Positions 1 through 64,000 of a stretch of 64,000 bases of DNA are shown piece by piece. Below the pieces are notes generated by a model. The model had not been told where the DNA came from. It saw only the letters and a list, made by a program, of their open reading frames with translations, and did no database searches. Within the stretch, counting starts at the first letter, position 1. Each line of letters opens with the position of its first letter. The translations under genes and the position numbers were made by a program. The stretch is from an uncultured virus (IMG/VR IMGVR_UViG_3300042540_000426) (taxonomy: Duplodnaviria; Heunggongvirae; Uroviricota; Caudoviricetes): IMG/VR virus record IMGVR_UViG_3300042540_000426; one strand, given 5' to 3'.

Positions 1-51
1 CCGCTTGATGCGGAAACAGGCTGTAACAAACGATATGGAGAAGCAAAATGA
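1..51 (+). CDS. 3' end (partial) of probable family A DNA polymerase
   Basis: Frame 1 reads PLDAETGCNKRYGEAK*, resembling the C-terminus of phage PolA; its TGA overlaps the next ATG (ATGA) and replication genes follow. Confidence 0.6.
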   Translation, partial: PLDAETGCNKRYGEAK

Positions 52-353
52 TGCCAATACCCAAAGAAGTAACGGTCGGTAAGACCAAAATCAAGATCAA
101 TCAACCAACGTCGCTTATGGTACGCGGTAAACCATGCAGAGGTTGTTTTTGTCGCTCAGACAACAGCATTGATGTAGCAAGAAAAGATATACAAGGCAAC
201 TTCTTCAGTAGAGAAGAGCGCAGAGAAACGTTTTGGCATGAGATTACTCACGCCATACTGCACGACATGAAGAACAAACTAAGCTACGACGAGAAGTTTG
301 TAACCGCCTTCTCTCAGCGTTTAGACCAAATCGTCAAGACTGCGAGGTTCTGA
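48..353 (+). CDS. small HExxH zinc-metallopeptidase-like protein
   Basis: TFWHEITHAILH motif; translationally coupled at both ends. Confidence 0.65.
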   Translation: MMPIPKEVTVGKTKIKINQPTSLMVRGKPCRGCFCRSDNSIDVARKDIQGNFFSREERRETFWHEITHAILHDMKNKLSYDEKFVTAFSQRLDQIVKTARF

Positions 354-1015
354 TGAAAATTAAATGGTCGCACTCAGGGCTTAAAGACTTCGAGGGTTGT
401 GCAAGACGTTACCACGAAGTTAAGGTTCTTAAGAACTACCCGTTCACAGACACTACGCACACTATCTACGGCAAGCAAGTGCATGAAGCGGCTGAACTAT
501 ACGTACGTGATAGCGTACCATTACCCCCTGAGTTTGACTATATGCAACCCACCCTAGACGCACTGCTTAAGAAGACAGGGCGCAAACTGACCGAGCACGA
601 GATGGGGCTTAAGGAGGATTTGTCGCCTTGCAGTTTTAACGATGCAGGTGTGTGGGTGCGTGGCATAGCTGACTTGCTAATCATTGACGACGATGGGCTC
701 AAAGCTAGAGTGGTGGACTACAAGACAGGCAACGACAAATACCCTGACCGCGACCAGTTAACCCTGATGTCTTTGATGGTGTTTGCCCACTTCCCCCACA
801 TCCGTCAAGTGAACTCGGCTCTGCTATTCGTTGTAAAGAACTCGATGGTCACACAAGTGATGACCGTAGAAGAGAAAGACGAGCATTGGTGGCGCTATCG
901 GGAGAGGGTAGCCAAGCTTGCTGCTTCGTACGACAATAATGTTTGGAACCCTACGCAAACGCCTTTATGCGGTTGGTGTCCTGTCAAGACATGTGAATTT
1001 AACCCCAAGCACTAG
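353..1015 (+). CDS. Cas4/RecB-like PD-(D/E)XK exonuclease
   Basis: RGIADLL...VVDYKTG catalytic motifs; N-terminal Cys (EGCARRY) plus C-terminal CGWCPVKTC give a 4-Cys Fe-S pattern. Confidence 0.85.
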   Translation: MKIKWSHSGLKDFEGCARRYHEVKVLKNYPFTDTTHTIYGKQVHEAAELYVRDSVPLPPEFDYMQPTLDALLKKTGRKLTEHEMGLKEDLSPCSFNDAGVWVRGIADLLIIDDDGLKARVVDYKTGNDKYPDRDQLTLMSLMVFAHFPHIRQVNSALLFVVKNSMVTQVMTVEEKDEHWWRYRERVAKLAASYDNNVWNPTQTPLCGWCPVKTCEFNPKH

Positions 1016-1024
1016 GAGAACAAA

Positions 1025-1282
1025 ATGGCAACAAAACGCAACTACGCACAAGAATACGCAAACTACGACGGCACCGAAAAGGTAAAGAAGAAGCGCGCGC
1101 AACGCAACAAAGCAAGACGTATGCTTGAGCGTGAAGGTGTGGTACACAAAGGCGACGGCAAAGACGTTGACCATAAGAAACCGCTAAGCAAGGGTGGCAC
1201 AACAGTTCGCTCTAATTTAAAAGCCGTACCCGCATCAGCAAACCGCTCATACAAGCGCACGTCAAAGGGGGCAATCAAATAA
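1025..1282 (+). CDS. HNH endonuclease-like protein
   Basis: DVDHKKPLSKGG...SNL...ANRS motif; SD AGGAG upstream. Confidence 0.8.
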   Translation: MATKRNYAQEYANYDGTEKVKKKRAQRNKARRMLEREGVVHKGDGKDVDHKKPLSKGGTTVRSNLKAVPASANRSYKRTSKGAIK

Positions 1283-1665
1283 TGGGCATATCAGACGAAG
1301 ACTATGCAAAGGCTCTTAATGAACACTACCAACAACAAGCACAAGCAATAATAAGGGAACAAGAGAAACAACGAATGATGGGGGCACACACAACCACAGG
1401 AGCACTGCATTACCCAGCACAACAAGCAACCATAGGTATTAAACCGTTGCGAGAACAAGACCTAAAGCATGACGCTATGCAAGCGCCGTTAAGTTCGTTG
1501 GCTGATATGTGGACAATGCGTTGGGATAACCAGTGGGTCAACGAAACTGAGTTTATGGACGATGACTTTTGGAGGCTTGCATTAATTCGCTTGCTTGGCG
1601 CTAACAAATTAGAAAAACATAACTTAGTAAACCAGTATCACGCGGTTTACAGAATCATCACTTAA
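1282..1665 (+). CDS. hypothetical protein
   Basis: 127-aa ORF coupled to neighbours (TAATG overlap). Confidence 0.7.
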   Translation: MGISDEDYAKALNEHYQQQAQAIIREQEKQRMMGAHTTTGALHYPAQQATIGIKPLREQDLKHDAMQAPLSSLADMWTMRWDNQWVNETEFMDDDFWRLALIRLLGANKLEKHNLVNQYHAVYRIIT

Positions 1666-1666
1666 C

Positions 1667-3226
1667 ATGCAGATCATAGAAAACAAAGCGTTGTTATTTA
1701 AGACACGCAATCCTGAGAAATACAGCATCATCCCCCGCCACAAGATTGTTAGCGAGAGCAACGGCACATACGAAGTAGCGGTGCACTGGGGGTTAGATGA
1801 AGTGCGCGTGCTTCGCAACCTAGGTGTGAAGAACCCCCCATCGCCCATCACCGCCAAGTACAACTGGCCCGGACGCTTCAAACCATTTGTTCACCAAGTC
1901 GATACATCATCGTTCTTGACAATGAATCGCAGAGCGTTTGTGTTTAACGACCCCGGAACTGGCAAAACGTTCTCAGCATTATGGGCGGCTGACTATCTGA
2001 TGAATCTTGGGCAGGTGCGTAGGTGTTTGATTCTATGCCCCCTGTCTATCATGCACGACGCATGGATTAGCAGTATAGGCAAGAGCGTCATTCATCGCTC
2101 AGTTATCGCGGCTCATCACGTCCAAGCAACACGTCGTATAGAAATGGTGCAAGGTGACTACGAGTTTGTGGTGGTTAACTACGATGGATTGAACCTAATT
2201 GCAGAAGAGATTATTAACGATGGTCGCTTTGATTTAGTTATCGTGGACGAAGCAAACGCATACAAGAACGTAAGCACCAAACGTTGGAAGTCGCTCAACA
2301 AGATATTAAAGCCTGACACCATGCTTTGGATGATGACTGGCACTCCTGCATCACAGTCGCCTGTCGATGCTTACGGCTTGGCTAAGTTAGTGAATCCTAA
2401 CGGCGTACCCAAGTTTGCTACTGCATGGCAAGATAAAGTCATGGCTAAAGTCAGCAAGTTCAAGTGGCTACCCAAACCCAATGCGCAACAAGAAGTGTAC
2501 AACGCGTTGCAACCCGCAATTCGATACACCAAAGAGGAATGTACCGACCTACCGCCTGTGCTTACCGAGACCCGCGAAATACCTTTGACTGCACAACAAG
2601 TTAAGTATTACCGCTTGCTCAAAGACAAGATGGTGCTACAAGCCGCAGGCGAAACAATCACAGCAGTAAACGCCGCGGCGGGTGTATCAAAGCTACTTCA
2701 AATCTCTGCGGGAGCGGCTTACACAGATGAGAAAGAGGTAGTTGAGTTTGACTGCGCGCCTAGGCTGAACGTGCTACTTGAAGTTCTTGAAGAGACTAGC
2801 CGTAAGGTTATTATCTTTGCACCGTTTAGGCACAGCATTGAAACGATTTCTACTTTCTTGCAAAGACACAACGTAGATTGTGAAGTGGTGCATGGCGACG
2901 TTGGGGTCAACAAGCGCACAGATATTTTCAAGCGCTTCCAAACTACTGATAAGCCACGCGTTTTAGTAATTCAACCGCAAGCGGCATCACATGGTGTAAC
3001 ATTAACTGCGGCTGATACTGTAATATTCTACGGACCAGTTATGTCTGTAGAGACGTACTTGCAGTGTATTGCACGAGCAGATCGTATTGGGCAAACCAGC
3101 ACAAACGTAACGGTGATACACTTACAAGGTAGTGAAATAGAAAAACGAATGTTTGCACAACTTGAGAAGCGTGTCGAAGGACATGACCTCTTGTTGAGTC
3201 TGTATAGGGAAGAAATTAGTTCTTAG
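1667..3226 (+). CDS. SNF2-family (SF2) helicase
   Basis: Walker A DPGTGKT, Walker B VIVDEAN, motif III MTGTP, C-terminal HGVTLT and QCIARADRIGQ. Confidence 0.92.
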   Translation: MQIIENKALLFKTRNPEKYSIIPRHKIVSESNGTYEVAVHWGLDEVRVLRNLGVKNPPSPITAKYNWPGRFKPFVHQVDTSSFLTMNRRAFVFNDPGTGKTFSALWAADYLMNLGQVRRCLILCPLSIMHDAWISSIGKSVIHRSVIAAHHVQATRRIEMVQGDYEFVVVNYDGLNLIAEEIINDGRFDLVIVDEANAYKNVSTKRWKSLNKILKPDTMLWMMTGTPASQSPVDAYGLAKLVNPNGVPKFATAWQDKVMAKVSKFKWLPKPNAQQEVYNALQPAIRYTKEECTDLPPVLTETREIPLTAQQVKYYRLLKDKMVLQAAGETITAVNAAAGVSKLLQISAGAAYTDEKEVVEFDCAPRLNVLLEVLEETSRKVIIFAPFRHSIETISTFLQRHNVDCEVVHGDVGVNKRTDIFKRFQTTDKPRVLVIQPQAASHGVTLTAADTVIFYGPVMSVETYLQCIARADRIGQTSTNVTVIHLQGSEIEKRMFAQLEKRVEGHDLLLSLYREEISS

Positions 3227-3243
3227 TGAAAACCCTATTTCAG

Positions 3244-3280
3244 TTGTAACGTCGTCTCTATAGGTGTAAAATATTTTACA
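3244..3280 (+). promoter_or_regulatory. sigma70-like promoter overlapped by a perfect 16-bp palindrome
   Basis: TTGTAA (3244-3249), 17-bp spacer, TAAAAT (3267-3272); TGTAAAATATTTTACA at 3265-3280. Confidence 0.6.
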
Positions 3281-3293
3281 AAGGAGCATATAA

Positions 3294-3704
3294 ATGCCAA
3301 ACGAAGATGAAGTAATACCGCTAGATAAACTAGCGCGTGTGTATCGCAAGATATATACAAAAGTTCAAGAACTGACTCAAGAGTACGAGAGCCAAATCGA
3401 AGAGCTTAAAGCCAAACAAGATGAGATCAAGAACGCCATGAAGGATCAAATGATGGCGCTTGGAACTAACTCGGTGCGTACGCCCGAGGGCACAATCATC
3501 TTGTCTCAAAAGACTCGCTACTATACAGACGACTGGGATTCATTCAAGACGTTTGTCGTGGAGCATGACGCGTTGGATTTGTTTGAGAAGCGCATAGCGC
3601 AGAAGAACATGGCAACGTTCTTGGAAGAGAACCCCGGTGTAGTTCCTGCGGGTTTGAATTCAATGTCTGAGTATGCAGTAACTGTTCGTAAACCAACTAA
3701 ATGA
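3294..3704 (+). CDS. coiled-coil replication-module protein
   Basis: SD AAGGAG; N-terminal coiled coil; lies between helicase and SSB-like gene. Confidence 0.75.
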   Translation: MPNEDEVIPLDKLARVYRKIYTKVQELTQEYESQIEELKAKQDEIKNAMKDQMMALGTNSVRTPEGTIILSQKTRYYTDDWDSFKTFVVEHDALDLFEKRIAQKNMATFLEENPGVVPAGLNSMSEYAVTVRKPTK

Positions 3705-3714
3705 AGGAAACATC

Positions 3715-4614
3715 ATGGGCGAAATAGCCAAATTTAATCCTGCACAAGTACCCGCCTTTGCTCGCAAAGGTGAATTATCCGATCTTGCCAAAAGCCTTGC
3801 AGGTGGCGTAGGCATAAACAGCAAACGCATTTCTATCAAGGGCGGTGTATTCCGCTTGATGGCTGACGGTAAAGAGATTACATCAATCGACGACCGCCAC
3901 CTTGATGTTGTGATTGTTAATGCAGCACCAAAAATCAGCCGTACATTCTATGCAGGCACATACGAAGAAGGCGTCAACAAAGCGCCTGACTGTTGGTCTG
4001 CTGATGGTGAGAAACCTGATGCAAGCGTTGAAGAGCCACAAGCTAGTGACTGCGCATCATGCCCAATGAACGTTAAAGGTTCGGGTCAAGGTGATTCCAA
4101 AGCCTGCCGTTTCTCTCAGCGTCTTGCAGTGGTTCTTGCCAACGACATTGGTGGTGATGTAATGCAGTTGACTTTAGCGGCTACATCAATCTTTGGTAAA
4201 GAAGAAGGCGACAAGCGCCCACTACAAGCGTACGCACGTTACCTTGCGGCACAGAATGTTAGCCCTGAGATGCTTGTTACACGCTTACGTTTTGATACCA
4301 AGGCGGCAGTACCCAAGTTGTTCTTCCAACCAGTGCGTTACTTAGAAGAAGACGAGTATGCAACGGTAATTGAGAAGGGTCAGTCTGTAAGCGCTAAAAA
4401 CGCAATCACAATGTCTGTATCCAAGCCTGCTGACAAGCCACTACAACTTGAAGGTGCAAAGCCTGCGGCTAAAGCCAAGGTAGCGCAAGTTGAGGTTGAG
4501 ACTGACGATGTTGACGAGCCTGAGAAACGCAAGCCAGCTACAAAGCCAAACGCTGTTCCGCAGAAAAAAGCCAGTAGCTTAGCCTCTACCGTTGAGGAGT
4601 GGGATGATGAATAA
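3715..4614 (+). CDS. putative ssDNA-binding/annealing protein
   Basis: Acidic-aromatic C-terminal tail (EEWDDE) after a low-complexity linker; CWSADG...CASCP...C; replication context. Confidence 0.6.
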   Translation: MGEIAKFNPAQVPAFARKGELSDLAKSLAGGVGINSKRISIKGGVFRLMADGKEITSIDDRHLDVVIVNAAPKISRTFYAGTYEEGVNKAPDCWSADGEKPDASVEEPQASDCASCPMNVKGSGQGDSKACRFSQRLAVVLANDIGGDVMQLTLAATSIFGKEEGDKRPLQAYARYLAAQNVSPEMLVTRLRFDTKAAVPKLFFQPVRYLEEDEYATVIEKGQSVSAKNAITMSVSKPADKPLQLEGAKPAAKAKVAQVEVETDDVDEPEKRKPATKPNAVPQKKASSLASTVEEWDDE

Positions 4615-4762
4615 GCTGATTCTTGGAGTTGTTTTATCATTAACCGCTCTCTCGGTTTACGCACAATGCAGAACTTCAACAATCATGACGCCTGATGGCA
4701 GAATGGTCGTCTGTACAACGTGTTGTGACCAATGGGGTAATTGCAACAGTACTTGTTTTTAA
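4607..4762 (+). CDS. 51-aa secreted cysteine-rich peptide (missing from ORF track)
   Basis: SD GAGGAG at 4594-4599; MNKLILGVVLSLTALSVYA|QCRTSTIMTPDGRMVVCTTCCDQWGNCNSTCF, a signal peptide plus six Cys. Confidence 0.75.
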   Translation: MNKLILGVVLSLTALSVYAQCRTSTIMTPDGRMVVCTTCCDQWGNCNSTCF

Positions 4763-4766
4763 GGAC

Positions 4767-4782
4767 GGGGGCGCAAGCCCCC
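4767..4782 (+). promoter_or_regulatory. GNRA-tetraloop hairpin
   Basis: GGGGGC-GCAA-GCCCCC with no U-tract, 8 nt before the HTH start codon. Confidence 0.5.
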
Positions 4783-4790
4783 AAACAAAC

Positions 4791-5054
4791 ATGGCTTATT
4801 CAGAAGAAATCAAACAAGCAACAAAACAAGCGCCTAAGTCTTTGGGAAACCAACTTGGGCGGTGGGCTATTCATCTAGACTTCCCAGTCATTGAGATAGC
4901 CAAATTTACAGGCGCAACAAGGCAAACGGTATACAACTGGTTTAAGGGTAGCGAAGTAACGCCCTCATACAGAAATAGCGTAAGTTCTTTGTTGAACATT
5001 TTATCCACAAGTCATTCAGCAGAAGAGGCACTCAGAAAATGCATACGCAAATAA
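4791..5054 (+). CDS. HTH (Cro/XRE-like) DNA-binding protein; start moved to ATG 4791
   Basis: VIEIAKFTGATRQTVYNWFKG helix-turn-helix; the upstream part of the track ORF overlaps the Cys peptide gene. Confidence 0.75.
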   Translation: MAYSEEIKQATKQAPKSLGNQLGRWAIHLDFPVIEIAKFTGATRQTVYNWFKGSEVTPSYRNSVSSLLNILSTSHSAEEALRKCIRK

Positions 5055-5122
5055 ACCCTACGTCACTATCTAAAACCGAATGGCACTTAACTAAACGTAT
5101 CAAATAACTCAAGGGGTATCAC

Positions 5123-7972
5123 ATGGCGTCGCAGGAATTCCTAGCGACTGTGCTACCGTCTTCGGGTCTGTATTGCACCGTTGAAATAAGCACAGCAAAA
5201 AGAGAGCACGTGTTTGTCGACACAATCGACGAACTGTATAGTGCTGCCATGGCGTTTGACGCAAAGGGATACAACGCATTTTTCGCGCTTGCATCGTTTA
5301 GTGCCAAAGAACGTAAGGCAGAATCGGCAGTAAAAATTAAGTCGCTGTTTTTGGATATTGATTGCGGAGAAGGAAAAGAGTATCCCAACAAAGCTGAGGC
5401 AGCTAAGGCATTAGATTCATTTATAACAGAAAGCGGACTTGCTTCGCTAGGCTCTCCTTGGATTGTTTCAAGCGGGGGTGGGCTACATGTCTATTGGCCT
5501 TTCACCGAAGAAGTAACCATTGAAGCTTGGAAACCTGTTGCAGAGAACCTCAAACGGCTTTGCAGAAAGCAGGGCTTTAAGATTGATGCCGCAGTTACGG
5601 GCGATGCGGCTAGGGTGCTACGGGTGCCTGATACGCACAACTACAAACAAGAGAAGCCACGCAAGGTAACGATCAAGCATAAAGGCGACGTGTTTGATTT
5701 TGAGACGCTTTCTACGACCCTGAGAGACCTAATCGGGCAGTCGGCATACGAAACCATAGCGCCTTTGCAAATCCCCGGCAAACGCCCCAAAGCCCCTCCA
5801 ACAGCCAATAGCGTAAAGCTAATAGAGAACAGCATTACATTCTTTAAAACTATCGGCGATAAGTGCGGGCAGATCAATTATTACCGTGAGAACGCTACCA
5901 AAGACGGCATGGAACCCCTGTGGCGTGGCATCCTCAGCATAGCTAAATATTGCGACGATGGAGAAGAGGCAGGCTTGGCAATCTCAGCCATGCACCCTTA
6001 CGAGATCGACCGCCATATGGAGAAGTGGAACGCTATCAAGGGTCCGTATGGGTGTCTTAAGTTTGACGAAGCTAACCCCGGCATCTGCGAGAAGTGCCCA
6101 CACTTTAGCAAGATTACCAACCCACTAGCCCTAGGCAGAGAAATTAAGGTTGATAACGCTCCCAAGGAAGTCGTTGTGGAGAAGGCTGAAGATACACCAG
6201 AAGCTGAGGCAAAAACCATAACCCGCCCCACACCGCCCAAGAATTTCAGCTACGGCGCTAACGGTGGTGTCTTTATGGACAAGCTACTGGACGACGAGGA
6301 CGGCAAGAAATCGCGCAAACAAGTCATGCTACTACCTTACGATCTGTTTGCGGTGGACATTCTTAACAACGAGGGCGATCACTTGGTGCATATGATTGCT
6401 ATGCGCCCCGAAGGAGCTATTGATATATTGCTTCCTCAGAAATCTGTTGTCAGTAAAGATGAAACGGTTAAGGCTTTGGCTAATCAGAACATCATCGCCT
6501 CGTATGGTTCAGGTAACGACAAGAATCTGTTTGAGTATGTGCGTGGTTGCGTAGAGTTTGTAAGCGCCAACAAGCGTGCAATCAAGGTGCCCACTAACTG
6601 CGGGTGGCAAGAAGACAAGTCGTTTGTATACAACAGCACCGTGTACTATCAAGGCGGCAAGGAAGTGTATGTACCGACCCCTGCTTTGGACAACATCAAC
6701 AAGGCGACCAAGCCAACCGGCACCGTAGAGAACTGGCGCAAGGTCTTCAACATGCTGATTGCTAAAGAAGAGTGGCAATTGTTAGCCATGGCGCTTGTCG
6801 GGCCGGCATCCTTGCTTATGGACTTTACCAAGTTCAACGGTTGCGTTTACCACCTAGGTTCTTCGGAATCCGGCACAGGTAAGTCGTTGACCCTTGAGTT
6901 AGCGGCTAGTTTCTTCGGGCACCCTGAGCGCTACCGTGTAACCCAAAGCACATCTATCGTTGCGTCGCAACAACGCCAAGGTTTGCTCAACAGTCTGCCG
7001 TTCATTATTGACGAGACCACCAGTAAGAGCCGTGACGACTTCGAGTGGCTACCTGAGTTCCTGCTTGACTTAACGCAGGGTAAAGGCAAAGACCGCATGA
7101 AGCAAGGCACCAACGAGGAGCGTATCAATAACTCTACTTGGCAACTGCTTGTGCTTCTCTCATCCAACACCCACGTCATGGACTACCTGTCAGGCGCGCG
7201 TAAGCATGCGTCTCAGGGCGAGATGTTCCGTCTGCTTGAGTTAAAGATGAACCGCAAGCTAAGGTGGGCGCCTGATGAAGCCAAAACTTTGGGTCTTCTC
7301 AAGGACAACTACGGCGTGGTTGGTCGGGAACTAATCAAGTGGCTTGTGGCTAATCGTGAAACCGCTAGAAAGCTTTACCTTGAGGTGCATGAGCGCGTAA
7401 AGGAAGAGTTCCAAGCTAACGACGATGAGCGCTATTGGACTGCGGGTAACGCTTGTATCATCACCATGATTCAGTTACTCGGTAAAAAGCATGCCAACCT
7501 GATTGACATACCGATTGGTCCGATTGTTGATGTATTAAAAGGTATGGTAGTAAGCGCCCGTTCCACAATATATGGTAGTCAAAGAAGTGCCGAAGACATT
7601 CTTAACGCTTACACCCGTGAGCACTACGGCAAATTTGTGGTTGTCAAAATGGTGGATGGTACGTTAAAAGCTACCCTTGGCGACGATGGTAAGATTGACC
7701 AATCTATTACTCGAACTAATGTAGCCGGTCGAGTTGAGCATGGGTTTACGCCGGGGCACGTCAACTACTACATTGAGATTCAACTAATCAAGGCGCACTG
7801 CGTAGCTATGAGTTATGGCTACTCGGACTTCAAAGAGCAGCTTGAGAAACTACCAAACTTTAAGGTAGATACATGTAAACCAAACATGCTGTCTAGAACG
7901 CGTGGTCCGGAAATGCGTGTCAATGCTTTAAGAATATGTCGCCCAATTACAGAAGACGATGAGGAAAATTAA
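5123..7972 (+). CDS. primase-helicase (AEP/RepB-like primase plus DUF927-like P-loop helicase)
   Basis: LFLDIDCG and SSGGGLHVYW primase motifs; CEKCPH; Walker A GSSESGTGKS and Walker B IIDE. Confidence 0.88.
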   Translation: MASQEFLATVLPSSGLYCTVEISTAKREHVFVDTIDELYSAAMAFDAKGYNAFFALASFSAKERKAESAVKIKSLFLDIDCGEGKEYPNKAEAAKALDSFITESGLASLGSPWIVSSGGGLHVYWPFTEEVTIEAWKPVAENLKRLCRKQGFKIDAAVTGDAARVLRVPDTHNYKQEKPRKVTIKHKGDVFDFETLSTTLRDLIGQSAYETIAPLQIPGKRPKAPPTANSVKLIENSITFFKTIGDKCGQINYYRENATKDGMEPLWRGILSIAKYCDDGEEAGLAISAMHPYEIDRHMEKWNAIKGPYGCLKFDEANPGICEKCPHFSKITNPLALGREIKVDNAPKEVVVEKAEDTPEAEAKTITRPTPPKNFSYGANGGVFMDKLLDDEDGKKSRKQVMLLPYDLFAVDILNNEGDHLVHMIAMRPEGAIDILLPQKSVVSKDETVKALANQNIIASYGSGNDKNLFEYVRGCVEFVSANKRAIKVPTNCGWQEDKSFVYNSTVYYQGGKEVYVPTPALDNINKATKPTGTVENWRKVFNMLIAKEEWQLLAMALVGPASLLMDFTKFNGCVYHLGSSESGTGKSLTLELAASFFGHPERYRVTQSTSIVASQQRQGLLNSLPFIIDETTSKSRDDFEWLPEFLLDLTQGKGKDRMKQGTNEERINNSTWQLLVLLSSNTHVMDYLSGARKHASQGEMFRLLELKMNRKLRWAPDEAKTLGLLKDNYGVVGRELIKWLVANRETARKLYLEVHERVKEEFQANDDERYWTAGNACIITMIQLLGKKHANLIDIPIGPIVDVLKGMVVSARSTIYGSQRSAEDILNAYTREHYGKFVVVKMVDGTLKATLGDDGKIDQSITRTNVAGRVEHGFTPGHVNYYIEIQLIKAHCVAMSYGYSDFKEQLEKLPNFKVDTCKPNMLSRTRGPEMRVNALRICRPITEDDEEN

Positions 7973-8147
7973 GGTGCATTACCCTTGGGTTAACACCCCC
8001 GTCAAGGGGGCTTTTTTTGTGCCAACGCTAAAGCTAGCAGAGACTAGAGAAGAAGGGCTCAAAGCCGCCATACATAGCGGCATCATTGGCAAAGCCGAGT
8101 TTGGTGTACAAAACGGCAAGATCGGGGTGCTATTTAAGAGGGTTTAG
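7959..8147 (+). CDS. small hypothetical protein, last gene of the + block
   Basis: 62-aa ORF overlapping the primase end and converging with the giant gene. Confidence 0.6.
   Translation: MRKIKVHYPWVNTPVKGAFFVPTLKLAETREEGLKAAIHSGIIGKAEFGVQNGKIGVLFKRV
7996..8018 (+). terminator. intrinsic terminator-like hairpin
   Basis: CCCCC-GTCAA-GGGGG-C-TTTTTTT just after the primase, inside the small ORF. Confidence 0.5.
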
Positions 8148-11100
8148 ACTTATTAAGCGCCTCAGCCATCTTGATTCTAATTGCGCGTAACTGCTTGATT
8201 TTCTCAGCTTTCTCGTCAGCGCTCATGCGCTTGTCTTCACGAACCGCTTTTTCAGCGGCAGCTAGCTGACCCATCTCTCTAGTAAACGCACCGGCGGCTT
8301 GCTCAATCATCAACTCGTTGCTGTATTTACGTACAAAGGCTTCGATCTCTTCTTTGTTGCCCTTGGCGGCAATCTGCTTTAGCGTATTAGAAGCTTGTTG
8401 CGCGCGCTCTGCGGTCTCGTAGGCTGCGTTAATTACCCCGCTTGCATCGTTAGGTTGAAAGAAACCGCCAACAATTGGGTACTGGCTAGGCATTTTGGTG
8501 GGTGAAGCCACGTCTGTTGTTGGTGCAAGCACAGGATTTAAGGCGCTAGTAAGCGCAAGCGTTAGGCCACCGCCGTATGCCTTGGCTAAGTAATCAAGCA
8601 TCACAGGCGATAGCAGTTCTTTATCAAGGCTAGATACCCACTTGGCTAATTCAGTTGTTTGTGGGCGCTCTCTGTAGCCGGGCAGCATTCTTTTCTCTTT
8701 TGCGGACTCAATATCTTGACCGGTAAAGAACGAGAAATTAGCAGTTGCTTCGATTGCTGGCTTGATTGCCTGCGGTAAACCAATTGGGTTACTGTTAGAA
8801 GCGGCTTGCTTGAAGAACTTAAGTACGTTCTTAGCTTCTTCGTCATTAAACATCATGTTAAATACTGCTTCGGGTAAACCCTTAAACACGTATCCAAATT
8901 CAAACGGTGTTGGGACTCTGATCGGTTCGTCAAGGAACGGCACCCTGATAAACCAACTGTTGTACTTAACAAACGGATCAGCATTTTTATATGCCTCGTC
9001 GTCTTGCATAGCTGCAGCGTACATCATGGTAAACAACGCCAAGTACGTACCGCGCTTAAACATCTTCATACGCAAATCTTTTTGTCCGCCTAGGTTGCTA
9101 GTTCCCTTAAACGACTTGGCAAACATAGTCAAACCTTGAACCTGTGTGTTCATGAACGGTACCAAAGTAGACATCCAATACACGCTTGGCGATAAACCAC
9201 GCTTATTTACGTTTAGCGACTCTAAAACAGCTAGCTTAGCCCGCATAGGCGTCATGCCTTGTTTTAGGTATGCGTTGTACATAGCTACACGGGTAGCCGC
9301 ATCACCCTTCATAGCGGCCCGATCTAATTTAGCTAGCAACATTTGCCAACCCGTTTTACCACTGGTAATCTGCAACATGATTCTGCTCATGTCCTCTGGC
9401 ATACCGGTAAACAGTTGACCGCCCACTAAACCAGCTCGTTGTAGTTCTTTCTCAGTCTGGTTCTTGTTAGCCCACATGCTGCCAAGTTCTTTGGTAGCGT
9501 CAATTACAGGCTTAGCATTTGCGCCTGAGTAAAGCCACATTGCCGTAGAGTCTTTAATGATCTGCCGCACAGAATACGCAGGATCTCTAGTAATCATGGT
9601 GCGCAGCCAACGGCTTGGCAAACCTAAAATCTTAACTGCCACAGGTATCTGCAGCTTAATACCGTCAAGCCCTTTAATTAACAGGTCAGCAGGTATATCT
9701 TCAAAAGGTGTATCTTTGGTATTCAAGCGCCAAGCCGCATCCACACCGTCTATTTTTGCCCTAATAATGTCTGTGCCAGTTAGCTTGGGGCTAACACGTG
9801 TGGCAATTTTAGTCTGCCCTGTGCCAATCTTCTCAAGTTGTTGGGCTAATTGACCTGTGGCTAAGTTACGTAAAGCTAAATCAACCAATACAGCTGTATT
9901 TTGAAACGCGCTTTCTTCAAAGTTGACCAACATCTCTTTGCCGCCAACCAACTCATCTAGGTAAGGCTGATCTGTTAAACGCCCTACATTTATAACTTGC
10001 TCGCCTGAGATAACTAGTTGCGCAATACCGTCACGCACCCTGTAAAAAGGCACGTAATCGTTGTATTTAGTTAATCGAGCACCTTCTTCTTTAGAAATAG
10101 CGCCTGTCTGAACTGCAAAATTAATTAAATCTTTGTTGTACTCAGCATAAACTTTAGCCGCTTCTTCAAATATAGGTTTAGCGCCGGCTTGTTCAATATT
10201 AGCAACAACGTCTTTTAATTCTTTTTCTGTTATCCGTAAGTCTGAAGCTAGCGTTTTTAACCCAACACGCTTAGCACGTATAGCTACTAAATACAAACCA
10301 AACAAATTATTAATGGCCTGCGCATTACCAAGCATTTTTGCTCGTTGCAATATATTGCCAACCTTAATTAAGTTAGCGCCATCTTTTTTACCAAGCACTT
10401 CCATTTCACCAGCGGCATTCTTAGTTAGCTGTGGTACGCCATCAGTAGCAGATTGAGCCGTCAAATTTAAACGCTGATCTGTTTGACGTAAGTACATAGT
10501 AGTTTGCAAAGCTGACACAGAGTCAATCATGCCTGCGCTCTCGGCTTTTTCTATAATCTTTGTGGCAGGCGCTAAGCGGTCAATAAACTGTGTGTAACCA
10601 GGCAAGCCAAGCACGTTTGCAAAAATGCCATCTTTAACTGATTTTTTCTGCGCAAACAGTTTGTTAATAACATCAATCGACTTCTGTTCTACTTCACGGC
10701 TGTAACTTGTAGGGGCCAAGAAAGCTGTTTTGCCGTCAGGAGTTCTGTATGCTCCGAGCCTGCCACCCTCATATTGCTTTTTAGCTTCGCGGATTAAATT
10801 AAATATTTCCTGCGTTGTTTTGCTAGGCATGTTGTCAAAGCCAGCGCCCGTAAAGAACTTGCGCACGGCGTTAACAATCATCTTAATAAAGTCTTTTAAA
10901 GCTGAGCTTGCTTTGCTAGGTAACGGACGTTCTGCGGTGTGTGCTACCATTTCACGAGTAACAAGCATGCGCATTGCTTCTTCAGACATGTTAGTGCCTT
11001 TAGCTGCGGCAAAAGCTTCAGTTACATCATCATATACACCTAGTTCAGTAGCTAATTTAAGTACGCCTTCTTCTCCATCGGCAAACACTTTTTTAACAAG

Positions 11101-14100
11101 CGCCTTCATGCCCGCCGGGCCAAGTAAAGTATCTACTGCGTAGTGTCCAATAAGCTCGTGCTCAATGGTTTCTTGCAGGTCATTTAGGTCCGTGTGCGCG
11201 TCACCAATAACTACTACTGTGCCATCAGGCATTACGCCACCACGAACTTTAGTCAAGTCTTTGCCAGCGGCAACCGCATCGTTTATAAATTGTTGCGGTG
11301 CATCAGAAATGTTTTTAGCGTATATAAAGTTAACGCCTGTAGCTAACGTTACTTTTTTACTACTTGTTTCTTCAATAGTTTTTTCAGCTTGTTGTGTATT
11401 TAAACCAACTGCTTGAAGTGCTTTTTTGTACGCTTGAGCAACAGTTGCACTATATTCAACAGAATCGTCTATATATAAAGCAGAATGTGCTTTGTGCCAT
11501 TCATTACCTATTTGGCCTCTGTCAGTAGCCATCATGTATTCAATATATTCTTTAAAATCTTCGTAATTTTCTTTTTTAGCGTACTCTACAAAGTTTTCAT
11601 GAATTATTGATTTGTCTTTGTTGTAAAGTTTTCTTAATGCTTCAAATATTTCGTTGTTAAAAGTTTCATCAAAAACAGATGCTTTATCTACGCCTTTTTC
11701 AAATTTGTCTTTGTTGTAAATAGCTTTGTACGTATTTTCAAATAACGTAAGCACCCCACCTGTAACTTTGTCCGCACTATGCTCAAGATCGCCCATAGCA
11801 TCAGGCCAATGGGTACCGTATTTTTTATAAAAGTTATCACTAAAATCAGAAGTATCGTCAATGCCAAGAGATAAGCCACTCAAAGCATTTTGAACAATCA
11901 TTTTTCTAAAGTCAGCATTAACATCGGCTAATTTAGGTATTTTTATTGGCAGACTAAACGCGCCTAAAGCAGTGGTTACAGCACGCCTTGTTGGGTCAAA
12001 CCCTTGCTTTTTAATTAAGTCATTAATAAACGAGTCTGCAACAAACATATCAATGCCGCCCGATTTGCCGGGTTTGTCACGGAACATTGTTCTGTTAATT
12101 GTTTCTTTATCGTCAAATTCAGCTTCAACTTGTCCTTGAGAATAAAATTCGTCTAACGCTTTGTTGTATAGCGTTGTTTTGTTAAGAGCAACGTATTTAT
12201 CAAAAGCTTCACCTTGTAACCCAAGTTCTTTGGCCTTTTTCTTAGCCACAGTTTCAGCAGCACGAGCAAAACTATTGGTTCCTGTACGAAGCGCATGCTT
12301 ATGTACAGCTTTTTCAGGATTATTACCAATACGTAAAAGATCTTTTTCTGCATTAAGTAAAACTTGTAGTTCTCTAGCTGCTTCACGCGCAGCGTTTGCA
12401 TTTGTTGTGTTTCCAAGTTTAGCGGCAACTACAGCTTGCGCATTAAAGTCTTTTATAGTGTCTTCTAGCTCTTGCAAAGACATTCTGTTTTCAGATGTGC
12501 TTTCTTTGATTTCTTTACGAGCTTTGTAGCTAAGCACAAAATCAACTGCGTTTTCAATAGACTCAAGATTAATATCACGCAAAGCTCTTTCGCCACGGGC
12601 ATTCAAACGCCCTATCATTTGCTTAATAACTTCTTTCTTCTTTTCTAGCTCATCAATAAGCTCTTTAGGCGCTTTAAGTTTGTTTTGCTCGTAAATTTGA
12701 TCTTGATATTCGTTTTTCTTAGCATTAAGCGTCTGCGACATGATCATCATAGCTTGCGTTTTATCCGCAGCCTGCTCTGCTTCAGACTTTAATTTGGTTT
12801 CGGTTGGGGTAATTGCTAATTTCTGCACAGCAGAAACAGCTAATTTCATTTTGTCTTTTGTTTTTTGTAAATCTTCATAAGCTTTAGTTAACGCTTTTTC
12901 TTGTTGCGCACCTAATTTTTTTGGTGTACCGTTTTTACTAACAGCTATTTCAATTGCTGGTGCTTTTTCTTTTGGCCCAAGCTCTTTAATAATAGTTGCA
13001 AGATCAACAAAAGGCGTTAGTTCTTTAACTTTTTTAGCGGTTTTAGGTATTACTCCCGTTTCGCTTGCTAGTTTTTGTGCTTCAAGACGCGCAATCTTGT
13101 CTTCAAGCAAAGTAATCTGCATTTGATCTGCCGCAAAAGCAGCGCCAGCAGCACGTTGTTTTTGTAACGTTTCTAAAGTTTTAGCGTTAACTTTTGTACT
13201 AGATTTAACTGTGTATGTAATTCCGTTGTACACAACACGATACTGTTTAGTTTGGCTTACTATTTGTGCATTAGCTTGCGCGGCCGCTTTAACACGTTCC
13301 GCAATAGTTTTATCAAGTAGCGCACGCTCATCTCTAAAATTTTTACCTTCTGCAGAAATACTTTGCTTTTGTTCTTTTGTAGGTTGCTTAAACTGTTTAA
13401 GTAAATCATTAAGTTTTTTTCTAGCTTCTACAACAGTTTCATCAGCGTTTACAGCAGCGCGTACTTTGTCTAAATCTAAAGCAGATTCAATACTCTTAAT
13501 AGTTTCGTCTGAATAGCTAAAAAGTTGCGTTGCCGCTTTTTTAGCTTCGAGTGTGTCTTCACGTTCTTTTTTAGTAGCGGGCAGCTCGTTAAATTCTTTA
13601 GCTTGTAAAACTTTTAACTTGGCATCGTACTCTTCCATTTTAGCTTGAGCCGCAGTGCGCATTTTTAACGCATGCAAATGCCGTTCAGGAGCAGTTTTAA
13701 TAGACTCTAAAACCGCTTTATGGTGCGCATAACGAGCCATTAATACTTCTTCTAGCTCAGACGAAGCGTTAGTAAGTAATGTTTCGTAAACGCTTTTTGG
13801 TTTTAGCTTTTTATCTTTACGGCTAACGTACGCTTTATCTTCTTTTACGTATACTTTTACGCCTATTATGTTTTCAATATCTTTTATGCGGTCTATAAAT
13901 TTTTTACGAATATCAAAATACTGTTGTTTACGCTGCTGTTGTTCTTCTGTACGAACGCTTGTACCTCGAATAAATCCAGGAATATTTGCAAATCTATAGT
14001 CTGCATTTAACTGACTAAGCTCACTAGCTATTTCATTAAGTAAACGTACATAGCCAGCAAATGTATCTGTAAGTTCGTTTTCTTCTTTAGCGTTCTGTGC

Positions 14101-17100
14101 AGCTTGTTGTAGCGTTTTAACTTGCTCTGCTATAGTGCCATCAGGAGCATAGTAAAAATAAGGGTCTTTGGCATATTGAGATGCCGGACGACGAAGCGCC
14201 GAAGCAAGCGTTGCACGCCCCATGCCACTAGGTTTAGCAAACTGAGTAAGCCATTCTTCGGTTTCTTTTAAGCGTTTATTAAGTTCTGCTAAAAAACCAA
14301 TATCTTTAAGATCTTTTACTCGCCCAAGCTCTTCAATTTGTTCGTTAATGTCTTTAAGTTGACGATTAGCTGCTCTTTTGCTTTGGGTAAATAACTCTAA
14401 CTGAGCGCCTTCTTCAACATCAGCGTAACTGTCTAGCAACTTGTTAATGTCTTTAGCTACATCACCTGCATATTTTTTGTTTACGTCTTGCCCAAGCGTA
14501 AGCCTATGTAACTGTTCGTCTACTAAATCAAGTACGTTGTCAATTTGTTTGTTGTCAACATCGTCTCGTTTATCTTGTTCAATTTTGCCTTTAACAAAAG
14601 TAGATGCCCGTATTAAAGTTCTGCCTACATCAAAAGCATTTTTTGGCAAACCAAGTTGATTTTGTAAACGGCTACCAACATTAAGAGCGTTATCCAACAA
14701 ACGATCAATGCGCTTTTGATCTGTTTCTTTAGGTTGTTTTTCAGTTTTTTGTAAAGTTAAAAGGTCACGTTCTTTTGGAATTCTTTTTAAAGGGCCACCT
14801 GTTTCGCCAGGCTTTTTCTCTTTAAACTTACCGCGCATCAAGCTGTACTTTATTTGCGCTAATTTATCTTGCACGTAACCACGATGCTCTACCAGTTGAG
14901 GTGCTTTTGATTTTTCAAACCCTGTCATGCGCTCAGATGGTTGCCCCGTAGCTCTTGCACCAATACCAAATGCACGTAAATCTTTAACTAAATTAGCAGG
15001 CAGTCTTGGACCATAGTCAAACCCAACACTGCCCAAAGCGTATTCACGACTTAAATACGGTTGTGTTCCTTCAGGCGCTTCTTGTGTTGTGTCTAAATTT
15101 TCATACCCAACTATCTTACGGGTTGTATAGGCAGGTCTTGCAATTTTGCCAGCACGCATTTGCGCTGGAATAGTAACTTCTTCATAAATAGGTTTAGCTT
15201 TACCAGATTGAACTTGGGCAAATTCGTTTTCTTTTAGTTGCCCACGAGCAATAGCGTCTGTTAAAACTGCATCAAGTTGCTCAGCTATTGATTTAGCTTC
15301 GCCTTCAGTTAAAGGGTCTAAGCCATTAGATTTACGATACGCATCTGCTTGAATTAAGGCACTATTAATATAGTCTTGCTTTAATTCATCAAGTTTTTGT
15401 ATAGCTAACTCTTTGGTTGTTGCAGCGCCTTCGTATCCTTTACCTAAAAAAGAATTTTCAGCAACATCATCAAGCGTAAGCCGGATATCATCAAAAAGCT
15501 CTTGCTGTTTGTCTATTTGACGACGTGTTTCTTTTTGATACTCAAGCTGGCTTAAATTAGGTGCAACTAAATCAACAGACTGCGGTAGCTTACGTTTTGC
15601 TTCTATTAAAGCAAGATTAACAGTTTCTTTGTCTTTATTTAGCTCAAGAGTACGTTTAGCCGCATTTGCTAAACGCTCAAGTTCGACGTATGCAGCTTCA
15701 TTAGCAATTGCTTGATTGTAAAACTTTGTGGGTTTTCCGGCGTCGTCAAAAAACTTTTTATCTAAAAGCTCCATGCGTGAAGCTTTGTATGCTTTTAGTC
15801 TTTCTTGCAAAATGGGATATGCCAGTCTAGCGTTTTCAAGCACTTCATCACGTTGCTCAGGCGTCATGTCAGCAGTTTCAATTAACTGCTGTGATTTTTG
15901 ACCTAATTCTTTTTCAGCGCCTAAGCCTAAAAGATTTTTTACATCTTTGGTTAATATTCCAGCATCGATATTTGCTTCTAGTTTTTTACGCTCGTTTGAT
16001 GTAACTTGTTTGCCGGACTTATTTAATAGTTGCTCAAGCCCTTTTTGACGAATAAGTCCAGGTTCAGAAACATCAAGCGGTATACCTTCTTTTGGATCGT
16101 AACGTCCAGTAGTTTCGCTAGTAACTGTATAGCCTTTACGCGTTGCCAGTCTTGCATCAACGTAATCACGGGCAAAATCAGAAGCGCTACGAATCTCATC
16201 AATCTGTTGCTGTAAAAATGCTTTACGGGCTTCTTCTTGTGCTGTAAGTTTTTCTCTAGCTTCTTTTTCTTTTAACTTTTGCAGGTCAAGCATTGCACGA
16301 TCGGCGTCTGCTTTTTCTTTTAGCGTTAACTCTCTACCGGCAACGGCACCTGATTTAGTAAGCCCCGGTATGACATTACCAAACTCGTCAGTAACTAAGT
16401 CCGCAGTAGCAGCAATTTCTTTAGTCTGCTTTTGAATTCTCTCTTGCTCTTTGCGTTGCGCTAAAGTTGGGGGTAGCCCTGGTGTATCAGGTGCAATCTC
16501 ACGCAGGCTTTCTGTAATCTGGTCAAGCTCAAGACGTAAGTTTTTTCTTTCAGCAGCAGCTTCGCGCTTTAACTGTTTTTCTTCGTCAGTCTGTGATTTA
16601 ATCTTAAGAATGCCGTCAAGTACGGTCATCTCTTCTTGTAGTCTATCACGCTTTGACACTAGCTCGTTTACGTATTCAGGCGTAGCTTTGTACGCTTCTT
16701 CCTCAGCAGTTTGAGCAGCAAACTGTTCTGCTCTACGTTTTTCTGTAATATCTGCAAGTTCTGATCTAGCTTGCGCACGGCTTACTGGTGAAGCAAGAGC
16801 ACCGACGCTAGGACCAACCAACCCAGCCTGATATGCCGCTTCGCCATATTCTTTTAAAGCGTCTGGGCTAAACAAATCAAGCCCTGCCTGTGAACGTTCC
16901 AGAATCTGTTGTGCAACTTCAGTAGGTATTTCAACTAAACCACGAGCCGCACCTCTTCCAAGTGTTGGCGCCAAACTAGCCTGTGCATTCTTAACAAGGT
17001 CTGCCTCATACTTAGCTGCATTTTTAGCGAGTCCTTCAGCAAGTTCTTTTTCGCTCTGCCCAAGAACTTTACCAACAAGCCGTTTACCTAAAGTAAAGCC

Positions 17101-17709
17101 AAGAGAACCAACCTCAAGTGCGGCAGCAGGTGCGGCTGCGCCATACGCCCTAGCTAAACTAGGATCAATTTCTTTACCAGCGGCTTCTTGTTCTTGCGCC
17201 TGTCGAATAATATTTTGCCCTGATATGGGCAGTAAAGAAGCACCAAAGCCTCCCAACGCACCGCCAATAATGCCGGGTAAACCCGCAACAGAACCAATAC
17301 GTGCACCAGTAGCAGCCGAACCAAGAGAAGCCGCAATCTGCGGTGCCATTCCAGAAACAGCCAAAGGTGCTTGACGAGCAAGTTCACCAGCCCCGCCTAA
17401 GAGCCCTCTTTCTTGATATGCTTTTTTAAGTTTGTCTAGTCCTACGCCAGACTCAAACTCTGCCCCGCGTGCCTGCTCTTCAAGCAATGCTTGTCTTGCA
17501 GCTTCTTTGGGGGCAAATGGTGCGGTAAGAGCAGCTTTAGTGCTGCCTACTAAACTAGCAAGACCTTCAGAAAACTCAGCGCCTAAACCTTCTTTTTTCT
17601 TGAATGCTTCAGGAAAATCTCTACGAACTATAAGCTGAGCTTGCTCTACTGGAACGGCTTCATCAAAGCCTATAATTCTTCCGTCAGGCAGCTTAACCCC
17701 ATAGGTCAT
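8134..17709 (-). CDS. giant ejection/polyvalent protein with zincin motif and C-terminal LPD38-like domain
   Basis: 3191 aa, last gene of the late operon after other ejection genes; EHELIGHY near 11140-11165; C-terminal NSWFIRVPF...IRVPTPFEFG. Confidence 0.8.
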   Translation of the reverse strand: MTYGVKLPDGRIIGFDEAVPVEQAQLIVRRDFPEAFKKKEGLGAEFSEGLASLVGSTKAALTAPFAPKEAARQALLEEQARGAEFESGVGLDKLKKAYQERGLLGGAGELARQAPLAVSGMAPQIAASLGSAATGARIGSVAGLPGIIGGALGGFGASLLPISGQNIIRQAQEQEAAGKEIDPSLARAYGAAAPAAALEVGSLGFTLGKRLVGKVLGQSEKELAEGLAKNAAKYEADLVKNAQASLAPTLGRGAARGLVEIPTEVAQQILERSQAGLDLFSPDALKEYGEAAYQAGLVGPSVGALASPVSRAQARSELADITEKRRAEQFAAQTAEEEAYKATPEYVNELVSKRDRLQEEMTVLDGILKIKSQTDEEKQLKREAAAERKNLRLELDQITESLREIAPDTPGLPPTLAQRKEQERIQKQTKEIAATADLVTDEFGNVIPGLTKSGAVAGRELTLKEKADADRAMLDLQKLKEKEAREKLTAQEEARKAFLQQQIDEIRSASDFARDYVDARLATRKGYTVTSETTGRYDPKEGIPLDVSEPGLIRQKGLEQLLNKSGKQVTSNERKKLEANIDAGILTKDVKNLLGLGAEKELGQKSQQLIETADMTPEQRDEVLENARLAYPILQERLKAYKASRMELLDKKFFDDAGKPTKFYNQAIANEAAYVELERLANAAKRTLELNKDKETVNLALIEAKRKLPQSVDLVAPNLSQLEYQKETRRQIDKQQELFDDIRLTLDDVAENSFLGKGYEGAATTKELAIQKLDELKQDYINSALIQADAYRKSNGLDPLTEGEAKSIAEQLDAVLTDAIARGQLKENEFAQVQSGKAKPIYEEVTIPAQMRAGKIARPAYTTRKIVGYENLDTTQEAPEGTQPYLSREYALGSVGFDYGPRLPANLVKDLRAFGIGARATGQPSERMTGFEKSKAPQLVEHRGYVQDKLAQIKYSLMRGKFKEKKPGETGGPLKRIPKERDLLTLQKTEKQPKETDQKRIDRLLDNALNVGSRLQNQLGLPKNAFDVGRTLIRASTFVKGKIEQDKRDDVDNKQIDNVLDLVDEQLHRLTLGQDVNKKYAGDVAKDINKLLDSYADVEEGAQLELFTQSKRAANRQLKDINEQIEELGRVKDLKDIGFLAELNKRLKETEEWLTQFAKPSGMGRATLASALRRPASQYAKDPYFYYAPDGTIAEQVKTLQQAAQNAKEENELTDTFAGYVRLLNEIASELSQLNADYRFANIPGFIRGTSVRTEEQQQRKQQYFDIRKKFIDRIKDIENIIGVKVYVKEDKAYVSRKDKKLKPKSVYETLLTNASSELEEVLMARYAHHKAVLESIKTAPERHLHALKMRTAAQAKMEEYDAKLKVLQAKEFNELPATKKEREDTLEAKKAATQLFSYSDETIKSIESALDLDKVRAAVNADETVVEARKKLNDLLKQFKQPTKEQKQSISAEGKNFRDERALLDKTIAERVKAAAQANAQIVSQTKQYRVVYNGITYTVKSSTKVNAKTLETLQKQRAAGAAFAADQMQITLLEDKIARLEAQKLASETGVIPKTAKKVKELTPFVDLATIIKELGPKEKAPAIEIAVSKNGTPKKLGAQQEKALTKAYEDLQKTKDKMKLAVSAVQKLAITPTETKLKSEAEQAADKTQAMMIMSQTLNAKKNEYQDQIYEQNKLKAPKELIDELEKKKEVIKQMIGRLNARGERALRDINLESIENAVDFVLSYKARKEIKESTSENRMSLQELEDTIKDFNAQAVVAAKLGNTTNANAAREAARELQVLLNAEKDLLRIGNNPEKAVHKHALRTGTNSFARAAETVAKKKAKELGLQGEAFDKYVALNKTTLYNKALDEFYSQGQVEAEFDDKETINRTMFRDKPGKSGGIDMFVADSFINDLIKKQGFDPTRRAVTTALGAFSLPIKIPKLADVNADFRKMIVQNALSGLSLGIDDTSDFSDNFYKKYGTHWPDAMGDLEHSADKVTGGVLTLFENTYKAIYNKDKFEKGVDKASVFDETFNNEIFEALRKLYNKDKSIIHENFVEYAKKENYEDFKEYIEYMMATDRGQIGNEWHKAHSALYIDDSVEYSATVAQAYKKALQAVGLNTQQAEKTIEETSSKKVTLATGVNFIYAKNISDAPQQFINDAVAAGKDLTKVRGGVMPDGTVVVIGDAHTDLNDLQETIEHELIGHYAVDTLLGPAGMKALVKKVFADGEEGVLKLATELGVYDDVTEAFAAAKGTNMSEEAMRMLVTREMVAHTAERPLPSKASSALKDFIKMIVNAVRKFFTGAGFDNMPSKTTQEIFNLIREAKKQYEGGRLGAYRTPDGKTAFLAPTSYSREVEQKSIDVINKLFAQKKSVKDGIFANVLGLPGYTQFIDRLAPATKIIEKAESAGMIDSVSALQTTMYLRQTDQRLNLTAQSATDGVPQLTKNAAGEMEVLGKKDGANLIKVGNILQRAKMLGNAQAINNLFGLYLVAIRAKRVGLKTLASDLRITEKELKDVVANIEQAGAKPIFEEAAKVYAEYNKDLINFAVQTGAISKEEGARLTKYNDYVPFYRVRDGIAQLVISGEQVINVGRLTDQPYLDELVGGKEMLVNFEESAFQNTAVLVDLALRNLATGQLAQQLEKIGTGQTKIATRVSPKLTGTDIIRAKIDGVDAAWRLNTKDTPFEDIPADLLIKGLDGIKLQIPVAVKILGLPSRWLRTMITRDPAYSVRQIIKDSTAMWLYSGANAKPVIDATKELGSMWANKNQTEKELQRAGLVGGQLFTGMPEDMSRIMLQITSGKTGWQMLLAKLDRAAMKGDAATRVAMYNAYLKQGMTPMRAKLAVLESLNVNKRGLSPSVYWMSTLVPFMNTQVQGLTMFAKSFKGTSNLGGQKDLRMKMFKRGTYLALFTMMYAAAMQDDEAYKNADPFVKYNSWFIRVPFLDEPIRVPTPFEFGYVFKGLPEAVFNMMFNDEEAKNVLKFFKQAASNSNPIGLPQAIKPAIEATANFSFFTGQDIESAKEKRMLPGYRERPQTTELAKWVSSLDKELLSPVMLDYLAKAYGGGLTLALTSALNPVLAPTTDVASPTKMPSQYPIVGGFFQPNDASGVINAAYETAERAQQASNTLKQIAAKGNKEEIEAFVRKYSNELMIEQAAGAFTREMGQLAAAEKAVREDKRMSADEKAEKIKQLRAIRIKMAEALNKSKPS

Positions 17710-17732
17710 AAAAAATCCTCAACTTTTAATTA

Positions 17733-19244
17733 CTAAATACGCTTACCGCTAGCGTCATATACAGCACTATACGCCGGTTGTCCTGCGCCTGCAACTTGCG
17801 AGCTCTTATAATTAGGGAAGTTTTTAGCTATCCACTCATCGTAAGTCATAGTAAACCGTAACGGATCTTGTGAATACCTAGCCATCAAAGCTTGATCTTG
17901 CTTTGGATCTTGCTTCATTGTGAAAACTCGTGCATATGTATCGTTTATGTCTTCACCTGGTTTTTGAAGCGCTTTTAAAACTTGAAATTCGCCTGATGGC
18001 CTGTTAGCTGCCATCTTCTGCGCAGCCACATTCTCCATCTGATACAAATGGTCTTGAGCTTGCTTAAAGTATTTAAAGGCTTTGTCTTCTTGCCCTTGCT
18101 CAAACAGTTCATTAGCTTTAGCAATGTTAAGTTTGTATGCTTTAAAGTCTTTTTCGGCTTCTCTGGTTTCTTTACGGGTTGCACCAGATATAGCGGCAAG
18201 AGTCGGCAATCCTTGACTTAACGCCTGTCCTAAAGTTGGTTTAGCAAAGAAAGCACCAGACAGCGCCATTAAACCTTCTCCAAGCCCTTGACGCTTAATC
18301 TTTTCATAATCAGGTGCTTCCGCGCTTAATTGCCCAAACGGGTTAGTGCGCTTCTCAGGGCTTAAACCGGGGGCACCAGTTCTAGTTCCGGCACCGCCAG
18401 CAAGTTCTTGTCTACGTTCAGCGGCTCTAGTATCACCCTTTTGATCTTTCTGATTTAGCATTTGTTGCATTGCCAAACCAATTTCGGCCTGCTCTATATC
18501 CATTGGCGTTACGCCAGCAGCCTTCATATCACGTTTTGTCTGCGCGTCTTTGGCTTCGGCAACGTCTTTTTGTCTAGCAGACGCCATAGCCTTTGTATCT
18601 TTAGATATATCAGCCGGTGTACTTGTAAAGGTGTCGCGCTCACCAGTACGGGCTTCTTTGCCTTTTTGAAAAGCAACGGCTTGCTCTCTTGGCGACATGC
18701 TAAAGAAACGTGAAAACGGTTCTCCAATTAGTTTTTGATAAGCGTCGTATGGGCCAATGTTTGGGGTAAAAATATTGGGCATACCCAACACCTGCGCACG
18801 CTTTTGGATTCTCTCAAGCTCTGGATTACTTTCAACCAACTGCTCATTTTCTTTGCCACTAAACGCCACGATACCGCCATCAGCCATATCAACCATACCC
18901 ATATTAGGGGCAGGCAACTGATCTAATCCAGCCGCAGGCATTGTTTGTGCCATCAATCTATCTTTTACACTAGGCTGTCTTGCTTGCGCTGAAGCTTGAG
19001 CTCCCATAACGGCAGTACGTAAACTCTTACGTCCCATAGCTTCCGCCATAGCCGCGTACTGTGGAATGTCCATACTTCTACCATTAAGCACATCAGCCAA
19101 CTGAGCATCGCTCATTTTACGAGCCAGCGCCATAATCTCATTCATGGTATCGGGCGATTTACCTCGTGGCTGTCCCATAGGTTGTCCAAAAGCCATGCCA
19201 GCCATTTGCTGACCTTTACCTAGTTGTGGCATTCCTTGGTTCAT
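17733..19244 (-). CDS. internal virion/ejection protein
   Basis: A/Q/M-rich helical protein; MADGGIVAF motif; lies between the pilot-like and giant genes. Confidence 0.65.
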   Translation of the reverse strand: MNQGMPQLGKGQQMAGMAFGQPMGQPRGKSPDTMNEIMALARKMSDAQLADVLNGRSMDIPQYAAMAEAMGRKSLRTAVMGAQASAQARQPSVKDRLMAQTMPAAGLDQLPAPNMGMVDMADGGIVAFSGKENEQLVESNPELERIQKRAQVLGMPNIFTPNIGPYDAYQKLIGEPFSRFFSMSPREQAVAFQKGKEARTGERDTFTSTPADISKDTKAMASARQKDVAEAKDAQTKRDMKAAGVTPMDIEQAEIGLAMQQMLNQKDQKGDTRAAERRQELAGGAGTRTGAPGLSPEKRTNPFGQLSAEAPDYEKIKRQGLGEGLMALSGAFFAKPTLGQALSQGLPTLAAISGATRKETREAEKDFKAYKLNIAKANELFEQGQEDKAFKYFKQAQDHLYQMENVAAQKMAANRPSGEFQVLKALQKPGEDINDTYARVFTMKQDPKQDQALMARYSQDPLRFTMTYDEWIAKNFPNYKSSQVAGAGQPAYSAVYDASGKRI

Positions 19245-19253
19245 ATCGTATCC

Positions 19254-20633
19254 TTAAGCAAACGCTTTATAAGCGCCTAGTGCGCCAAGACCCAAGCCCA
19301 TAGCTTGTTGACCAAATCCAGGCTGAGCCTGATATTGCTGTGTAGTAGCTTGTTGTAGCGGCAGACCACGTAGCATCGCATTGAGCATACCCAACTGCAT
19401 AAACGGATACTGCTGGGCGGTAGCGTAGTCTTGAATAGCCTGATTAATCTTCTGTTGTTCAAGCTGTTGTTGTTGCGCGCCCATCTGGGACTGCAACCCA
19501 ATAATGTCTCGCTCAGTACCAAACTGAGCACCACCTAACTGCCCTAATGTACCAGCAGCTTGTGTAGCCGCGCCTAAACCACCTAGTCCGTACTGCCCAG
19601 CGCCAATAGCCTGTCCAATACCTTGTAGCCCAACACCAGCACCTTGCATACCCTGAGCAGTACCAGCCAAACCTAATTGACCAGCAGCTTGCTGAGCGCC
19701 GACACCTTGTAATCCAATACCAGCACCCTGCATGCCTAAACCAAGACCGCCATAGCCAGCCTGTAAACCCTGCAAGCCTAACTGTGCGCCAAATTGTTGT
19801 TGGCGTTGAGCATCTTCAAAGGCTTTCTGAGAACCTGTTGCTGCAATACCTTGTAGTTGTGAACCCAAAGCACGCTCAGCTTCTGCTTCCATAATTGCTT
19901 GACGGCTACCACCAAATGCGCCTGAAGCCAACGCCTGTTTTGCACGCATAGGTCTAGCAATTTCAAAATCACGAAGAGCTTGCATCTTTTGGTAGTCGAC
20001 CACATTCTGCATGTACGGCGACATGTATGCGGCTGTAGCCTCTGGGCTAGTAGCCTGACGAGCAAATGCTTCACCTGCACCAAAGCCTTGTTCTGCAGCT
20101 TCTACACCACGACCACCATATCCAGCGCCTAATCCACCATATAGTCCAGCTTGTTGTGCGGTTTGTTGTGCACGGGCCAATGCTTGTTCTGCACCAAGAC
20201 CACCATATTCAGCGCCGGTAGCACCGTAACCAAGGGCTTGACCGCCCAAAGCACCAGCTTGTTCAGCGGCACTTAAACCACCTACACCAGCGGCACCAGC
20301 TAAACCGGTGCCCAAACCAAACTGTCCGGGGGTTGTAAGGTTGTACGCAGCTTGTTGTGCAGACTGTTGTAGGGGAGAGAAGCCTGCAAAGTAGTTATTT
20401 ACGTCTGTGCTGTATGGCTGATATGGACGGAAAGTCGTCATATCGTCGTTGTAAATCTGCGCTTGGGCAGACTGAAGCATGTTCTCTACATAGGGACGTG
20501 CATACTCAGGTACATTTGAAGAGTATGTAGTAGATGTTTGTGGGCCGCCACCGCCACCACCTGAACCACCGCCAAAAGGTGTGCGTCGACCTTCCCAAGT
20601 CCAGCCGCTGTGTTTGCTTCTTAATATGCTCAT
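19254..20633 (-). CDS. Gly/Gln-rich pilot-like ejection protein
   Basis: Leader then GGGSGGGGGG; YMSPYMQNVV and GAFGGSRQ motifs; hydrophobic Gly-rich C-terminus. Confidence 0.7.
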   Translation of the reverse strand: MSILRSKHSGWTWEGRRTPFGGGSGGGGGGPQTSTTYSSNVPEYARPYVENMLQSAQAQIYNDDMTTFRPYQPYSTDVNNYFAGFSPLQQSAQQAAYNLTTPGQFGLGTGLAGAAGVGGLSAAEQAGALGGQALGYGATGAEYGGLGAEQALARAQQTAQQAGLYGGLGAGYGGRGVEAAEQGFGAGEAFARQATSPEATAAYMSPYMQNVVDYQKMQALRDFEIARPMRAKQALASGAFGGSRQAIMEAEAERALGSQLQGIAATGSQKAFEDAQRQQQFGAQLGLQGLQAGYGGLGLGMQGAGIGLQGVGAQQAAGQLGLAGTAQGMQGAGVGLQGIGQAIGAGQYGLGGLGAATQAAGTLGQLGGAQFGTERDIIGLQSQMGAQQQQLEQQKINQAIQDYATAQQYPFMQLGMLNAMLRGLPLQQATTQQYQAQPGFGQQAMGLGLGALGAYKAFA

Positions 20634-21043
20634 ATTCTTGCCTCTACAATTCTGTAGCGTTCTTTAAACCCATACCGCGTCCAAAGCCTGGCGATGGCTT
20701 CCCTTGCGGCACCTTGTATTTTAGTAGCGCCATAGCTTTTTAACAATCCAGAAAACTGCTTATATGTGTCCTGATTGCTAATTAGCTTACCTCCAATCGC
20801 AATTACAAATGCAACTCGATCATTAGGCATATTAAAAAAATTAACTGCTGCCGCGCCTTTGATCGTATTTTCTTCATCAACTGCCACTACCAACAGCCAG
20901 TCACCTCGTGCAAGCATTCCTTTAGCTTGCTCAACGGTATAGTCATCTTCGCCCCACTTTAACGCTTCAGCTAAAAACCCTTCCACCAAAGGCCAAGTCT
21001 GATGAAAGTAAGCCACGCCAACGGGTTGAATGGTTAAATTCAT
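20630..21043 (-). CDS. GNAT-like acyltransferase associated with ejection proteins
   Basis: Size, position and C-terminal GATKIQGAAREAIARLWTRYGFK fit GNAT-like genes preceding podovirus internal proteins. Confidence 0.6.
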   Translation of the reverse strand: MNLTIQPVGVAYFHQTWPLVEGFLAEALKWGEDDYTVEQAKGMLARGDWLLVVAVDEENTIKGAAAVNFFNMPNDRVAFVIAIGGKLISNQDTYKQFSGLLKSYGATKIQGAAREAIARLWTRYGFKERYRIVEARI

Positions 21044-21513
21044 TAGCTGCTCTGGTAGCTGTAGTAATTGTCTTGTTGCTGTTGCTGTTGCTGTTGCTGT
21101 TGTGCTTCCAACTCCGCAATTCTTGATCTAGCTGCATCTAAATCTGATTTATACACGCTAGGCTTTACCCGACTTAAATTTTGTTGCGCTTGTTGGATGT
21201 TTGGGCGATAGCTCAAAGCGGGACTTCTATACATTGGCATCTGCATTTGCATAGGCATGCGCATCTGGGGATTGCTAAACATAGAATAAAGTTGTTGCAA
21301 CCCCTGTAACCTTTGCATTTGTGGGTTAAACATCGGCTGTTGCTGACGCATCATCATTTGCTGCACAACCGGGGAAATCTGTTGTGGGGCTTGTTGTTGC
21401 ACCATTTCAGGAGGTGGCCCCATACCAGGCCCGCCAGTTACTAAACCAGGTGATGCTTGTGGGGTTGTTGAACCCCCTTGTTGTTGCGTTGCCGCAGCCG
21501 TTACTCCACCCAT
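21043..21513 (-). CDS. Gln/Met/Pro-rich low-complexity protein
   Basis: Coupled on both sides; poly-Q run near the C-terminus. Confidence 0.65.
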   Translation of the reverse strand: MGGVTAAATQQQGGSTTPQASPGLVTGGPGMGPPPEMVQQQAPQQISPVVQQMMMRQQQPMFNPQMQRLQGLQQLYSMFSNPQMRMPMQMQMPMYRSPALSYRPNIQQAQQNLSRVKPSVYKSDLDAARSRIAELEAQQQQQQQQQQDNYYSYQSS

Positions 21514-22976
21514 TACGCCATCCTCGGAATAAATTTATCTGTCTTTACAGCAGGCGCTTGCTTCTTTTTACCTGTTCTAGCCTGACGAACCCTGTCCATC
21601 ATGGCGTAAAGTTTTCTTGCACCTGCATCAGTAGAACCGTTACCAAGGTGGCTAACTACGTCCGCCGGTACCACAAACTCTCCATCAGCCAATCGGGCAG
21701 GTTGCTTTCCACCAATAACGCCAGGTATAGAGTCAGACATCCCATCACCAGGACCTTTAAGCATCCTGCCACCATCTGAGTACCCTCCCAAGTCTGCGAT
21801 ACCCCCGCGCGCCATACCAGCCGCAGCAATTAACGGGTTTGATTTTTGATAAGAAGGTTCGGATTCTAAAATCTCCATGCTAGCTGGGCGTTGGCTAGGG
21901 GTAGCGTATTGAGTCTTGTCAATCATGCCTTGAGGATATAAGCCGCCTTGGGGATTAATTGAGGTGTTCATAGAAGTCATGCGCTCAACCGGGCCACCGC
22001 CGTTGGCTAGGGCAACAATACCGCCAGAAGCTGCATAAACCGGATACTGCGCGCGGTAATATGGGTTGGGGCGTACAGGGGCTTGCGCACGGAAGTTTGG
22101 CGATATGCGCTTTAAAATGCTTTCTTCTTCAGCGTTAGTTGGTAGTTGTCCTGGCGGAGCGTTTAACGCCGCTAAACCTAAAGCACCTGCGGTTGTGTAT
22201 CCAGCTTTTTCCCAGTCGCTTTGCTTGTTCCACCAATCACCAATACCACCTTTACCTGTTTGTGCTGTTTGAGCGCCGGGTTGTTGCGCTGCCATCTTTG
22301 TGTAAATGTCACCCGTTTCAGGATTTACGGCTTGATTTGGGCCAGGAGTCATTGCCTGAGCAGGCGTTCCAGGCGGGGTGGTTACTAACGCATTAGGGTT
22401 ATATGGTTGATTTGCGGGTACGGCGGGGGCACCACCAGTTGCAGCAACGTCTGCAGGAACGCTAAGAGGTTGAACAGGAGCGGCTGCAGTTGCTTTTGAT
22501 GCTTCTGCCAACATAGCATTAGGCTCTGAAACAAGTTGAGAAGCAGACACATCGCCGCCCGGAGCACCACCAAAAGCCCCCATGCCACCAGCAAGAGCCC
22601 CACCTAAACCACCCATCAATGCCCCACGACCAAAATCTTGTCCTTGAATAGCAGAACTAGCCCCGCCAATAAGAGCGCCTGAGCCCGCACCAGCAAGGAT
22701 TGCAGCAGTAGTTGGCCCCATACCCGCACTAACCAACATAGGCGCCGCAGCACCGGCTGTAAAGTACGTAGCAGCACCTGCTGCCACAATCGGGAGAATA
22801 TCTTCTAAAAAGCCTGCTTCGGGTAAACCCGTATCTGGGTTAGTGGCTAAAGAGCCACCTTTGGCTTTTGCCAAGGCTTGTAAACCCTGAACTTCGCGCG
22901 GGGTCATATGCACGAGCATTTTGTCGCGACCACGACCTTTTTGTGCAATATGTTGTGCGGCAGCGTGCAGACTCAT
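21513..22976 (-). CDS. probable internal virion protein
   Basis: LVHMTPRE...NPDTGLPE; Gly-rich hydrophobic hairpins; C-terminal GPGDGMSDSIP...LADGEFVVPAD. Confidence 0.7.
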   Translation of the reverse strand: MSLHAAAQHIAQKGRGRDKMLVHMTPREVQGLQALAKAKGGSLATNPDTGLPEAGFLEDILPIVAAGAATYFTAGAAAPMLVSAGMGPTTAAILAGAGSGALIGGASSAIQGQDFGRGALMGGLGGALAGGMGAFGGAPGGDVSASQLVSEPNAMLAEASKATAAAPVQPLSVPADVAATGGAPAVPANQPYNPNALVTTPPGTPAQAMTPGPNQAVNPETGDIYTKMAAQQPGAQTAQTGKGGIGDWWNKQSDWEKAGYTTAGALGLAALNAPPGQLPTNAEEESILKRISPNFRAQAPVRPNPYYRAQYPVYAASGGIVALANGGGPVERMTSMNTSINPQGGLYPQGMIDKTQYATPSQRPASMEILESEPSYQKSNPLIAAAGMARGGIADLGGYSDGGRMLKGPGDGMSDSIPGVIGGKQPARLADGEFVVPADVVSHLGNGSTDAGARKLYAMMDRVRQARTGKKKQAPAVKTDKFIPRMA

Positions 22977-23004
22977 AAATGCCTCATGGGGTTGATTTTA
23001 AGGA

Positions 23005-23013
23005 AGTTTATCA
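23005..23013 (-). promoter_or_regulatory. possible extended -10 promoter for the ejection cassette
   Basis: Minus strand TGA-TAAACT in the intergenic gap before ATG 22976. Confidence 0.35.
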
Positions 23014-23025
23014 TGTCATTGCTTT

Positions 23026-23325
23026 TTAAACCACAGTTCCAGTGGCATCTATCCAGTTTGTTCCGTCATACCAAATAGGTAGTCCAGTAGAACCCAAATC
23101 AGTATCAAAGTAATATTGTCCTATTTGAACTCTATCGGTTGGTCTATTTGCAGTTGTGCCAGAAGAAGGTATGTAAAGGGCTTGAGCAAAGTTATCAATT
23201 TGGTTGAAGTACAGACGTAAGGCGTTGTTCAGTTGATCTTGATATAGCTGTGCATATTGCACAGGGGCAACTAAAAGGTTAGGCGCTTTTGGCGGGCGAA
23301 GTGGAACGTTTCTTTCAATTGTCAT
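23026..23325 (-). CDS. small virion-associated protein
   Basis: GTTANRP...GQYYFDT...PIWYDG fibre-like motif. Confidence 0.6.
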   Translation of the reverse strand: MTIERNVPLRPPKAPNLLVAPVQYAQLYQDQLNNALRLYFNQIDNFAQALYIPSSGTTANRPTDRVQIGQYYFDTDLGSTGLPIWYDGTNWIDATGTVV

Positions 23326-25544
23326 CTGCGACCGTCATTTCTGATATCTATGCGAGGAGTACCAAGCTGCCACGCTACACCTAAATCGGTTGAAGTAATT
23401 CTGAACGCCATCTGGCGACCCCGTAGGCGGGTATATACCTGACCATCAAATAACTGCACGTCATAGTTGCGTTGGCTTGTGTAGTTTTGAGCGCTATCTA
23501 CTTCTGGCGAATCTGCTACTCCGTAGTTAGTTCCTGAGTTTCTACGGGGGCGAACCGTCATGGTTACTTTGGGCTGGTTAACATTAGAGCCGTTAAACGT
23601 AATGTCGGGTAGTATGCGCCATACAAAGCCAAAGTTATGCCCATCACCAATGTCAAAGTCTGAGGATTGTATATACGCCTCGATTGGCACAGGGGTTAGT
23701 CCAGATACGTCATCTACTGCGGCTTCGTGATACAGGATTCTGTTATTTAATACATCGGCAGCCATTGGGTATTGGCGTAATGGCGAATCTAGCCAGAAAC
23801 TACGCTCCATAGTGCCATACGCCCATGTACGCTCAAGGTAGTTGTATACGACATACTTATCAATGACGTTACTGTTTTGCGAGCAGTAGAACCACCAGAC
23901 TTCGCTATAGCGTTCGTTCGATCCAGCAACAACTTGAAAGGCTTGGTCTTTATTAATGTCATTAAATATGTACTGCCAGATAGCGCAAGGTAGGGTTTCA
24001 ACACGACCAGAGTACATGAAGAACTTATCTGTACCCATCCAGTAAGTTACGTTGTTAATCGTAATTGTGGCGTTTGGCCCCATCACAGATATATTGTCTT
24101 GCAACAGCTGAAAACCCCAGATATAGGGTGGTCCAAGGTACTGCATGGAGTAAATAGCTGCATCCGACCAAACCAGAATCTCTTGACGGGTAGACTCAGC
24201 GCACATAATAAATGAGCCAATATTGAGGCGGTATTCACCCGACTGGTTGGTAGCTTCTGGGACCCACATAAAAGGATCTTCTTGATCTGACCAGCGTACT
24301 AATAAGGGGTCAAATATATTATTGGGGTCTGTCGGGTCATAAGAATTAGAGCCAAAGCAAATGACAAATCGCTGAATTGACGACCCAATAACTTGGTTGG
24401 TTCTGTTAGGTACAAAGTCCGCATAGGTATAAGAAGTGCCTGGAACCGTTGAGCCAGAAGCCAAAGTGCTTAATTCCACCGCCCGCACTGTAAGTCCAAG
24501 AGTCGCATCCCAGTAATAAATAGCACCGCCACGGGGGGCAATAATTAAATCTTCACCAAAGTTGTCGTTTGTCCACAATCTTAATTGCTGACCAATACCC
24601 ACATCAGCAGCTGCGCCCCACCCTCGGACAGGAGCCACAGGGGTAGAAACTACAACAGTCCCTCCAGTAGGGCCTGCAGAGCTAGTAGTGTAAGTGTTAG
24701 AGCCAATAACAGTAGAAAAGGTGTAGGCATTTGCGTTGACCACCGTGATAAGAAAGGCTTTAGTAATCGGCGCTGCTGCAATGCCACATACGTTGCCAGA
24801 GATGCTGTTAAAAGCTACATAGTTACCATTAGATAATCCATGCGCTGTTTGCGTTACTGTAACAGTTGTTGTGCTAATCGTAGAAGTAAATGGGTTAGTT
24901 AGCGTGGTTGTAATGTAAGAAGGCCATGTACCAGCACCCCAGCCAGTACCTTGAATAAATACGTCCAAGCCAGTCTGGATTTGAAAAGCAGCGTTAATGG
25001 TGTTTCCGCCGCCAGCAGCCACGGTTGTATTAGCCGTGTTTGCCACCACAAAACTAAAGCGGCTTGTATCTATATATGTAATCTGGTGTTCTTGGTTTAG
25101 ATCAGCGGCAGTAATTGAACCAATGGCATTAGCACCTGATACAGTTACAAAGTCATTAGTAAGGCCACCGTAACTTGGAATGGTTACAGTAACTACATTT
25201 GAACCGTTAGTTGTAGCAATGCAGTTAACAGTATTTGGTGAAGTATTAGCGGTAAACGTAATGCGTATTGGGGTGATGTCGTTGTAGTCGCCGCCTTCTT
25301 CAATGTAGTACTTTAAGTTAGTGCCAACACCTAATAAATTTGAGCCGTCTAGCGTGATCCAGTTCCATAACGCACGGCAAACACCTAAGAAGGTTTCGTT
25401 TGATAGCCGAATCCAACCACCAATTTTTTCAGGGAAGCCAGAGCGAAACCGCACTTTATCACATGCGTACCAGCCGCCCTCGTTGGAGTAATCGGTACCT
25501 TCTCGGTTAATTCCTGGGCGGAACTGCAATTTCTGTAATGGCAT
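23322..25544 (-). CDS. tail tubular B/hub (P22 gp10-like) protein
   Basis: 740 aa, beta-rich, LLVRWSDQED; lies upstream of the ejection genes. Confidence 0.7.
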   Translation of the reverse strand: MPLQKLQFRPGINREGTDYSNEGGWYACDKVRFRSGFPEKIGGWIRLSNETFLGVCRALWNWITLDGSNLLGVGTNLKYYIEEGGDYNDITPIRITFTANTSPNTVNCIATTNGSNVVTVTIPSYGGLTNDFVTVSGANAIGSITAADLNQEHQITYIDTSRFSFVVANTANTTVAAGGGNTINAAFQIQTGLDVFIQGTGWGAGTWPSYITTTLTNPFTSTISTTTVTVTQTAHGLSNGNYVAFNSISGNVCGIAAAPITKAFLITVVNANAYTFSTVIGSNTYTTSSAGPTGGTVVVSTPVAPVRGWGAAADVGIGQQLRLWTNDNFGEDLIIAPRGGAIYYWDATLGLTVRAVELSTLASGSTVPGTSYTYADFVPNRTNQVIGSSIQRFVICFGSNSYDPTDPNNIFDPLLVRWSDQEDPFMWVPEATNQSGEYRLNIGSFIMCAESTRQEILVWSDAAIYSMQYLGPPYIWGFQLLQDNISVMGPNATITINNVTYWMGTDKFFMYSGRVETLPCAIWQYIFNDINKDQAFQVVAGSNERYSEVWWFYCSQNSNVIDKYVVYNYLERTWAYGTMERSFWLDSPLRQYPMAADVLNNRILYHEAAVDDVSGLTPVPIEAYIQSSDFDIGDGHNFGFVWRILPDITFNGSNVNQPKVTMTVRPRRNSGTNYGVADSPEVDSAQNYTSQRNYDVQLFDGQVYTRLRGRQMAFRITSTDLGVAWQLGTPRIDIRNDGRR

Positions 25545-25547
25545 GAT

Positions 25548-26141
25548 TTACCCTAATACGGATTCGGCTTTCTGGATAGCGGCTTTCCTAGCATCTAAGC
25601 CAAGTAAACCTCCGTTAATTCTCTTTGTCATTGTCTCAATATCTGCCTTATCTGCCAAGTCATTAAGGTTATGTTTGTTCCAAAACCACCCAGCGCTTAG
25701 AGCCGCATATTTAGGCTCCAACAGCAAATCAGGATTGCCGACAAGATCCACACCCAGACCAGATCCACATCGGTCATAATTCTCTTTGCCAGTCAGTTGT
25801 TTAATACCACGACCACGGTACTTCCAGCCTTCACCCGTTTCTTCTGTGCCGTTGCCCATGCGCCCACCGTACACCTTATTGGCAATCTTTTCAGGGTTAC
25901 GGGCATACTGGTTTGCCATTTCTTCCGTTGGGAATCTAGAGGGCCATGTAGCCATCAACGCCTTGGCACTGTAGTTTAGGTTCTCTTCAAGGAGCTTAAA
26001 GCCACCAGACTCGTGCATGCACTGCCCAATAAAGGCTGCCTGACGCTTAGCCGTATCAATGCCGTATTTCTCAAAAGTTTCTTTGAGCGGCTCTAGCCAT
26101 TTACCGTCAATACCAAGAGCAATAAGTTGGGACTCAAGCAT
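25548..26141 (-). CDS. GH19 endolysin
   Basis: QCMHESGGF, LEENLNYS, YRGRGIKQLTGKENY, TKRINGG. Confidence 0.92.
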   Translation of the reverse strand: MLESQLIALGIDGKWLEPLKETFEKYGIDTAKRQAAFIGQCMHESGGFKLLEENLNYSAKALMATWPSRFPTEEMANQYARNPEKIANKVYGGRMGNGTEETGEGWKYRGRGIKQLTGKENYDRCGSGLGVDLVGNPDLLLEPKYAALSAGWFWNKHNLNDLADKADIETMTKRINGGLLGLDARKAAIQKAESVLG

Positions 26142-26151
26142 TTTTATGTTC

Positions 26152-26655
26152 CTATTTTGTAAGCATTTTTTCTATTTCTTTGGTCTTATCTTTACTACCT
26201 TGACTTGATCCAAAGTAAAACGACAGCACTTGACCAGCTGCACTGGTAATAAAACCAAGGGCAAAAATAATGATTTGTTGTTGGTCGGTAGGAGTATTTA
26301 CAAACATTAAGATCCCGATTAGGGTAAAGGCTAGACCTACAACTCCCAAGGCAAGTACAGGAACAACAACCTTTTCAAGGCCTGACGCATTTTCACTGGT
26401 CGCTACCGCAGCATAGGCTTGTCTTGCTGAATCACGGTCTTGTACTTCTAACTTGGCATACTCAAGGTCAAGCTCTTTTAACTTCATAGCCATCTCAGGA
26501 TTGCCTGTAAGCGCCTTTGTAACACCTTCTATGGTGTCATCAGGAATACCAAGTTTTGAGGCTATCCAACCTACAGCAGCGCCACCAGCAGGGCCAGCCA
26601 CAGCAGTTGCTAGAGCAGGAGCAACGCCTTTTAGTATGCTTAGTAACGTATCCAT
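26152..26655 (-). CDS. holin-like membrane protein
   Basis: Two C-terminal TM helices ending SFYFGSSQGSKDK; adjacent to the endolysin. Confidence 0.6.
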   Translation of the reverse strand: MDTLLSILKGVAPALATAVAGPAGGAAVGWIASKLGIPDDTIEGVTKALTGNPEMAMKLKELDLEYAKLEVQDRDSARQAYAAVATSENASGLEKVVVPVLALGVVGLAFTLIGILMFVNTPTDQQQIIIFALGFITSAAGQVLSFYFGSSQGSKDKTKEIEKMLTK

Positions 26656-27107
26656 TATTTCTTACTCCCCCATACTATGTAATACGCAATCCAGGCTGCT
26701 ACTAAAAAGCACCAGAACTGCACCCATTTAACTTTTGCCAACTCCGCATCAAAAAACTTCTGGTCTTCTTTCTCCAGCCGTTCAATCTCAGTCTTGATGT
26801 CTATTAACTTCTGCCATTCTTTCGTACCATGCTGCTTTATAAAATCAATCCTTAGCTTGTACTCCTCATCCGAAATCTTTTTGCGGTGACGGTACTCCTC
26901 AAGGGCTTTGTATATTGCTCTGGACTTCTTTAGCTCGGCTTCTCTGCGCTCCCGTATTCTGTCTTGCGCCTTCTTCCTTGCTAGGTCTACTGCCTCCTTT
27001 TGAACATCCTCGATGTTCTTACCAATTTCTTTGCCAGCCTCTCGACCAGTCTTAAATCCTTCACTGATCCCCTTGGCACCAGCCCCCAATCCGAGTTCGT
27101 CTGGCAT
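26655..27107 (-). CDS. coiled-coil protein with C-terminal TM anchor
   Basis: WVQFWCFLVAAWIAYYIVWG terminus; in the lysis region. Confidence 0.6.
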   Translation of the reverse strand: MPDELGLGAGAKGISEGFKTGREAGKEIGKNIEDVQKEAVDLARKKAQDRIRERREAELKKSRAIYKALEEYRHRKKISDEEYKLRIDFIKQHGTKEWQKLIDIKTEIERLEKEDQKFFDAELAKVKWVQFWCFLVAAWIAYYIVWGSKK

Positions 27108-27110
27108 ATC

Positions 27111-27323
27111 TCACCGTAAAACGCCCCCACCAAAGGACATATTGGCTACCAAAATAGCTACATGCTTTTCTGGCTCCTCAAGGCTATGCCCACAGTCACT
27201 GCACATCTTGGCAGCAAGCTCGGCCTCAGAAACGTCATACCCACAGCTGGGGCAGTAAATCTCAATCGTATGGCGTGGCTTGAACTCGCCGCCTGTCATC
27301 TCATCTGGAATTTCTTTAATCAT
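27111..27323 (-). CDS. small Zn-ribbon protein
   Basis: CPSCG and CSDCG. Confidence 0.6.
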   Translation of the reverse strand: MIKEIPDEMTGGEFKPRHTIEIYCPSCGYDVSEAELAAKMCSDCGHSLEEPEKHVAILVANMSFGGGVLR

Positions 27324-27325
27324 AA

Positions 27326-28522
27326 TTACCTCAATTCATGCCATTGTTCAATAATAGTATCTGGGTTTGACAAAATTTCATAAGTACTACCGTTTGGAAC
27401 TATGGCGGATAAAGTTTGTGAATCACCAACAACAACGTGTGTTTGTTTTGCAACTACTCCTCCATTAACAAAAAGAGCATCAGTTGGAGTGGTACTGCTA
27501 GCTTGCTGCATAATTACAGAAACTTGAATAGGCCTTCCTGTTGAGTTTGTATAAGTTACACCGACTGATCTACTTCCTGTTACGTTTACCCATGATTGAG
27601 AAACTCCACCAAGAACCGAAGTGGCCAAAAATGCGGTAGTTGCAATAGTAGTATTGTTTGTTCCTATTGCTTGAGTAGTGGCGTTGGTGGCGTTGGTGGC
27701 GTTGGTAGCATTAGTTGCATTAGTAGCGTTGGTAGCATTTGTGGCGTTTGTGGCGTTTGTGGCGTTTGTTGCATTTGTAGCGAAAGCAACGGATTGACTA
27801 CCGATATTGCTGGACGTAATAAATGACCCACCAGACGCTGGGCTAGTTGCTGTGGCTGCCGTACCTGAAATACTGATGGCGTAAGTGCCTGTTAAACGAG
27901 AAGAAGATACAGTACCAGCAGAAATATTGGATGCGTTAATAGAACTAATGGTTAACCCTGCCCCACTAAAACTAGCAGCACTGACATTTCCAGTTGCCGA
28001 AACATTACCAGCAGTTGAATAGTTAAGTGCAGCAACGTTTCCTGTATAAGTAGCCGCTACTGCGTTGGTGTTGCCAGTAACGGTTAAATTGCCGTTGACT
28101 TCAAAATTGCCTACGGACTCAGTGCCAATCGCATTAAAGTTTGTGGCATCGCAATAGACCCAGACAGTCGCACCATTAGGCACAGTAACGCCTGTACCAG
28201 AAGAACCAATAATACGTACACCAAACCCACCTACTGTATTGTTTTTGACTACATACAGTTTCTCAACCAACGGGGCAATAATATCCCGCACTGCAGCATT
28301 TGTACCACCTACCACCAGCACAGCGTTGCGGGCCTCATCGGATACGCCGTTAAAGTTAGATAGCGTGTAGTTGGCATCGACCATGGTAATTGACACCACG
28401 CCAGTAATGGCTTGCTCTAGGAGTGTTCCTAGGTTGGTATTGGTAGTCTGTCCCCAAATACCCGACTGGTCGCCATCACCGATTAGCTCTAGGCGTAGTG
28501 TGGTTGAAAATGTACTTGCCAT
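27326..28522 (-). CDS. tail fibre protein
   Basis: N-terminal WGQTTNTN, NAT repeats, C-terminal SRSVGVTYTNSTGRPI tip domain. Confidence 0.75.
   Translation of the reverse strand: MASTFSTTLRLELIGDGDQSGIWGQTTNTNLGTLLEQAITGVVSITMVDANYTLSNFNGVSDEARNAVLVVGGTNAAVRDIIAPLVEKLYVVKNNTVGGFGVRIIGSSGTGVTVPNGATVWVYCDATNFNAIGTESVGNFEVNGNLTVTGNTNAVAATYTGNVAALNYSTAGNVSATGNVSAASFSGAGLTISSINASNISAGTVSSSRLTGTYAISISGTAATATSPASGGSFITSSNIGSQSVAFATNATNATNATNATNATNATNATNATNATNATNATTQAIGTNNTTIATTAFLATSVLGGVSQSWVNVTGSRSVGVTYTNSTGRPIQVSVIMQQASSTTPTDALFVNGGVVAKQTHVVVGDSQTLSAIVPNGSTYEILSNPDTIIEQWHELR
27677..27775 (-). repeat. 11 x 9-bp coding tandem repeat (Asn-Ala-Thr)
   Basis: Plus-strand units such as ggtggcgtt, tgtggcgtt, ggtagcatt. 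Confidence 0.95.
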
Positions 28523-28531
28523 AATATGTCC

Positions 28532-29443
28532 TTAATTATCAAAGCCCGAAGGCACTAATACTGGCGTCCAATTTGGACTCTGGCTCGGCGTTATTTCTGT
28601 CCAACCAGCAGCCTGAACTGGATCAATTTCCTGCCAATTTGGGGTCTGATCCGTATCAATATCACCCCAAACGTTTACGACCTTAAGTTTAACAACTGCC
28701 TTGACTCCTGTCACGTTTACGACAGCACTACCTGAGACCGAAACGTTGCCTATTACACCTACCGCATACACGCCCGTGACAAAGACTGTCGCACCGCCAG
28801 ATACGTCTACATTACCTAGTCGGCCTACTGCATAAACCCCAGTCAGGTCTATAACTGCGTCACCAGTTACCGTGACAGAGCCTGTAACGCCAATCGCAAC
28901 TACCCCAGTAACCGTGACGGTTGCACCGCCTGAGATGTCTACGTTACCAATACGCCCTACAGCGTACACGCCTGTGAGGTCTACAACAACGCTACCCGAT
29001 ACGTCTACATTACCAATACGCCCAACGGCATACACCCCAGTCACATCAACTACGGCATCGGCTTCTACCGTGACATTACCAACCCGTCCTACGGCGTATA
29101 CACCAGTCAAAGCTACATTTGCATCGGCGGTAATAGTTACATCGCCCACCCTACCGACTGCGTAAACGCCCGTAACATCAATAATTTGATCGGTTTGGAC
29201 ATCAACCGTACCCACTAATACTGGGCTATAAACGCCTGTTACGGGGACATTAGCCCCTGCCGTAACATCAACCGTGCCTACCTGACCTACGGCATAAACG
29301 CCTGTGACATCAATAATCTGGTCAGTCTGAACGTCTACGGTTCCAACCCGACCTACGGCAGTAACGCCTGTTAAATCAACGACTACACTTGTCCCACCTA
29401 GCGAGGCAAACGGGGCGCCAGCAAATGGGATGTCAGCAAACAT
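28532..29443 (-). CDS. Val/Thr/Gly-rich virion protein with ~22-aa repeats
   Basis: About 11 units like DVTGVYAVGRVGxVxVxxxAxV. Confidence 0.75.
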   Translation of the reverse strand: MFADIPFAGAPFASLGGTSVVVDLTGVTAVGRVGTVDVQTDQIIDVTGVYAVGQVGTVDVTAGANVPVTGVYSPVLVGTVDVQTDQIIDVTGVYAVGRVGDVTITADANVALTGVYAVGRVGNVTVEADAVVDVTGVYAVGRIGNVDVSGSVVVDLTGVYAVGRIGNVDISGGATVTVTGVVAIGVTGSVTVTGDAVIDLTGVYAVGRLGNVDVSGGATVFVTGVYAVGVIGNVSVSGSAVVNVTGVKAVVKLKVVNVWGDIDTDQTPNWQEIDPVQAAGWTEITPSQSPNWTPVLVPSGFDN

Positions 29444-29453
29444 TTACGTCCTT

Positions 29454-29624
29454 TTACTCTTTAGGAGGAGGGACGTCTTTAGTCTGTTGTGCCTGTACTT
29501 GCTTTTGAATCTCGTCAATCATAGGGCGGCTAAATTTGTGTGGTAACTCATCTAGCCCAGCAATAATTGTATTGATCTGCGCAACAGTAAAAGTAAAGTT
29601 AAGGGTTAGTTCTTGATTTGACAC
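29454..29624 (-). CDS. 56-aa protein (missing from ORF track)
   Basis: SD AAGGAG then GTG; MSNQELTLNFTFTVAQINTIIAGLDELPHKFSRPMIDEIQKQVQAQQTKDVPPPKE fills the gap between flanking genes. Confidence 0.7.
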   Translation of the reverse strand: MSNQELTLNFTFTVAQINTIIAGLDELPHKFSRPMIDEIQKQVQAQQTKDVPPPKE

Positions 29625-29634
29625 CTATTTCTCC

Positions 29635-30012
29635 TTATGGTTGGGGGGCTACTCCAGGCGGGCCTGGTTGTGGATTTGGGTCCCACGGTAATGGTGGTTC
29701 TGTAACTGGGTCTATTTCATTAGCAATTTGCTGGAGAATTTTTTCGTCAATATGCTGTTTATAGTCAGGATTGCCATTTACTACAGCACTAATCCAACCA
29801 ATAACATCAGCTTGAGTTAACTCGTTATAAGGCACAAACGGACTTTGTGCTGGGTCATAGGTAAATGGTGTAGCGCCAGTAAATGTGCCAGAATTACCCT
29901 GCTCATCCGTACCAGTTAAAGTCCAATAAGTCTGCACCACAACTTCAGGGTACTGGCCTTCGTTCCTGACTTTCATCGCTGTTACTTTATATTCATACGT
30001 TAAATTTGTCAT
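29635..30012 (-). CDS. fibre-associated/assembly chaperone-like protein
   Basis: FVPYNELTQADVIGW...PPLPW; follows a fibre gene. Confidence 0.6.
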   Translation of the reverse strand: MTNLTYEYKVTAMKVRNEGQYPEVVVQTYWTLTGTDEQGNSGTFTGATPFTYDPAQSPFVPYNELTQADVIGWISAVVNGNPDYKQHIDEKILQQIANEIDPVTEPPLPWDPNPQPGPPGVAPQP

Positions 30013-30021
30013 AGCTTTCTC

Positions 30022-31764
30022 CTAATTTGTTGCGTTTAATTCTAATTGCTTAATTCTTAAATTTTGTTCGTCAATAATCTGTTTTAAGTCTTGCACAGCT
30101 TGCACCAGTGGGGCGACCACTTTTGAATAGTCAACAGACTGAGATTTAATATTACCTTTGGCATCAACAGCATCTTTTTCACCTGATACAGCGTAAGGCA
30201 AAACTTCTTGCAACTCATGTGCAATAAACCCATCTTGCCGAATAGGTGATGATTGAATATGTGGTAAGTCTTTTTTCCAAGTAAATGATTTGACTTTAAG
30301 TTTCATTATTTTCTCAAGGCCATCAGTAACAGGCAATACATTTTCTTTTAATCGGTAATCGGAATGCAAATTCCACGCAGCAGCAATACCAGAATTACTT
30401 GTGTCAGGAGACCCGCCTGGTAAATGAATTCTATACGACGCACCAAAACCAACAGCTGAAATATAACCCTCAAAAGCTTGGTTTACTACATAACTCCAAC
30501 TGGTTGGGTCGCAATAGTAACCACTATTATTGTTGTCATACATTATTGGAGTGAAAATTCCTCCTGCCATAACTACATTGCCAGAACTGTTTACCGTAAC
30601 TCTTTGGGCAAGTGCTGTGTTGTCGTAACACATGTAAAAGGTGTTGTCTCCAACACCCATGGAGAATGTTCTAGCTCCACCATTATCGCCACGGATATTA
30701 AGAACTCCATAAGTAGCTCCGTAAATGGATATCTGACCTGTATTGGATGAACTGCCCCAAGCAGTATTAACTGGATTGGTGTTTTTAACACCGATACTAC
30801 CCGCAAAAATACCAGCGACTAATGAGTTGGGGTCTAAATAGTAGGTTGTGTCGTTTACGTCGTAGAAAATTCCTGCACGAACATCTGATACACCGTACAG
30901 TCGGTTGTAATATATTTCATTTGTGGATATATAATAGGTACTCTCACCATTTAAATACATAACACCGCTAGGTACTTTTCTAATATCCCAGCCGCCCCAG
31001 TTACTATTTAAAAAACCGTATGCTCCTGAAGTGCCATAAAGCTGCATCCTCCAGTTATTACCAGCGTCAAAAAACGATAGACCAAAATCAGAAGATCCAG
31101 CTAAAGCCCGCCAATAAGTATTTTGCCCTACGTTACCAGTAATTATTTGAGCATTACCGTTAGCTACTCTAACGTCGTTAAAAATGCTAATGCTTGCTGG
31201 GTCTACGTAATAGTTAGTGTTGTTCGAGTCGTAAAAAATCGGTGCTCGCACGTCGCCAGATGCTGCTACAGTTCCGCTTACATCCAATCTGTGCGCTGGG
31301 GTAGTGGTGCCCATTCCAATATTACCCGCAGAGGTAATACGCATACGCTCTGTAAATGTTAGGGTAGCTCCTGCTGAACCTGATGCGGCTGTTCGCCAAA
31401 TGTGTTCACCTGTATTTTGCTGATACTGTGTAGCAGCATCAGTTGTAATGTATTTAAAACTTGAGCCATCAAAAACAGTATTTGTACTTAAAAGTACAAC
31501 TGAACCACTAGTATTTCCAGCAACGGATGCGTTTAGCCCGACTTGTAACGCTTTATAAGCACTCCAAGCACTAGGAGTGACACCAATCCCCACATTACCA
31601 CTAGAGTCAATCCTCATCACTTCCGTGCCGCCCTCGGCAAAGGCTATCGTGTCTGCGGCTGGGTAAAAGATTCCTGTGTTGCTGTCCGTGCCTTGATAAG
31701 AGGGTGTACCAGCACTACCGTCTATGCCTGAGATACCCGTGGATCCGTTGAGAATTAGCGGCAT
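30022..31764 (-). CDS. tail fibre with C-terminal S74 autocleaving chaperone
   Basis: SDYRLKENV, GFIAHELQEV, VDYSKV; three IFYD..NTxYYxDP repeats. Confidence 0.85.
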   Translation of the reverse strand: MPLILNGSTGISGIDGSAGTPSYQGTDSNTGIFYPAADTIAFAEGGTEVMRIDSSGNVGIGVTPSAWSAYKALQVGLNASVAGNTSGSVVLLSTNTVFDGSSFKYITTDAATQYQQNTGEHIWRTAASGSAGATLTFTERMRITSAGNIGMGTTTPAHRLDVSGTVAASGDVRAPIFYDSNNTNYYVDPASISIFNDVRVANGNAQIITGNVGQNTYWRALAGSSDFGLSFFDAGNNWRMQLYGTSGAYGFLNSNWGGWDIRKVPSGVMYLNGESTYYISTNEIYYNRLYGVSDVRAGIFYDVNDTTYYLDPNSLVAGIFAGSIGVKNTNPVNTAWGSSSNTGQISIYGATYGVLNIRGDNGGARTFSMGVGDNTFYMCYDNTALAQRVTVNSSGNVVMAGGIFTPIMYDNNNSGYYCDPTSWSYVVNQAFEGYISAVGFGASYRIHLPGGSPDTSNSGIAAAWNLHSDYRLKENVLPVTDGLEKIMKLKVKSFTWKKDLPHIQSSPIRQDGFIAHELQEVLPYAVSGEKDAVDAKGNIKSQSVDYSKVVAPLVQAVQDLKQIIDEQNLRIKQLELNATN

Positions 31765-31765
31765 A

Positions 31766-32995
31766 TTATCTTGCTCCTTTTAATGCTTGGATTTCTGCGG
31801 CTTGCGCTTCGACTTTAGCGTTGAGTTCTTGGATTGCTGCTGTTAGTGTTGTTACTAATTTTGAATAGTCAACACCTTGATAAATTGGTTTTCCATTTTT
31901 ATCTACAGCATCTTTTTCCCCGTTAACACATACAGGGACAATTTCTTGCAATTCGTGAGCAATAAAACCCTCACCAGTTGAGCCGTCTGCTTTCCATGTG
32001 TAAGTGCATGGTTTGAGTTGCTGAACTTTTGCTAATGCACCTGTCATTGGTGCAATATTTTCTTTTAGACGGTAATCAGAGCCTGTGTTATAAGTCGTTG
32101 TGGTGTTAGTGCAAAGAATATAACCTACATTAGTTCCAGCACTATTATTCATATAACCAAAATAATGGTCGCTTCCTGTGGTAGTAGAAATATAAGCGGC
32201 ATAGCTAGTATTATTTAGTTTTACTTTCATCCCATTCTGAGTGCTTCCAGAATCAAAGCAAGCTCTAGCTACTGATGTACCCCCAGTTGAAATATCTGCT
32301 GTAGTGCCAACTAAAAAGTTACCACCAGAGGTAATACGCATACGCTCTGCGTTGTTGGTGGCAAATACCATTGGATATGCACCTTCAGACCAAAGCAAAG
32401 AAGAATAAGCTGTAACTCCAAATGCGCCACCAGTACTATTTTCTCTACCAAAATAAAAATCACCACCTGTGTTATTTACTCTAAGATTAACTCCGTTTGT
32501 TCCTGTAGAAGATGTAATACGCATTGTTCCAACTGCAGCAGAAATATCAAGTCTTGCTCCTACGCTTGTAACACCAATACCTACATTACCACTAGAGTCA
32601 ATACGCATACGCTCTGAGAAACTAATATTGTTTCCTGCTGTGCCAGAGGCTGCTTGTGACCATGTATATACACTTCCCGATGCATTAAAAAGACTAGCTG
32701 TTTGTCCAGTAACAGCATATTTCCAAGCACCCCCAGCAACATAAGCATTTACTGGAACATAGAAGTCTCCATTGCCAGCAGTAATTCCAGTTCCAGCAGT
32801 TGTGCCTAATTCAAGCGACCTATATCCTGTTGCACTAGTTCCGCTTGGTGTATTGCCTATACCTACATTTTGCGAGGTATCAATCGTCATGGCGGTGGTT
32901 GTGCCATTGGTTTGCAGCTGGAGAACCCCAGTGGTATCGCCAGATAGGTTTAGCGCTGTGGTTGAGGTTGTACCAGCGGAGATGACGCTTGCCAT
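31766..32995 (-). CDS. tail fibre with C-terminal S74 autocleaving chaperone
   Basis: SDYRLKENI, GFIAHELQEI, GVDYSKL; ERMRI repeats. Confidence 0.85.
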   Translation of the reverse strand: MASVISAGTTSTTALNLSGDTTGVLQLQTNGTTTAMTIDTSQNVGIGNTPSGTSATGYRSLELGTTAGTGITAGNGDFYVPVNAYVAGGAWKYAVTGQTASLFNASGSVYTWSQAASGTAGNNISFSERMRIDSSGNVGIGVTSVGARLDISAAVGTMRITSSTGTNGVNLRVNNTGGDFYFGRENSTGGAFGVTAYSSLLWSEGAYPMVFATNNAERMRITSGGNFLVGTTADISTGGTSVARACFDSGSTQNGMKVKLNNTSYAAYISTTTGSDHYFGYMNNSAGTNVGYILCTNTTTTYNTGSDYRLKENIAPMTGALAKVQQLKPCTYTWKADGSTGEGFIAHELQEIVPVCVNGEKDAVDKNGKPIYQGVDYSKLVTTLTAAIQELNAKVEAQAAEIQALKGAR

Positions 32996-32996
32996 A

Positions 32997-33251
32997 TTAC
33001 GATCCTAGTGAATTAGATGCTTGCTGTGCTTCGTATGCAGCAATAACTTCTGGAGTCCATGCTGCGTTGCAAATTGCTATAACTTCAGCAGGCTGTCCAG
33101 TTAAGTCTTGAGCAGGGGTCAGGCTAGTACGATGATACTTTTTAGTAATCTCTACGCCATCTTCGAAAAAGCGAGTAACTTCACGATATAGAACAATGCC
33201 GTTCTCGGTTACTGTAATTTGATCTACTTTTGTTTCTTTAGTAATTGCCAT
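32997..33251 (-). CDS. small fibre-associated protein
   Basis: YHRTSLTP...ICNAAWTPEVIAAY; follows the short fibre gene. Confidence 0.6.
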   Translation of the reverse strand: MAITKETKVDQITVTENGIVLYREVTRFFEDGVEITKKYHRTSLTPAQDLTGQPAEVIAICNAAWTPEVIAAYEAQQASNSLGS

Positions 33252-33264
33252 TTAATTATCCTGT

Positions 33265-33852
33265 CTAAACGAAATATGTAACAACACCCCTAAAACTCTT
33301 TGTGCTAAGTGTTGCGTTTTGAATAGCATTTGATGCCAAATCGTCAAATTGAATAACTGCTGTATTGTCAAGCACTCGTACTAATATTCCTGATCCATGA
33401 GTTGAATAAGACAAAAATCCACCAAAGGTTGGATCAGTTCCTGAGCTTGTGCTTGTAAACGGTAAGCCAAACAGCCGAGCTATGCTGCCAGAACCAGTAG
33501 AAGGAAATACTATAGTAAATCTCGCTATAACAACTCTGCCTATTTTTGTGTAAGAACCATCGGCTGTTGAATAGGTAATTCCGTTACCTGTCGGTGTCCA
33601 AGTCCCTTCCTCGTAATCGTCTAGCGTATTAGCGTCAGTTGAAGCAGATTGGGTTGCTGGGAAGGTGATGCCCGAACCAGAATTAGATGGCGTAGCTCCA
33701 CCAACACCTATCGTTGTAGCAAATGAAGGAGTTGTAAGCGTTGCAACCGTAGCTGTTTGAGCAGGGAGCGTAAGCGTTGTTGTTCCCGCAGTTGCTGGGG
33801 CAGCTAGGGTTACTGAACCCGATGTATCTCCCGAAATAACTATGCTTGCCAT
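33265..33852 (-). CDS. short tail-fibre-like protein
   Basis: ANTLDDYEEGTWTP and YTKIGRVV motifs. Confidence 0.7.
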   Translation of the reverse strand: MASIVISGDTSGSVTLAAPATAGTTTLTLPAQTATVATLTTPSFATTIGVGGATPSNSGSGITFPATQSASTDANTLDDYEEGTWTPTGNGITYSTADGSYTKIGRVVIARFTIVFPSTGSGSIARLFGLPFTSTSSGTDPTFGGFLSYSTHGSGILVRVLDNTAVIQFDDLASNAIQNATLSTKSFRGVVTYFV

Positions 33853-33861
33853 ATCCTATCC

Positions 33862-36159
33862 TTATAAAACAACGTGTCTGGAACCAGCTGGGATGGTGAA
33901 CGTTACACCTCCGGCAATTGTGAACGGCCCTGTAGACATACCGCTATATCCTGACGGCATTGAATAACTTGAACCCATTGTTTGGTTGTTGATAAATACG
34001 CCGTTTGTTGCAATAACTTCTTGACCGCTAATCTCGTTAGAAGCAAAGTTACCAGACGCATCACGCAGTACCAAAGTGTTTGCGCTGTTTGCTGTATTAC
34101 CAGTCGTTCTGGCGTTGGCGATGGTTCCGCTAGTGATGTTTGATGCGTTGATGTCAGTTAAGCCAGCACCATTACCAGTAATAGTAACGAACGCACCTAC
34201 ATTGGCAGCAAAAGACCCGTTAGTATCACGAGCTACGATGGTGCTTGCGCCGTTAGCTGAGTTGGCAGTCGTATAAACGTTGGCAATAACGTTAGCTGAC
34301 CATGTACCAGAAGTTAAATTTCCGACTCCAGTAATATTGGCATACGCTCCTGATACATAAGCAGACCCTATCGTACCGCTTGAAATGTTGCTGGCGTTGA
34401 TGTTGGTTAGGCTGGTTGCGTTTCCAACAAAGTTATTGGCGTTTACAACATTGGCGGAAAAAGACCCGTTAGTATCACGAAGCACAATAGTGGAAGCACC
34501 ATTGGCAGAAGAAGCAGTAGTCCTGGCATTGTCGACAGTCCCTGTGGTTAAGTTAGAGGCATTAATCGCTGTAATCTGAACGCCATTACCAATAAACGAT
34601 GCAGCATTAACGGTGTTAGCTTCAAAGTTACCACTTAAATCCCGAAGGACTATTGTGTTTGCACCGTTGTTAGAAGCAGCTGTTGTACGAGCGTTATCAA
34701 TCGTGCCTGAGCTAATATTTGAGGCGTTGATTGCATTGATTGCAGAGCCGTCACCGCTAAACGCACCCGAAATAACGTTTGCTGCAAAACTGCCGTTGGC
34801 ATCCCGAAGAACGATGGTGTTTGCGCTGTTTGAAGAGCTTGCTGTTGTACGGGCGTTAGCAATCGTACCGCTAGTAATGTTTGAGGCGTTAATGTCGGTT
34901 AGGCTTACACCGTTACCACTAATGTTGGTAAAGTTACCAGTTGTTGCATTAACTGTAGTAAAGGTTCCTACGTTGGCATTGAATGATCCGTTGGTGTCCC
35001 GTAGAACAATAGTGCTTGCGCCGTTTGCTGAACTAGCGGTGGTCTGAGCGTTTGGCAGTGTGCCTGTTGTAATGCTTGACGCATTGATCGCTACGTTAGC
35101 GGCGTTGGTTAACTGACCTTGAGCATTGACTGTAAACTGAGCTACGCTGCCATCGTTACCATATTGCGCCGCAGTAACGGCTGTATTAGCAATACTAAAT
35201 GTTAGGTTGGCAAGGTTTAATCCCGTTCCAGCGTTATAGACTTGAGCAGAACTAATCTGCGCAAATGTAAGATTGGTTGAGCCAAAAGTAATTGTGCCTA
35301 CGGTATTGAGAATATAAGTTTCGCCAGCTCCTGTATTACCAGAAGTAACAAAAACTGCATCACCTTGACCTAGTTTATTTGGGTCTCCAACACCATAAGT
35401 ATCGGCATCGGTTGCACGAGTCAGAACCCACTGAGCACCGCCTGGATCAGGAGCACCTGGATTGGTAACCGTATAAATACCGTTTTGTACCGCATTGGCT
35501 TGCGTATATACAAGAACACGGGCTGTATTGGATACAGATACGCCGTCAATCACTAAAGCTACGTTAGCGCCGCTGTTGGTGAGTGTTGCGCCTACTCCGT
35601 TACCAGCACCGCCAGGTTGATTATAGGTAGCAGTTAAAGCGGTTGGGGACTCCACCAAAACAGGGGTATGGTACGTTATGCCTGTTGAAAATAGGGAGTC
35701 AACATACTGCTTGTTAGTAATATCCGTAGCATTTGCAGCGTTGGTGCTGATTGTTCCAGACACCATGACCACGTTAGAGGCATTGATGTTGGTAAACGCT
35801 ACCGTATTTGCGCCGTTACCCGATGTGTTAACAACATCGCTTGCATTTGTATAAACCGCTTTCTCAGATGGCTGGACTACAAATACGTCCTTTGTGCCCG
35901 TTGTAAAGTTAACAAGTGACCCACCATTACTAGAAGAAAGAACTGTGTCTCGACTTAAAGTGGTTCCGCTAGATGTGTACGTACCAATACCGACTTCCCA
36001 TTCCGTGCCAACTTGAGCAGTAATGGTGTAATAGGTCGTATTCCCGTTGCCAATAGCGGCAAAGGATTGGTATCCATCAGCAGCGCCTAGAAGAGTAACT
36101 GTACCAGTACCAACTACGGTAGTGGTTTCTTTAACCCTATCCTTTAAGATCAGAGCCAT
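33862..36159 (-). CDS. long tail fibre with internal repeats
   Basis: N-terminal LKDRVKETT...EWEVGIG; about six INASNIxSGTI.NART...TIVLRD repeats. Confidence 0.8.
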   Translation of the reverse strand: MALILKDRVKETTTVVGTGTVTLLGAADGYQSFAAIGNGNTTYYTITAQVGTEWEVGIGTYTSSGTTLSRDTVLSSSNGGSLVNFTTGTKDVFVVQPSEKAVYTNASDVVNTSGNGANTVAFTNINASNVVMVSGTISTNAANATDITNKQYVDSLFSTGITYHTPVLVESPTALTATYNQPGGAGNGVGATLTNSGANVALVIDGVSVSNTARVLVYTQANAVQNGIYTVTNPGAPDPGGAQWVLTRATDADTYGVGDPNKLGQGDAVFVTSGNTGAGETYILNTVGTITFGSTNLTFAQISSAQVYNAGTGLNLANLTFSIANTAVTAAQYGNDGSVAQFTVNAQGQLTNAANVAINASSITTGTLPNAQTTASSANGASTIVLRDTNGSFNANVGTFTTVNATTGNFTNISGNGVSLTDINASNITSGTIANARTTASSSNSANTIVLRDANGSFAANVISGAFSGDGSAINAINASNISSGTIDNARTTAASNNGANTIVLRDLSGNFEANTVNAASFIGNGVQITAINASNLTTGTVDNARTTASSANGASTIVLRDTNGSFSANVVNANNFVGNATSLTNINASNISSGTIGSAYVSGAYANITGVGNLTSGTWSANVIANVYTTANSANGASTIVARDTNGSFAANVGAFVTITGNGAGLTDINASNITSGTIANARTTGNTANSANTLVLRDASGNFASNEISGQEVIATNGVFINNQTMGSSYSMPSGYSGMSTGPFTIAGGVTFTIPAGSRHVVL

Positions 36160-36168
36160 TTAAGCTCC

Positions 36169-36600
36169 TTAACTTGCGGTCAAGCGGATGATAGCGTTGG
36201 ATGCGTCTGCGGTTGGGAAGTTAACTGCAAATGTACCATTGGTCGATGTTTTATCCCCACCAAATGCCAGTACGCAGACTGCTGCGTTTGACAAGTTAGA
36301 GTTATAAATCAAAGCGCCATTGGCAGTGATTGTTGCGTTTAACCAAGAAGTATTGGAGAACGAAATGTACGCTACGTTTCCAGAGTTTGTTGGGGTTACG
36401 CTAACAGTCAACGTATTACCGCCAGCCGAGTAGTTGCCCGTTGAAGGCACTTCGTTGGTTGCAGAATACGCAGTTGTGTTCTCATTCAAAGTCGCAGAGC
36501 TAGTGTACAGCGCTAACTTAAATGTATCTGCGGAAAAGTTTTGCTGACCATTCAAGAGTTGAACCTTGAACGATGTAGCCATTGCTTGGGTGATTGCCAT
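36169..36600 (-). CDS. virion structural protein
   Basis: FKLALYTSSA...GALIYN; tail module context. Confidence 0.65.
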   Translation of the reverse strand: MAITQAMATSFKVQLLNGQQNFSADTFKLALYTSSATLNENTTAYSATNEVPSTGNYSAGGNTLTVSVTPTNSGNVAYISFSNTSWLNATITANGALIYNSNLSNAAVCVLAFGGDKTSTNGTFAVNFPTADASNAIIRLTAS

Positions 36601-36614
36601 AAAATGCTCCTAAA

Positions 36615-37262
36615 TTATCTAACTGGCCCGGGTACGGGTAATTTTAATTGTCCATCACGGTATGCGCTACGTCTATCTTTACCATCACCCAAGTCTTTGA
36701 GTAACGCTAAGGATTCTTGATACTTTGACTCGTAATATGTAACCATGTCTTGCTCTCCCTTTTGGAAGATAACGGCTTCACGCAACGAACCATAGAGTAA
36801 AACAGTCTCAAAATTATCGCCCAGCCAAGAGGTTCCAGCAGTCACAATTGACTGTGGGTAGTAGTAATAATGCAGTTCTACTTGGTAGTTATCATCCGGG
36901 GTAGGGCCAATAATGTATGTGTATGGCTCAAACTGGGCGTAGTAACGGGGTACGCCTTCATCAGTAGGGCTGGGGTAGGCTTGACGAATAAAGTTAACGT
37001 CTTTGTCAATCAAGAACTCCTGAGACCCATCAGCCAAAATTACCGCCATAGAAAACGAGGCTAAATAGTCGCTCGGTAACGCAAGGTATTTGTCGCCCTG
37101 AGTGAAGTTACCAACCTGATTCTTGCGAATGGCTGGGATTTGAACGGCGTTATAAACGCGCTCTTCACATTGTTGGACAAAAAGCGGGATGTTGTCTACA
37201 AGAAGCTGTTCGTCAGATTCTATATAGTCAATAATCGCTTGCGTTAACTGTGAGTAATTCAT
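36615..37262 (-). CDS. tail/adaptor ring protein
   Basis: GVPRYY...IGPTPD...LHYYY...WLGDN...LLYGSL. Confidence 0.65.
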   Translation of the reverse strand: MNYSQLTQAIIDYIESDEQLLVDNIPLFVQQCEERVYNAVQIPAIRKNQVGNFTQGDKYLALPSDYLASFSMAVILADGSQEFLIDKDVNFIRQAYPSPTDEGVPRYYAQFEPYTYIIGPTPDDNYQVELHYYYYPQSIVTAGTSWLGDNFETVLLYGSLREAVIFQKGEQDMVTYYESKYQESLALLKDLGDGKDRRSAYRDGQLKLPVPGPVR

Positions 37263-37525
37263 TATGCCATCGGCCCTCTAGCCATCACACCTTTAGTAGC
37301 TGCGCCAGTACCACGAATTTTAATGCCATCAGTCTTTACGCCTTTACCGGTGTTTTTGCTCAGTTTGCCAACAGAAATATCAAGCTCGTCCATTACTTTA
37401 GCGCCGGACTCATCTTTAATAGACCCAGCTACGGTCACTTTCTTTCCTGTCATTGTGTGGGGTTCTGCGTAAACAGAAGCCGGACCGACTTCTTTACCGT
37501 CCCGTTTCATACTGTATTTAGCCAT
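37262..37525 (-). CDS. small basic protein
   Basis: C-terminal RGTGAATKG motif; coupled to neighbours. Confidence 0.65.
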   Translation of the reverse strand: MAKYSMKRDGKEVGPASVYAEPHTMTGKKVTVAGSIKDESGAKVMDELDISVGKLSKNTGKGVKTDGIKIRGTGAATKGVMARGPMA

Positions 37526-37527
37526 GA

Positions 37528-37740
37528 TTAACGTCCTCTTCCTGCGCTCTTGCGCATCATTCCTTGATTAGCTACGCGAGCCATATTGCGACCCATAGCT
37601 TTCAAGCTTTCGTTAGTAACGGTTTTGGCTCCTTTGCCTTTACCGCCATGCTGAATACCTACAGATGGGCCAGAATCACCAAGGTTTTTACCTTTGGTTT
37701 TGCCCTGCTTAGTTACACCGTCAGCGCCTTTTTTAAACAT
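37528..37740 (-). CDS. small basic protein
   Basis: ADGVTKQGKTKG motif; SD AGGAG. Confidence 0.65.
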   Translation of the reverse strand: MFKKGADGVTKQGKTKGKNLGDSGPSVGIQHGGKGKGAKTVTNESLKAMGRNMARVANQGMMRKSAGRGR

Positions 37741-37749
37741 GTTTTTCTC

Positions 37750-38172
37750 CTAAGTTGTTGTTACCGTAACTGTACCCAAAACTACACCAGAAACCAAGTC
37801 ATTTGGCGTTTGAGGCCAGTTTGACCCACCCCCAACGGGGTTCCATCCCCACTGGAAAACCCTACTACCCATCGTCGGATCACCAAACCCATCTAGCGTT
37901 GACCCCGCGTTCTGGTTTAACTGCAGCCCCGTATAGCCACCCTGATAGTAAGTATTGTCCGGTCTTGGGTTACGCAACGCTTGCGGGTCTTCCACAGGGT
38001 ACATACCTAACTGCAACTGTGGGTGATCTGGATCCCAGCACGTAGGACAAACACGTATCTGATATGGCTTGGTCTTAATAATCTCCGTTTTCAAAACTTT
38101 AAGCGGATAGCGGAAATTGCAGCGGTCGCACTGCGAAATCGCATACTTACCCGAAGCAAATCTATTTGGCAC
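37750..38172 (-). CDS. Cys-motif late protein
   Basis: CDRC and CPTC...DPQALRNPRPD. Confidence 0.7.
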   Translation of the reverse strand: MPNRFASGKYAISQCDRCNFRYPLKVLKTEIIKTKPYQIRVCPTCWDPDHPQLQLGMYPVEDPQALRNPRPDNTYYQGGYTGLQLNQNAGSTLDGFGDPTMGSRVFQWGWNPVGGGSNWPQTPNDLVSGVVLGTVTVTTT

Positions 38173-38182
38173 ACACTATCCC

Positions 38183-38935
38183 TTACGTAATAAACATTCT
38201 GCGTGGCACAAAGCGCACCGCCGCTTTTTCACGATCTTCATCTGCGGCGAACTGCCAAGCCTCGTCGTACTGAGCTTTTAGCATGGCAATACGTTGCTGA
38301 GCTTCTGGTAGCTTGACCGACAGGTAATACGCCAACCCTGCAATCATGCAGGGCAAGAAACGGAACGGAATGTCCATTGTATTAACGCCGTTACCAGCGT
38401 CATGAATTCTCCGCAACCGCCAGTACACAAAAGTGTAGTAGGGGTTTTGTTGCGTCCCTTGGTCTGGGGTAGGCCAGACTACGATCTTGGGGTAATCAAC
38501 GCCTGCTGGCGGGGTTGTATTTTGGTCTCCGGCGTAATCTGCACCAGACTGACGATTTACCCACACCTGAATAGGCCGCGCCTGTTGTAGCTTGTTTGGG
38601 ATGGTTGCGTAGGTGGACACGCTGATGCGTGTGATGGTTAAGTCGGCTTGATTGTTCTGCACCCCAGGGTTTGTACGGATCACATGCTCAAGCAAGTCCA
38701 CAGTATCTATCGGTAGATTATACGTATTTACGCCTTGCTCTAAAGCAATCTGCCCCTGCTCAACCGTCCATAGGTTAATACCGCGGTTTGCCCAATCAGC
38801 AAACAGCAAGTTGAGGCTGCGACGTGCAGTCTTTAAATCGTAACCAGAGCGTAGCTCTGAGCCACAACGCTCAAAAGCTTCCTCAACTATTTCAGTTAAG
38901 TCTAGGTTAAAGGTTGCATTTGCGACGACAGTCAT
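38183..38935 (-). CDS. head-tail adaptor/tail tubular A-like protein
   Basis: EEAFERCG...WANRGINLW...VWPTPD...AADEDRE. Confidence 0.65.
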   Translation of the reverse strand: MTVVANATFNLDLTEIVEEAFERCGSELRSGYDLKTARRSLNLLFADWANRGINLWTVEQGQIALEQGVNTYNLPIDTVDLLEHVIRTNPGVQNNQADLTITRISVSTYATIPNKLQQARPIQVWVNRQSGADYAGDQNTTPPAGVDYPKIVVWPTPDQGTQQNPYYTFVYWRLRRIHDAGNGVNTMDIPFRFLPCMIAGLAYYLSVKLPEAQQRIAMLKAQYDEAWQFAADEDREKAAVRFVPRRMFIT

Positions 38936-39183
38936 TATTTAACCTTTCGGAAGGACTTTACCTTTTGCTTTACCTTTGGAGGCTGTGGCACAAACTGCTT
39001 TCCTTGGGCTTTTCCGGCTCGCTTTGCTCGAGTTGTTGCTGCGTACTCGCTTGGGCTTAGAGCCTGTATTGCCTTTTTTGGCAGGTACCGCTCTCCGGTT
39101 TCGGACGACTTCTTGCCGGACTTCGTTGTCCACTCTTGCTTCGTCCATGCCTTGAGGCTGCGCTGGGGTTTTGCTAGTGCCAT
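38935..39183 (-). CDS. basic protein resembling the second half of DUF5872
   Basis: QRSLKAWTKQEW...ERYLPKKA (family recalled, not searched). Confidence 0.6.
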   Translation of the reverse strand: MALAKPQRSLKAWTKQEWTTKSGKKSSETGERYLPKKAIQALSPSEYAATTRAKRAGKAQGKQFVPQPPKVKQKVKSFRKVK

Positions 39184-39210
39184 TAAAAAGTCTCCAAAGC
39201 CACGAAAACA

Positions 39211-39387
39211 TTATTTCTTTAGCTTCGACAAAGTCTGAGCTAACCTCGCACGTTGACCCATTTTGCCGGGAGCTTTAGCTGCTGTAGCCAGTTTCTTGGC
39301 AGGGATTTTTTCACCAGCTTTAACCCCCATAGCGCTACGTAATGCGCCAGGTTTTTTAATCGCCTTCTGTATCCATTTTTCAGCCAC
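39211..39387 (-). CDS. small Lys/Ala-rich protein; start moved to GTG 39387
   Basis: SD GGAGG; MAEKWIQKAIKKPGALR...RARLAQTL. Confidence 0.7.
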   Translation of the reverse strand: MAEKWIQKAIKKPGALRSAMGVKAGEKIPAKKLATAAKAPGKMGQRARLAQTLSKLKK

Positions 39388-39670
39388 GATAACCTCCGCC
39401 TTTTTCTTTGTACTTCTTAGCCAACAATTGCGCTTTTCTTGCAGACCATTGACCGGCCGCAGTGCCTTGGGTTGCCGAGTTTTTAATGCTCTCAAATAAA
39501 GACTTGCGCATACTAGGATTAGTGTAATTGCCCGCTTGATTAACCTTGGACTTTACTGCGCCACCTTCGGCATACAAATCAACATCTTGAGGCTTGTCCT
39601 TGCGGTGTATTACTTTCTTTCCGGGCATTTTAGAGGGCATTATTGCCCCCATTCCACGAGACGCTCTCAT
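39380..39670 (-). CDS. basic protein resembling the first half of DUF5872
   Basis: GQWSARKAQLLAKKYKEKGGGY; also YAEGGAV. Confidence 0.65.
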   Translation of the reverse strand: MRASRGMGAIMPSKMPGKKVIHRKDKPQDVDLYAEGGAVKSKVNQAGNYTNPSMRKSLFESIKNSATQGTAAGQWSARKAQLLAKKYKEKGGGYRG

Positions 39671-39975
39671 ATCATTCTGCCTTTCGTCTTGCCTTTAATG
39701 GCGCATCCATCAGCACGCTTTGAGGCTGAGGACACGGTGCCGCCTTTTCTATAAGTCGGCTTCTTCATACGCCCGCCCATCATGCCTTTTTCCAAATCAC
39801 CAGCACCGCTCCCAAATACGCTTTTACCTTCAGTTACAAAACGCTTAGCTAAATTGCGGGCATCAGCCGCCTTTTGCTTAGCTTCTGCGTCTTGGACTTT
39901 TTCAGCGTTCATCTTCCGTAAAACACGGAAGGCTTCGCGCTCAGTCTGAAAAGGGTCGGCGGTGTATTCGTCCAT
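39667..39975 (-). CDS. small protein with shared C-terminal motif
   Basis: YRKGGTVSSASKRADGCAIKGKTKGRMI. Confidence 0.75.
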   Translation of the reverse strand: MDEYTADPFQTEREAFRVLRKMNAEKVQDAEAKQKAADARNLAKRFVTEGKSVFGSGAGDLEKGMMGGRMKKPTYRKGGTVSSASKRADGCAIKGKTKGRMI

Positions 39976-40161
39976 TTAGCAGCTTCCGCCACCCATCATT
40001 TTGACCATTTTGCCTTTGGTGTGGCCTTTCATTACGCAACCATCGGCACGGGTTACACCGCCCTTAGCCATTTTGTGCATTTTCTTTTCATGCCCTTTGA
40101 CAGCAGCCGAAGCTACTTTTTTCATCATTGGCATGTCTTTGCTCATATCTGAATGTTTCAT
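39976..40161 (-). CDS. small basic protein with shared motif
   Basis: MAKGGVTRADGCVMKGHTKGKMV. Confidence 0.7.
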   Translation of the reverse strand: MKHSDMSKDMPMMKKVASAAVKGHEKKMHKMAKGGVTRADGCVMKGHTKGKMVKMMGGGSC

Positions 40162-40409
40162 GCTAGACCTTTCTGAATAAGTAAATCAATTTTGCCTTCA
40201 AGCTTGTTAAACCTTGCATCAATGTGCTCCATAACTTTGTCAATTTCTGCTTGAGTGACGTTATCACGTGCCACCTCCTCACGAGTTTTGTTTACCAAAA
40301 TGCTAATGCGCTGAAGTTCAGCAGCTTTTTCCTTAGCCCAAAATCCTACGATGCCCATAACGATAGATAGTCCTAGGTTCCAAAACCATAAATAAATACT
40401 GTCGCTCAT
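40158..40409 (-). CDS. small membrane protein (N-terminal TM plus coiled coil)
   Basis: WFWNLGLSIVMGIVGFW...LVNKTREEVARD. Confidence 0.7.
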   Translation of the reverse strand: MSDSIYLWFWNLGLSIVMGIVGFWAKEKAAELQRISILVNKTREEVARDNVTQAEIDKVMEHIDARFNKLEGKIDLLIQKGLA

Positions 40410-40753
40410 ACCATCCGACCTTTAGTCTTGCCTTTAATAGCGCACCCATCGGCACGTTTGGAAGCGGAGGATACTTTACCGCCACGTTTGTAGCTACTTT
40501 CGCTTTCTGCCTCTTTATCTTCCAAAGATGATTTACCTGCGGCGCCAGCAAAACCTGAACCTAAAGCAACAGCCCCGGCTTTTTCCATGTCTCTAATGAC
40601 GGCTTCCGGACCACTGTTTTTTTGCGCTTTCTCAAGGGCTTTAAAGCTTTTAGACTGCGTATAGCGAGGTATTTCGTCTGCTTCTTTTGCAGCCTGTTTA
40701 CCCATTTTTTTAGCAGCCATTTTTGCTGCCATACGAGCGGCTAAACCTAACAT
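40406..40753 (-). CDS. small protein with shared C-terminal motif
   Basis: YKRGGKVSSASKRADGCAIKGKTKGRMV. Confidence 0.75.
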   Translation of the reverse strand: MLGLAARMAAKMAAKKMGKQAAKEADEIPRYTQSKSFKALEKAQKNSGPEAVIRDMEKAGAVALGSGFAGAAGKSSLEDKEAESESSYKRGGKVSSASKRADGCAIKGKTKGRMV

Positions 40754-41073
40754 TAAATTATCCTGCCTTTCGTCTTACCCCTAACTTCGCAGCCTCCACC
40801 ACGGACAGAACCGCCTTCTTTGCAGTTCCAAGCCCGTAAAGACTTATTAATCCGTGAGTTCGGATCATTGGCGGTTTTGGCTGAAGTTAACTTCTTTTTC
40901 ATACCCTTCATGCGGGCGCAGAACGAATCCCGGCGAGCGCCGCCTTCTGGCTGAGGCCTTTTCAGGCCTGGTTTGCCAGGGTTAGCAGCATTGTAGGAAG
41001 CCCTGCCCTTGGCGTTTAGACCGCCTTCGGGGTTCTTGCCTTCTTTGCGAGTCCATGCAGGAGACTTAGCCAT
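40753..41073 (-). CDS. small basic protein (DUF6321-like) with shared C-terminal motif
   Basis: GGLNAKGRASYN...SFCARM; ends CKEGGSVRGGGCEVRGKTKGRII. Confidence 0.7.
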   Translation of the reverse strand: MAKSPAWTRKEGKNPEGGLNAKGRASYNAANPGKPGLKRPQPEGGARRDSFCARMKGMKKKLTSAKTANDPNSRINKSLRAWNCKEGGSVRGGGCEVRGKTKGRII

Positions 41074-41557
41074 AGAACACCGTCGCAGTCACAGAAGAGC
41101 CACAACCCACAAAAATACCATTCGGGCAATAAATGCCTTCGCCTGGAATCAAAATAGGTAGTCCAACTGTACTAAATGTATCAATTTCTAAAGCAATACT
41201 GCTATATGCTGTGACATTTCCGCTTGTTGTTGTGGTTGGAGCGTCTGCACAAGTAAAAGTGTTATCACCTGTTACTGTAACTTCATATACGCCATCACGT
41301 CCAGTACCAGACGTAAAGTCTAAAAATACCCGCTGCCCAGTAACAAAACCATGGTTAACAATAGTCACAGTAATGGTAGCGCTAGGGCTAGTACGGGAGT
41401 ATGTACCAGACTCTTGAACGCTAGGGTCACATATAGCGGTCTGTCTTGAAGATGAAGTTCCGCTAGTTACCGTAATAGACTTTAACCTTACAGGAATTTG
41501 CGTTACAAGCAATCCCGTACCTGCGGCACGGGCGGATTTGACGTCATATTGCATCAT
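41066..41557 (-). CDS. beta-rich virion (decoration-like) protein, paralogue 2
   Basis: MQYDVKS...IPGEGI...TVFYG. Confidence 0.7.
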   Translation of the reverse strand: MMQYDVKSARAAGTGLLVTQIPVRLKSITVTSGTSSSRQTAICDPSVQESGTYSRTSPSATITVTIVNHGFVTGQRVFLDFTSGTGRDGVYEVTVTGDNTFTCADAPTTTTSGNVTAYSSIALEIDTFSTVGLPILIPGEGIYCPNGIFVGCGSSVTATVFYG

Positions 41558-41566
41558 GGCCTATTC

Positions 41567-42055
41567 CTATCCGTAAAAAACAGTCATAGTTACGGTTGTG
41601 GAGGGCAACAAGCAAAATAACCCTTCTGTCGCAAGGATGCCTTCACCTGGAATTAACGTATAAAACGCTGTTCCTGTTGAGCAATCTAATTCGGTCAGAA
41701 TCTTAGGATACATGGTTACGTTGCCACTAGTCGTTAAGGTTGCTGTGGTTACAGTAAATGTATTGGTTGTTACATTTGCCACCACATAACTGTCGTCTAC
41801 CGCCGTACCACTAGTAAAATTCAACCCAACTATGTCTCCATCAGACAAGCCATGATTAGCAATAGTCACTGTACAGGTTGTTGAGCCTGGAATATCGTAC
41901 GTTCCCGTCAAAGCCCCAGCCGTATCAACTATACAGGAGTTAAAAGTCGTAGACGTGCTAGGAGATATAACTATCCCTTTTAAGCGTGTACGATCCCCAT
42001 ACGCAAGCGATGACGCTGTTGCATGGTACGACTTTACGTCATATTGCATAGCCAT
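41567..42055 (-). CDS. beta-rich virion (decoration-like) protein, paralogue 1
   Basis: MQYDVKS...IPGEGI...TVFYG. Confidence 0.7.
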   Translation of the reverse strand: MAMQYDVKSYHATASSLAYGDRTRLKGIVISPSTSTTFNSCIVDTAGALTGTYDIPGSTTCTVTIANHGLSDGDIVGLNFTSGTAVDDSYVVANVTTNTFTVTTATLTTSGNVTMYPKILTELDCSTGTAFYTLIPGEGILATEGLFCLLPSTTVTMTVFYG

Positions 42056-42066
42056 GTGGCCTCCTA

Positions 42067-42573
42067 TTAGACGTTTTCTGCGCCAGTATCAGCTACGTAA
42101 TAGATTATGTCGCCAGAAACAACACCAGCAATAGCGTTAGCAGCGCCTTGGGTATTAGTTACAACAACTAAGTTAGTTGCGTTAGCTACGTTACCCAAAG
42201 AATCTCCTCCGCCTGTACCACCAACAGTAAATACTGTACGTGCAGAAACGTTACCAGCAGAAACAAAAGCGGCTGGTACGTTTGTACCAAGAGTAGGAGT
42301 TTGTGCTGGACCAACACCAATTAATGGGGTAAACCCTACGTTAGCAGTGGCATTACCGCCGCCACCACTAGAAACAATAACTTCGGTAACAACTGCGCCA
42401 GCAGGCAGAATCAACGCTGGAGCGCCAGTAGCTGAAGAAGTTACTACGTTTGAAGTTGCTGCGGTGTTTGCGATGTAAAACTGTGCTGCCATAACCATGG
42501 AGCCAGCATATGCTGTACGTGTTTGATCTCCACCAGTGGAGCGCCATACGGCTGAGGTAGTTGCTAATGCCAT
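42067..42573 (-). CDS. capsid decoration/spike-base-like protein; start moved to ATG 42573
   Basis: SD AAGGA; ILPAGAVV motif; first gene after the MCP. Confidence 0.6.
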   Translation of the reverse strand: MALATTSAVWRSTGGDQTRTAYAGSMVMAAQFYIANTAATSNVVTSSATGAPALILPAGAVVTEVIVSSGGGGNATANVGFTPLIGVGPAQTPTLGTNVPAAFVSAGNVSARTVFTVGGTGGGDSLGNVANATNLVVVTNTQGAANAIAGVVSGDIIYYVADTGAENV

Positions 42574-42586
42574 AATAAATTGTCCT

Positions 42587-42654
42587 TCATACAAAGTTCA
42601 GCCTATCAATCGTGTATGCGTCCGCTGGGGCGGTTTGATAAGCGATTCACCCAG
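42587..42654 (-). promoter_or_regulatory. structured 5' leader with kissing loops
   Basis: CUGGG/CCCAG and CAUACA/UGUAUG stems; loops GCUUAUCAA and UUGAUAGGC are complementary. Confidence 0.5.
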
Positions 42655-42662
42655 ATAAACGA

Positions 42663-42690
42663 ATCTTACTCCATATAACATAAAAAGCAA
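42663..42690 (-). promoter_or_regulatory. sigma70-like promoter
   Basis: TTGCTT, 16 bp, TAAGAT on the minus strand just upstream of the leader. Confidence 0.5.
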
Positions 42691-42692
42691 GC

Positions 42693-42788
42693 GTTGGGCT
42701 GAAAATTTGGTAGTTACTTCACGCGGTTATGAAAGCAGAAAAATACACCGCTTACTACATCCTTTTACGTCTGCTTAACCAGCCCAAC
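42693..42788. ncRNA. candidate 96-nt pseudoknotted RNA
   Basis: GTTGGGCTG/CAGCCCAAC closing stem; GTAGT/ACTAC; GCGGT/ACCGC; loop AAGCAGA pairs with TCTGCTT. Confidence 0.5.
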
Positions 42789-42811
42789 AAAAAGGGGGCA
42801 CATGGCCCCCT
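42789..42811 (-). terminator. intrinsic terminator after the MCP
   Basis: Minus strand AGGGGGC-CATGT-GCCCCC-TTTTT. Confidence 0.8.
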
Positions 42812-42818
42812 GTACAAC

Positions 42819-43733
42819 TTAAGCTCCGGGTGAACCGAACATACCGAGAGGATCGGACCAGCCGAACGAATAACGCTCACGAGCCTTATAACGTACGTTA
42901 CCGGTGTCGAAATCACCATCCATCGAGTTGCTTAAAGGCATACGCTCAAAATGCTTCATGCCGTTAGGAACGTCGGTGGTCAAGAACCATGCATTTGGAT
43001 CAGTCAGATAGTGGTTAATTGCGTAACCTTCTGGGATTGAGCCATTGTTCTTCAATGCGTTGATGTCGTTGTCGTTGGTACCAACACGAAGGTTAGTCTC
43101 AAGTAAACGGGTTGCAACGAACTGAAGTTGTGGAGGAATAATCAGCTTACGGGGCATTGCTGCGATGAGCAATCCGCGCTCGTCTGTCCACAAGCTAATC
43201 TGAATAACTGCGTTTTCCAACGAAGTTTCATTCAAGTCAGCGCCAGTGGTAGGACGGTTGCTGTTAACACCACCAGAAACCAAAGGATGCTGAGTAGAAA
43301 ACAGAGGTACACCGTCGCCGCCGTAATACTGGCTGGAGTTGGTAAAGCCGTTGTTCAATACAGAAGCAGCTTTAACTTGCTTGGTATAAGCCATGGCACG
43401 AGCCAATGCTTTGGTATAACGACCAGAAAGGCTGTCATACAAGTTATCTTCAATCGCCTCTTCGGTGATCGAGAAACCTAAAGCGATGGTTTCATGGTTA
43501 TAGCGCGCTGTGAAAGCTTCTTGCGCATTGTCATAAGCAATTGCGCTGCCCTCGTTCTTGACGGGAGCGGCACTGAAGCCAGACAACTTGGTTTCTTCTT
43601 CGAAGCTACGCTCTGATTTCTCAGTTTCGTAGATCTCTTTGTGCTCTTCGCCGTAACGCTTGTACTCTAAACCGAACAAGGCATTGAGGCCGGGGAGCAA
43701 CTCTTTTAGTAGTTGTGCACGAGAAATAGCCAT
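42819..43733 (-). CDS. major capsid protein (Mu gpT-like)
   Basis: MAISRAQLLKELLPGLNALFG, ALGFSITEEAIEDNLY, KARERYSFGWSD; follows the scaffold; terminator downstream. Confidence 0.9.
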   Translation of the reverse strand: MAISRAQLLKELLPGLNALFGLEYKRYGEEHKEIYETEKSERSFEEETKLSGFSAAPVKNEGSAIAYDNAQEAFTARYNHETIALGFSITEEAIEDNLYDSLSGRYTKALARAMAYTKQVKAASVLNNGFTNSSQYYGGDGVPLFSTQHPLVSGGVNSNRPTTGADLNETSLENAVIQISLWTDERGLLIAAMPRKLIIPPQLQFVATRLLETNLRVGTNDNDINALKNNGSIPEGYAINHYLTDPNAWFLTTDVPNGMKHFERMPLSNSMDGDFDTGNVRYKARERYSFGWSDPLGMFGSPGA

Positions 43734-43745
43734 TTTTTAAGCTCC

Positions 43746-44372
43746 TTATGCTGTGTAATCCAGTGCAGCAGCACGGAGGATTTGTGGGTTATTCAACTTC
43801 ACAACAACTTCAGTGAAGGCATTTGCACCAGTCGCAGTTGCAGGAACTACTTCAACTACACGAACTGGCAGTGCAGCAGCATTACCTTGTGCGTTAGTTG
43901 CGTACACAGATACAGCGGAGTCACCAGTTATGGTGCTACCAGTACCTTGACGTACAGACATGTTGGTACCAATGATGCTTTGATTAACGGTAGTTACAGT
44001 AGCGTTGCCGCTGAAAGTTACTGCCGTTTTGAAAGCAGCCATAGGATCATCAACTACGTAAGCAACAGCACTAGAAGCAGCGGCGTTGCCTGGATAGTAT
44101 TGAGCCTGAACGGTTTGACCTTGGCTGTTAACGTACTGAACACCCATAAACACACCATAAGTGTTGTTTGCGGCTGCGGTTGTAGAGTCAACAGTTACAG
44201 TTGATTTTTCAATTGTGCCACCTGCGGCTACACGAACAATATCCCCGTTAAAAATCGCAGTGTTATAAGTACTAGCGATTGGCAATTGACGGGTTGCACC
44301 AGCGTAGGGTTTGCCATCCACGCTGTTGATTGGTACTAAGCCATAGGGAGCAGAAACGGTTGGATAAGCCAT
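43746..44372 (-). CDS. auxiliary capsid/cement protein
   Basis: APYGLVP...IFNGD...GVFMG...VVDDP; directly before the MCP. Confidence 0.65.
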   Translation of the reverse strand: MAYPTVSAPYGLVPINSVDGKPYAGATRQLPIASTYNTAIFNGDIVRVAAGGTIEKSTVTVDSTTAAANNTYGVFMGVQYVNSQGQTVQAQYYPGNAAASSAVAYVVDDPMAAFKTAVTFSGNATVTTVNQSIIGTNMSVRQGTGSTITGDSAVSVYATNAQGNAAALPVRVVEVVPATATGANAFTEVVVKLNNPQILRAAALDYTA

Positions 44373-44385
44373 TTAAATCTCCTAA

Positions 44386-44838
44386 TTAAGAATTACCATT
44401 ACCAAACCCGCGTCCTCTGGTTGTTGTGCTCTTTCGATCAGCAAACAAAGGCATACGAGCGTCGTTGTTTTTCAAAAAGCTGTTGTCCACGGACTCCATT
44501 TGTTTTTGAGCTTTGTCATCAAAATAGCGTCTACGGGCTTCAGCCAGTTCTTTAGGTTTCTTGCACAAGAGCAAGCCACCAATTTCTACGTTCCCATCCT
44601 TATTGCCGTTGATCTGGAGTTCAGGATAGTCTTCTGCCTTACACGGTACCCACTTATCGCGGAACTTTTGAGACACGTTTGTGGCGTTGTCTTGTCCAGC
44701 AATCGAAGTTGCTACCCAGTGAAAGTCGTAATCTGGGTCCGGGTTAGGTTCAGGCAAAGTACTAGGTGGACGATATTCGTACCTAGGGGTGTTATTTTCG
44801 CGTGTTTCTTGTTCACGGGTTGCGCGGTTATTAGCCAT
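44386..44838 (-). CDS. head-module protein
   Basis: IGGLLLCK...QMESVDN; between scaffold and capsid genes. Confidence 0.7.
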   Translation of the reverse strand: MANNRATREQETRENNTPRYEYRPPSTLPEPNPDPDYDFHWVATSIAGQDNATNVSQKFRDKWVPCKAEDYPELQINGNKDGNVEIGGLLLCKKPKELAEARRRYFDDKAQKQMESVDNSFLKNNDARMPLFADRKSTTTRGRGFGNGNS

Positions 44839-45814
44839 TTTGAGCCTCCAATTTTAAAATTTCCTGTGCATATTGTTTGTGGGATAAACCATACTTCTCC
44901 GCCAAGCGAGCTTGGGTCGTAGTGAGTTTGATTACTTTCTTGGCACCCGATGAACGGGTGGCAGGAGCCACAACATTCGCAGGTTTTTTAGTCGGCTCAG
45001 CCTTAACCGTCTCAGTTCCGCCCAACATCTCCGGGAAGACCTGTTTTAAGCGAGCATCTACGCGCTCGAAGTATTCATCTGAGCGGGGATCAACCCCGGT
45101 AGCCACTAGTTTTTGGTGCAGCCCTAGAGCAAAGGCCGTCATTTCTTCGTACCCCGGAGTTCCAAACCACTGGTTTTTTGCTTGCCAGCGCAAGGTTTTA
45201 TCATCAAGTTTGGGGGCTTCGGGAGCCGTTTGATACGTTTGTACATCATCTTGATTATTTTGTAAAGGGGTCGGCTTGAAATTTTTTGCACTCTCAAGCT
45301 TCATCTTTGCATCAGTCAACGCTTCTTGCGCTTCTAGCATCGCATCAGCATCGTAGGATTCTTGCGCTTCTTTAAACTTACGTCGCGCCATCTCCATCTC
45401 TGCTTCAGCTTTGGCTTGCAAAGTTTCTGCATAGGTAGCTTCGCCTGTCTTTACATACTCTTTAAGCCTACGATTCTCTTCCATGAACTGCTGAGCTAAT
45501 CGCTCAAGTTCTTGCTTTTCGCGCTGCGCTGCTTCTTTAGCGCGACGTTCATCGTGCCGCGCATGTGTTAGTTCTTTGATACGAGCCTGCGCACCTTTGG
45601 TGTATGACTCAATCTCTTCATCCGTTGGGTCTTCGACATTTCTGTCCAAAGGCTTAGCGGTTCTGTCGCGGGGTGGGGTGTCGTCCTCAATCTCAATGGA
45701 TACGTCACCTTCAGCATCGACATCAATTTCTATGTCATCTTCGGGTTTACCCTTAGATTCCGTCTCTTCAGTTTCATGCGGAAACTTAAATTCTTCTGTT
45801 TCATATTCAGCCAT
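44831..45814 (-). CDS. scaffolding protein
   Basis: Acidic N-terminus, coiled coil, WQAKNQWFG, short C-terminal helix hairpin. Confidence 0.7.
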   Translation of the reverse strand: MAEYETEEFKFPHETEETESKGKPEDDIEIDVDAEGDVSIEIEDDTPPRDRTAKPLDRNVEDPTDEEIESYTKGAQARIKELTHARHDERRAKEAAQREKQELERLAQQFMEENRRLKEYVKTGEATYAETLQAKAEAEMEMARRKFKEAQESYDADAMLEAQEALTDAKMKLESAKNFKPTPLQNNQDDVQTYQTAPEAPKLDDKTLRWQAKNQWFGTPGYEEMTAFALGLHQKLVATGVDPRSDEYFERVDARLKQVFPEMLGGTETVKAEPTKKPANVVAPATRSSGAKKVIKLTTTQARLAEKYGLSHKQYAQEILKLEAQNG

Positions 45815-45824
45815 GTTTTTCTCC

Positions 45825-46259
45825 TTAAACGCGTGTTATGCCACGTGGGTCTTCGACCGTCGCTTCTACTTGGTCGTCGTTAATCAAGCGAAATTCCTTG
45901 CCGTGAATCATGATTCTGGTACCCGTATACGGGCGAGTAATCACGAAATCGCCTTCTTTACACCACGCGCCTTCAGGAAACTTTTCAGGGTCTTTGTAGG
46001 CATCTGGTCCAAGCTTGACTACAAACAAGACCGGGGAAGTAATTTCCTCGATTTTTACCGTCTGGTCAGACTTAGCGATCCCACTTTCGTAGGTGTCGCC
46101 TGCGTCAACCAAGGCGCACAGCAGTCGCCAACCTTTGGGGTCGGGTATTGCTTTTGCCTTTTGCTCGGCTTGTTCATACTCATGATCCACTTCTGGGGCT
46201 TTAAATACGCCCGGCGGCAGGATTATTTCTTTTTCCGGAACTGCTATAGCTTCACTCAT
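45825..46259 (-). CDS. groES: GroES-like co-chaperonin
   Basis: PKGWRLL...VVKLGPDAY...WCKEGDFV...YTGT...FRLINDDQVEA. Confidence 0.8.
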   Translation of the reverse strand: MSEAIAVPEKEIILPPGVFKAPEVDHEYEQAEQKAKAIPDPKGWRLLCALVDAGDTYESGIAKSDQTVKIEEITSPVLFVVKLGPDAYKDPEKFPEGAWCKEGDFVITRPYTGTRIMIHGKEFRLINDDQVEATVEDPRGITRV

Positions 46260-46458
46260 CGTTAGCCTTCTCTATGTTTTCAGCGAGGTCAAGTAGGTGA
46301 CGCTCTGCATAGGCTAGACCTCGAATAACCCCGCAAAGCTCTTTATAGGCCGCATGGTCTGGGCATGCGCCCGTAGCCAAGTCGTCCGTAAAGTTGTTCA
46401 TATCGGTGCGAATTTTGTTGCGCATCGCCTCGATAAAGTCCATAACAATTAAGTCCAT
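46252..46458 (-). CDS. small helical protein
   Basis: YKELCGVIRGL; between portal and GroES. Confidence 0.7.
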   Translation of the reverse strand: MDLIVMDFIEAMRNKIRTDMNNFTDDLATGACPDHAAYKELCGVIRGLAYAERHLLDLAENIEKANDE

Positions 46459-46461
46459 GTA

Positions 46462-48861
46462 TTACTCCTTCGTTGGTTTTTTAGTTTCTTGTAGTTTTGC
46501 TGCCCGGTTCTTGGCATCTTCAATTACCTTGATTTGCGCATTCATACCCGCAAGGCGCTCTTTAGACTGTATTTCTTGCTCTTTTAGCCTGATCTCGTCG
46601 GCCTTAGACGCCGCGTCCATCATGAGCTTCTTCTCCTTGATCTCAGTCTCTTTGTTCTTGCGTTGCTGGTCTTGTATTTGAAGCTGTAGGACTGGGTCTT
46701 GAGCGTTCTGTGCAGCTTGTTGCTGAGCAATCATGGCTTGAGACTGCGCCAGCACTTGCGGTGCGGCTTCTGCCATCATGCGGCTAAGTTCTCTCTCCAT
46801 GTCCTCTGGCAACTCGTCTTCCTGATCTGGCAAGGCAAAGCCAAGAGCCTGCTGCATCTTGACACGGTAGGCGTAGCCAACGTGCTCGGCGATATGCGCT
46901 TGCATAGACCCTTGAATTACCGCTGCCTGTGGGTTCTGCCCAATCAGTTGCTGAACAACAGGGTCGTTCATGGCGCTGGTGTGAACCTTGATGTGAGCCT
47001 CGTGATCTTGATACGAGAAGGCTTTTAATGGCTTGCCACGCAGCGCGTTCTGGTTCTCCGAGATCGGGTCGGTTGGCTTCTGATCCTCCTCGAGCGGCAC
47101 TAGCTTGTCCGCATGCTTAATCCCCAACACCTCTAGCATTTGCCTATGCAGCACTGGCATGTTGTAAATCTGCGGAGCCATCTGTGCTAGCTGGATAACC
47201 GCTTGGTACTGTACTACTCGCTGGCTTAGGGTTGCGGCATTTGGGTCTGATACTGGTAATACTTCTACGTTACTGTAGTCAGCCTTCTTAGCGCGTGGTG
47301 TGCCTTCCTCTGGCTCGTAGGTGTACTCGTCGTCTGTGTAATCCCTGATTATTCCCGCTAGCAACTGTAGTTCTTGCTTCATCGAGTAGTGAACGCGGGC
47401 TTGTACCGCACTCATTACTTTTAGGGTTCTTTCGAGGATAGCGAGTGTGGTTCCAACCGGCGCCTGATTGGACATATCCGCTACCTTCATATCCGAGGTA
47501 GCCGCAAAGCGTCTGCCCTCTTCAACGATCTTGTCCATTAAGCCAGACAGAACCATCGACGGCTCTTTGTAGGGTAGCGGAAGGATGTTGTCTCTTATGG
47601 CACCACTACCTACATCCACGTCTCTAAACTCACCCGGGGCGATTGGCGTGTCGTCGCCTTTGATGCGCAATCCTCGGCTTTTTAGACCGCCAGGGAGATT
47701 AGATAAAGTGCCAGCATCGACAAGCTGGCGCATGATACTAGTTGCACTCTTCGCGTAACCACCAATAAGGTGAAATAGTCCAAAGCCATAAGCGCCATAA
47801 CCAGGAATATACTGGTAATGCACAAAATGGTGCCGCTTAAGTTTAAGAGGGTCATCTTCCTTCCAGTTTCTGCGAATTGCTAGGACTTGGTTTGTGCCGC
47901 GGATCATGGTTACTACATATGGCAGACCAATGCCGGTGGCGTTACCTTCTTTATCTTTATCCTCATACCCCGGCAAGTCCAAGTCTACGTGCGCTTCGTA
48001 AATTTCAAAGCGGTCGTCGTACGTTGCAGAGAAACCTGTCTCTTTGTCCTTGCGCTCTTGAATATCGCTGGTGAACTTGCTTGGTTCACCCAAATCAACA
48101 TCACGATAAAACCCTGCATTGATTAGTTTGAGTAGGTCGTTCTTGGTCTTGCGCATCACATGGGTAATGCGATGGCAAGTGTTTATCTCGCTAATCCCGT
48201 AGGGCAAGATGATGTCTTCTGCTGGAATAAACACCGATACTTGGCGCTCTAGGCTTGGGTCGTAGTAGACCTTTTTAAATGCGGAACCGGCTGACGGCAG
48301 GTTCCATAACATCTTTTCGTGCTCAGGGCGGTACTCAGGCATTTTCTCCGTGAGTTGATAGTTCATGTCTTCTTGAACACGCACTGCCGCTTCTTTTTTT
48401 TCAGTTGTTTCTTTACCTATTATTTGCGTTCTTACAGGCCCTTTGGCTGGGAACGTCTCCATGATGGTGTCTGACTGAAAGCGCACCACCGCCTCTGTAA
48501 TCATCGGATGGAACACGCCGCATGCGCCGTCCCATGGCTCTGTTCTCTCCTCGAACTTCAAGCCCAGCAACGTAATACCGTCCTTATACATCTGCTCCCA
48601 GTCTTTGCGGGAAGCCAAATCGTTACTAATATCCTCAGCCAAATCACCCGCCAAACTCTGTATGTCTCCTTCAGACATAACATCCGCAAGGTTCACATCA
48701 AAGTTTTCAGCGTCTTCGCCAGCCTCAATCTCAAGAATCTCTTCGCCCTCAACACTAACTCGTACCGCTTCTGGGTCCTCGATCTCAACCTCAATGTCCG
48801 GCTCGCCCACTAAAGCTTCCAGCCCTTTTGGCGCTTCGTACAAACTTTTCTCTATGCTCAT
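46462..48861 (-). CDS. portal protein (P22-like)
   Basis: 799 aa after terL; GSAFKKVYYD; Q-rich C-terminal barrel. Confidence 0.88.
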   Translation of the reverse strand: MSIEKSLYEAPKGLEALVGEPDIEVEIEDPEAVRVSVEGEEILEIEAGEDAENFDVNLADVMSEGDIQSLAGDLAEDISNDLASRKDWEQMYKDGITLLGLKFEERTEPWDGACGVFHPMITEAVVRFQSDTIMETFPAKGPVRTQIIGKETTEKKEAAVRVQEDMNYQLTEKMPEYRPEHEKMLWNLPSAGSAFKKVYYDPSLERQVSVFIPAEDIILPYGISEINTCHRITHVMRKTKNDLLKLINAGFYRDVDLGEPSKFTSDIQERKDKETGFSATYDDRFEIYEAHVDLDLPGYEDKDKEGNATGIGLPYVVTMIRGTNQVLAIRRNWKEDDPLKLKRHHFVHYQYIPGYGAYGFGLFHLIGGYAKSATSIMRQLVDAGTLSNLPGGLKSRGLRIKGDDTPIAPGEFRDVDVGSGAIRDNILPLPYKEPSMVLSGLMDKIVEEGRRFAATSDMKVADMSNQAPVGTTLAILERTLKVMSAVQARVHYSMKQELQLLAGIIRDYTDDEYTYEPEEGTPRAKKADYSNVEVLPVSDPNAATLSQRVVQYQAVIQLAQMAPQIYNMPVLHRQMLEVLGIKHADKLVPLEEDQKPTDPISENQNALRGKPLKAFSYQDHEAHIKVHTSAMNDPVVQQLIGQNPQAAVIQGSMQAHIAEHVGYAYRVKMQQALGFALPDQEDELPEDMERELSRMMAEAAPQVLAQSQAMIAQQQAAQNAQDPVLQLQIQDQQRKNKETEIKEKKLMMDAASKADEIRLKEQEIQSKERLAGMNAQIKVIEDAKNRAAKLQETKKPTKE

Positions 48862-48884
48862 ATCATCCGTCCTTAATTTTTAGC

Positions 48885-50438
48885 CTAGTAGTACGCAGCT
48901 TTTTTGCGGTACTTGTATAGGTATTCATCATCTTTTTCGTCGGAGTCCAACGAAATAAACCCGCCTTGTCTAAAACGCAAAAGCGCCTGAGTCGTAGTAT
49001 CAACGAAGTCGTCGTGTTCGCCAACTGGGAACGATGCTATTTCTTCAACAACTTCGCGTGCCCAGCGTGTATCTGGCGCCCACACTTTACCGGACGTAAA
49101 CAAATCAGCTACCGCATTCAAACGTACCATCTTGTCGTTGCCGCGCGACGGGGTGAACTCTTGTACCGGTATGCCCATACGCCGTAGTTCTTGAATCAAC
49201 GGGCCGCCCGCTGCTTTCTTTTCCACAATAAACGCGTCTGGCTGCCACTCTTTGTATTGTTTAAGTGCCTCTTGTTTGAGGTCTGGGAAGGCAAGGCGGT
49301 CTTTGAAAGCATCTAGCAGGATGAGGTTTGGGTTGTTCTTATCCTCGTTGTTGTACCAGATACCCCATGTCGTACATGCGCTGTAGTCAGATGTCGTTTT
49401 GGTCTCATGTGCCGTATCCCAAGACTGAATGATGTAGTCGCAAGGTGGTGGGTCGTCGTTTTCCCATACCTGCCAGTCTTTTCTAGACACAATTGCAGCC
49501 ATGTCTGACGTCGGTTTTTGCATGTACTGGGCGTTCCAGTACCGCGGGTCCATCTGTTGTTTTTTAGCTTTTAACTGATCCAGAGGCCACTGCGCAGGCC
49601 ATAAGCTTTTCTCTTCGTCGGTGCCTTCATTGAGAATTGCGGGTAGTTCTACCAACTCCCATGGCTCGCTGTCTGGATTGTTGATCCCAAAGTTAATCAA
49701 GCGCCCAGTCAAGTCCAACAAAGACCACCTAGTCATAATTACGACAATCGCACCGCCTGGCATGAGACGTTGTAGCGGTCCGGTCTGAAACCAAGACCAT
49801 GCATTATCAAACGTAGCCCTGCTGTTGACCTTTATGTCTTGTTCTGAGTGTGGGTCGTCAATAACAAATAAGTCAGCACCGCGTCCGGCGAGCGCACCAC
49901 CGACACCAACAGCGTAATACTGACCACCAGCCCCAGTAGACCATTTGCCAGCCGCTTTTTGGTCATCTGCGACCACTGTATTTGGAAATACTTCATGGTA
50001 CTCCTCTGAATCTAGTAAATTTCTTACCCGCCGACCAAAGTCCTCAGACAAACCAGCCGTATGCGTAGCCATGATAATCTTTTTGCTTGGGTCTTGACCT
50101 AGAAAAAAGGCTGGGAATAAATAAGACGAGAACTCAGACTTACCCATACGTGGCGCTATGTTGATGATTACCCTCTTCTTTTTCCCCGCGAGTACGTCTT
50201 GGAAGATTTTTGCCAGTTTTTTGTGCTGTGGGCCTACTTTAAAGCCCGGATATACGTATTGGGCAAAAGCAATCGGGTTGGTTCGCGCCATTTTTAACTC
50301 AACGCGGTCTTCTTTTTTCTCGAGGCTATGCAAAAACACCAACTTCTCTTCTCGCGTCATGTCTTTTAGCGCTTTTTGCGCCGCAAACGCTTCTTCTGGC
50401 GTTAAGACTTCTGCTTTTTCTAGGGTTGAGAGGCTCAT
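48885..50438 (-). CDS. terL: terminase large subunit
   Basis: IAPRMGKSE, VIDDPH, IMTRW, QSWDTA, HDDFVD. Confidence 0.95.
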   Translation of the reverse strand: MSLSTLEKAEVLTPEEAFAAQKALKDMTREEKLVFLHSLEKKEDRVELKMARTNPIAFAQYVYPGFKVGPQHKKLAKIFQDVLAGKKKRVIINIAPRMGKSEFSSYLFPAFFLGQDPSKKIIMATHTAGLSEDFGRRVRNLLDSEEYHEVFPNTVVADDQKAAGKWSTGAGGQYYAVGVGGALAGRGADLFVIDDPHSEQDIKVNSRATFDNAWSWFQTGPLQRLMPGGAIVVIMTRWSLLDLTGRLINFGINNPDSEPWELVELPAILNEGTDEEKSLWPAQWPLDQLKAKKQQMDPRYWNAQYMQKPTSDMAAIVSRKDWQVWENDDPPPCDYIIQSWDTAHETKTTSDYSACTTWGIWYNNEDKNNPNLILLDAFKDRLAFPDLKQEALKQYKEWQPDAFIVEKKAAGGPLIQELRRMGIPVQEFTPSRGNDKMVRLNAVADLFTSGKVWAPDTRWAREVVEEIASFPVGEHDDFVDTTTQALLRFRQGGFISLDSDEKDDEYLYKYRKKAAYY

Positions 50439-50444
50439 TTTTTA

Positions 50445-51026
50445 TTACTCGTCGTCTTTTTCTTTAAAATCCGCCTCAACCACGTCGACCGCGCCCATGT
50501 ATTTACTTAATTTATTTTTTATTTTTTCATCTAGCTCTTCGTCGCTGATTTCATCTGTCTTTACAGAAAGCCTTTCTGTAAAGAGCGCCACTTCCGTCAC
50601 CTTACCCAGCATTTCCAAGGCTTTTAGACGTATCCGGGCGTCGGGGTGGTCGGTTTCTTTTACTATTTTGGCTACCGACATACTGCGTAGCTCTTCTGCT
50701 TGCTCGATAAACTTCCACTGGTAGGCAGTAACCATACCAACTGCGCTTTTTATCTCTTCTGGGAGATCCAGTTCGAGTAGTTTTTGTTTGGCGTTGGGGT
50801 TGCCCGTGGTTAGGGCGTTGAATGTGTCGGCGACTTTCTCTTGTTTTGCCCCATCCATTATTTCATCGTCTTCCTCGGCGAGGCTTGCCAGCCACTGGCT
50901 GGTTTTTATCTGCGCGTTTAGCGTCTGTGCTGGGGTAAGGGGGTCTAGTGGGGTGAAAGCGGTATCACCAGAAATTATTTCTGGGATAAAGTCAGCGGCT
51001 GAAGCAGTGACCAAATGCTCTAACAA
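50445..51026 (-). CDS. probable terminase small subunit
   Basis: Directly upstream of terL; RLKALEMLGK; SD AAAGGAG before a TTG start. Confidence 0.6.
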   Translation of the reverse strand: MLEHLVTASAADFIPEIISGDTAFTPLDPLTPAQTLNAQIKTSQWLASLAEEDDEIMDGAKQEKVADTFNALTTGNPNAKQKLLELDLPEEIKSAVGMVTAYQWKFIEQAEELRSMSVAKIVKETDHPDARIRLKALEMLGKVTEVALFTERLSVKTDEISDEELDEKIKNKLSKYMGAVDVVEADFKEKDDE

Positions 51027-51109
51027 AAACTAACTCCTTTGGTTGCGTGTGGAACTCACGATTTTTCCGATTCTACTTTGTTTTTTAGCTGTTGTGTTAT
51101 TATTTTCTT

Positions 51110-51194
51110 ACCGTGCCTATTTCCTTCGTTTGGTGGCGCGGTTCCTTATAGGTAAGTGACTTCATACCCCGGACTAGTTCCGGGGTTTTTTTTT
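51110..51194 (+). ncRNA. candidate anti-RBS small RNA with intrinsic terminator
   Basis: TGtTATTAT at 51095-51103; hairpin presenting TTTCCTTCGTTTGGT; terminator with 9 T; complementary sites at many start regions. Confidence 0.65.
51166..51194 (+). terminator. intrinsic terminator
   Basis: ACCCCGGA-CTAGT-TCCGGGG followed by T9; no U-tract in the minus direction. Confidence 0.85.
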
Positions 51195-51317
51195 GAATAA
51201 GTGGGGTACTAGCGACAAACATATACGTAGTTGGCAGAAAGGTATGTGCGCTTCCTAGATAGCGCTTTTCACGTTCCTACGTACCGCGTTCCCCCGGTCC
51301 ACGTGAAGGACAAGATT

Positions 51318-51362
51318 AGTGTACTGCGTTTTCGTGGGTTTGCAAGTGTCAAGTATTTGACA
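51318..51362 (-). promoter_or_regulatory. possible leftward late promoter with adjacent palindrome
   Basis: Minus strand TTGCAA, 16 bp, TACACT; TGTCAAGTATTTGACA at 51347-51362. Confidence 0.4.
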
Positions 51363-51506
51363 TGACTCGGTGGATTTTTTTACAAAATTTGACAAAAATT
51401 GGTTTTGCGGCTGAGGAATAGTATACGCATACAACACGATACGGCTAACCAAAACGGCTTGGTGGGTATCGGGTGGGGTTCACGCCACGCTGAATCATGA
51501 AGTTCT

Positions 51507-51528
51507 CCACAACAGGTTGTGGTATACT
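51507..51528 (+). promoter_or_regulatory. early promoter with operator-like palindrome
   Basis: CCACAAC-AG-GTTGTGG (51507-51522) overlapping extended -10 TGgTATACT. Confidence 0.6.
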
Positions 51529-51568
51529 GTGGTTGTCGGTAAGGCTTGTAGGGCTTACTGATACAGGT

Positions 51569-51597
51569 AGCCAAAGCCGTTGTGCTTTGGCTTTTTT
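51569..51597 (+). terminator. leader terminator/attenuator
   Basis: AGCCAAAGC-CGTTGT-GCTTTGGCT-TTTTT. Confidence 0.75.
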
Positions 51598-51598
51598 A

Positions 51599-51618
51599 TT
51601 TGGGACATCTGTCCCAAA
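51599..51618. repeat. 20-bp palindrome, copy 1
   Basis: TTTGGGACA-TC-TGTCCCAAA. Confidence 0.9.
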
Positions 51619-51639
51619 CATTTCATAAGGAGTTTCAAT

Positions 51640-52044
51640 ATGTCTACACTATCTAATGCACTCATCACGCTAATCACAGCAGAGCAAGGCTGGAAGAAGG
51701 CTTTGGCTGACGCCCTTAACGGCAAGAAGTTTCTGCCTGAGAAGGCTGTTATTCAGTTAGGTGAAGCCGTTTGCAAGAAGTATGATTGTTTCGTTGACGT
51801 GGCAGAGAATGGTATGTATCGGTTCTACAAGACCGAAGAAGTAAGTAGTGCAAACATTCACGAAGCCGCAAAGAAAATGTGGCAACGCAGGGTTGCACCA
51901 TACCACAACATCACCCGTAATAATCGTGGTGGCGACACAAGTTCTCAGCAAGACGTTGTGCAATCCAAAGCCAAGGTAATCAAGTCTTGGGGCATGAGCA
52001 AGGCTCAGGTGTTGCGTGCTGTTGAGCGTGCTTTTGCCAAGTGA
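51640..52044 (+). CDS. first early protein; start moved to ATG 51640
   Basis: SD TAAGGAG; 134 aa, basic. Confidence 0.75.
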   Translation: MSTLSNALITLITAEQGWKKALADALNGKKFLPEKAVIQLGEAVCKKYDCFVDVAENGMYRFYKTEEVSSANIHEAAKKMWQRRVAPYHNITRNNRGGDTSSQQDVVQSKAKVIKSWGMSKAQVLRAVERAFAK

Positions 52045-52063
52045 TTGGGACAACTGTCCCAAA
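52044..52063. repeat. 20-bp palindrome, copy 2
   Basis: ATTGGGACA-AC-TGTCCCAAA. Confidence 0.9.
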
Positions 52064-52067
52064 CAAG

Positions 52068-52143
52068 TTTGACAGAATTCGTAGGGAAAGGCGAGAGGGC
52101 GCGGCTTCTCTGCGATTCTGTTTATTGTCAAATCCACGCCCTC
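52068..52143 (+). ncRNA. structured intergenic RNA element with pseudoknot
   Basis: UCGUAGGGAA/UUCUCUGCGA (two G-U pairs), ACAGAAU/AUUCUGU; loop GAGGGCG pairs with CGCCCUC next to the SD. Confidence 0.5.
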
Positions 52144-52156
52144 ATAGGAGTTAATC

Positions 52157-52333
52157 ATGTATGAACCATTGTTAGAACCCAAAGTTGTAAAGGTTGAACT
52201 CATGCCTGAGAGTGATGTTATTCAAGGTATGCAGACCTATGAAGTTACCTACGAAGACGGCGAGGTTCGTGGCTTTCTTGCGAACTCATGCGAACAAGCC
52301 ATTGATTTTGCGTATCGCTTTTACTTTATCTAA
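52157..52333 (+). CDS. 58-aa acidic protein (missing from track)
   Basis: SD AGGAG; MYEPLLEPKVV...AYRFYFI. Confidence 0.7.
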   Translation: MYEPLLEPKVVKVELMPESDVIQGMQTYEVTYEDGEVRGFLANSCEQAIDFAYRFYFI

Positions 52334-52342
52334 GGAGTAATC

Positions 52343-52507
52343 ATGTTATCAAACCAAAACTGTTATCTGTTATCACAAGTTGTTGTCAAGAAACCTAAGA
52401 CCAAAAAGGTTCAGCCTGTGCGACCTGTTGTAAAAACACAGCCCATGACCATGCAAGAAGCGTTTCTCAAAATCAACGCCCTTGACTACATCAAAAACAA
52501 GTTTTAA
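52343..52507 (+). CDS. 54-aa basic protein (missing from track)
   Basis: SD TAAGGAG; MLSNQNCYLL...YIKNKF. Confidence 0.7.
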   Translation: MLSNQNCYLLSQVVVKKPKTKKVQPVRPVVKTQPMTMQEAFLKINALDYIKNKF

Positions 52508-52533
52508 CTAACCAACAAACGAAAGGAATTACC

Positions 52534-52737
52534 ATGAAATTCAACCCAAACAAACACAGCGGTGGCGGTGTTGTATTCATTGATGTCTTTACCAAGAAAC
52601 CTGTAACGGATTCGTGGTGTAAAGAGTATGAGTCTGCCAAGAAGTTTTGGATACGCCACTATCACAAAGACCCTAACATAGCCATGCGCCCTGTCGCTGA
52701 TGTTAACTTCTTCTTCATGCGTCATGGTATCTTCTGA
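52534..52737 (+). CDS. hypothetical early protein
   Basis: SD AAAGGA within the CAAACGAAAGGAA motif. Confidence 0.7.
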   Translation: MKFNPNKHSGGGVVFIDVFTKKPVTDSWCKEYESAKKFWIRHYHKDPNIAMRPVADVNFFFMRHGIF

Positions 52738-52739
52738 CC

Positions 52740-52763
52740 TGTTTGGGACACTTGTCCCAAACA
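52740..52763. repeat. palindrome, copy 3 (extends to 24 bp)
   Basis: TGTTTGGGACA-CT-TGTCCCAAACA. Confidence 0.9.
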
Positions 52764-52769
52764 TATTGT

Positions 52770-53090
52770 GGAGAACGGGGTTTTGGGGGCATCTGACAAA
52801 CGTCCACCTTTTAACCCATAGCGGACACCATGTTGCCGCCCCCAACCCGTTGTGCGTTAAGGCTCCGTCCAACTTTCGGTATACTAGTATATATAAATAT
52901 ATATTCTTATCTCTCTAATAATAAGTAAGAAAAAAATGGACGGAGTTGCTTCACTTAATTTTTTTCCTTTGATAATTTTTTATTTTTGATAGACGTGTAT
53001 ACACAATTTGTATCAAACCCAATTACAATAAAGCCTACACGGCGGCTATCCATACGTCCACCTTGGGTTAAACAGTGGACATTTCATAAT
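52770..53090. other. candidate replication origin
   Basis: About 320 bp non-coding; AT-rich core; CGTCCA/TGGAC repeats in both orientations; flanking inverted repeat. Confidence 0.45.
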
Positions 53091-53104
53091 TTAGGGTGAC
53101 GGAA

Positions 53105-53683
53105 ATGCACGAACAGCACGACAAACAACAGAATAAAACCTGCACAATGTGTGGCGAAACAAAACCACGCAACGAATTCAAGCGACGCTTAACTAAGCGA
53201 CAATCAGCCGCACTACTACGCAGACCCTCAATCTCAACCGCACTCACCGTCATCTCTACTCGTTGTAAAACCTGTTGGGCGCAAACCAAAAGCCGAAAGC
53301 CACTCACCATCAAACAAATCAAGAGCAAGAAAGCGAGTGGTGATTTAAGGGGTGTGGTAGCAGACATACTACTCACGCAACGCAAACAAAACGCCAACGC
53401 AATCAAGAGCAGAGTCATGAAAGAGTATTGGGAAAAGCAAAGAACCGCACCTATCAAACAACTAGAACAAAACTTACGGCAACAAGTTGCCAAATACAAG
53501 AACAGATACCACGCAACAAAATCAAAAGACCCACATCACGCCCTGCTAGCGCAACATAAAAACAACTACGAGATGGCAAGGCGGGTAAGAGATGAGTTGT
53601 TGGCGAGAGCAAAGGCAGGTGAAGTGTTTGATGTTGATGTTTTGATTGATGTTTATTTTAAGAAAGGAGTAAGTGATGTTTGA
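53105..53683 (+). CDS. basic Zn-finger protein
   Basis: CTMCG...RCKTC; start uncertain (53096 GTG or 53105 ATG). Confidence 0.65.
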   Translation: MHEQHDKQQNKTCTMCGETKPRNEFKRRLTKRQSAALLRRPSISTALTVISTRCKTCWAQTKSRKPLTIKQIKSKKASGDLRGVVADILLTQRKQNANAIKSRVMKEYWEKQRTAPIKQLEQNLRQQVAKYKNRYHATKSKDPHHALLAQHKNNYEMARRVRDELLARAKAGEVFDVDVLIDVYFKKGVSDV

Positions 53684-53771
53684 TTGGACTGAGAAGTATG
53701 GTTGGGTATTGATTTGTTTTACTTTTATTTTCATGGCGTGTCAGTTGATACGCTTCTTTATAGGGGGGTGA
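53676..53771 (+). CDS. 31-aa membrane peptide (missing from track)
   Basis: SD AAGGAG; MFDWTEKYGWVLICFTFIFMACQLIRFFIGG. Confidence 0.55.
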   Translation: MFDWTEKYGWVLICFTFIFMACQLIRFFIGG

Positions 53772-53772
53772 T

Positions 53773-53871
53773 ATGACTGAGTTTTTTAAGCAGTGCTTTA
53801 GGTGTGGCAAACGAGGGGTTAGTCGTTGCCATGCTTGTTCGAAAGCGGAGAGAATTCTCTCCAACAAGTAG
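53773..53871 (+). CDS. 32-aa micro Zn-finger (missing from track)
   Basis: SD GGGGGTG; MTEFFKQCFRCGKRGVSRCHACSKAERILSNK. Confidence 0.5.
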   Translation: MTEFFKQCFRCGKRGVSRCHACSKAERILSNK

Positions 53872-53915
53872 CACAAACCACTTTACAAACAAACGAAGAA
53901 AGGTAGGTTAGCAGT

Positions 53916-55331
53916 ATGCAGACAATCCTAGAAGTATGGCGTGACTACAACGCACGCCGCCTTGACCGCCCAACAATGTGGTCAAGAGATGAGGTGCGCC
54001 AAGTTACACGCGACACCATGATTCGCAACATCAACAAAAGCAACGCAGCCCCATCAAATCAACGCCGACCCGCAAATTGGTATGGCGAGAATGGTCGCAA
54101 CATTCGGCGTGAGTTTGGTAGGGGTTTCGCTTCGGCTATTCAAGACAAGGACTACGAGGAGTGCATTGACTTGCTTGAAGCCACTGCGTTTTGGGCAATC
54201 AAAGAATACTCCACAACAGATTGGGTAGACTTAATCAGAACCAAATGCGACACAGACTATATCCACTCCTGTGATGATTGCGGACACATTGACCACGCAG
54301 ATAGGGGTTCGTGGGCATACGACGATAACTGGATATGCGACTCCTGCATTGAGGACAACTATCGGTGGTCAGACAACCGCGAAACCTACATCACAGTCGA
54401 TGACTGGCATGAGGAGAATGACGAGCAAGAGGAAGACGAGGATAGGGAAGACTACATCATCGGCGACTACCACGATAGCAAGAGTGTGGTCGGGCATATC
54501 CCATCTAGTTACGACGAGCGTAAGCCTAGGATTTTATTGGGTATGGAGTTAGAGGTCGAGGTCAACGACGAATACAGTCGCACTGACAAGGCGCAAGAAC
54601 TCTACGACTCAATCAAATACACCACCGCCAAAGACGGCATCACCCATCAATACTGTTTCATCGAGCATGACGGCTCACTCAATCGTGGCTTTGAGATAGT
54701 TACGGGGTATACGGGTCTTGATGTTCACGCCAAGCAACTCGAGTTCTTCAAGAAACCATGGCGGGGTGTGCGTAGCCATGACACTCGGACTTGTGGGCTT
54801 CATGTGCATATCGACAAGCGTGGGGTCAGCCTGTTTCATGCGTGCAAGATGGTGTTCTTCATCAACGACAGCAATAATCAGAAGCTAATCAAGGACATAG
54901 CGCGTCGGGCTAACGCAGACTACGCACAGATTAAGAACAAGAAGGCGTCGTATCAATGGCTCAAACAAGCCAAGAAAAGCCACAACCCACTTAACTGCCT
55001 CAACGAAGAACGGCGTGAGGCGTTGAACTTTCAGAACGAGGACACCATCGAGTTCCGCTTGTTCAAGGGCACGCTACGCTACGAAACCATCATGGCTTGT
55101 CTTGAGTTCACCTATGCCACATGGTTCTTCACACGGGACACAGGGGTCAACGAGTTGACCACACCCAACTTCATCAACTTCATATGCCAACCCCAAAACA
55201 GGGACTCAACCAAGTTCCTGCGTGCATACCTCAAGGAGAAGAACTACTCGCTACCCAAACTAGCCTTGGTCAAACCCAACCCCCGCTTTGATGACTACAA
55301 ACCACAGCCACCCGAGTCACTCGCCGCGTAA
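53916..55331 (+). CDS. putative amidoligase (COOH-NH2 ligase)
   Basis: GMELEVE, HDGSL, GFEIVT, TCGLHVH, TIEFRLFKGTL. Confidence 0.85.
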   Translation: MQTILEVWRDYNARRLDRPTMWSRDEVRQVTRDTMIRNINKSNAAPSNQRRPANWYGENGRNIRREFGRGFASAIQDKDYEECIDLLEATAFWAIKEYSTTDWVDLIRTKCDTDYIHSCDDCGHIDHADRGSWAYDDNWICDSCIEDNYRWSDNRETYITVDDWHEENDEQEEDEDREDYIIGDYHDSKSVVGHIPSSYDERKPRILLGMELEVEVNDEYSRTDKAQELYDSIKYTTAKDGITHQYCFIEHDGSLNRGFEIVTGYTGLDVHAKQLEFFKKPWRGVRSHDTRTCGLHVHIDKRGVSLFHACKMVFFINDSNNQKLIKDIARRANADYAQIKNKKASYQWLKQAKKSHNPLNCLNEERREALNFQNEDTIEFRLFKGTLRYETIMACLEFTYATWFFTRDTGVNELTTPNFINFICQPQNRDSTKFLRAYLKEKNYSLPKLALVKPNPRFDDYKPQPPESLAA

Positions 55332-55366
55332 CAACCACAAACTAAATCAAACGAAAGGAAAAGCAT

Positions 55367-56386
55367 ATGTGTTTATTAGTTACCCAATCCGCAACTTCTC
55401 CACAACTTACTGCCAAATGGCTGACTGACTTTCATGAGTCCAACGCTGATGGTGTCGGTGTCATGTATGTAGAGAACGGCGAGTTAATCGTAGAGAAACT
55501 GCTACCCAAGAACCCCTCCGACTTAATAACTTTCTATCACGCCCACATCGAGGGGCGCGACTGTGCGTTTCACCTACGCATGAAGACCCATGGGCATATC
55601 GACATGGAGAACTGCCACCCATACGAGGTGCTGAATAAGCAAGAGCATGGCATTGACCTATGGCTGATGCACAACGGCGTGTTGCATACCGACAACAAGG
55701 CAGACATTACTAAGTCCGATACATGGCATTACATTCGTGACTACCTACGCCCCATGCTTAACAACAACCCTGACTTTGCCTTTCACCCCGCCTTTGCTGA
55801 GTTGATTGGTGAGCATATCGGCACAGGCAACAAGTTCGTGCTGATGGACAACCTAGGTAGGCAGGTGATTATCAATGAAGAACAGGGTGTGTATTGGGGT
55901 GGGCGTTGGCTGTCCAATACCTACGCTTGGTCTGCCCCTGCGGGTATTTCTAGTTCTGTTGTTGATGATGTGGCGGACATGAAGTTAGCGGTTGAGCAAA
56001 TCGCCACAGACCCAGTGGTTTACAAATACACAGGGCACTACCCATACGCATCATGGGACTACGACGGCGAGATTTATGGCGGTTACAACTCAACCTACAA
56101 ATCTGCATACAACGACCTTGACGCACAGGCTGAGGAAGACCTTGAGATTGACGACATCTTGATTGAGTTGGAGTTGGCAGGGTTTGCTCGTGCGGGTGGG
56201 CTAAGTCGCAGACAAGCGGGTGAGTTCGTGCGTAAGTTTGGTGTTGACGCGTTTTACGAGGTGTCTTACATGGTGATGGACGAAGCCATTGATGAGGATT
56301 GGTATGTGCGCATCATGTCTGATTTTGCAACGGCACGCGAGTGCTTCCCATGGTTGGAGAAAGAGAGTAAGCAAGTATGGAATTGA
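55367..56386 (+). CDS. class II glutamine amidotransferase
   Basis: N-terminal MC, NADGVG, HLRMKTHG, NCHPY, MHNGVL, SDT. Confidence 0.88.
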   Translation: MCLLVTQSATSPQLTAKWLTDFHESNADGVGVMYVENGELIVEKLLPKNPSDLITFYHAHIEGRDCAFHLRMKTHGHIDMENCHPYEVLNKQEHGIDLWLMHNGVLHTDNKADITKSDTWHYIRDYLRPMLNNNPDFAFHPAFAELIGEHIGTGNKFVLMDNLGRQVIINEEQGVYWGGRWLSNTYAWSAPAGISSSVVDDVADMKLAVEQIATDPVVYKYTGHYPYASWDYDGEIYGGYNSTYKSAYNDLDAQAEEDLEIDDILIELELAGFARAGGLSRRQAGEFVRKFGVDAFYEVSYMVMDEAIDEDWYVRIMSDFATARECFPWLEKESKQVWN

Positions 56387-56502
56387 TACTGATTGATGTT
56401 GGTAGTTGGCTGATAGCGATTGGTCTGACGCTTGGCTTCATTGTGTTTGGGGCATGGGCTATCTCTGTTTTGATTGATGTCTTTTTGGGAGAAAGAAAAT
56501 GA
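56377..56502 (+). CDS. 41-aa membrane peptide (missing from track)
   Basis: MELILIDVGSWLIAIGLTLGFIVFGAWAISVLIDVFLGERK; overlaps both neighbours. Confidence 0.55.
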   Translation: MELILIDVGSWLIAIGLTLGFIVFGAWAISVLIDVFLGERK

Positions 56503-56729
56503 GTGACTTAGTTTTATTGATAGCAATTACATGGGCGTGCCTGATGACGGGCATAGCCCTGCATTTCCACAACGCGTATCACAAATCAATGCAAGGCGGT
56601 GCGCGTCTGTTGCAGATGCTAATAGGTCTAGGCACAGGCTCAGCCAAGATTGAGAAGAAAGCCGATGGCTCAGTTGTATTTGAAGATGATGAACACAAAA
56701 TCGTGATGATGAAAGGAGAACAAGCATGA
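56499..56729 (+). CDS. small membrane-anchored protein
   Basis: Hydrophobic N-terminus; ATGA overlaps. Confidence 0.65.
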   Translation: MSDLVLLIAITWACLMTGIALHFHNAYHKSMQGGARLLQMLIGLGTGSAKIEKKADGSVVFEDDEHKIVMMKGEQA

Positions 56730-57235
56730 ACCCAGCAATAAATGAAATGCCAGTAACACAAGAAGAAGACGAGGCGATGGACGCCTTGTGTCGGTTGGCA
56801 ACAGGCAGACCCATGTTGGAGATAAACCCAACGACACAAGACATACTCAACAACATAGCCATACCACAACCCACGCCCGACATTGGCACAATCATCAACA
56901 CTATCTGTGCACAACTACAACTCTTGACTACGGTCATCAAGCAAAACCAAGGGAATTCCCTGAACGCGGAAGACCAATCCCTGCAAGAGTGCGTGAACCT
57001 CACGCTACAACAAGCGGGGTGGTTCAAAGAGATGGTCAAAGAAGTTATTGATGATGTGGATATGGAATATGAAATTGAAAGTGCCGTTGAGTCTTACTTT
57101 AGCAACTCGTTCAGCCTTGATGACCATGTAGATATTACCGCAGAGGTTGAGAACAGAATCGAGGAGATTGTTGAAGAGCAACTAGCAGACATAGTTTCAG
57201 ATAAGTTGCGCAACTTGCGTATTACATTTGACTAA
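56726..57235 (+). CDS. acidic hypothetical protein
   Basis: SD AAAGGAG; D/E-rich C-terminal half. Confidence 0.7.
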   Translation: MNPAINEMPVTQEEDEAMDALCRLATGRPMLEINPTTQDILNNIAIPQPTPDIGTIINTICAQLQLLTTVIKQNQGNSLNAEDQSLQECVNLTLQQAGWFKEMVKEVIDDVDMEYEIESAVESYFSNSFSLDDHVDITAEVENRIEEIVEEQLADIVSDKLRNLRITFD

Positions 57236-57244
57236 GGAGGGCGT

Positions 57245-57697
57245 ATGCCAAGCACGTGTAGGTTTATGGATTTATACAAAGGCGACAACGAGTGGCTCGC
57301 AGGAGAAAAACCAACTGACCCGCAAGAGTTAGGCGAGTGGCACATTGCGTGGGCTAAGTTGCGAAAAGACTGCGAGCATCAAATACTTTTTGTTGAAGAG
57401 ATGTATAACAACCAAGAGTATGGCGACAAACCCGAATGGGTTGACGTGACGCTAAAAGATGAGGGCGTGCTTTTATTCAAAATGGCACGCGGTGTTGTCA
57501 AATCAATCGACGCAAACTCAATTACATACAGCAATGAAAAATATTTTCACGCCACTGCAAGTGATGAATTTAGGATTGGCTTTTCAAAACTTAGCATAAG
57601 CGAACATGGTGCATTTGTAACGCTGTATGAAAGCGATAGCGCTGAAGAAATAGAAGTAAACATCACCGAGTTTTTTAACCAAACGATAGGAGAGTAA
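57245..57697 (+). CDS. hypothetical protein
   Basis: SD TAAGGAGG. Confidence 0.7.
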   Translation: MPSTCRFMDLYKGDNEWLAGEKPTDPQELGEWHIAWAKLRKDCEHQILFVEEMYNNQEYGDKPEWVDVTLKDEGVLLFKMARGVVKSIDANSITYSNEKYFHATASDEFRIGFSKLSISEHGAFVTLYESDSAEEIEVNITEFFNQTIGE

Positions 57698-58677
57698 TGA
57701 TGGTAATGACATACCAACAAGTAGTAGAGAAGTTCAACGACATCAAGAAGCCACCACGCAGTAAGAAATACAACGAGTTTCAACGCCCACTACGCAGGGT
57801 CTCAGAGAACTGGCTGATGTTGCAGAAAGACCCACACAGTTACGTATTCAAACTGTGCAACACAGAGGCGGTGCGGTATCTCGAGCCTGAGTGCAACGAC
57901 AAGTTCCAAGTGGCGTTGCGTGGCATGACAAGCACCTACGACGAGCAACAGATGTGGCGCTATACACGCTTTCATAGTCACAACAAGTTGGCAACAATAC
58001 ATGGCACACACGTTATAGTTCCACTCAACCCCGCATATACGCAACAGGGCAAGGACTTTAGTGCGGTGCTGACATTCACCAACGCAGGGCTACTGATACC
58101 CGAAGAGTCATGGCACGCAGACATTTACTGCTTGCGTTCTACTGACGAGGACAAGGCGCGGCGCAAGAAACTCAAGGTTGACCTCGAGGCATACATCACG
58201 CTTCAGCAGTTCAAATTACAAAGCCTCAAGGAAGAAGCCAAGATTACATACAGGCTCGGTCGTCCGTTTGCATCGTCGGCGCTGTCGCATGGTGCTCGTG
58301 CCAAGATGTTCACATTCCTCAACGAAGACCCGCTACCACTCGACTTGCCTGAGTTCGCCATGATGTTTGACGAGGTGGCTCGTGATTGCTTCAACGTGTT
58401 GGCAAGTAAGCGGGTATACAACGTCAATCAACGGCTCTTGTATGGTGGTGGTTGGAACAGTAACCCAAGCGACGAGGCGGACAAGCGTGAGCAAGCCGAG
58501 GACATAGCCCACGAACTGACGCCCGAGGAGTTCAAAGAAAGTCTCACCAACAAGTTGCTGACATTGGCAAATATCAACAAAGGCAGTAACTACGTGCCGA
58601 TTGGACAGTTTCCCAACGCGTTGCCGAGAACTTATTACTTAGTTGATAAGGGTAATTCCCAAGGAAAGGGGGTGTAA
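57697..58677 (+). CDS. hypothetical protein
   Basis: 326-aa ORF, SD AGGAG. Confidence 0.75.
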   Translation: MMVMTYQQVVEKFNDIKKPPRSKKYNEFQRPLRRVSENWLMLQKDPHSYVFKLCNTEAVRYLEPECNDKFQVALRGMTSTYDEQQMWRYTRFHSHNKLATIHGTHVIVPLNPAYTQQGKDFSAVLTFTNAGLLIPEESWHADIYCLRSTDEDKARRKKLKVDLEAYITLQQFKLQSLKEEAKITYRLGRPFASSALSHGARAKMFTFLNEDPLPLDLPEFAMMFDEVARDCFNVLASKRVYNVNQRLLYGGGWNSNPSDEADKREQAEDIAHELTPEEFKESLTNKLLTLANINKGSNYVPIGQFPNALPRTYYLVDKGNSQGKGV

Positions 58678-58704
58678 AGTCGTAGCAGTTTCTATAAATT
58701 AGTA

Positions 58705-58713
58705 TGTTATACT
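58705..58713 (+). promoter_or_regulatory. extended -10 promoter for the AAA/VWA operon
   Basis: TGtTATACT in an AT-rich intergenic gap. Confidence 0.5.
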
Positions 58714-58756
58714 TTCTAAAAAGCAGTAGTAAATTAAACCAAACGAAGAGGAATAT

Positions 58757-59872
58757 ATGCAATTACTAAACTTCAAGCAAGTAAAGCAAGCCGTTAAAGC
58801 AGTTGGTCACAAGCGCACCATCATCATTCAAGGTGAGAATGGTGTCGGCAAGACTGGTGTATACCACGCACTCGAGCAAGACCCCGACTTCGCAAACCAT
58901 GTGGGTGTCAAGCTTGACTGCACGCAGATGTCAGATGGTTCTGTGTGGATGCCCGACATTGACAGAGATGCAGGGGTCAGTAGGGAACTACCAAATGAAA
59001 GATTTGGGGTGAGCAAACTCAATCAGAAAGGTGTCAATGGTGCGCGCCCATCTCTCGTGTTTCTTGACGAGATTGCCAAGGCAAAGCAATACATCAAAGA
59101 CGTTCTTGCGCCGATTGTTTATGAGCGACGTGTTGGTAACTACGAGATGGCTGAGGGTAGCGTTGTGTTCTGCGCAACTAACTTGGCAGTTGAGGGCTTG
59201 GGCGATTCTATCCAAGCGCACTTACGCAACAGGCTAGTGTTCCTCACCATGCGCAAACCAACCCAACCCGAGTGGCGTGAGTGGGCTATTGATGCGGGTA
59301 TCAACCCCATCGTGATTGCTTGCACCGACGAGAACCCACATTGGTTCGACTCGTTCCTTGACTACGAGGTAGGTGGCAAGTATGCAGGCAAAGACCAAGC
59401 ACGTGAGAACGACCTCATCTTCAACCCACGCTTGTCGCAACAGGCATACATCACACCACGCTCGTTGCACTCAGCTAGCGACATCGTCACAGAGAAAGAT
59501 GGCTACGACACCGACACATTGCAAGCGCTACTCACAGGCACTATCGGTCGTGCCGGTGCTGAGATTATGGGTGCGTTCATTCGGTTCGGTGAGGATACCC
59601 CTGCGTTTAGCAAGATCGTTTCCTCTCCAAGCACTTGCTCTATCCCAAGCAATCCTGTGGCGCAGATTATCACCGTCTTGAAATGCGTTACACAAACAAG
59701 CACGAGGGAAGAAGCCGAGGCTTGCACCGAGTATGTCATGCGCAACCGCAGAGAACTGCAGTCAATGTTCTGCAACAACATCGCCAACTCAACACGTGCG
59801 TCGTTGTTTGTAACAGTCAAGCCGTTCCAACAGTTGATGCAAGACAACCGCATTTATTTCGCAACTAAGTAA
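58757..59872 (+). CDS. MoxR-like AAA+ ATPase
   Basis: GENGVGKT, LVFLDE, CATN, HLRNR, TPRS. Confidence 0.88.
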   Translation: MQLLNFKQVKQAVKAVGHKRTIIIQGENGVGKTGVYHALEQDPDFANHVGVKLDCTQMSDGSVWMPDIDRDAGVSRELPNERFGVSKLNQKGVNGARPSLVFLDEIAKAKQYIKDVLAPIVYERRVGNYEMAEGSVVFCATNLAVEGLGDSIQAHLRNRLVFLTMRKPTQPEWREWAIDAGINPIVIACTDENPHWFDSFLDYEVGGKYAGKDQARENDLIFNPRLSQQAYITPRSLHSASDIVTEKDGYDTDTLQALLTGTIGRAGAEIMGAFIRFGEDTPAFSKIVSSPSTCSIPSNPVAQIITVLKCVTQTSTREEAEACTEYVMRNRRELQSMFCNNIANSTRASLFVTVKPFQQLMQDNRIYFATK

Positions 59873-59881
59873 GGAAAGAAC

Positions 59882-61093
59882 ATGAGTAAAACATGGGAAA
59901 AATTAGATGCACACAACCGCATTATTGCGGTGCACGTAGACATCAGCAACAACGCAGACTTCGCAGGGTTGTCGGGTGTCGTTTACGTGGGCGACATCAA
60001 GTTCGTTACAGAGTGCCCGACTGCAGGCACAGATGGGCGTGATGTTATTTACAACGAGCAGTTCGTCATGGGCTTGACACGCAAGCAGTTGCGCTTTGTT
60101 GTGTTGCATGAGGCTATGCACAAGGCTTTACAACATTGCACCAACTACCAAGCCATCAGCGAGAAGTATCCCTTGCTTACCAACATGGCGATGGATTACG
60201 TAGTCAACGCTACGCTGTTTGAGATTGACCCCAACTTCCAATTCATTGAACGCACCACCGAGCCTGTGCCTTTGTTCGACCCCAAGTATCAGGGGTGGTC
60301 GTTCATTGAGGTGTTGCAGGATTTATTAAAGAATGTGAAAGTAGTTGAAGTAGGCGGTGTTCAGTATGTTGAGGGCGATGGTCAGGGTCAGCCACTCGAC
60401 ACGCATACCTTTGGCAAGCTACCCAAGGATAGCAAGGAAGCCAACGAGAACGGCAGACAGATTGACGACGCACTACGCCAAGGCAAGGTTCTCGCCAACA
60501 AGTTGGCAGGTAAGAGGTCAGCCAACAATCCGTTGGACAAGGCAACACAGAAACGTGACACCAACTGGCGTGAGCATATGCGTGAGTGGATTACTGCCCT
60601 GTGTGAAGGCGACGACTATTCTCGCTTTGCCCCACCCAACAAACGTTTGCTACCACAGGGTATCGTCATGCCTTCGCATTTCTCAGAGGCAACAGGCGAG
60701 TTGATTGTGGCAACCGATACGTCAGGTTCTATGTATGACATCTTGCCTACTGTATTCGGTGAGATTGCTCGTATCTGCGACAACGTCAGACCCGATGCAG
60801 TTCGTGTCATTTGGTGGGACTCAGCAGTATGCGGTGAGCAAGTGTTCAAGCCACATGAATACGAGAAGATTGCAGGCTTGCTCAAGCCTAACGGTGGTGG
60901 TGGCACTTCACCTGAGTGTGTTGTGCAATACATTACCGAGAAGAAGTATCAGCCCAAGGGTATCGTTTGGTTAACAGACGGCTACCTCGACGGCTCTAAC
61001 TCAGAGACAGGCATGCCTGCGCTTTGGGGTGTGGTTGACAACGACCACTTCACGCCCCCCGAGGGCAAAGTAGTTCGCATTTATTCGCAGTAA
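59882..61093 (+). CDS. metallopeptidase-VWA protein (DUF2201-like)
   Basis: TAGTDG, VLHEAMH, MIDAS DTSGSM, GGGGT, LTDG. Confidence 0.88.
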   Translation: MSKTWEKLDAHNRIIAVHVDISNNADFAGLSGVVYVGDIKFVTECPTAGTDGRDVIYNEQFVMGLTRKQLRFVVLHEAMHKALQHCTNYQAISEKYPLLTNMAMDYVVNATLFEIDPNFQFIERTTEPVPLFDPKYQGWSFIEVLQDLLKNVKVVEVGGVQYVEGDGQGQPLDTHTFGKLPKDSKEANENGRQIDDALRQGKVLANKLAGKRSANNPLDKATQKRDTNWREHMREWITALCEGDDYSRFAPPNKRLLPQGIVMPSHFSEATGELIVATDTSGSMYDILPTVFGEIARICDNVRPDAVRVIWWDSAVCGEQVFKPHEYEKIAGLLKPNGGGGTSPECVVQYITEKKYQPKGIVWLTDGYLDGSNSETGMPALWGVVDNDHFTPPEGKVVRIYSQ

Positions 61094-61116
61094 CTTTCTA
61101 ACCAAACGAGGAACTT

Positions 61117-61530
61117 ATGAAACAGATCAGAACTTCTGTATTACATGAAAAAGCATTAACCAACGCAATCAAACTACTCAACGCTATTGGTGCGCAGTAT
61201 GCAATCAAAGACGTAGAGGGTAATCTGCATGGCGACTTGACCGCAGTAAGCAAGAAGAGGAAAGCGCCATCAAAGTATCCGTATGGTTCAATTTCCACAT
61301 ACATCAGACCATACGTTGAGGCGTGCGGGGTAAATCAAACGGTAACTATTCCGATCGGGCAGTTTGATGTTGACCACATCTATGGGTCTGCATCATCTAT
61401 GGCTACTAAGCTGTGGGGTAATGGCTGTCACAAAGTTGGCACGACGACCGACAAGAAAGCCGTTGTTCTTACCCGCACAGAGAAGCTTGACGACCTTGAC
61501 GATTTGTTCTCACAACTAGGGATTAAATAA
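61117..61530 (+). CDS. hypothetical protein
   Basis: SD GAGGA within the ACCAAACGAGGAA motif. Confidence 0.7.
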   Translation: MKQIRTSVLHEKALTNAIKLLNAIGAQYAIKDVEGNLHGDLTAVSKKRKAPSKYPYGSISTYIRPYVEACGVNQTVTIPIGQFDVDHIYGSASSMATKLWGNGCHKVGTTTDKKAVVLTRTEKLDDLDDLFSQLGIK

Positions 61531-62402
61531 TGACACGATACAACATCGACACATGTGCGTTGCTTGTTGAACTAAGTGTTTCACAATGGACTGCTAGGAA
61601 ACTAGACAAGTCCACGACTGAGGAACTTGTGAAAGACAAGAACGCACAAGACAAAGGCGCGGCACGTGTAAACAAACACCTGCTCGCAGGGCGTAGTGAA
61701 CTAGAAGTTATTAACCAATACGTTACAGAGACTCGTGGCTTTGTGTATGACAACACGTTGCCATGGAGTGACTCGGGTATACGCTTGTTGCCAAGCGCTA
61801 AGTTCATGGAGTTTAATGACCAGTTACGAGAACGAGAAGATAAGTTTTACGGACTGGTTCAAGAGTTCGTTACTGTTTACCCATCACTTATTACTGCACA
61901 AGCCATGGCTCTTGGAGATATGTTCAACAGAACAGACTACCCGTCTGCGGACGACATCGCACACCGCTTTAGTTTCAACGTCAACTACATGCCCGTCCCT
62001 GCATCTGGTGACTTTAGGGTTGACGTGGGCAACGAGGCGCAGAAAGAACTGCAAGAGAAGCTAGCCAAGCTTGCCGACCAACGTGTCGAGTCAGCTATCA
62101 ACGGCTTCAAGCAACGGCTTCTCGAGCATCTCAAGCGTATGTCGGACAGGCTAGGTGTTGACGTCATCGCAGGCGAAGCTAGACCACGCAAGTTCCACGA
62201 GACGTTGCTAGAAAATGCCCATGAGTTGTGTGAGTTGGCTGAGTCTCTCAACATCATCAACGACCCGCAGATCGAAGAAGCACGCAAGGCGCTGAAGAAA
62301 GCTATCAACGGCGTTGACATCAAGGACTTACGCAAGGACATGGGTGCACGCACCGAGGTCAAGTCTCAGGTTGATGATATTCTCAACAAGTTTTCTTTTT
62401 AA
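61530..62402 (+). CDS. helical protein (DUF3150-like)
   Basis: WTARKLDK...TLPWSDSGIRLLP...DYP; a type of gene often found near AAA/VWA pairs. Confidence 0.6.
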   Translation: MTRYNIDTCALLVELSVSQWTARKLDKSTTEELVKDKNAQDKGAARVNKHLLAGRSELEVINQYVTETRGFVYDNTLPWSDSGIRLLPSAKFMEFNDQLREREDKFYGLVQEFVTVYPSLITAQAMALGDMFNRTDYPSADDIAHRFSFNVNYMPVPASGDFRVDVGNEAQKELQEKLAKLADQRVESAINGFKQRLLEHLKRMSDRLGVDVIAGEARPRKFHETLLENAHELCELAESLNIINDPQIEEARKALKKAINGVDIKDLRKDMGARTEVKSQVDDILNKFSF

Positions 62403-62411
62403 GGAGGTAAT

Positions 62412-62702
62412 GTGAACGCATTTAAGACGCAAGCTATTCGTGCCAAGCACAAGGTGACTATGCCCGAGGAGTATGTATTGGGTATGGTCAGAGCGCTTGA
62501 GCCGATTAGCACAACGCGTATTCTTAATCTTGCTGAGAAACAAGATGTCATGTCGCCTGCGACTACGCACAAGTATCTCAAGCAGATTGAACGCAAGAAA
62601 CTTATACACAAAGTCAAGTCCGAAGACCAACGCATGCACGAGTTTGAAACGACAGGCAGAGGTCTTAGCTTTCTCGAGGAGTTACGTCATGCCTATAGAT
62701 GA
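62412..62702 (+). CDS. winged-helix DNA-binding protein
   Basis: MSPATTHKYLKQI...DQR...TGRG; SD AAGGAGG with GTG start. Confidence 0.6.
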   Translation: MNAFKTQAIRAKHKVTMPEEYVLGMVRALEPISTTRILNLAEKQDVMSPATTHKYLKQIERKKLIHKVKSEDQRMHEFETTGRGLSFLEELRHAYR

Positions 62703-62889
62703 AGCCGAAGTATTGAAGCTGATGCGTGAGAACGCGGCGCTATGCAACCTTGAAGCTGAGGTTATCTTGGCTCTCAAAGCTAACGCAGTTGGCGATGAAC
62801 AGATGTTGCAGAATCAAATCCAACAGATCATGCTATGCCTACAACGTATTGATGATGTGCGCAGACGTTACGGCAAGGAGGATGCATGA
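62689..62889 (+). CDS. hypothetical protein; start moved to ATG 62689
   Basis: SD GAGGAG; MPIDEAEVLK. Confidence 0.6.
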   Translation: MPIDEAEVLKLMRENAALCNLEAEVILALKANAVGDEQMLQNQIQQIMLCLQRIDDVRRRYGKEDA

Positions 62890-63173
62890 CCCCCGAGGCT
62901 AAAGTAAAGAAGAGGGTAGTCAATGTTCTTAAAGAAAACGGCGCTTACTATTTTTTCCCTGCTACTGGTGGCTATGGGCGTAGTGGGGTTCCTGATATTG
63001 TTGGTTGTTATCGGGGTGTGTTCTTTGGTATTGAGTGTAAAGCAGGCAGTAACAAGCCTACTGCACTACAAGAAGCCGAGATGCGCAAGATACGTGAAGC
63101 GAATGGAATAACACTCGTTGTCAACGAGGACAACATTGACGACGTAAAGATTATGTTAAGGGATATATCATGA
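62886..63173 (+). CDS. VRR-NUC nuclease/resolvase
   Basis: TPEAKVK...GVPDI...IECKAG..PTALQ. Confidence 0.88.
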   Translation: MTPEAKVKKRVVNVLKENGAYYFFPATGGYGRSGVPDIVGCYRGVFFGIECKAGSNKPTALQEAEMRKIREANGITLVVNEDNIDDVKIMLRDIS

Positions 63174-63391
63174 ATAAAGAAGAAGCATACAAGATTGTGC
63201 AAGACGCGCTACATCAATGCACCGTCAAAGAAGCGCAGCACTGCGCGGTTGTTGTAATAGTCAACGAAAAAACTAGCACAGTCAAAGTCTATGGGTTGAA
63301 CATCGACGAGATGGAAGTGCCGTCGCTTTTACTAGAAGCCGCTCAACAAGTGGCTGAGGGTTTTGATACAGAAGGGAGAACGCTGCAATGA
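63170..63391 (+). CDS. hypothetical protein
   Basis: ATGA overlaps on both sides. Confidence 0.65.
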   Translation: MNKEEAYKIVQDALHQCTVKEAQHCAVVVIVNEKTSTVKVYGLNIDEMEVPSLLLEAAQQVAEGFDTEGRTLQ

Positions 63392-63606
63392 AAACACCAT
63401 ACAACAACGGTAAGGTAAGTATCGGCTCAACATGGTACTTAAATAAAATAATAAACCCGCCATACGTAGAGTATGACGACAACATGCTAGAACTACAAAG
63501 CTACTTGATTCAAGACCCACGCGTGTTAAACAAAGAGTATTGGGCAAAGCGTATATACGTTGCTGTGCTCTTGTTCATTTGCACCATCATCTTAATGGCA
63601 CACTAA
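63388..63606 (+). CDS. small protein with C-terminal TM
   Basis: TPYNNGKVSIG...MLELQSYL plus hydrophobic tail. Confidence 0.65.
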   Translation: MKTPYNNGKVSIGSTWYLNKIINPPYVEYDDNMLELQSYLIQDPRVLNKEYWAKRIYVAVLLFICTIILMAH

Positions 63607-63608
63607 CC

Positions 63609-63770
63609 ATGTACTTAATATACGACGAGGACAAAGAACTAATGCGCACAGTTGCTAGGCAAGAAGAAGCTAGGCAAATAGTTGAACAACGTGAGGGCTG
63701 GACATTCAAGTGTGTGCGCATGCCTGTAGCCAAGCCCGATTTATCTCAACTAGGGGAGGCACCATTTTGA
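63609..63770 (+). CDS. hypothetical protein; start moved to ATG 63609
   Basis: MYLIYDED...GEAPF. Confidence 0.6.
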   Translation: MYLIYDEDKELMRTVARQEEARQIVEQREGWTFKCVRMPVAKPDLSQLGEAPF

Positions 63771-63946
63771 TTACGACCATAGTTAACTTACTAATACTTT
63801 TCGTGGCTACGTTTGCCATGGTAATTTTTATGCTTGTGTTTGGTTTCTTCGTGTTCATTATGATTGCCTGTACTTATATTGGGTGGAACGAGATCAAAGA
63901 CAAATCAATTAGCAGTATTTGGAAACGAATTCAAAAGGAGCAGTAA
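63767..63946 (+). CDS. small membrane protein; start TTG 63767
   Basis: SD GGGGAGG; long hydrophobic stretch. Confidence 0.55.
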   Translation: MITTIVNLLILFVATFAMVIFMLVFGFFVFIMIACTYIGWNEIKDKSISSIWKRIQKEQ

Positions 63947-64000
63947 ATGTTAGAAAATGTAGAAGCAACAGAACCAAAGAAACCCGCCATATTATTTGTA
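63947..64000 (+). CDS. 5' partial CDS
   Basis: SD AAGGAG; MLENVEATEPKKPAILFV runs off the window. Confidence 0.6.
   Translation, partial: MLENVEATEPKKPAILFV

Follow-up and report, generated by a model that had tools for sequence, protein, structure and literature searches.

An uncultured phage carries, between its early and its late genes, a predicted small-RNA gene whose 85-nt product (51110-51194, + strand) is probably a trans-acting translational repressor of the early-gene class with multiple targets. The anatomy of the gene, its conservation, strand and structure, its complementarity to early start regions and the co-variation of loop and targets were computed. On these sequence grounds the locus can be taken as a genuine phage small-RNA gene that is conserved and had not been catalogued before, and there is good comparative evidence that the RNA would read the ribosome-binding sites of the early class.

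The window, i.e. the whole stretch of 64,000 nucleotides that was analysed, covers most of a phage genome of ~64 kb and has a G+C content of 46%. The phage belongs to a clade of uncultured aquatic phages with genomes of ~61-64 kb. The record nearest to the window, G001, is an identical fragment. Early or replication-type genes run rightward (51246-64000 and 1-8147), and structural and lysis genes run leftward (8134-51026). We scanned 74 window proteins against PHROGs and 28 of these also against Pfam. Among the early-type proteins were a PD-(D/E)XK nuclease, an SNF2 helicase, a DUF927 primase, an amidoligase, an AAA ATPase, DUF2201/VWA and DUF3150 proteins and a GATase-like protein, the gene of which (start 55367) gave a weak match to Pfam GATase_4. 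The leftward genes encode a 3191-aa polyvalent protein, tail fibres, an endolysin, the major head protein (gene start 43733), the portal and TerL, and begin with a TerS-like gene (start 51026, - strand; the match is weak). No phage RNA polymerase was found among the window proteins scanned with PHROGs and Pfam. The small-RNA gene lies within the 500 bp that separate the TerS-like start from the first genes running rightward, and this gap contains the following features:

51110-51194, + strand: predicted small RNA of 85 nt, its 5' end inferred from the -10 and its 3' end from the terminator
51093-51103, + strand: predicted promoter, from the sequence, consisting of TGTG, one further base and the -10 hexamer TATTAT (51098-51103); the -35 is weak
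51110-51142, + strand: stem-loop 1, from the fold and co-variation, with an 8-bp stem (51110-51117 with 51135-51142) and a 17-nt loop
51118-51134, + strand: seed loop UAUUUCCUUCGUUUGGU, made of the anti-SD core UCCUU and the specific extension CGUUUGG, complementary to early start regions
51142-51149, + strand: second anti-SD motif UUCCUUAU (UUCCUU) in the linker, from the sequence
51166-51194, + strand: intrinsic terminator, from the sequence and a consensus scan, with an 8-bp G+C-rich stem (51166-51186), a 5-nt loop and T9 at 51186-51194
51070-51075, - strand: putative -10-like hexamer TAGAAT of the leftward late (TerS) operon, with a counterpart in relatives

The arms of stem 1 are ACCGUGCC and GGCGCGGU, with one U-G pair among the eight. 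The 85-nt RNA folds with a minimum free energy of -28.7 kcal/mol (z -2.86), and it contains no AUG and no conserved ORF. The extended -10, the stem, the loop, the second anti-SD, the + strand terminator with T9 and the lack of an ORF had all been reported in the first-pass annotation, and each was present where that annotation had placed it.

To assess the conservation of the gene, we collected relatives of TerL from viral metagenome contigs. The search gave 597 confirmed matches, from which the best 80, with 73-84% identity, were kept; 69 loci had at least ~600 nt upstream of TerL and were usable for the survey. A terminator-ended unit on the small-RNA strand, placed between the TerS/terminase genes and the early genes, was present in 69 of these 69 TerL-related loci. 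In 64 of them, a pattern search identified an A-run with a G+C hairpin 690-1055 nt upstream of TerL, that is, a terminator opposite to the late genes. In the remaining five loci, read by eye, the unit is present but its U run is interrupted. Together with the window, the 64 loci found by pattern yielded 65 extracted copies, which correspond to 57 distinct sequences and fall into two architectures. In type A, the kind found in the window (24 distinct copies), the anti-SD is displayed in the large apical loop of the first hairpin as (U)CCUUCGUUUGG, or as CUCCUUUCGUUGUG in one sub-lineage. In type B (33 distinct copies), the first hairpin is capped by a GCAA tetraloop and is followed by single-stranded (G)CUUCUCCUU. 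Among type A relatives the loop core CCUUCGUUUG is nearly invariant while the stems vary, and the variants of the loop extension found in the clade include CGUUUAG, CGUUUGAG and CGUUGUG. A second CU-rich motif occupies the linker position in relatives as well, and in four loci (L058, L013, L019 and L021) it repeats the CGUUUG extension.

An anti-SD 5-mer (CCUCC, CUCCU or UCCUU) precedes the terminator in 54 of the 57 distinct copies, against a background of 9.2% of random 60-nt windows from these genomes, and the three copies without such a 5-mer carry UCUCCA. With at least four of five bases unpaired in the MFE fold, the anti-SD is accessible in 51/57 copies. The anti-SD is thus the hallmark of this small-RNA family and is common to all of its architectures. 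Upstream, a TAnnnT hexamer is located 6-7 nt before the first stem in all 57 distinct copies of both types, with TG just upstream of it in 50 of them. The hexamer is TATACT in 25 and TACACT in 14 cases, and TACAAT, TATAAT and TATTAT also occur. This exchange of hexamers between lineages at a constant position is promoter-like behaviour. Several type B copies, which come from more distant relatives, have in addition TTGACC, TTGTAA or TTGTAC 16-17 bp upstream of the -10.

Next, we aimed to determine which strand carries the structure. The helix finder was orientation-neutral, scoring G-T and A-C appositions alike. In the helices that it returned, type A stems contained 176 Watson-Crick, 36 G-U and 5 A-C pairs and type B stems 122, 26 and 5, respectively, giving a pooled count of 62 G-U versus 10 A-C on the small-RNA strand. 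This strong excess of G-U over A-C indicates that the helix is read on the + strand of the window. A covariance model (R1) derived from eight copies of type A yielded 29 matches in a search of 81 sources, all of them on the small-RNA strand; its match in the window spans 51110-51193 (+). In the alignment fitted to this model, 9/9 pairs of stem 1 show compensatory double changes and 87.2% of cells pair. The covariation score was 0.551 compared to 0.201 after shuffling (reached in 0/500 shuffles), with slid partners scoring at most 0.104; being fitted to the model, this alignment is biased towards the structure. For comparison, 16 type B hairpins were aligned with MAFFT without such fitting, and their GCAA loop proved invariant. 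In this alignment 84.7% of cells pair on the small-RNA strand, with a covariation score of 0.848, whereas the mirror structure on the late strand reaches 67.4% and 0.526. Plain MAFFT followed by RNAalifold did not recover stem 1, because variable loop lengths displace its 5' arm. The conserved promoter and terminator (69/69 loci), the stem co-variation and the G-U asymmetry together point to an independent small-RNA gene on the + strand, as the first-pass annotation had suggested.

We also considered a leader peptide encoded on the late strand. A short ORF following an SD-like complement was seen by eye in L024 and L025, and neither its start nor its length nor its frame is conserved. Such a peptide is also disfavoured because the G-U asymmetry favours the other strand.

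To identify the genes that the loop might recognize, start regions were collected from simple gene calls (the longest non-overlapping ORFs on the proper strand, with starts adjusted partly by SD score), and hexamers were counted without bias in the 28 nt before the start codons of 33 early and 47 late genes. The top non-SD hexamers of the early start regions were AAACGA and CAAACG, each found in 7/33 (p 5e-9 and 1e-7), and each was found in 0/47 late start regions, where UAAGGA and AAGGAG prevail. The lack of CAAACG at late ribosome-binding sites had been noted in the first-pass annotation, and these counts bear it out. The heptamer CAAACGA, the match to the non-SD part of the loop (CGUUUGG), stands before the SD of 7/33 early and 0/47 late genes. 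Loop duplexes of -12 kcal/mol or stronger were predicted in nine of the 33 early start regions but in only one of the 47 late ones. A generic 16S-type anti-SD separated the two classes far worse than the loop did (p 0.055 vs 0.0023). All duplex energies leave aside mRNA structure and the topological cost of loop pairing. The predicted target sites are:

58737-58756, + strand: start region of the AAA ATPase gene (start 58757), the best predicted target and the top site window-wide apart from the RNA's own antisense; -20.8 kcal/mol, 17 pairs, ending 1 nt before the AUG
57677-57694, + strand: start region of gene 57697-58677; -19.2 kcal/mol, 15 pairs
3695-3711, + strand: start region of gene 3715-4614; -18.6 kcal/mol, 15 contiguous pairs including G-U
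3295-3313, + strand: codons 1-7 of gene 3294-3704; -17.5 kcal/mol (-19.4 in the sliding scan)
61100-61114, + strand: start region of gene 61117-61530; -17.2 kcal/mol, 13 pairs
55345-55362, + strand: start region of the GATase-like gene (start 55367); -16.5 kcal/mol, 15 pairs
52515-52529, + strand: start region of gene 52534-52737; -14.5 kcal/mol
26-42, + strand: weaker predicted target, start region of gene 48-353; -13.3 kcal/mol, interrupted duplex
53889-53899, + strand: weaker predicted target upstream of the amidoligase gene (start 53916); -12.9 kcal/mol, 9 pairs, 17 nt before the AUG
46464-46478, - strand: start region of gene 46252-46458, the sole late start region with strong complementarity; -16.8 kcal/mol, 13 pairs

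Seven start-region matches had been proposed before this analysis. All seven exist, including the 15 contiguous pairs before gene 3715, and the sites before genes 57697, 48 and late 46458 come in addition to them. The eight best energies sum to -133.4, compared to a mean of -99.2 (sd 6.9) when CGUUUGGU was shuffled with UCCUU kept, and none of 300 shuffles reached the real value. A sliding scan of both strands, which made no use of gene calls, placed seven of its 12 best sites at start codons once the RNA's own antisense was excluded (58757, 3294, 57697, 3715, 61117, 55367 and late 46458); the other five of the 12 best sites window-wide are not at starts. By hand arithmetic, start regions make up ~3% of the scanned sequence, so that ~0.4 of 12 sites would be expected there.

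The first-pass annotation had called for a check of seed-target co-variation in related phages. We compared the window with five further contigs of 42-64.5 kb (G002-G006), a set of six genomes that represents perhaps four or five independent lineages and in which the unpaired RNA segments were picked by eye from MFE folds. G003 has the loop of the window, and AAACGA is enriched in 6/44 of its early start regions. In G002 the loop reads CGUUGUG, and it is AACAAC, not AAACGA, that is enriched, in 9/48 early start regions. Exchanging the loop extensions weakened the predicted pairing in both directions (window, -133.4 with its own extension vs -97.6; G002, -161.9 with its own vs -153.2). We then shuffled both flanks of the anti-SD core in all six RNAs, with the following z scores for the real flanks:

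Window: early -4.27, late +1.62
G002: early -3.00, late -0.34
G003: early -0.34, late +0.49
G004: early -1.67, late +1.25
G005: early -1.32, late +0.42
G006: early -1.76, late +1.67

The real flanks gave stronger early pairing than shuffled ones in six of six genomes, while late pairing was no better and mostly worse; taken alone, G003 shows no significant flank effect. To separate cognate matching from overall stickiness, each RNA was paired with each genome and the 6x6 table was double-centred. For early start regions all six cognate cells were negative (sum -10.2), and only 2/720 column permutations were as good. For late start regions all six were positive (sum +3.6), with 704/720 permutations lower or equal. 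Composition alone would affect both classes alike, and the results therefore indicate selection for early matching together with avoidance of late genes. Loop and early start regions thus co-vary across the six genomes. Among orthologous genes the site is not kept in every genome, which suggests that the target set drifts. These results argue for the pairing with multiple start regions that the first-pass annotation had proposed; its further suggestions, of an immunity or carrier-state RNA, of membership in the P1 c4/P4 CI group and of a protein-binding motif, fared less well, as described below.

The RNA has the features of a trans-acting anti-SD small RNA, namely an unpaired CU-rich seed and complementarity to multiple starts that goes beyond the generic anti-SD. 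From these properties we infer a mechanism, including transcription, its timing and the direction of the effect. The RNA would be transcribed by the host RNA polymerase from the TG-extended -10 of sigma-70 type and would end at the strong intrinsic terminator. Given a host-type promoter and no phage RNA polymerase among the proteins scanned, it would probably be made from the start of infection and then accumulate, being compact and terminator-ended. Contigs assembled from RNA libraries of three studies span ~51450-52100 in relatives, with 51110-51194 outside them; such contigs show neither strand nor ends, and RNAs shorter than 100 nt are commonly lost. The first hairpin would keep the 17-nt loop open, presenting the UCCUU core and the lineage-specific CGUUUGG. 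The loop could then pair with extended sites of the form (A)CCAAACGA-AGGA on about 8-10 mRNAs of the early/replication module, among them the amidoligase/GATase/AAA/DUF2201 cluster and two genes adjoining the helicase. The duplex would cover the SD, or in one case the first codons, and block 30S binding. Because the SD itself would be covered, repression appears likelier than activation. Late genes would be spared by their different SD flavour, UAAGGAG. The role might be a delayed shut-off, a limit on dosage or a ceiling on toxic early proteins. As with the early promoters, the small-RNA promoter appears to be constitutive, and a simple late-expressed switch is therefore not indicated.

In a different reading, the RNA is mainly directed at the host: an abundant anti-SD would mask host ribosome-binding sites, thereby shutting off or reprogramming the host, and its complementarity to early genes of the phage would be of secondary importance. 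The anti-SD core is indeed the one feature common to all architectures, and bacterial CU-rich small RNAs repress many host genes and can slow growth, according to passages of PMC5688073. Yet a host-directed RNA does not predict flanks that are matched to the phage's own early start regions and mismatched to its own late ones, and we consider this reading unlikely.

A somewhat less likely possibility is that the unit controls the adjoining late operon, by promoter competition, as antisense to a late leader that begins farther upstream or as a leader read by an antiterminator. The last of these would resemble the lambda 6S RNA, a short terminated leader that is read through by an antiterminator. 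The position beside TerS is invariant in 69/69 loci. TAGAAT on the - strand and the -10 of the small RNA stand back to back with 22 bp between the hexamers, and the two promoters may therefore compete. In aligned relatives, late-strand -10-like hexamers (TAGAAT, TATACT, TACAAT, TACACT) occupy the same place, ~40 nt ahead of the TerS start. Distant relatives have their TerS start codon no more than ~45 nt from the small-RNA -10, and this -10 is often the palindrome AGTGTACACT. Control of the late operon, however, leaves the conserved unpaired anti-SD and the flanks that co-vary with early genes unexplained, and predicted pairing between the loop and the TerS start region is weak (-9.8 kcal/mol). 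The terminator, with nine U and a G+C-rich stem, also speaks against it, as does the DNA past the terminator, which has -35/-10-like boxes of its own and in which one module is inverted in some relatives.

Less probable again is a loop that serves as a binding site for a protein (a chaperone, a phage translational repressor or a nuclease guide), which the RNA would titrate or deliver. Invariance of the loop over 10-12 nt would suit such a site, and the U-rich stretches and the long U tail are reminiscent of Hfq-binding small RNAs. Nevertheless, a protein site need not be the exact complement of an mRNA motif, nor change with that motif between lineages. The first-pass annotation had placed such a motif in the leftward late leader; the strand evidence contradicts this version, which is disfavoured since structure, promoter and terminator are all read on the + strand. 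Finally, a bare terminator or insulator between divergent modules with accidental complementarity of CU-rich to AG-rich sequence is very improbable, because, even though any CU-rich sequence pairs with an SD and five of the 12 best sites lie away from starts, it predicts neither the promoter at a fixed distance, nor the co-varying first hairpin, nor the invariant loop, nor the flank-specific matching (0/300 shuffles; 2/720 permutations).

Repression of the early class by the small RNA may be one case of a wider arrangement. In this phage group, and possibly in many unrelated phages, an SD-adjacent 'barcode' would tag one temporal class; a co-evolving small RNA would read the barcode and could shut off the early class, while late genes avoid it. 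We regard this generalization as having a little less than an even chance of being correct. Temporal control in phages is usually ascribed to promoters, sigma factors, antiterminators and a few RNA-binding proteins. Here, all 69 clade loci examined keep the RNA gene, and in the window and five contigs the seed tracks the phage's own early ribosome-binding sites and avoids the late ones. If the RNA represses, it would constitute a compact post-transcriptional class switch with an 'address' that is legible from sequence. The shut-off of early genes would then be amenable to simple reporters, and the barcode would provide a rule by which temporal classes could be predicted in the genomes of uncultured phages, as well as orthogonal RNA/RBS pairs for engineering.

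To see if the RNA belongs to a known family, we searched Rfam. At gathering scores, no match was obtained in the whole window. Below them, RF02837 (anti-hemB, Burkholderia RNA 7) aligned at full length to 51110-51194 (+) with 30.7 bits (E 4e-5; gathering score 49.5), and this alignment has the same boundaries as the predicted small RNA. RF02630 (Hrs12), whose consensus loop contains CCUUCGUUUG, scored 25.2 bits, below its gathering score of 70. RF02278, a Betaproteobacteria toxic small RNA, scored 19.7 bits (gathering score 50); it shares the CU-rich unpaired motif with the phage RNA but not the fold. A search with 12 related loci gave no Rfam match at E up to 0.01. The likeness to anti-hemB and Hrs12 is one of general shape, i.e. 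hairpins and a terminator, and does not imply homology.

A DNA search of known phages gave no match. The nearest cultured phages, DSL-LC04, Pag-Yong1 and HTVC027P (TerL ~50% identical), have a different layout upstream of TerL and no comparable unit there. When bacterial and archaeal genomes were searched with an 18-nt loop pattern, 105 scattered matches came up, roughly as many as chance would give (hand estimate). When 80 of these bacterial and archaeal loci were compared with R1 they reached at most 26.8 bits, versus at least 36 for the phage-locus matches listed, except L073 (27.6) and L002 (26.9). The loop with its fold was thus not found in bacterial genomes, and the 80 loci gave neither a clue to the host nor a prophage copy. 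Among the papers listed in full-text literature searches, none described an anti-SD RNA that a phage directs at early genes of its own.

In working principle, the closest systems are by analogy the bacterial CU-rich anti-RBS small RNAs, e.g. the Burkholderia double-hairpin 'toxic' RNAs. For Betaproteobacterial RNAs of this kind (ncS27), parts of PMC5688073 describe that most predicted interactions fall at the start regions of many genes and that overexpression slows growth. The double-hairpin RNAs of RF02278, ncS27 among them, and the Neisseria NmsR are CU-rich and anti-RBS, like the phage RNA. However, all of these are chromosomal RNAs aimed at host metabolism, whereas the RNA described here is encoded by a phage, at a constant genomic position, and fits a single temporal class among that phage's own genes.

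Among phages, the closest counterparts by analogy are the c4 RNA of P1/P7 and the CI RNA of P4. Both are phage-encoded and trans-acting, with loops that pair with mRNA and hide the ribosome-binding site. They serve immunity in temperate elements, are processed from a longer transcript and act on one operon through two short loop matches. In contrast, the RNA of the window has its own predicted promoter and terminator and about ten dispersed predicted targets, and no lysogeny genes were found: integrase, repressor and excisionase were absent from the 74 window proteins (PHROGs; 28 also Pfam), although a small part of the genome may be missing from the window. The immunity or carrier-state role envisaged in the first-pass annotation thus finds no support. 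Membership in the c4/CI family likewise drew no Rfam match, neither in the window at gathering scores nor in 50950-51750 at E up to 5.

Two further systems recognize start-proximal sequence. Cluster K mycobacteriophages possess start-associated sequences, a conserved short motif just upstream of the start codons of some genes, for which to our knowledge no complementary RNA has been described; the motif found here has a conserved, co-varying antisense partner. In T4, two proteins, the endoribonuclease RegB and the translational repressor RegA, act on early messages as a class, recognizing their SD region and stopping their translation while later genes proceed. The parallel with T4 is functional. 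If the proposed repression holds, the small RNA would be an RNA-based counterpart of RegB and RegA, in which the recognizing agent is an RNA that pairs with an extended SD 'tag'.

The SD motif differed between early and late genes in all six genomes compared, i.e. the window and the five related contigs G002-G006. Late genes preferred UAAGGA(G), whereas early genes preferred AAGGAGAA or the extended form CAAACGA-AGGA. The features discussed below, by position in the window, are as follows.

8134-17709, - strand: 3191-aa ORF, the last of the late block
51288-51324, + strand: GTTCCCCC..CACGTGAAG..ATTAGTGTAC, a module of roughly 37 nt that is conserved
51340-51400, + strand: repeats of TTGACA / TGTCAAA boxes, accompanied by A/T tracts (..TTTGACATGACTCGGTGGATTTTTTTACAAAATTTGACAAAAA..) and conserved in relatives
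51517-51598 region, + strand: promoter-like sequence TTGTGGTATACT, -10 at 51523-51528
about 51540-51560, + strand: hairpin 3′ of this -10
51569-51592, + strand: stem of a second terminator with a T run, from the terminator consensus scan
53916-62402, + strand: consecutive early genes for an amidoligase, a GATase-like protein, an AAA ATPase, a DUF2201 metallopeptidase/VWA protein and a DUF3150 protein

Several genes of the row from the amidoligase to DUF3150 are predicted targets of the small RNA. For the 3191-aa ORF, Pfam gave a single match, to the LPD38 domain, which is linked to large polyvalent proteins. The protein scans of the window turned up no DNA polymerase, and relatives carry an ORF of 586–815 aa in the early region corresponding to the window ends (63946 / 48). 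Thus, a piece of the genome may be missing from the window at these ends.

The stretch from the small-RNA gene to the early genes holds two conserved elements. The module of about 37 nt, found directly past the small-RNA terminator in the related loci L003-L006, L014 and L016, points rightward in the window and is reversed relative to the small-RNA gene in several relatives; possible roles are those of a promoter or a binding site. The TTGACA / TGTCAAA boxes are kept at the equivalent place in L053-L058 too, and may represent early promoters or operators. Further downstream, the first early ORF begins at 51640, past the second + strand terminator. The 51517-51598 region could give rise either to a short second transcript, about 64 nt long, or to a leader that terminates ahead of this ORF. 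In window coordinates, relatives are covered over about 51450-52100 by contigs from the RNA libraries of three studies. Two of these contigs begin at 51450-51455, whereas a probable DNA run extends further left, which hints only weakly at a transcript end.

The small-RNA gene itself varies among relatives. In type B relatives, in which a GCAA-closed first hairpin precedes a single-stranded anti-SD (e.g. L024, L070 and L072), a 10-bp palindrome, AGTGTACACT, includes the small-RNA -10, with only about 45 nt between it and the TerS start codon of the opposite strand. The two divergent promoters, on the small-RNA and TerS sides, may therefore share this single palindrome. In four related loci (L058, L013, L019 and L021) the specific extension of the seed is repeated in the second CU-rich motif of the linker (AUCCUUCGUUUGA or CAUCCUCGUUUGA), so that the extended seed is present twice in each small RNA.
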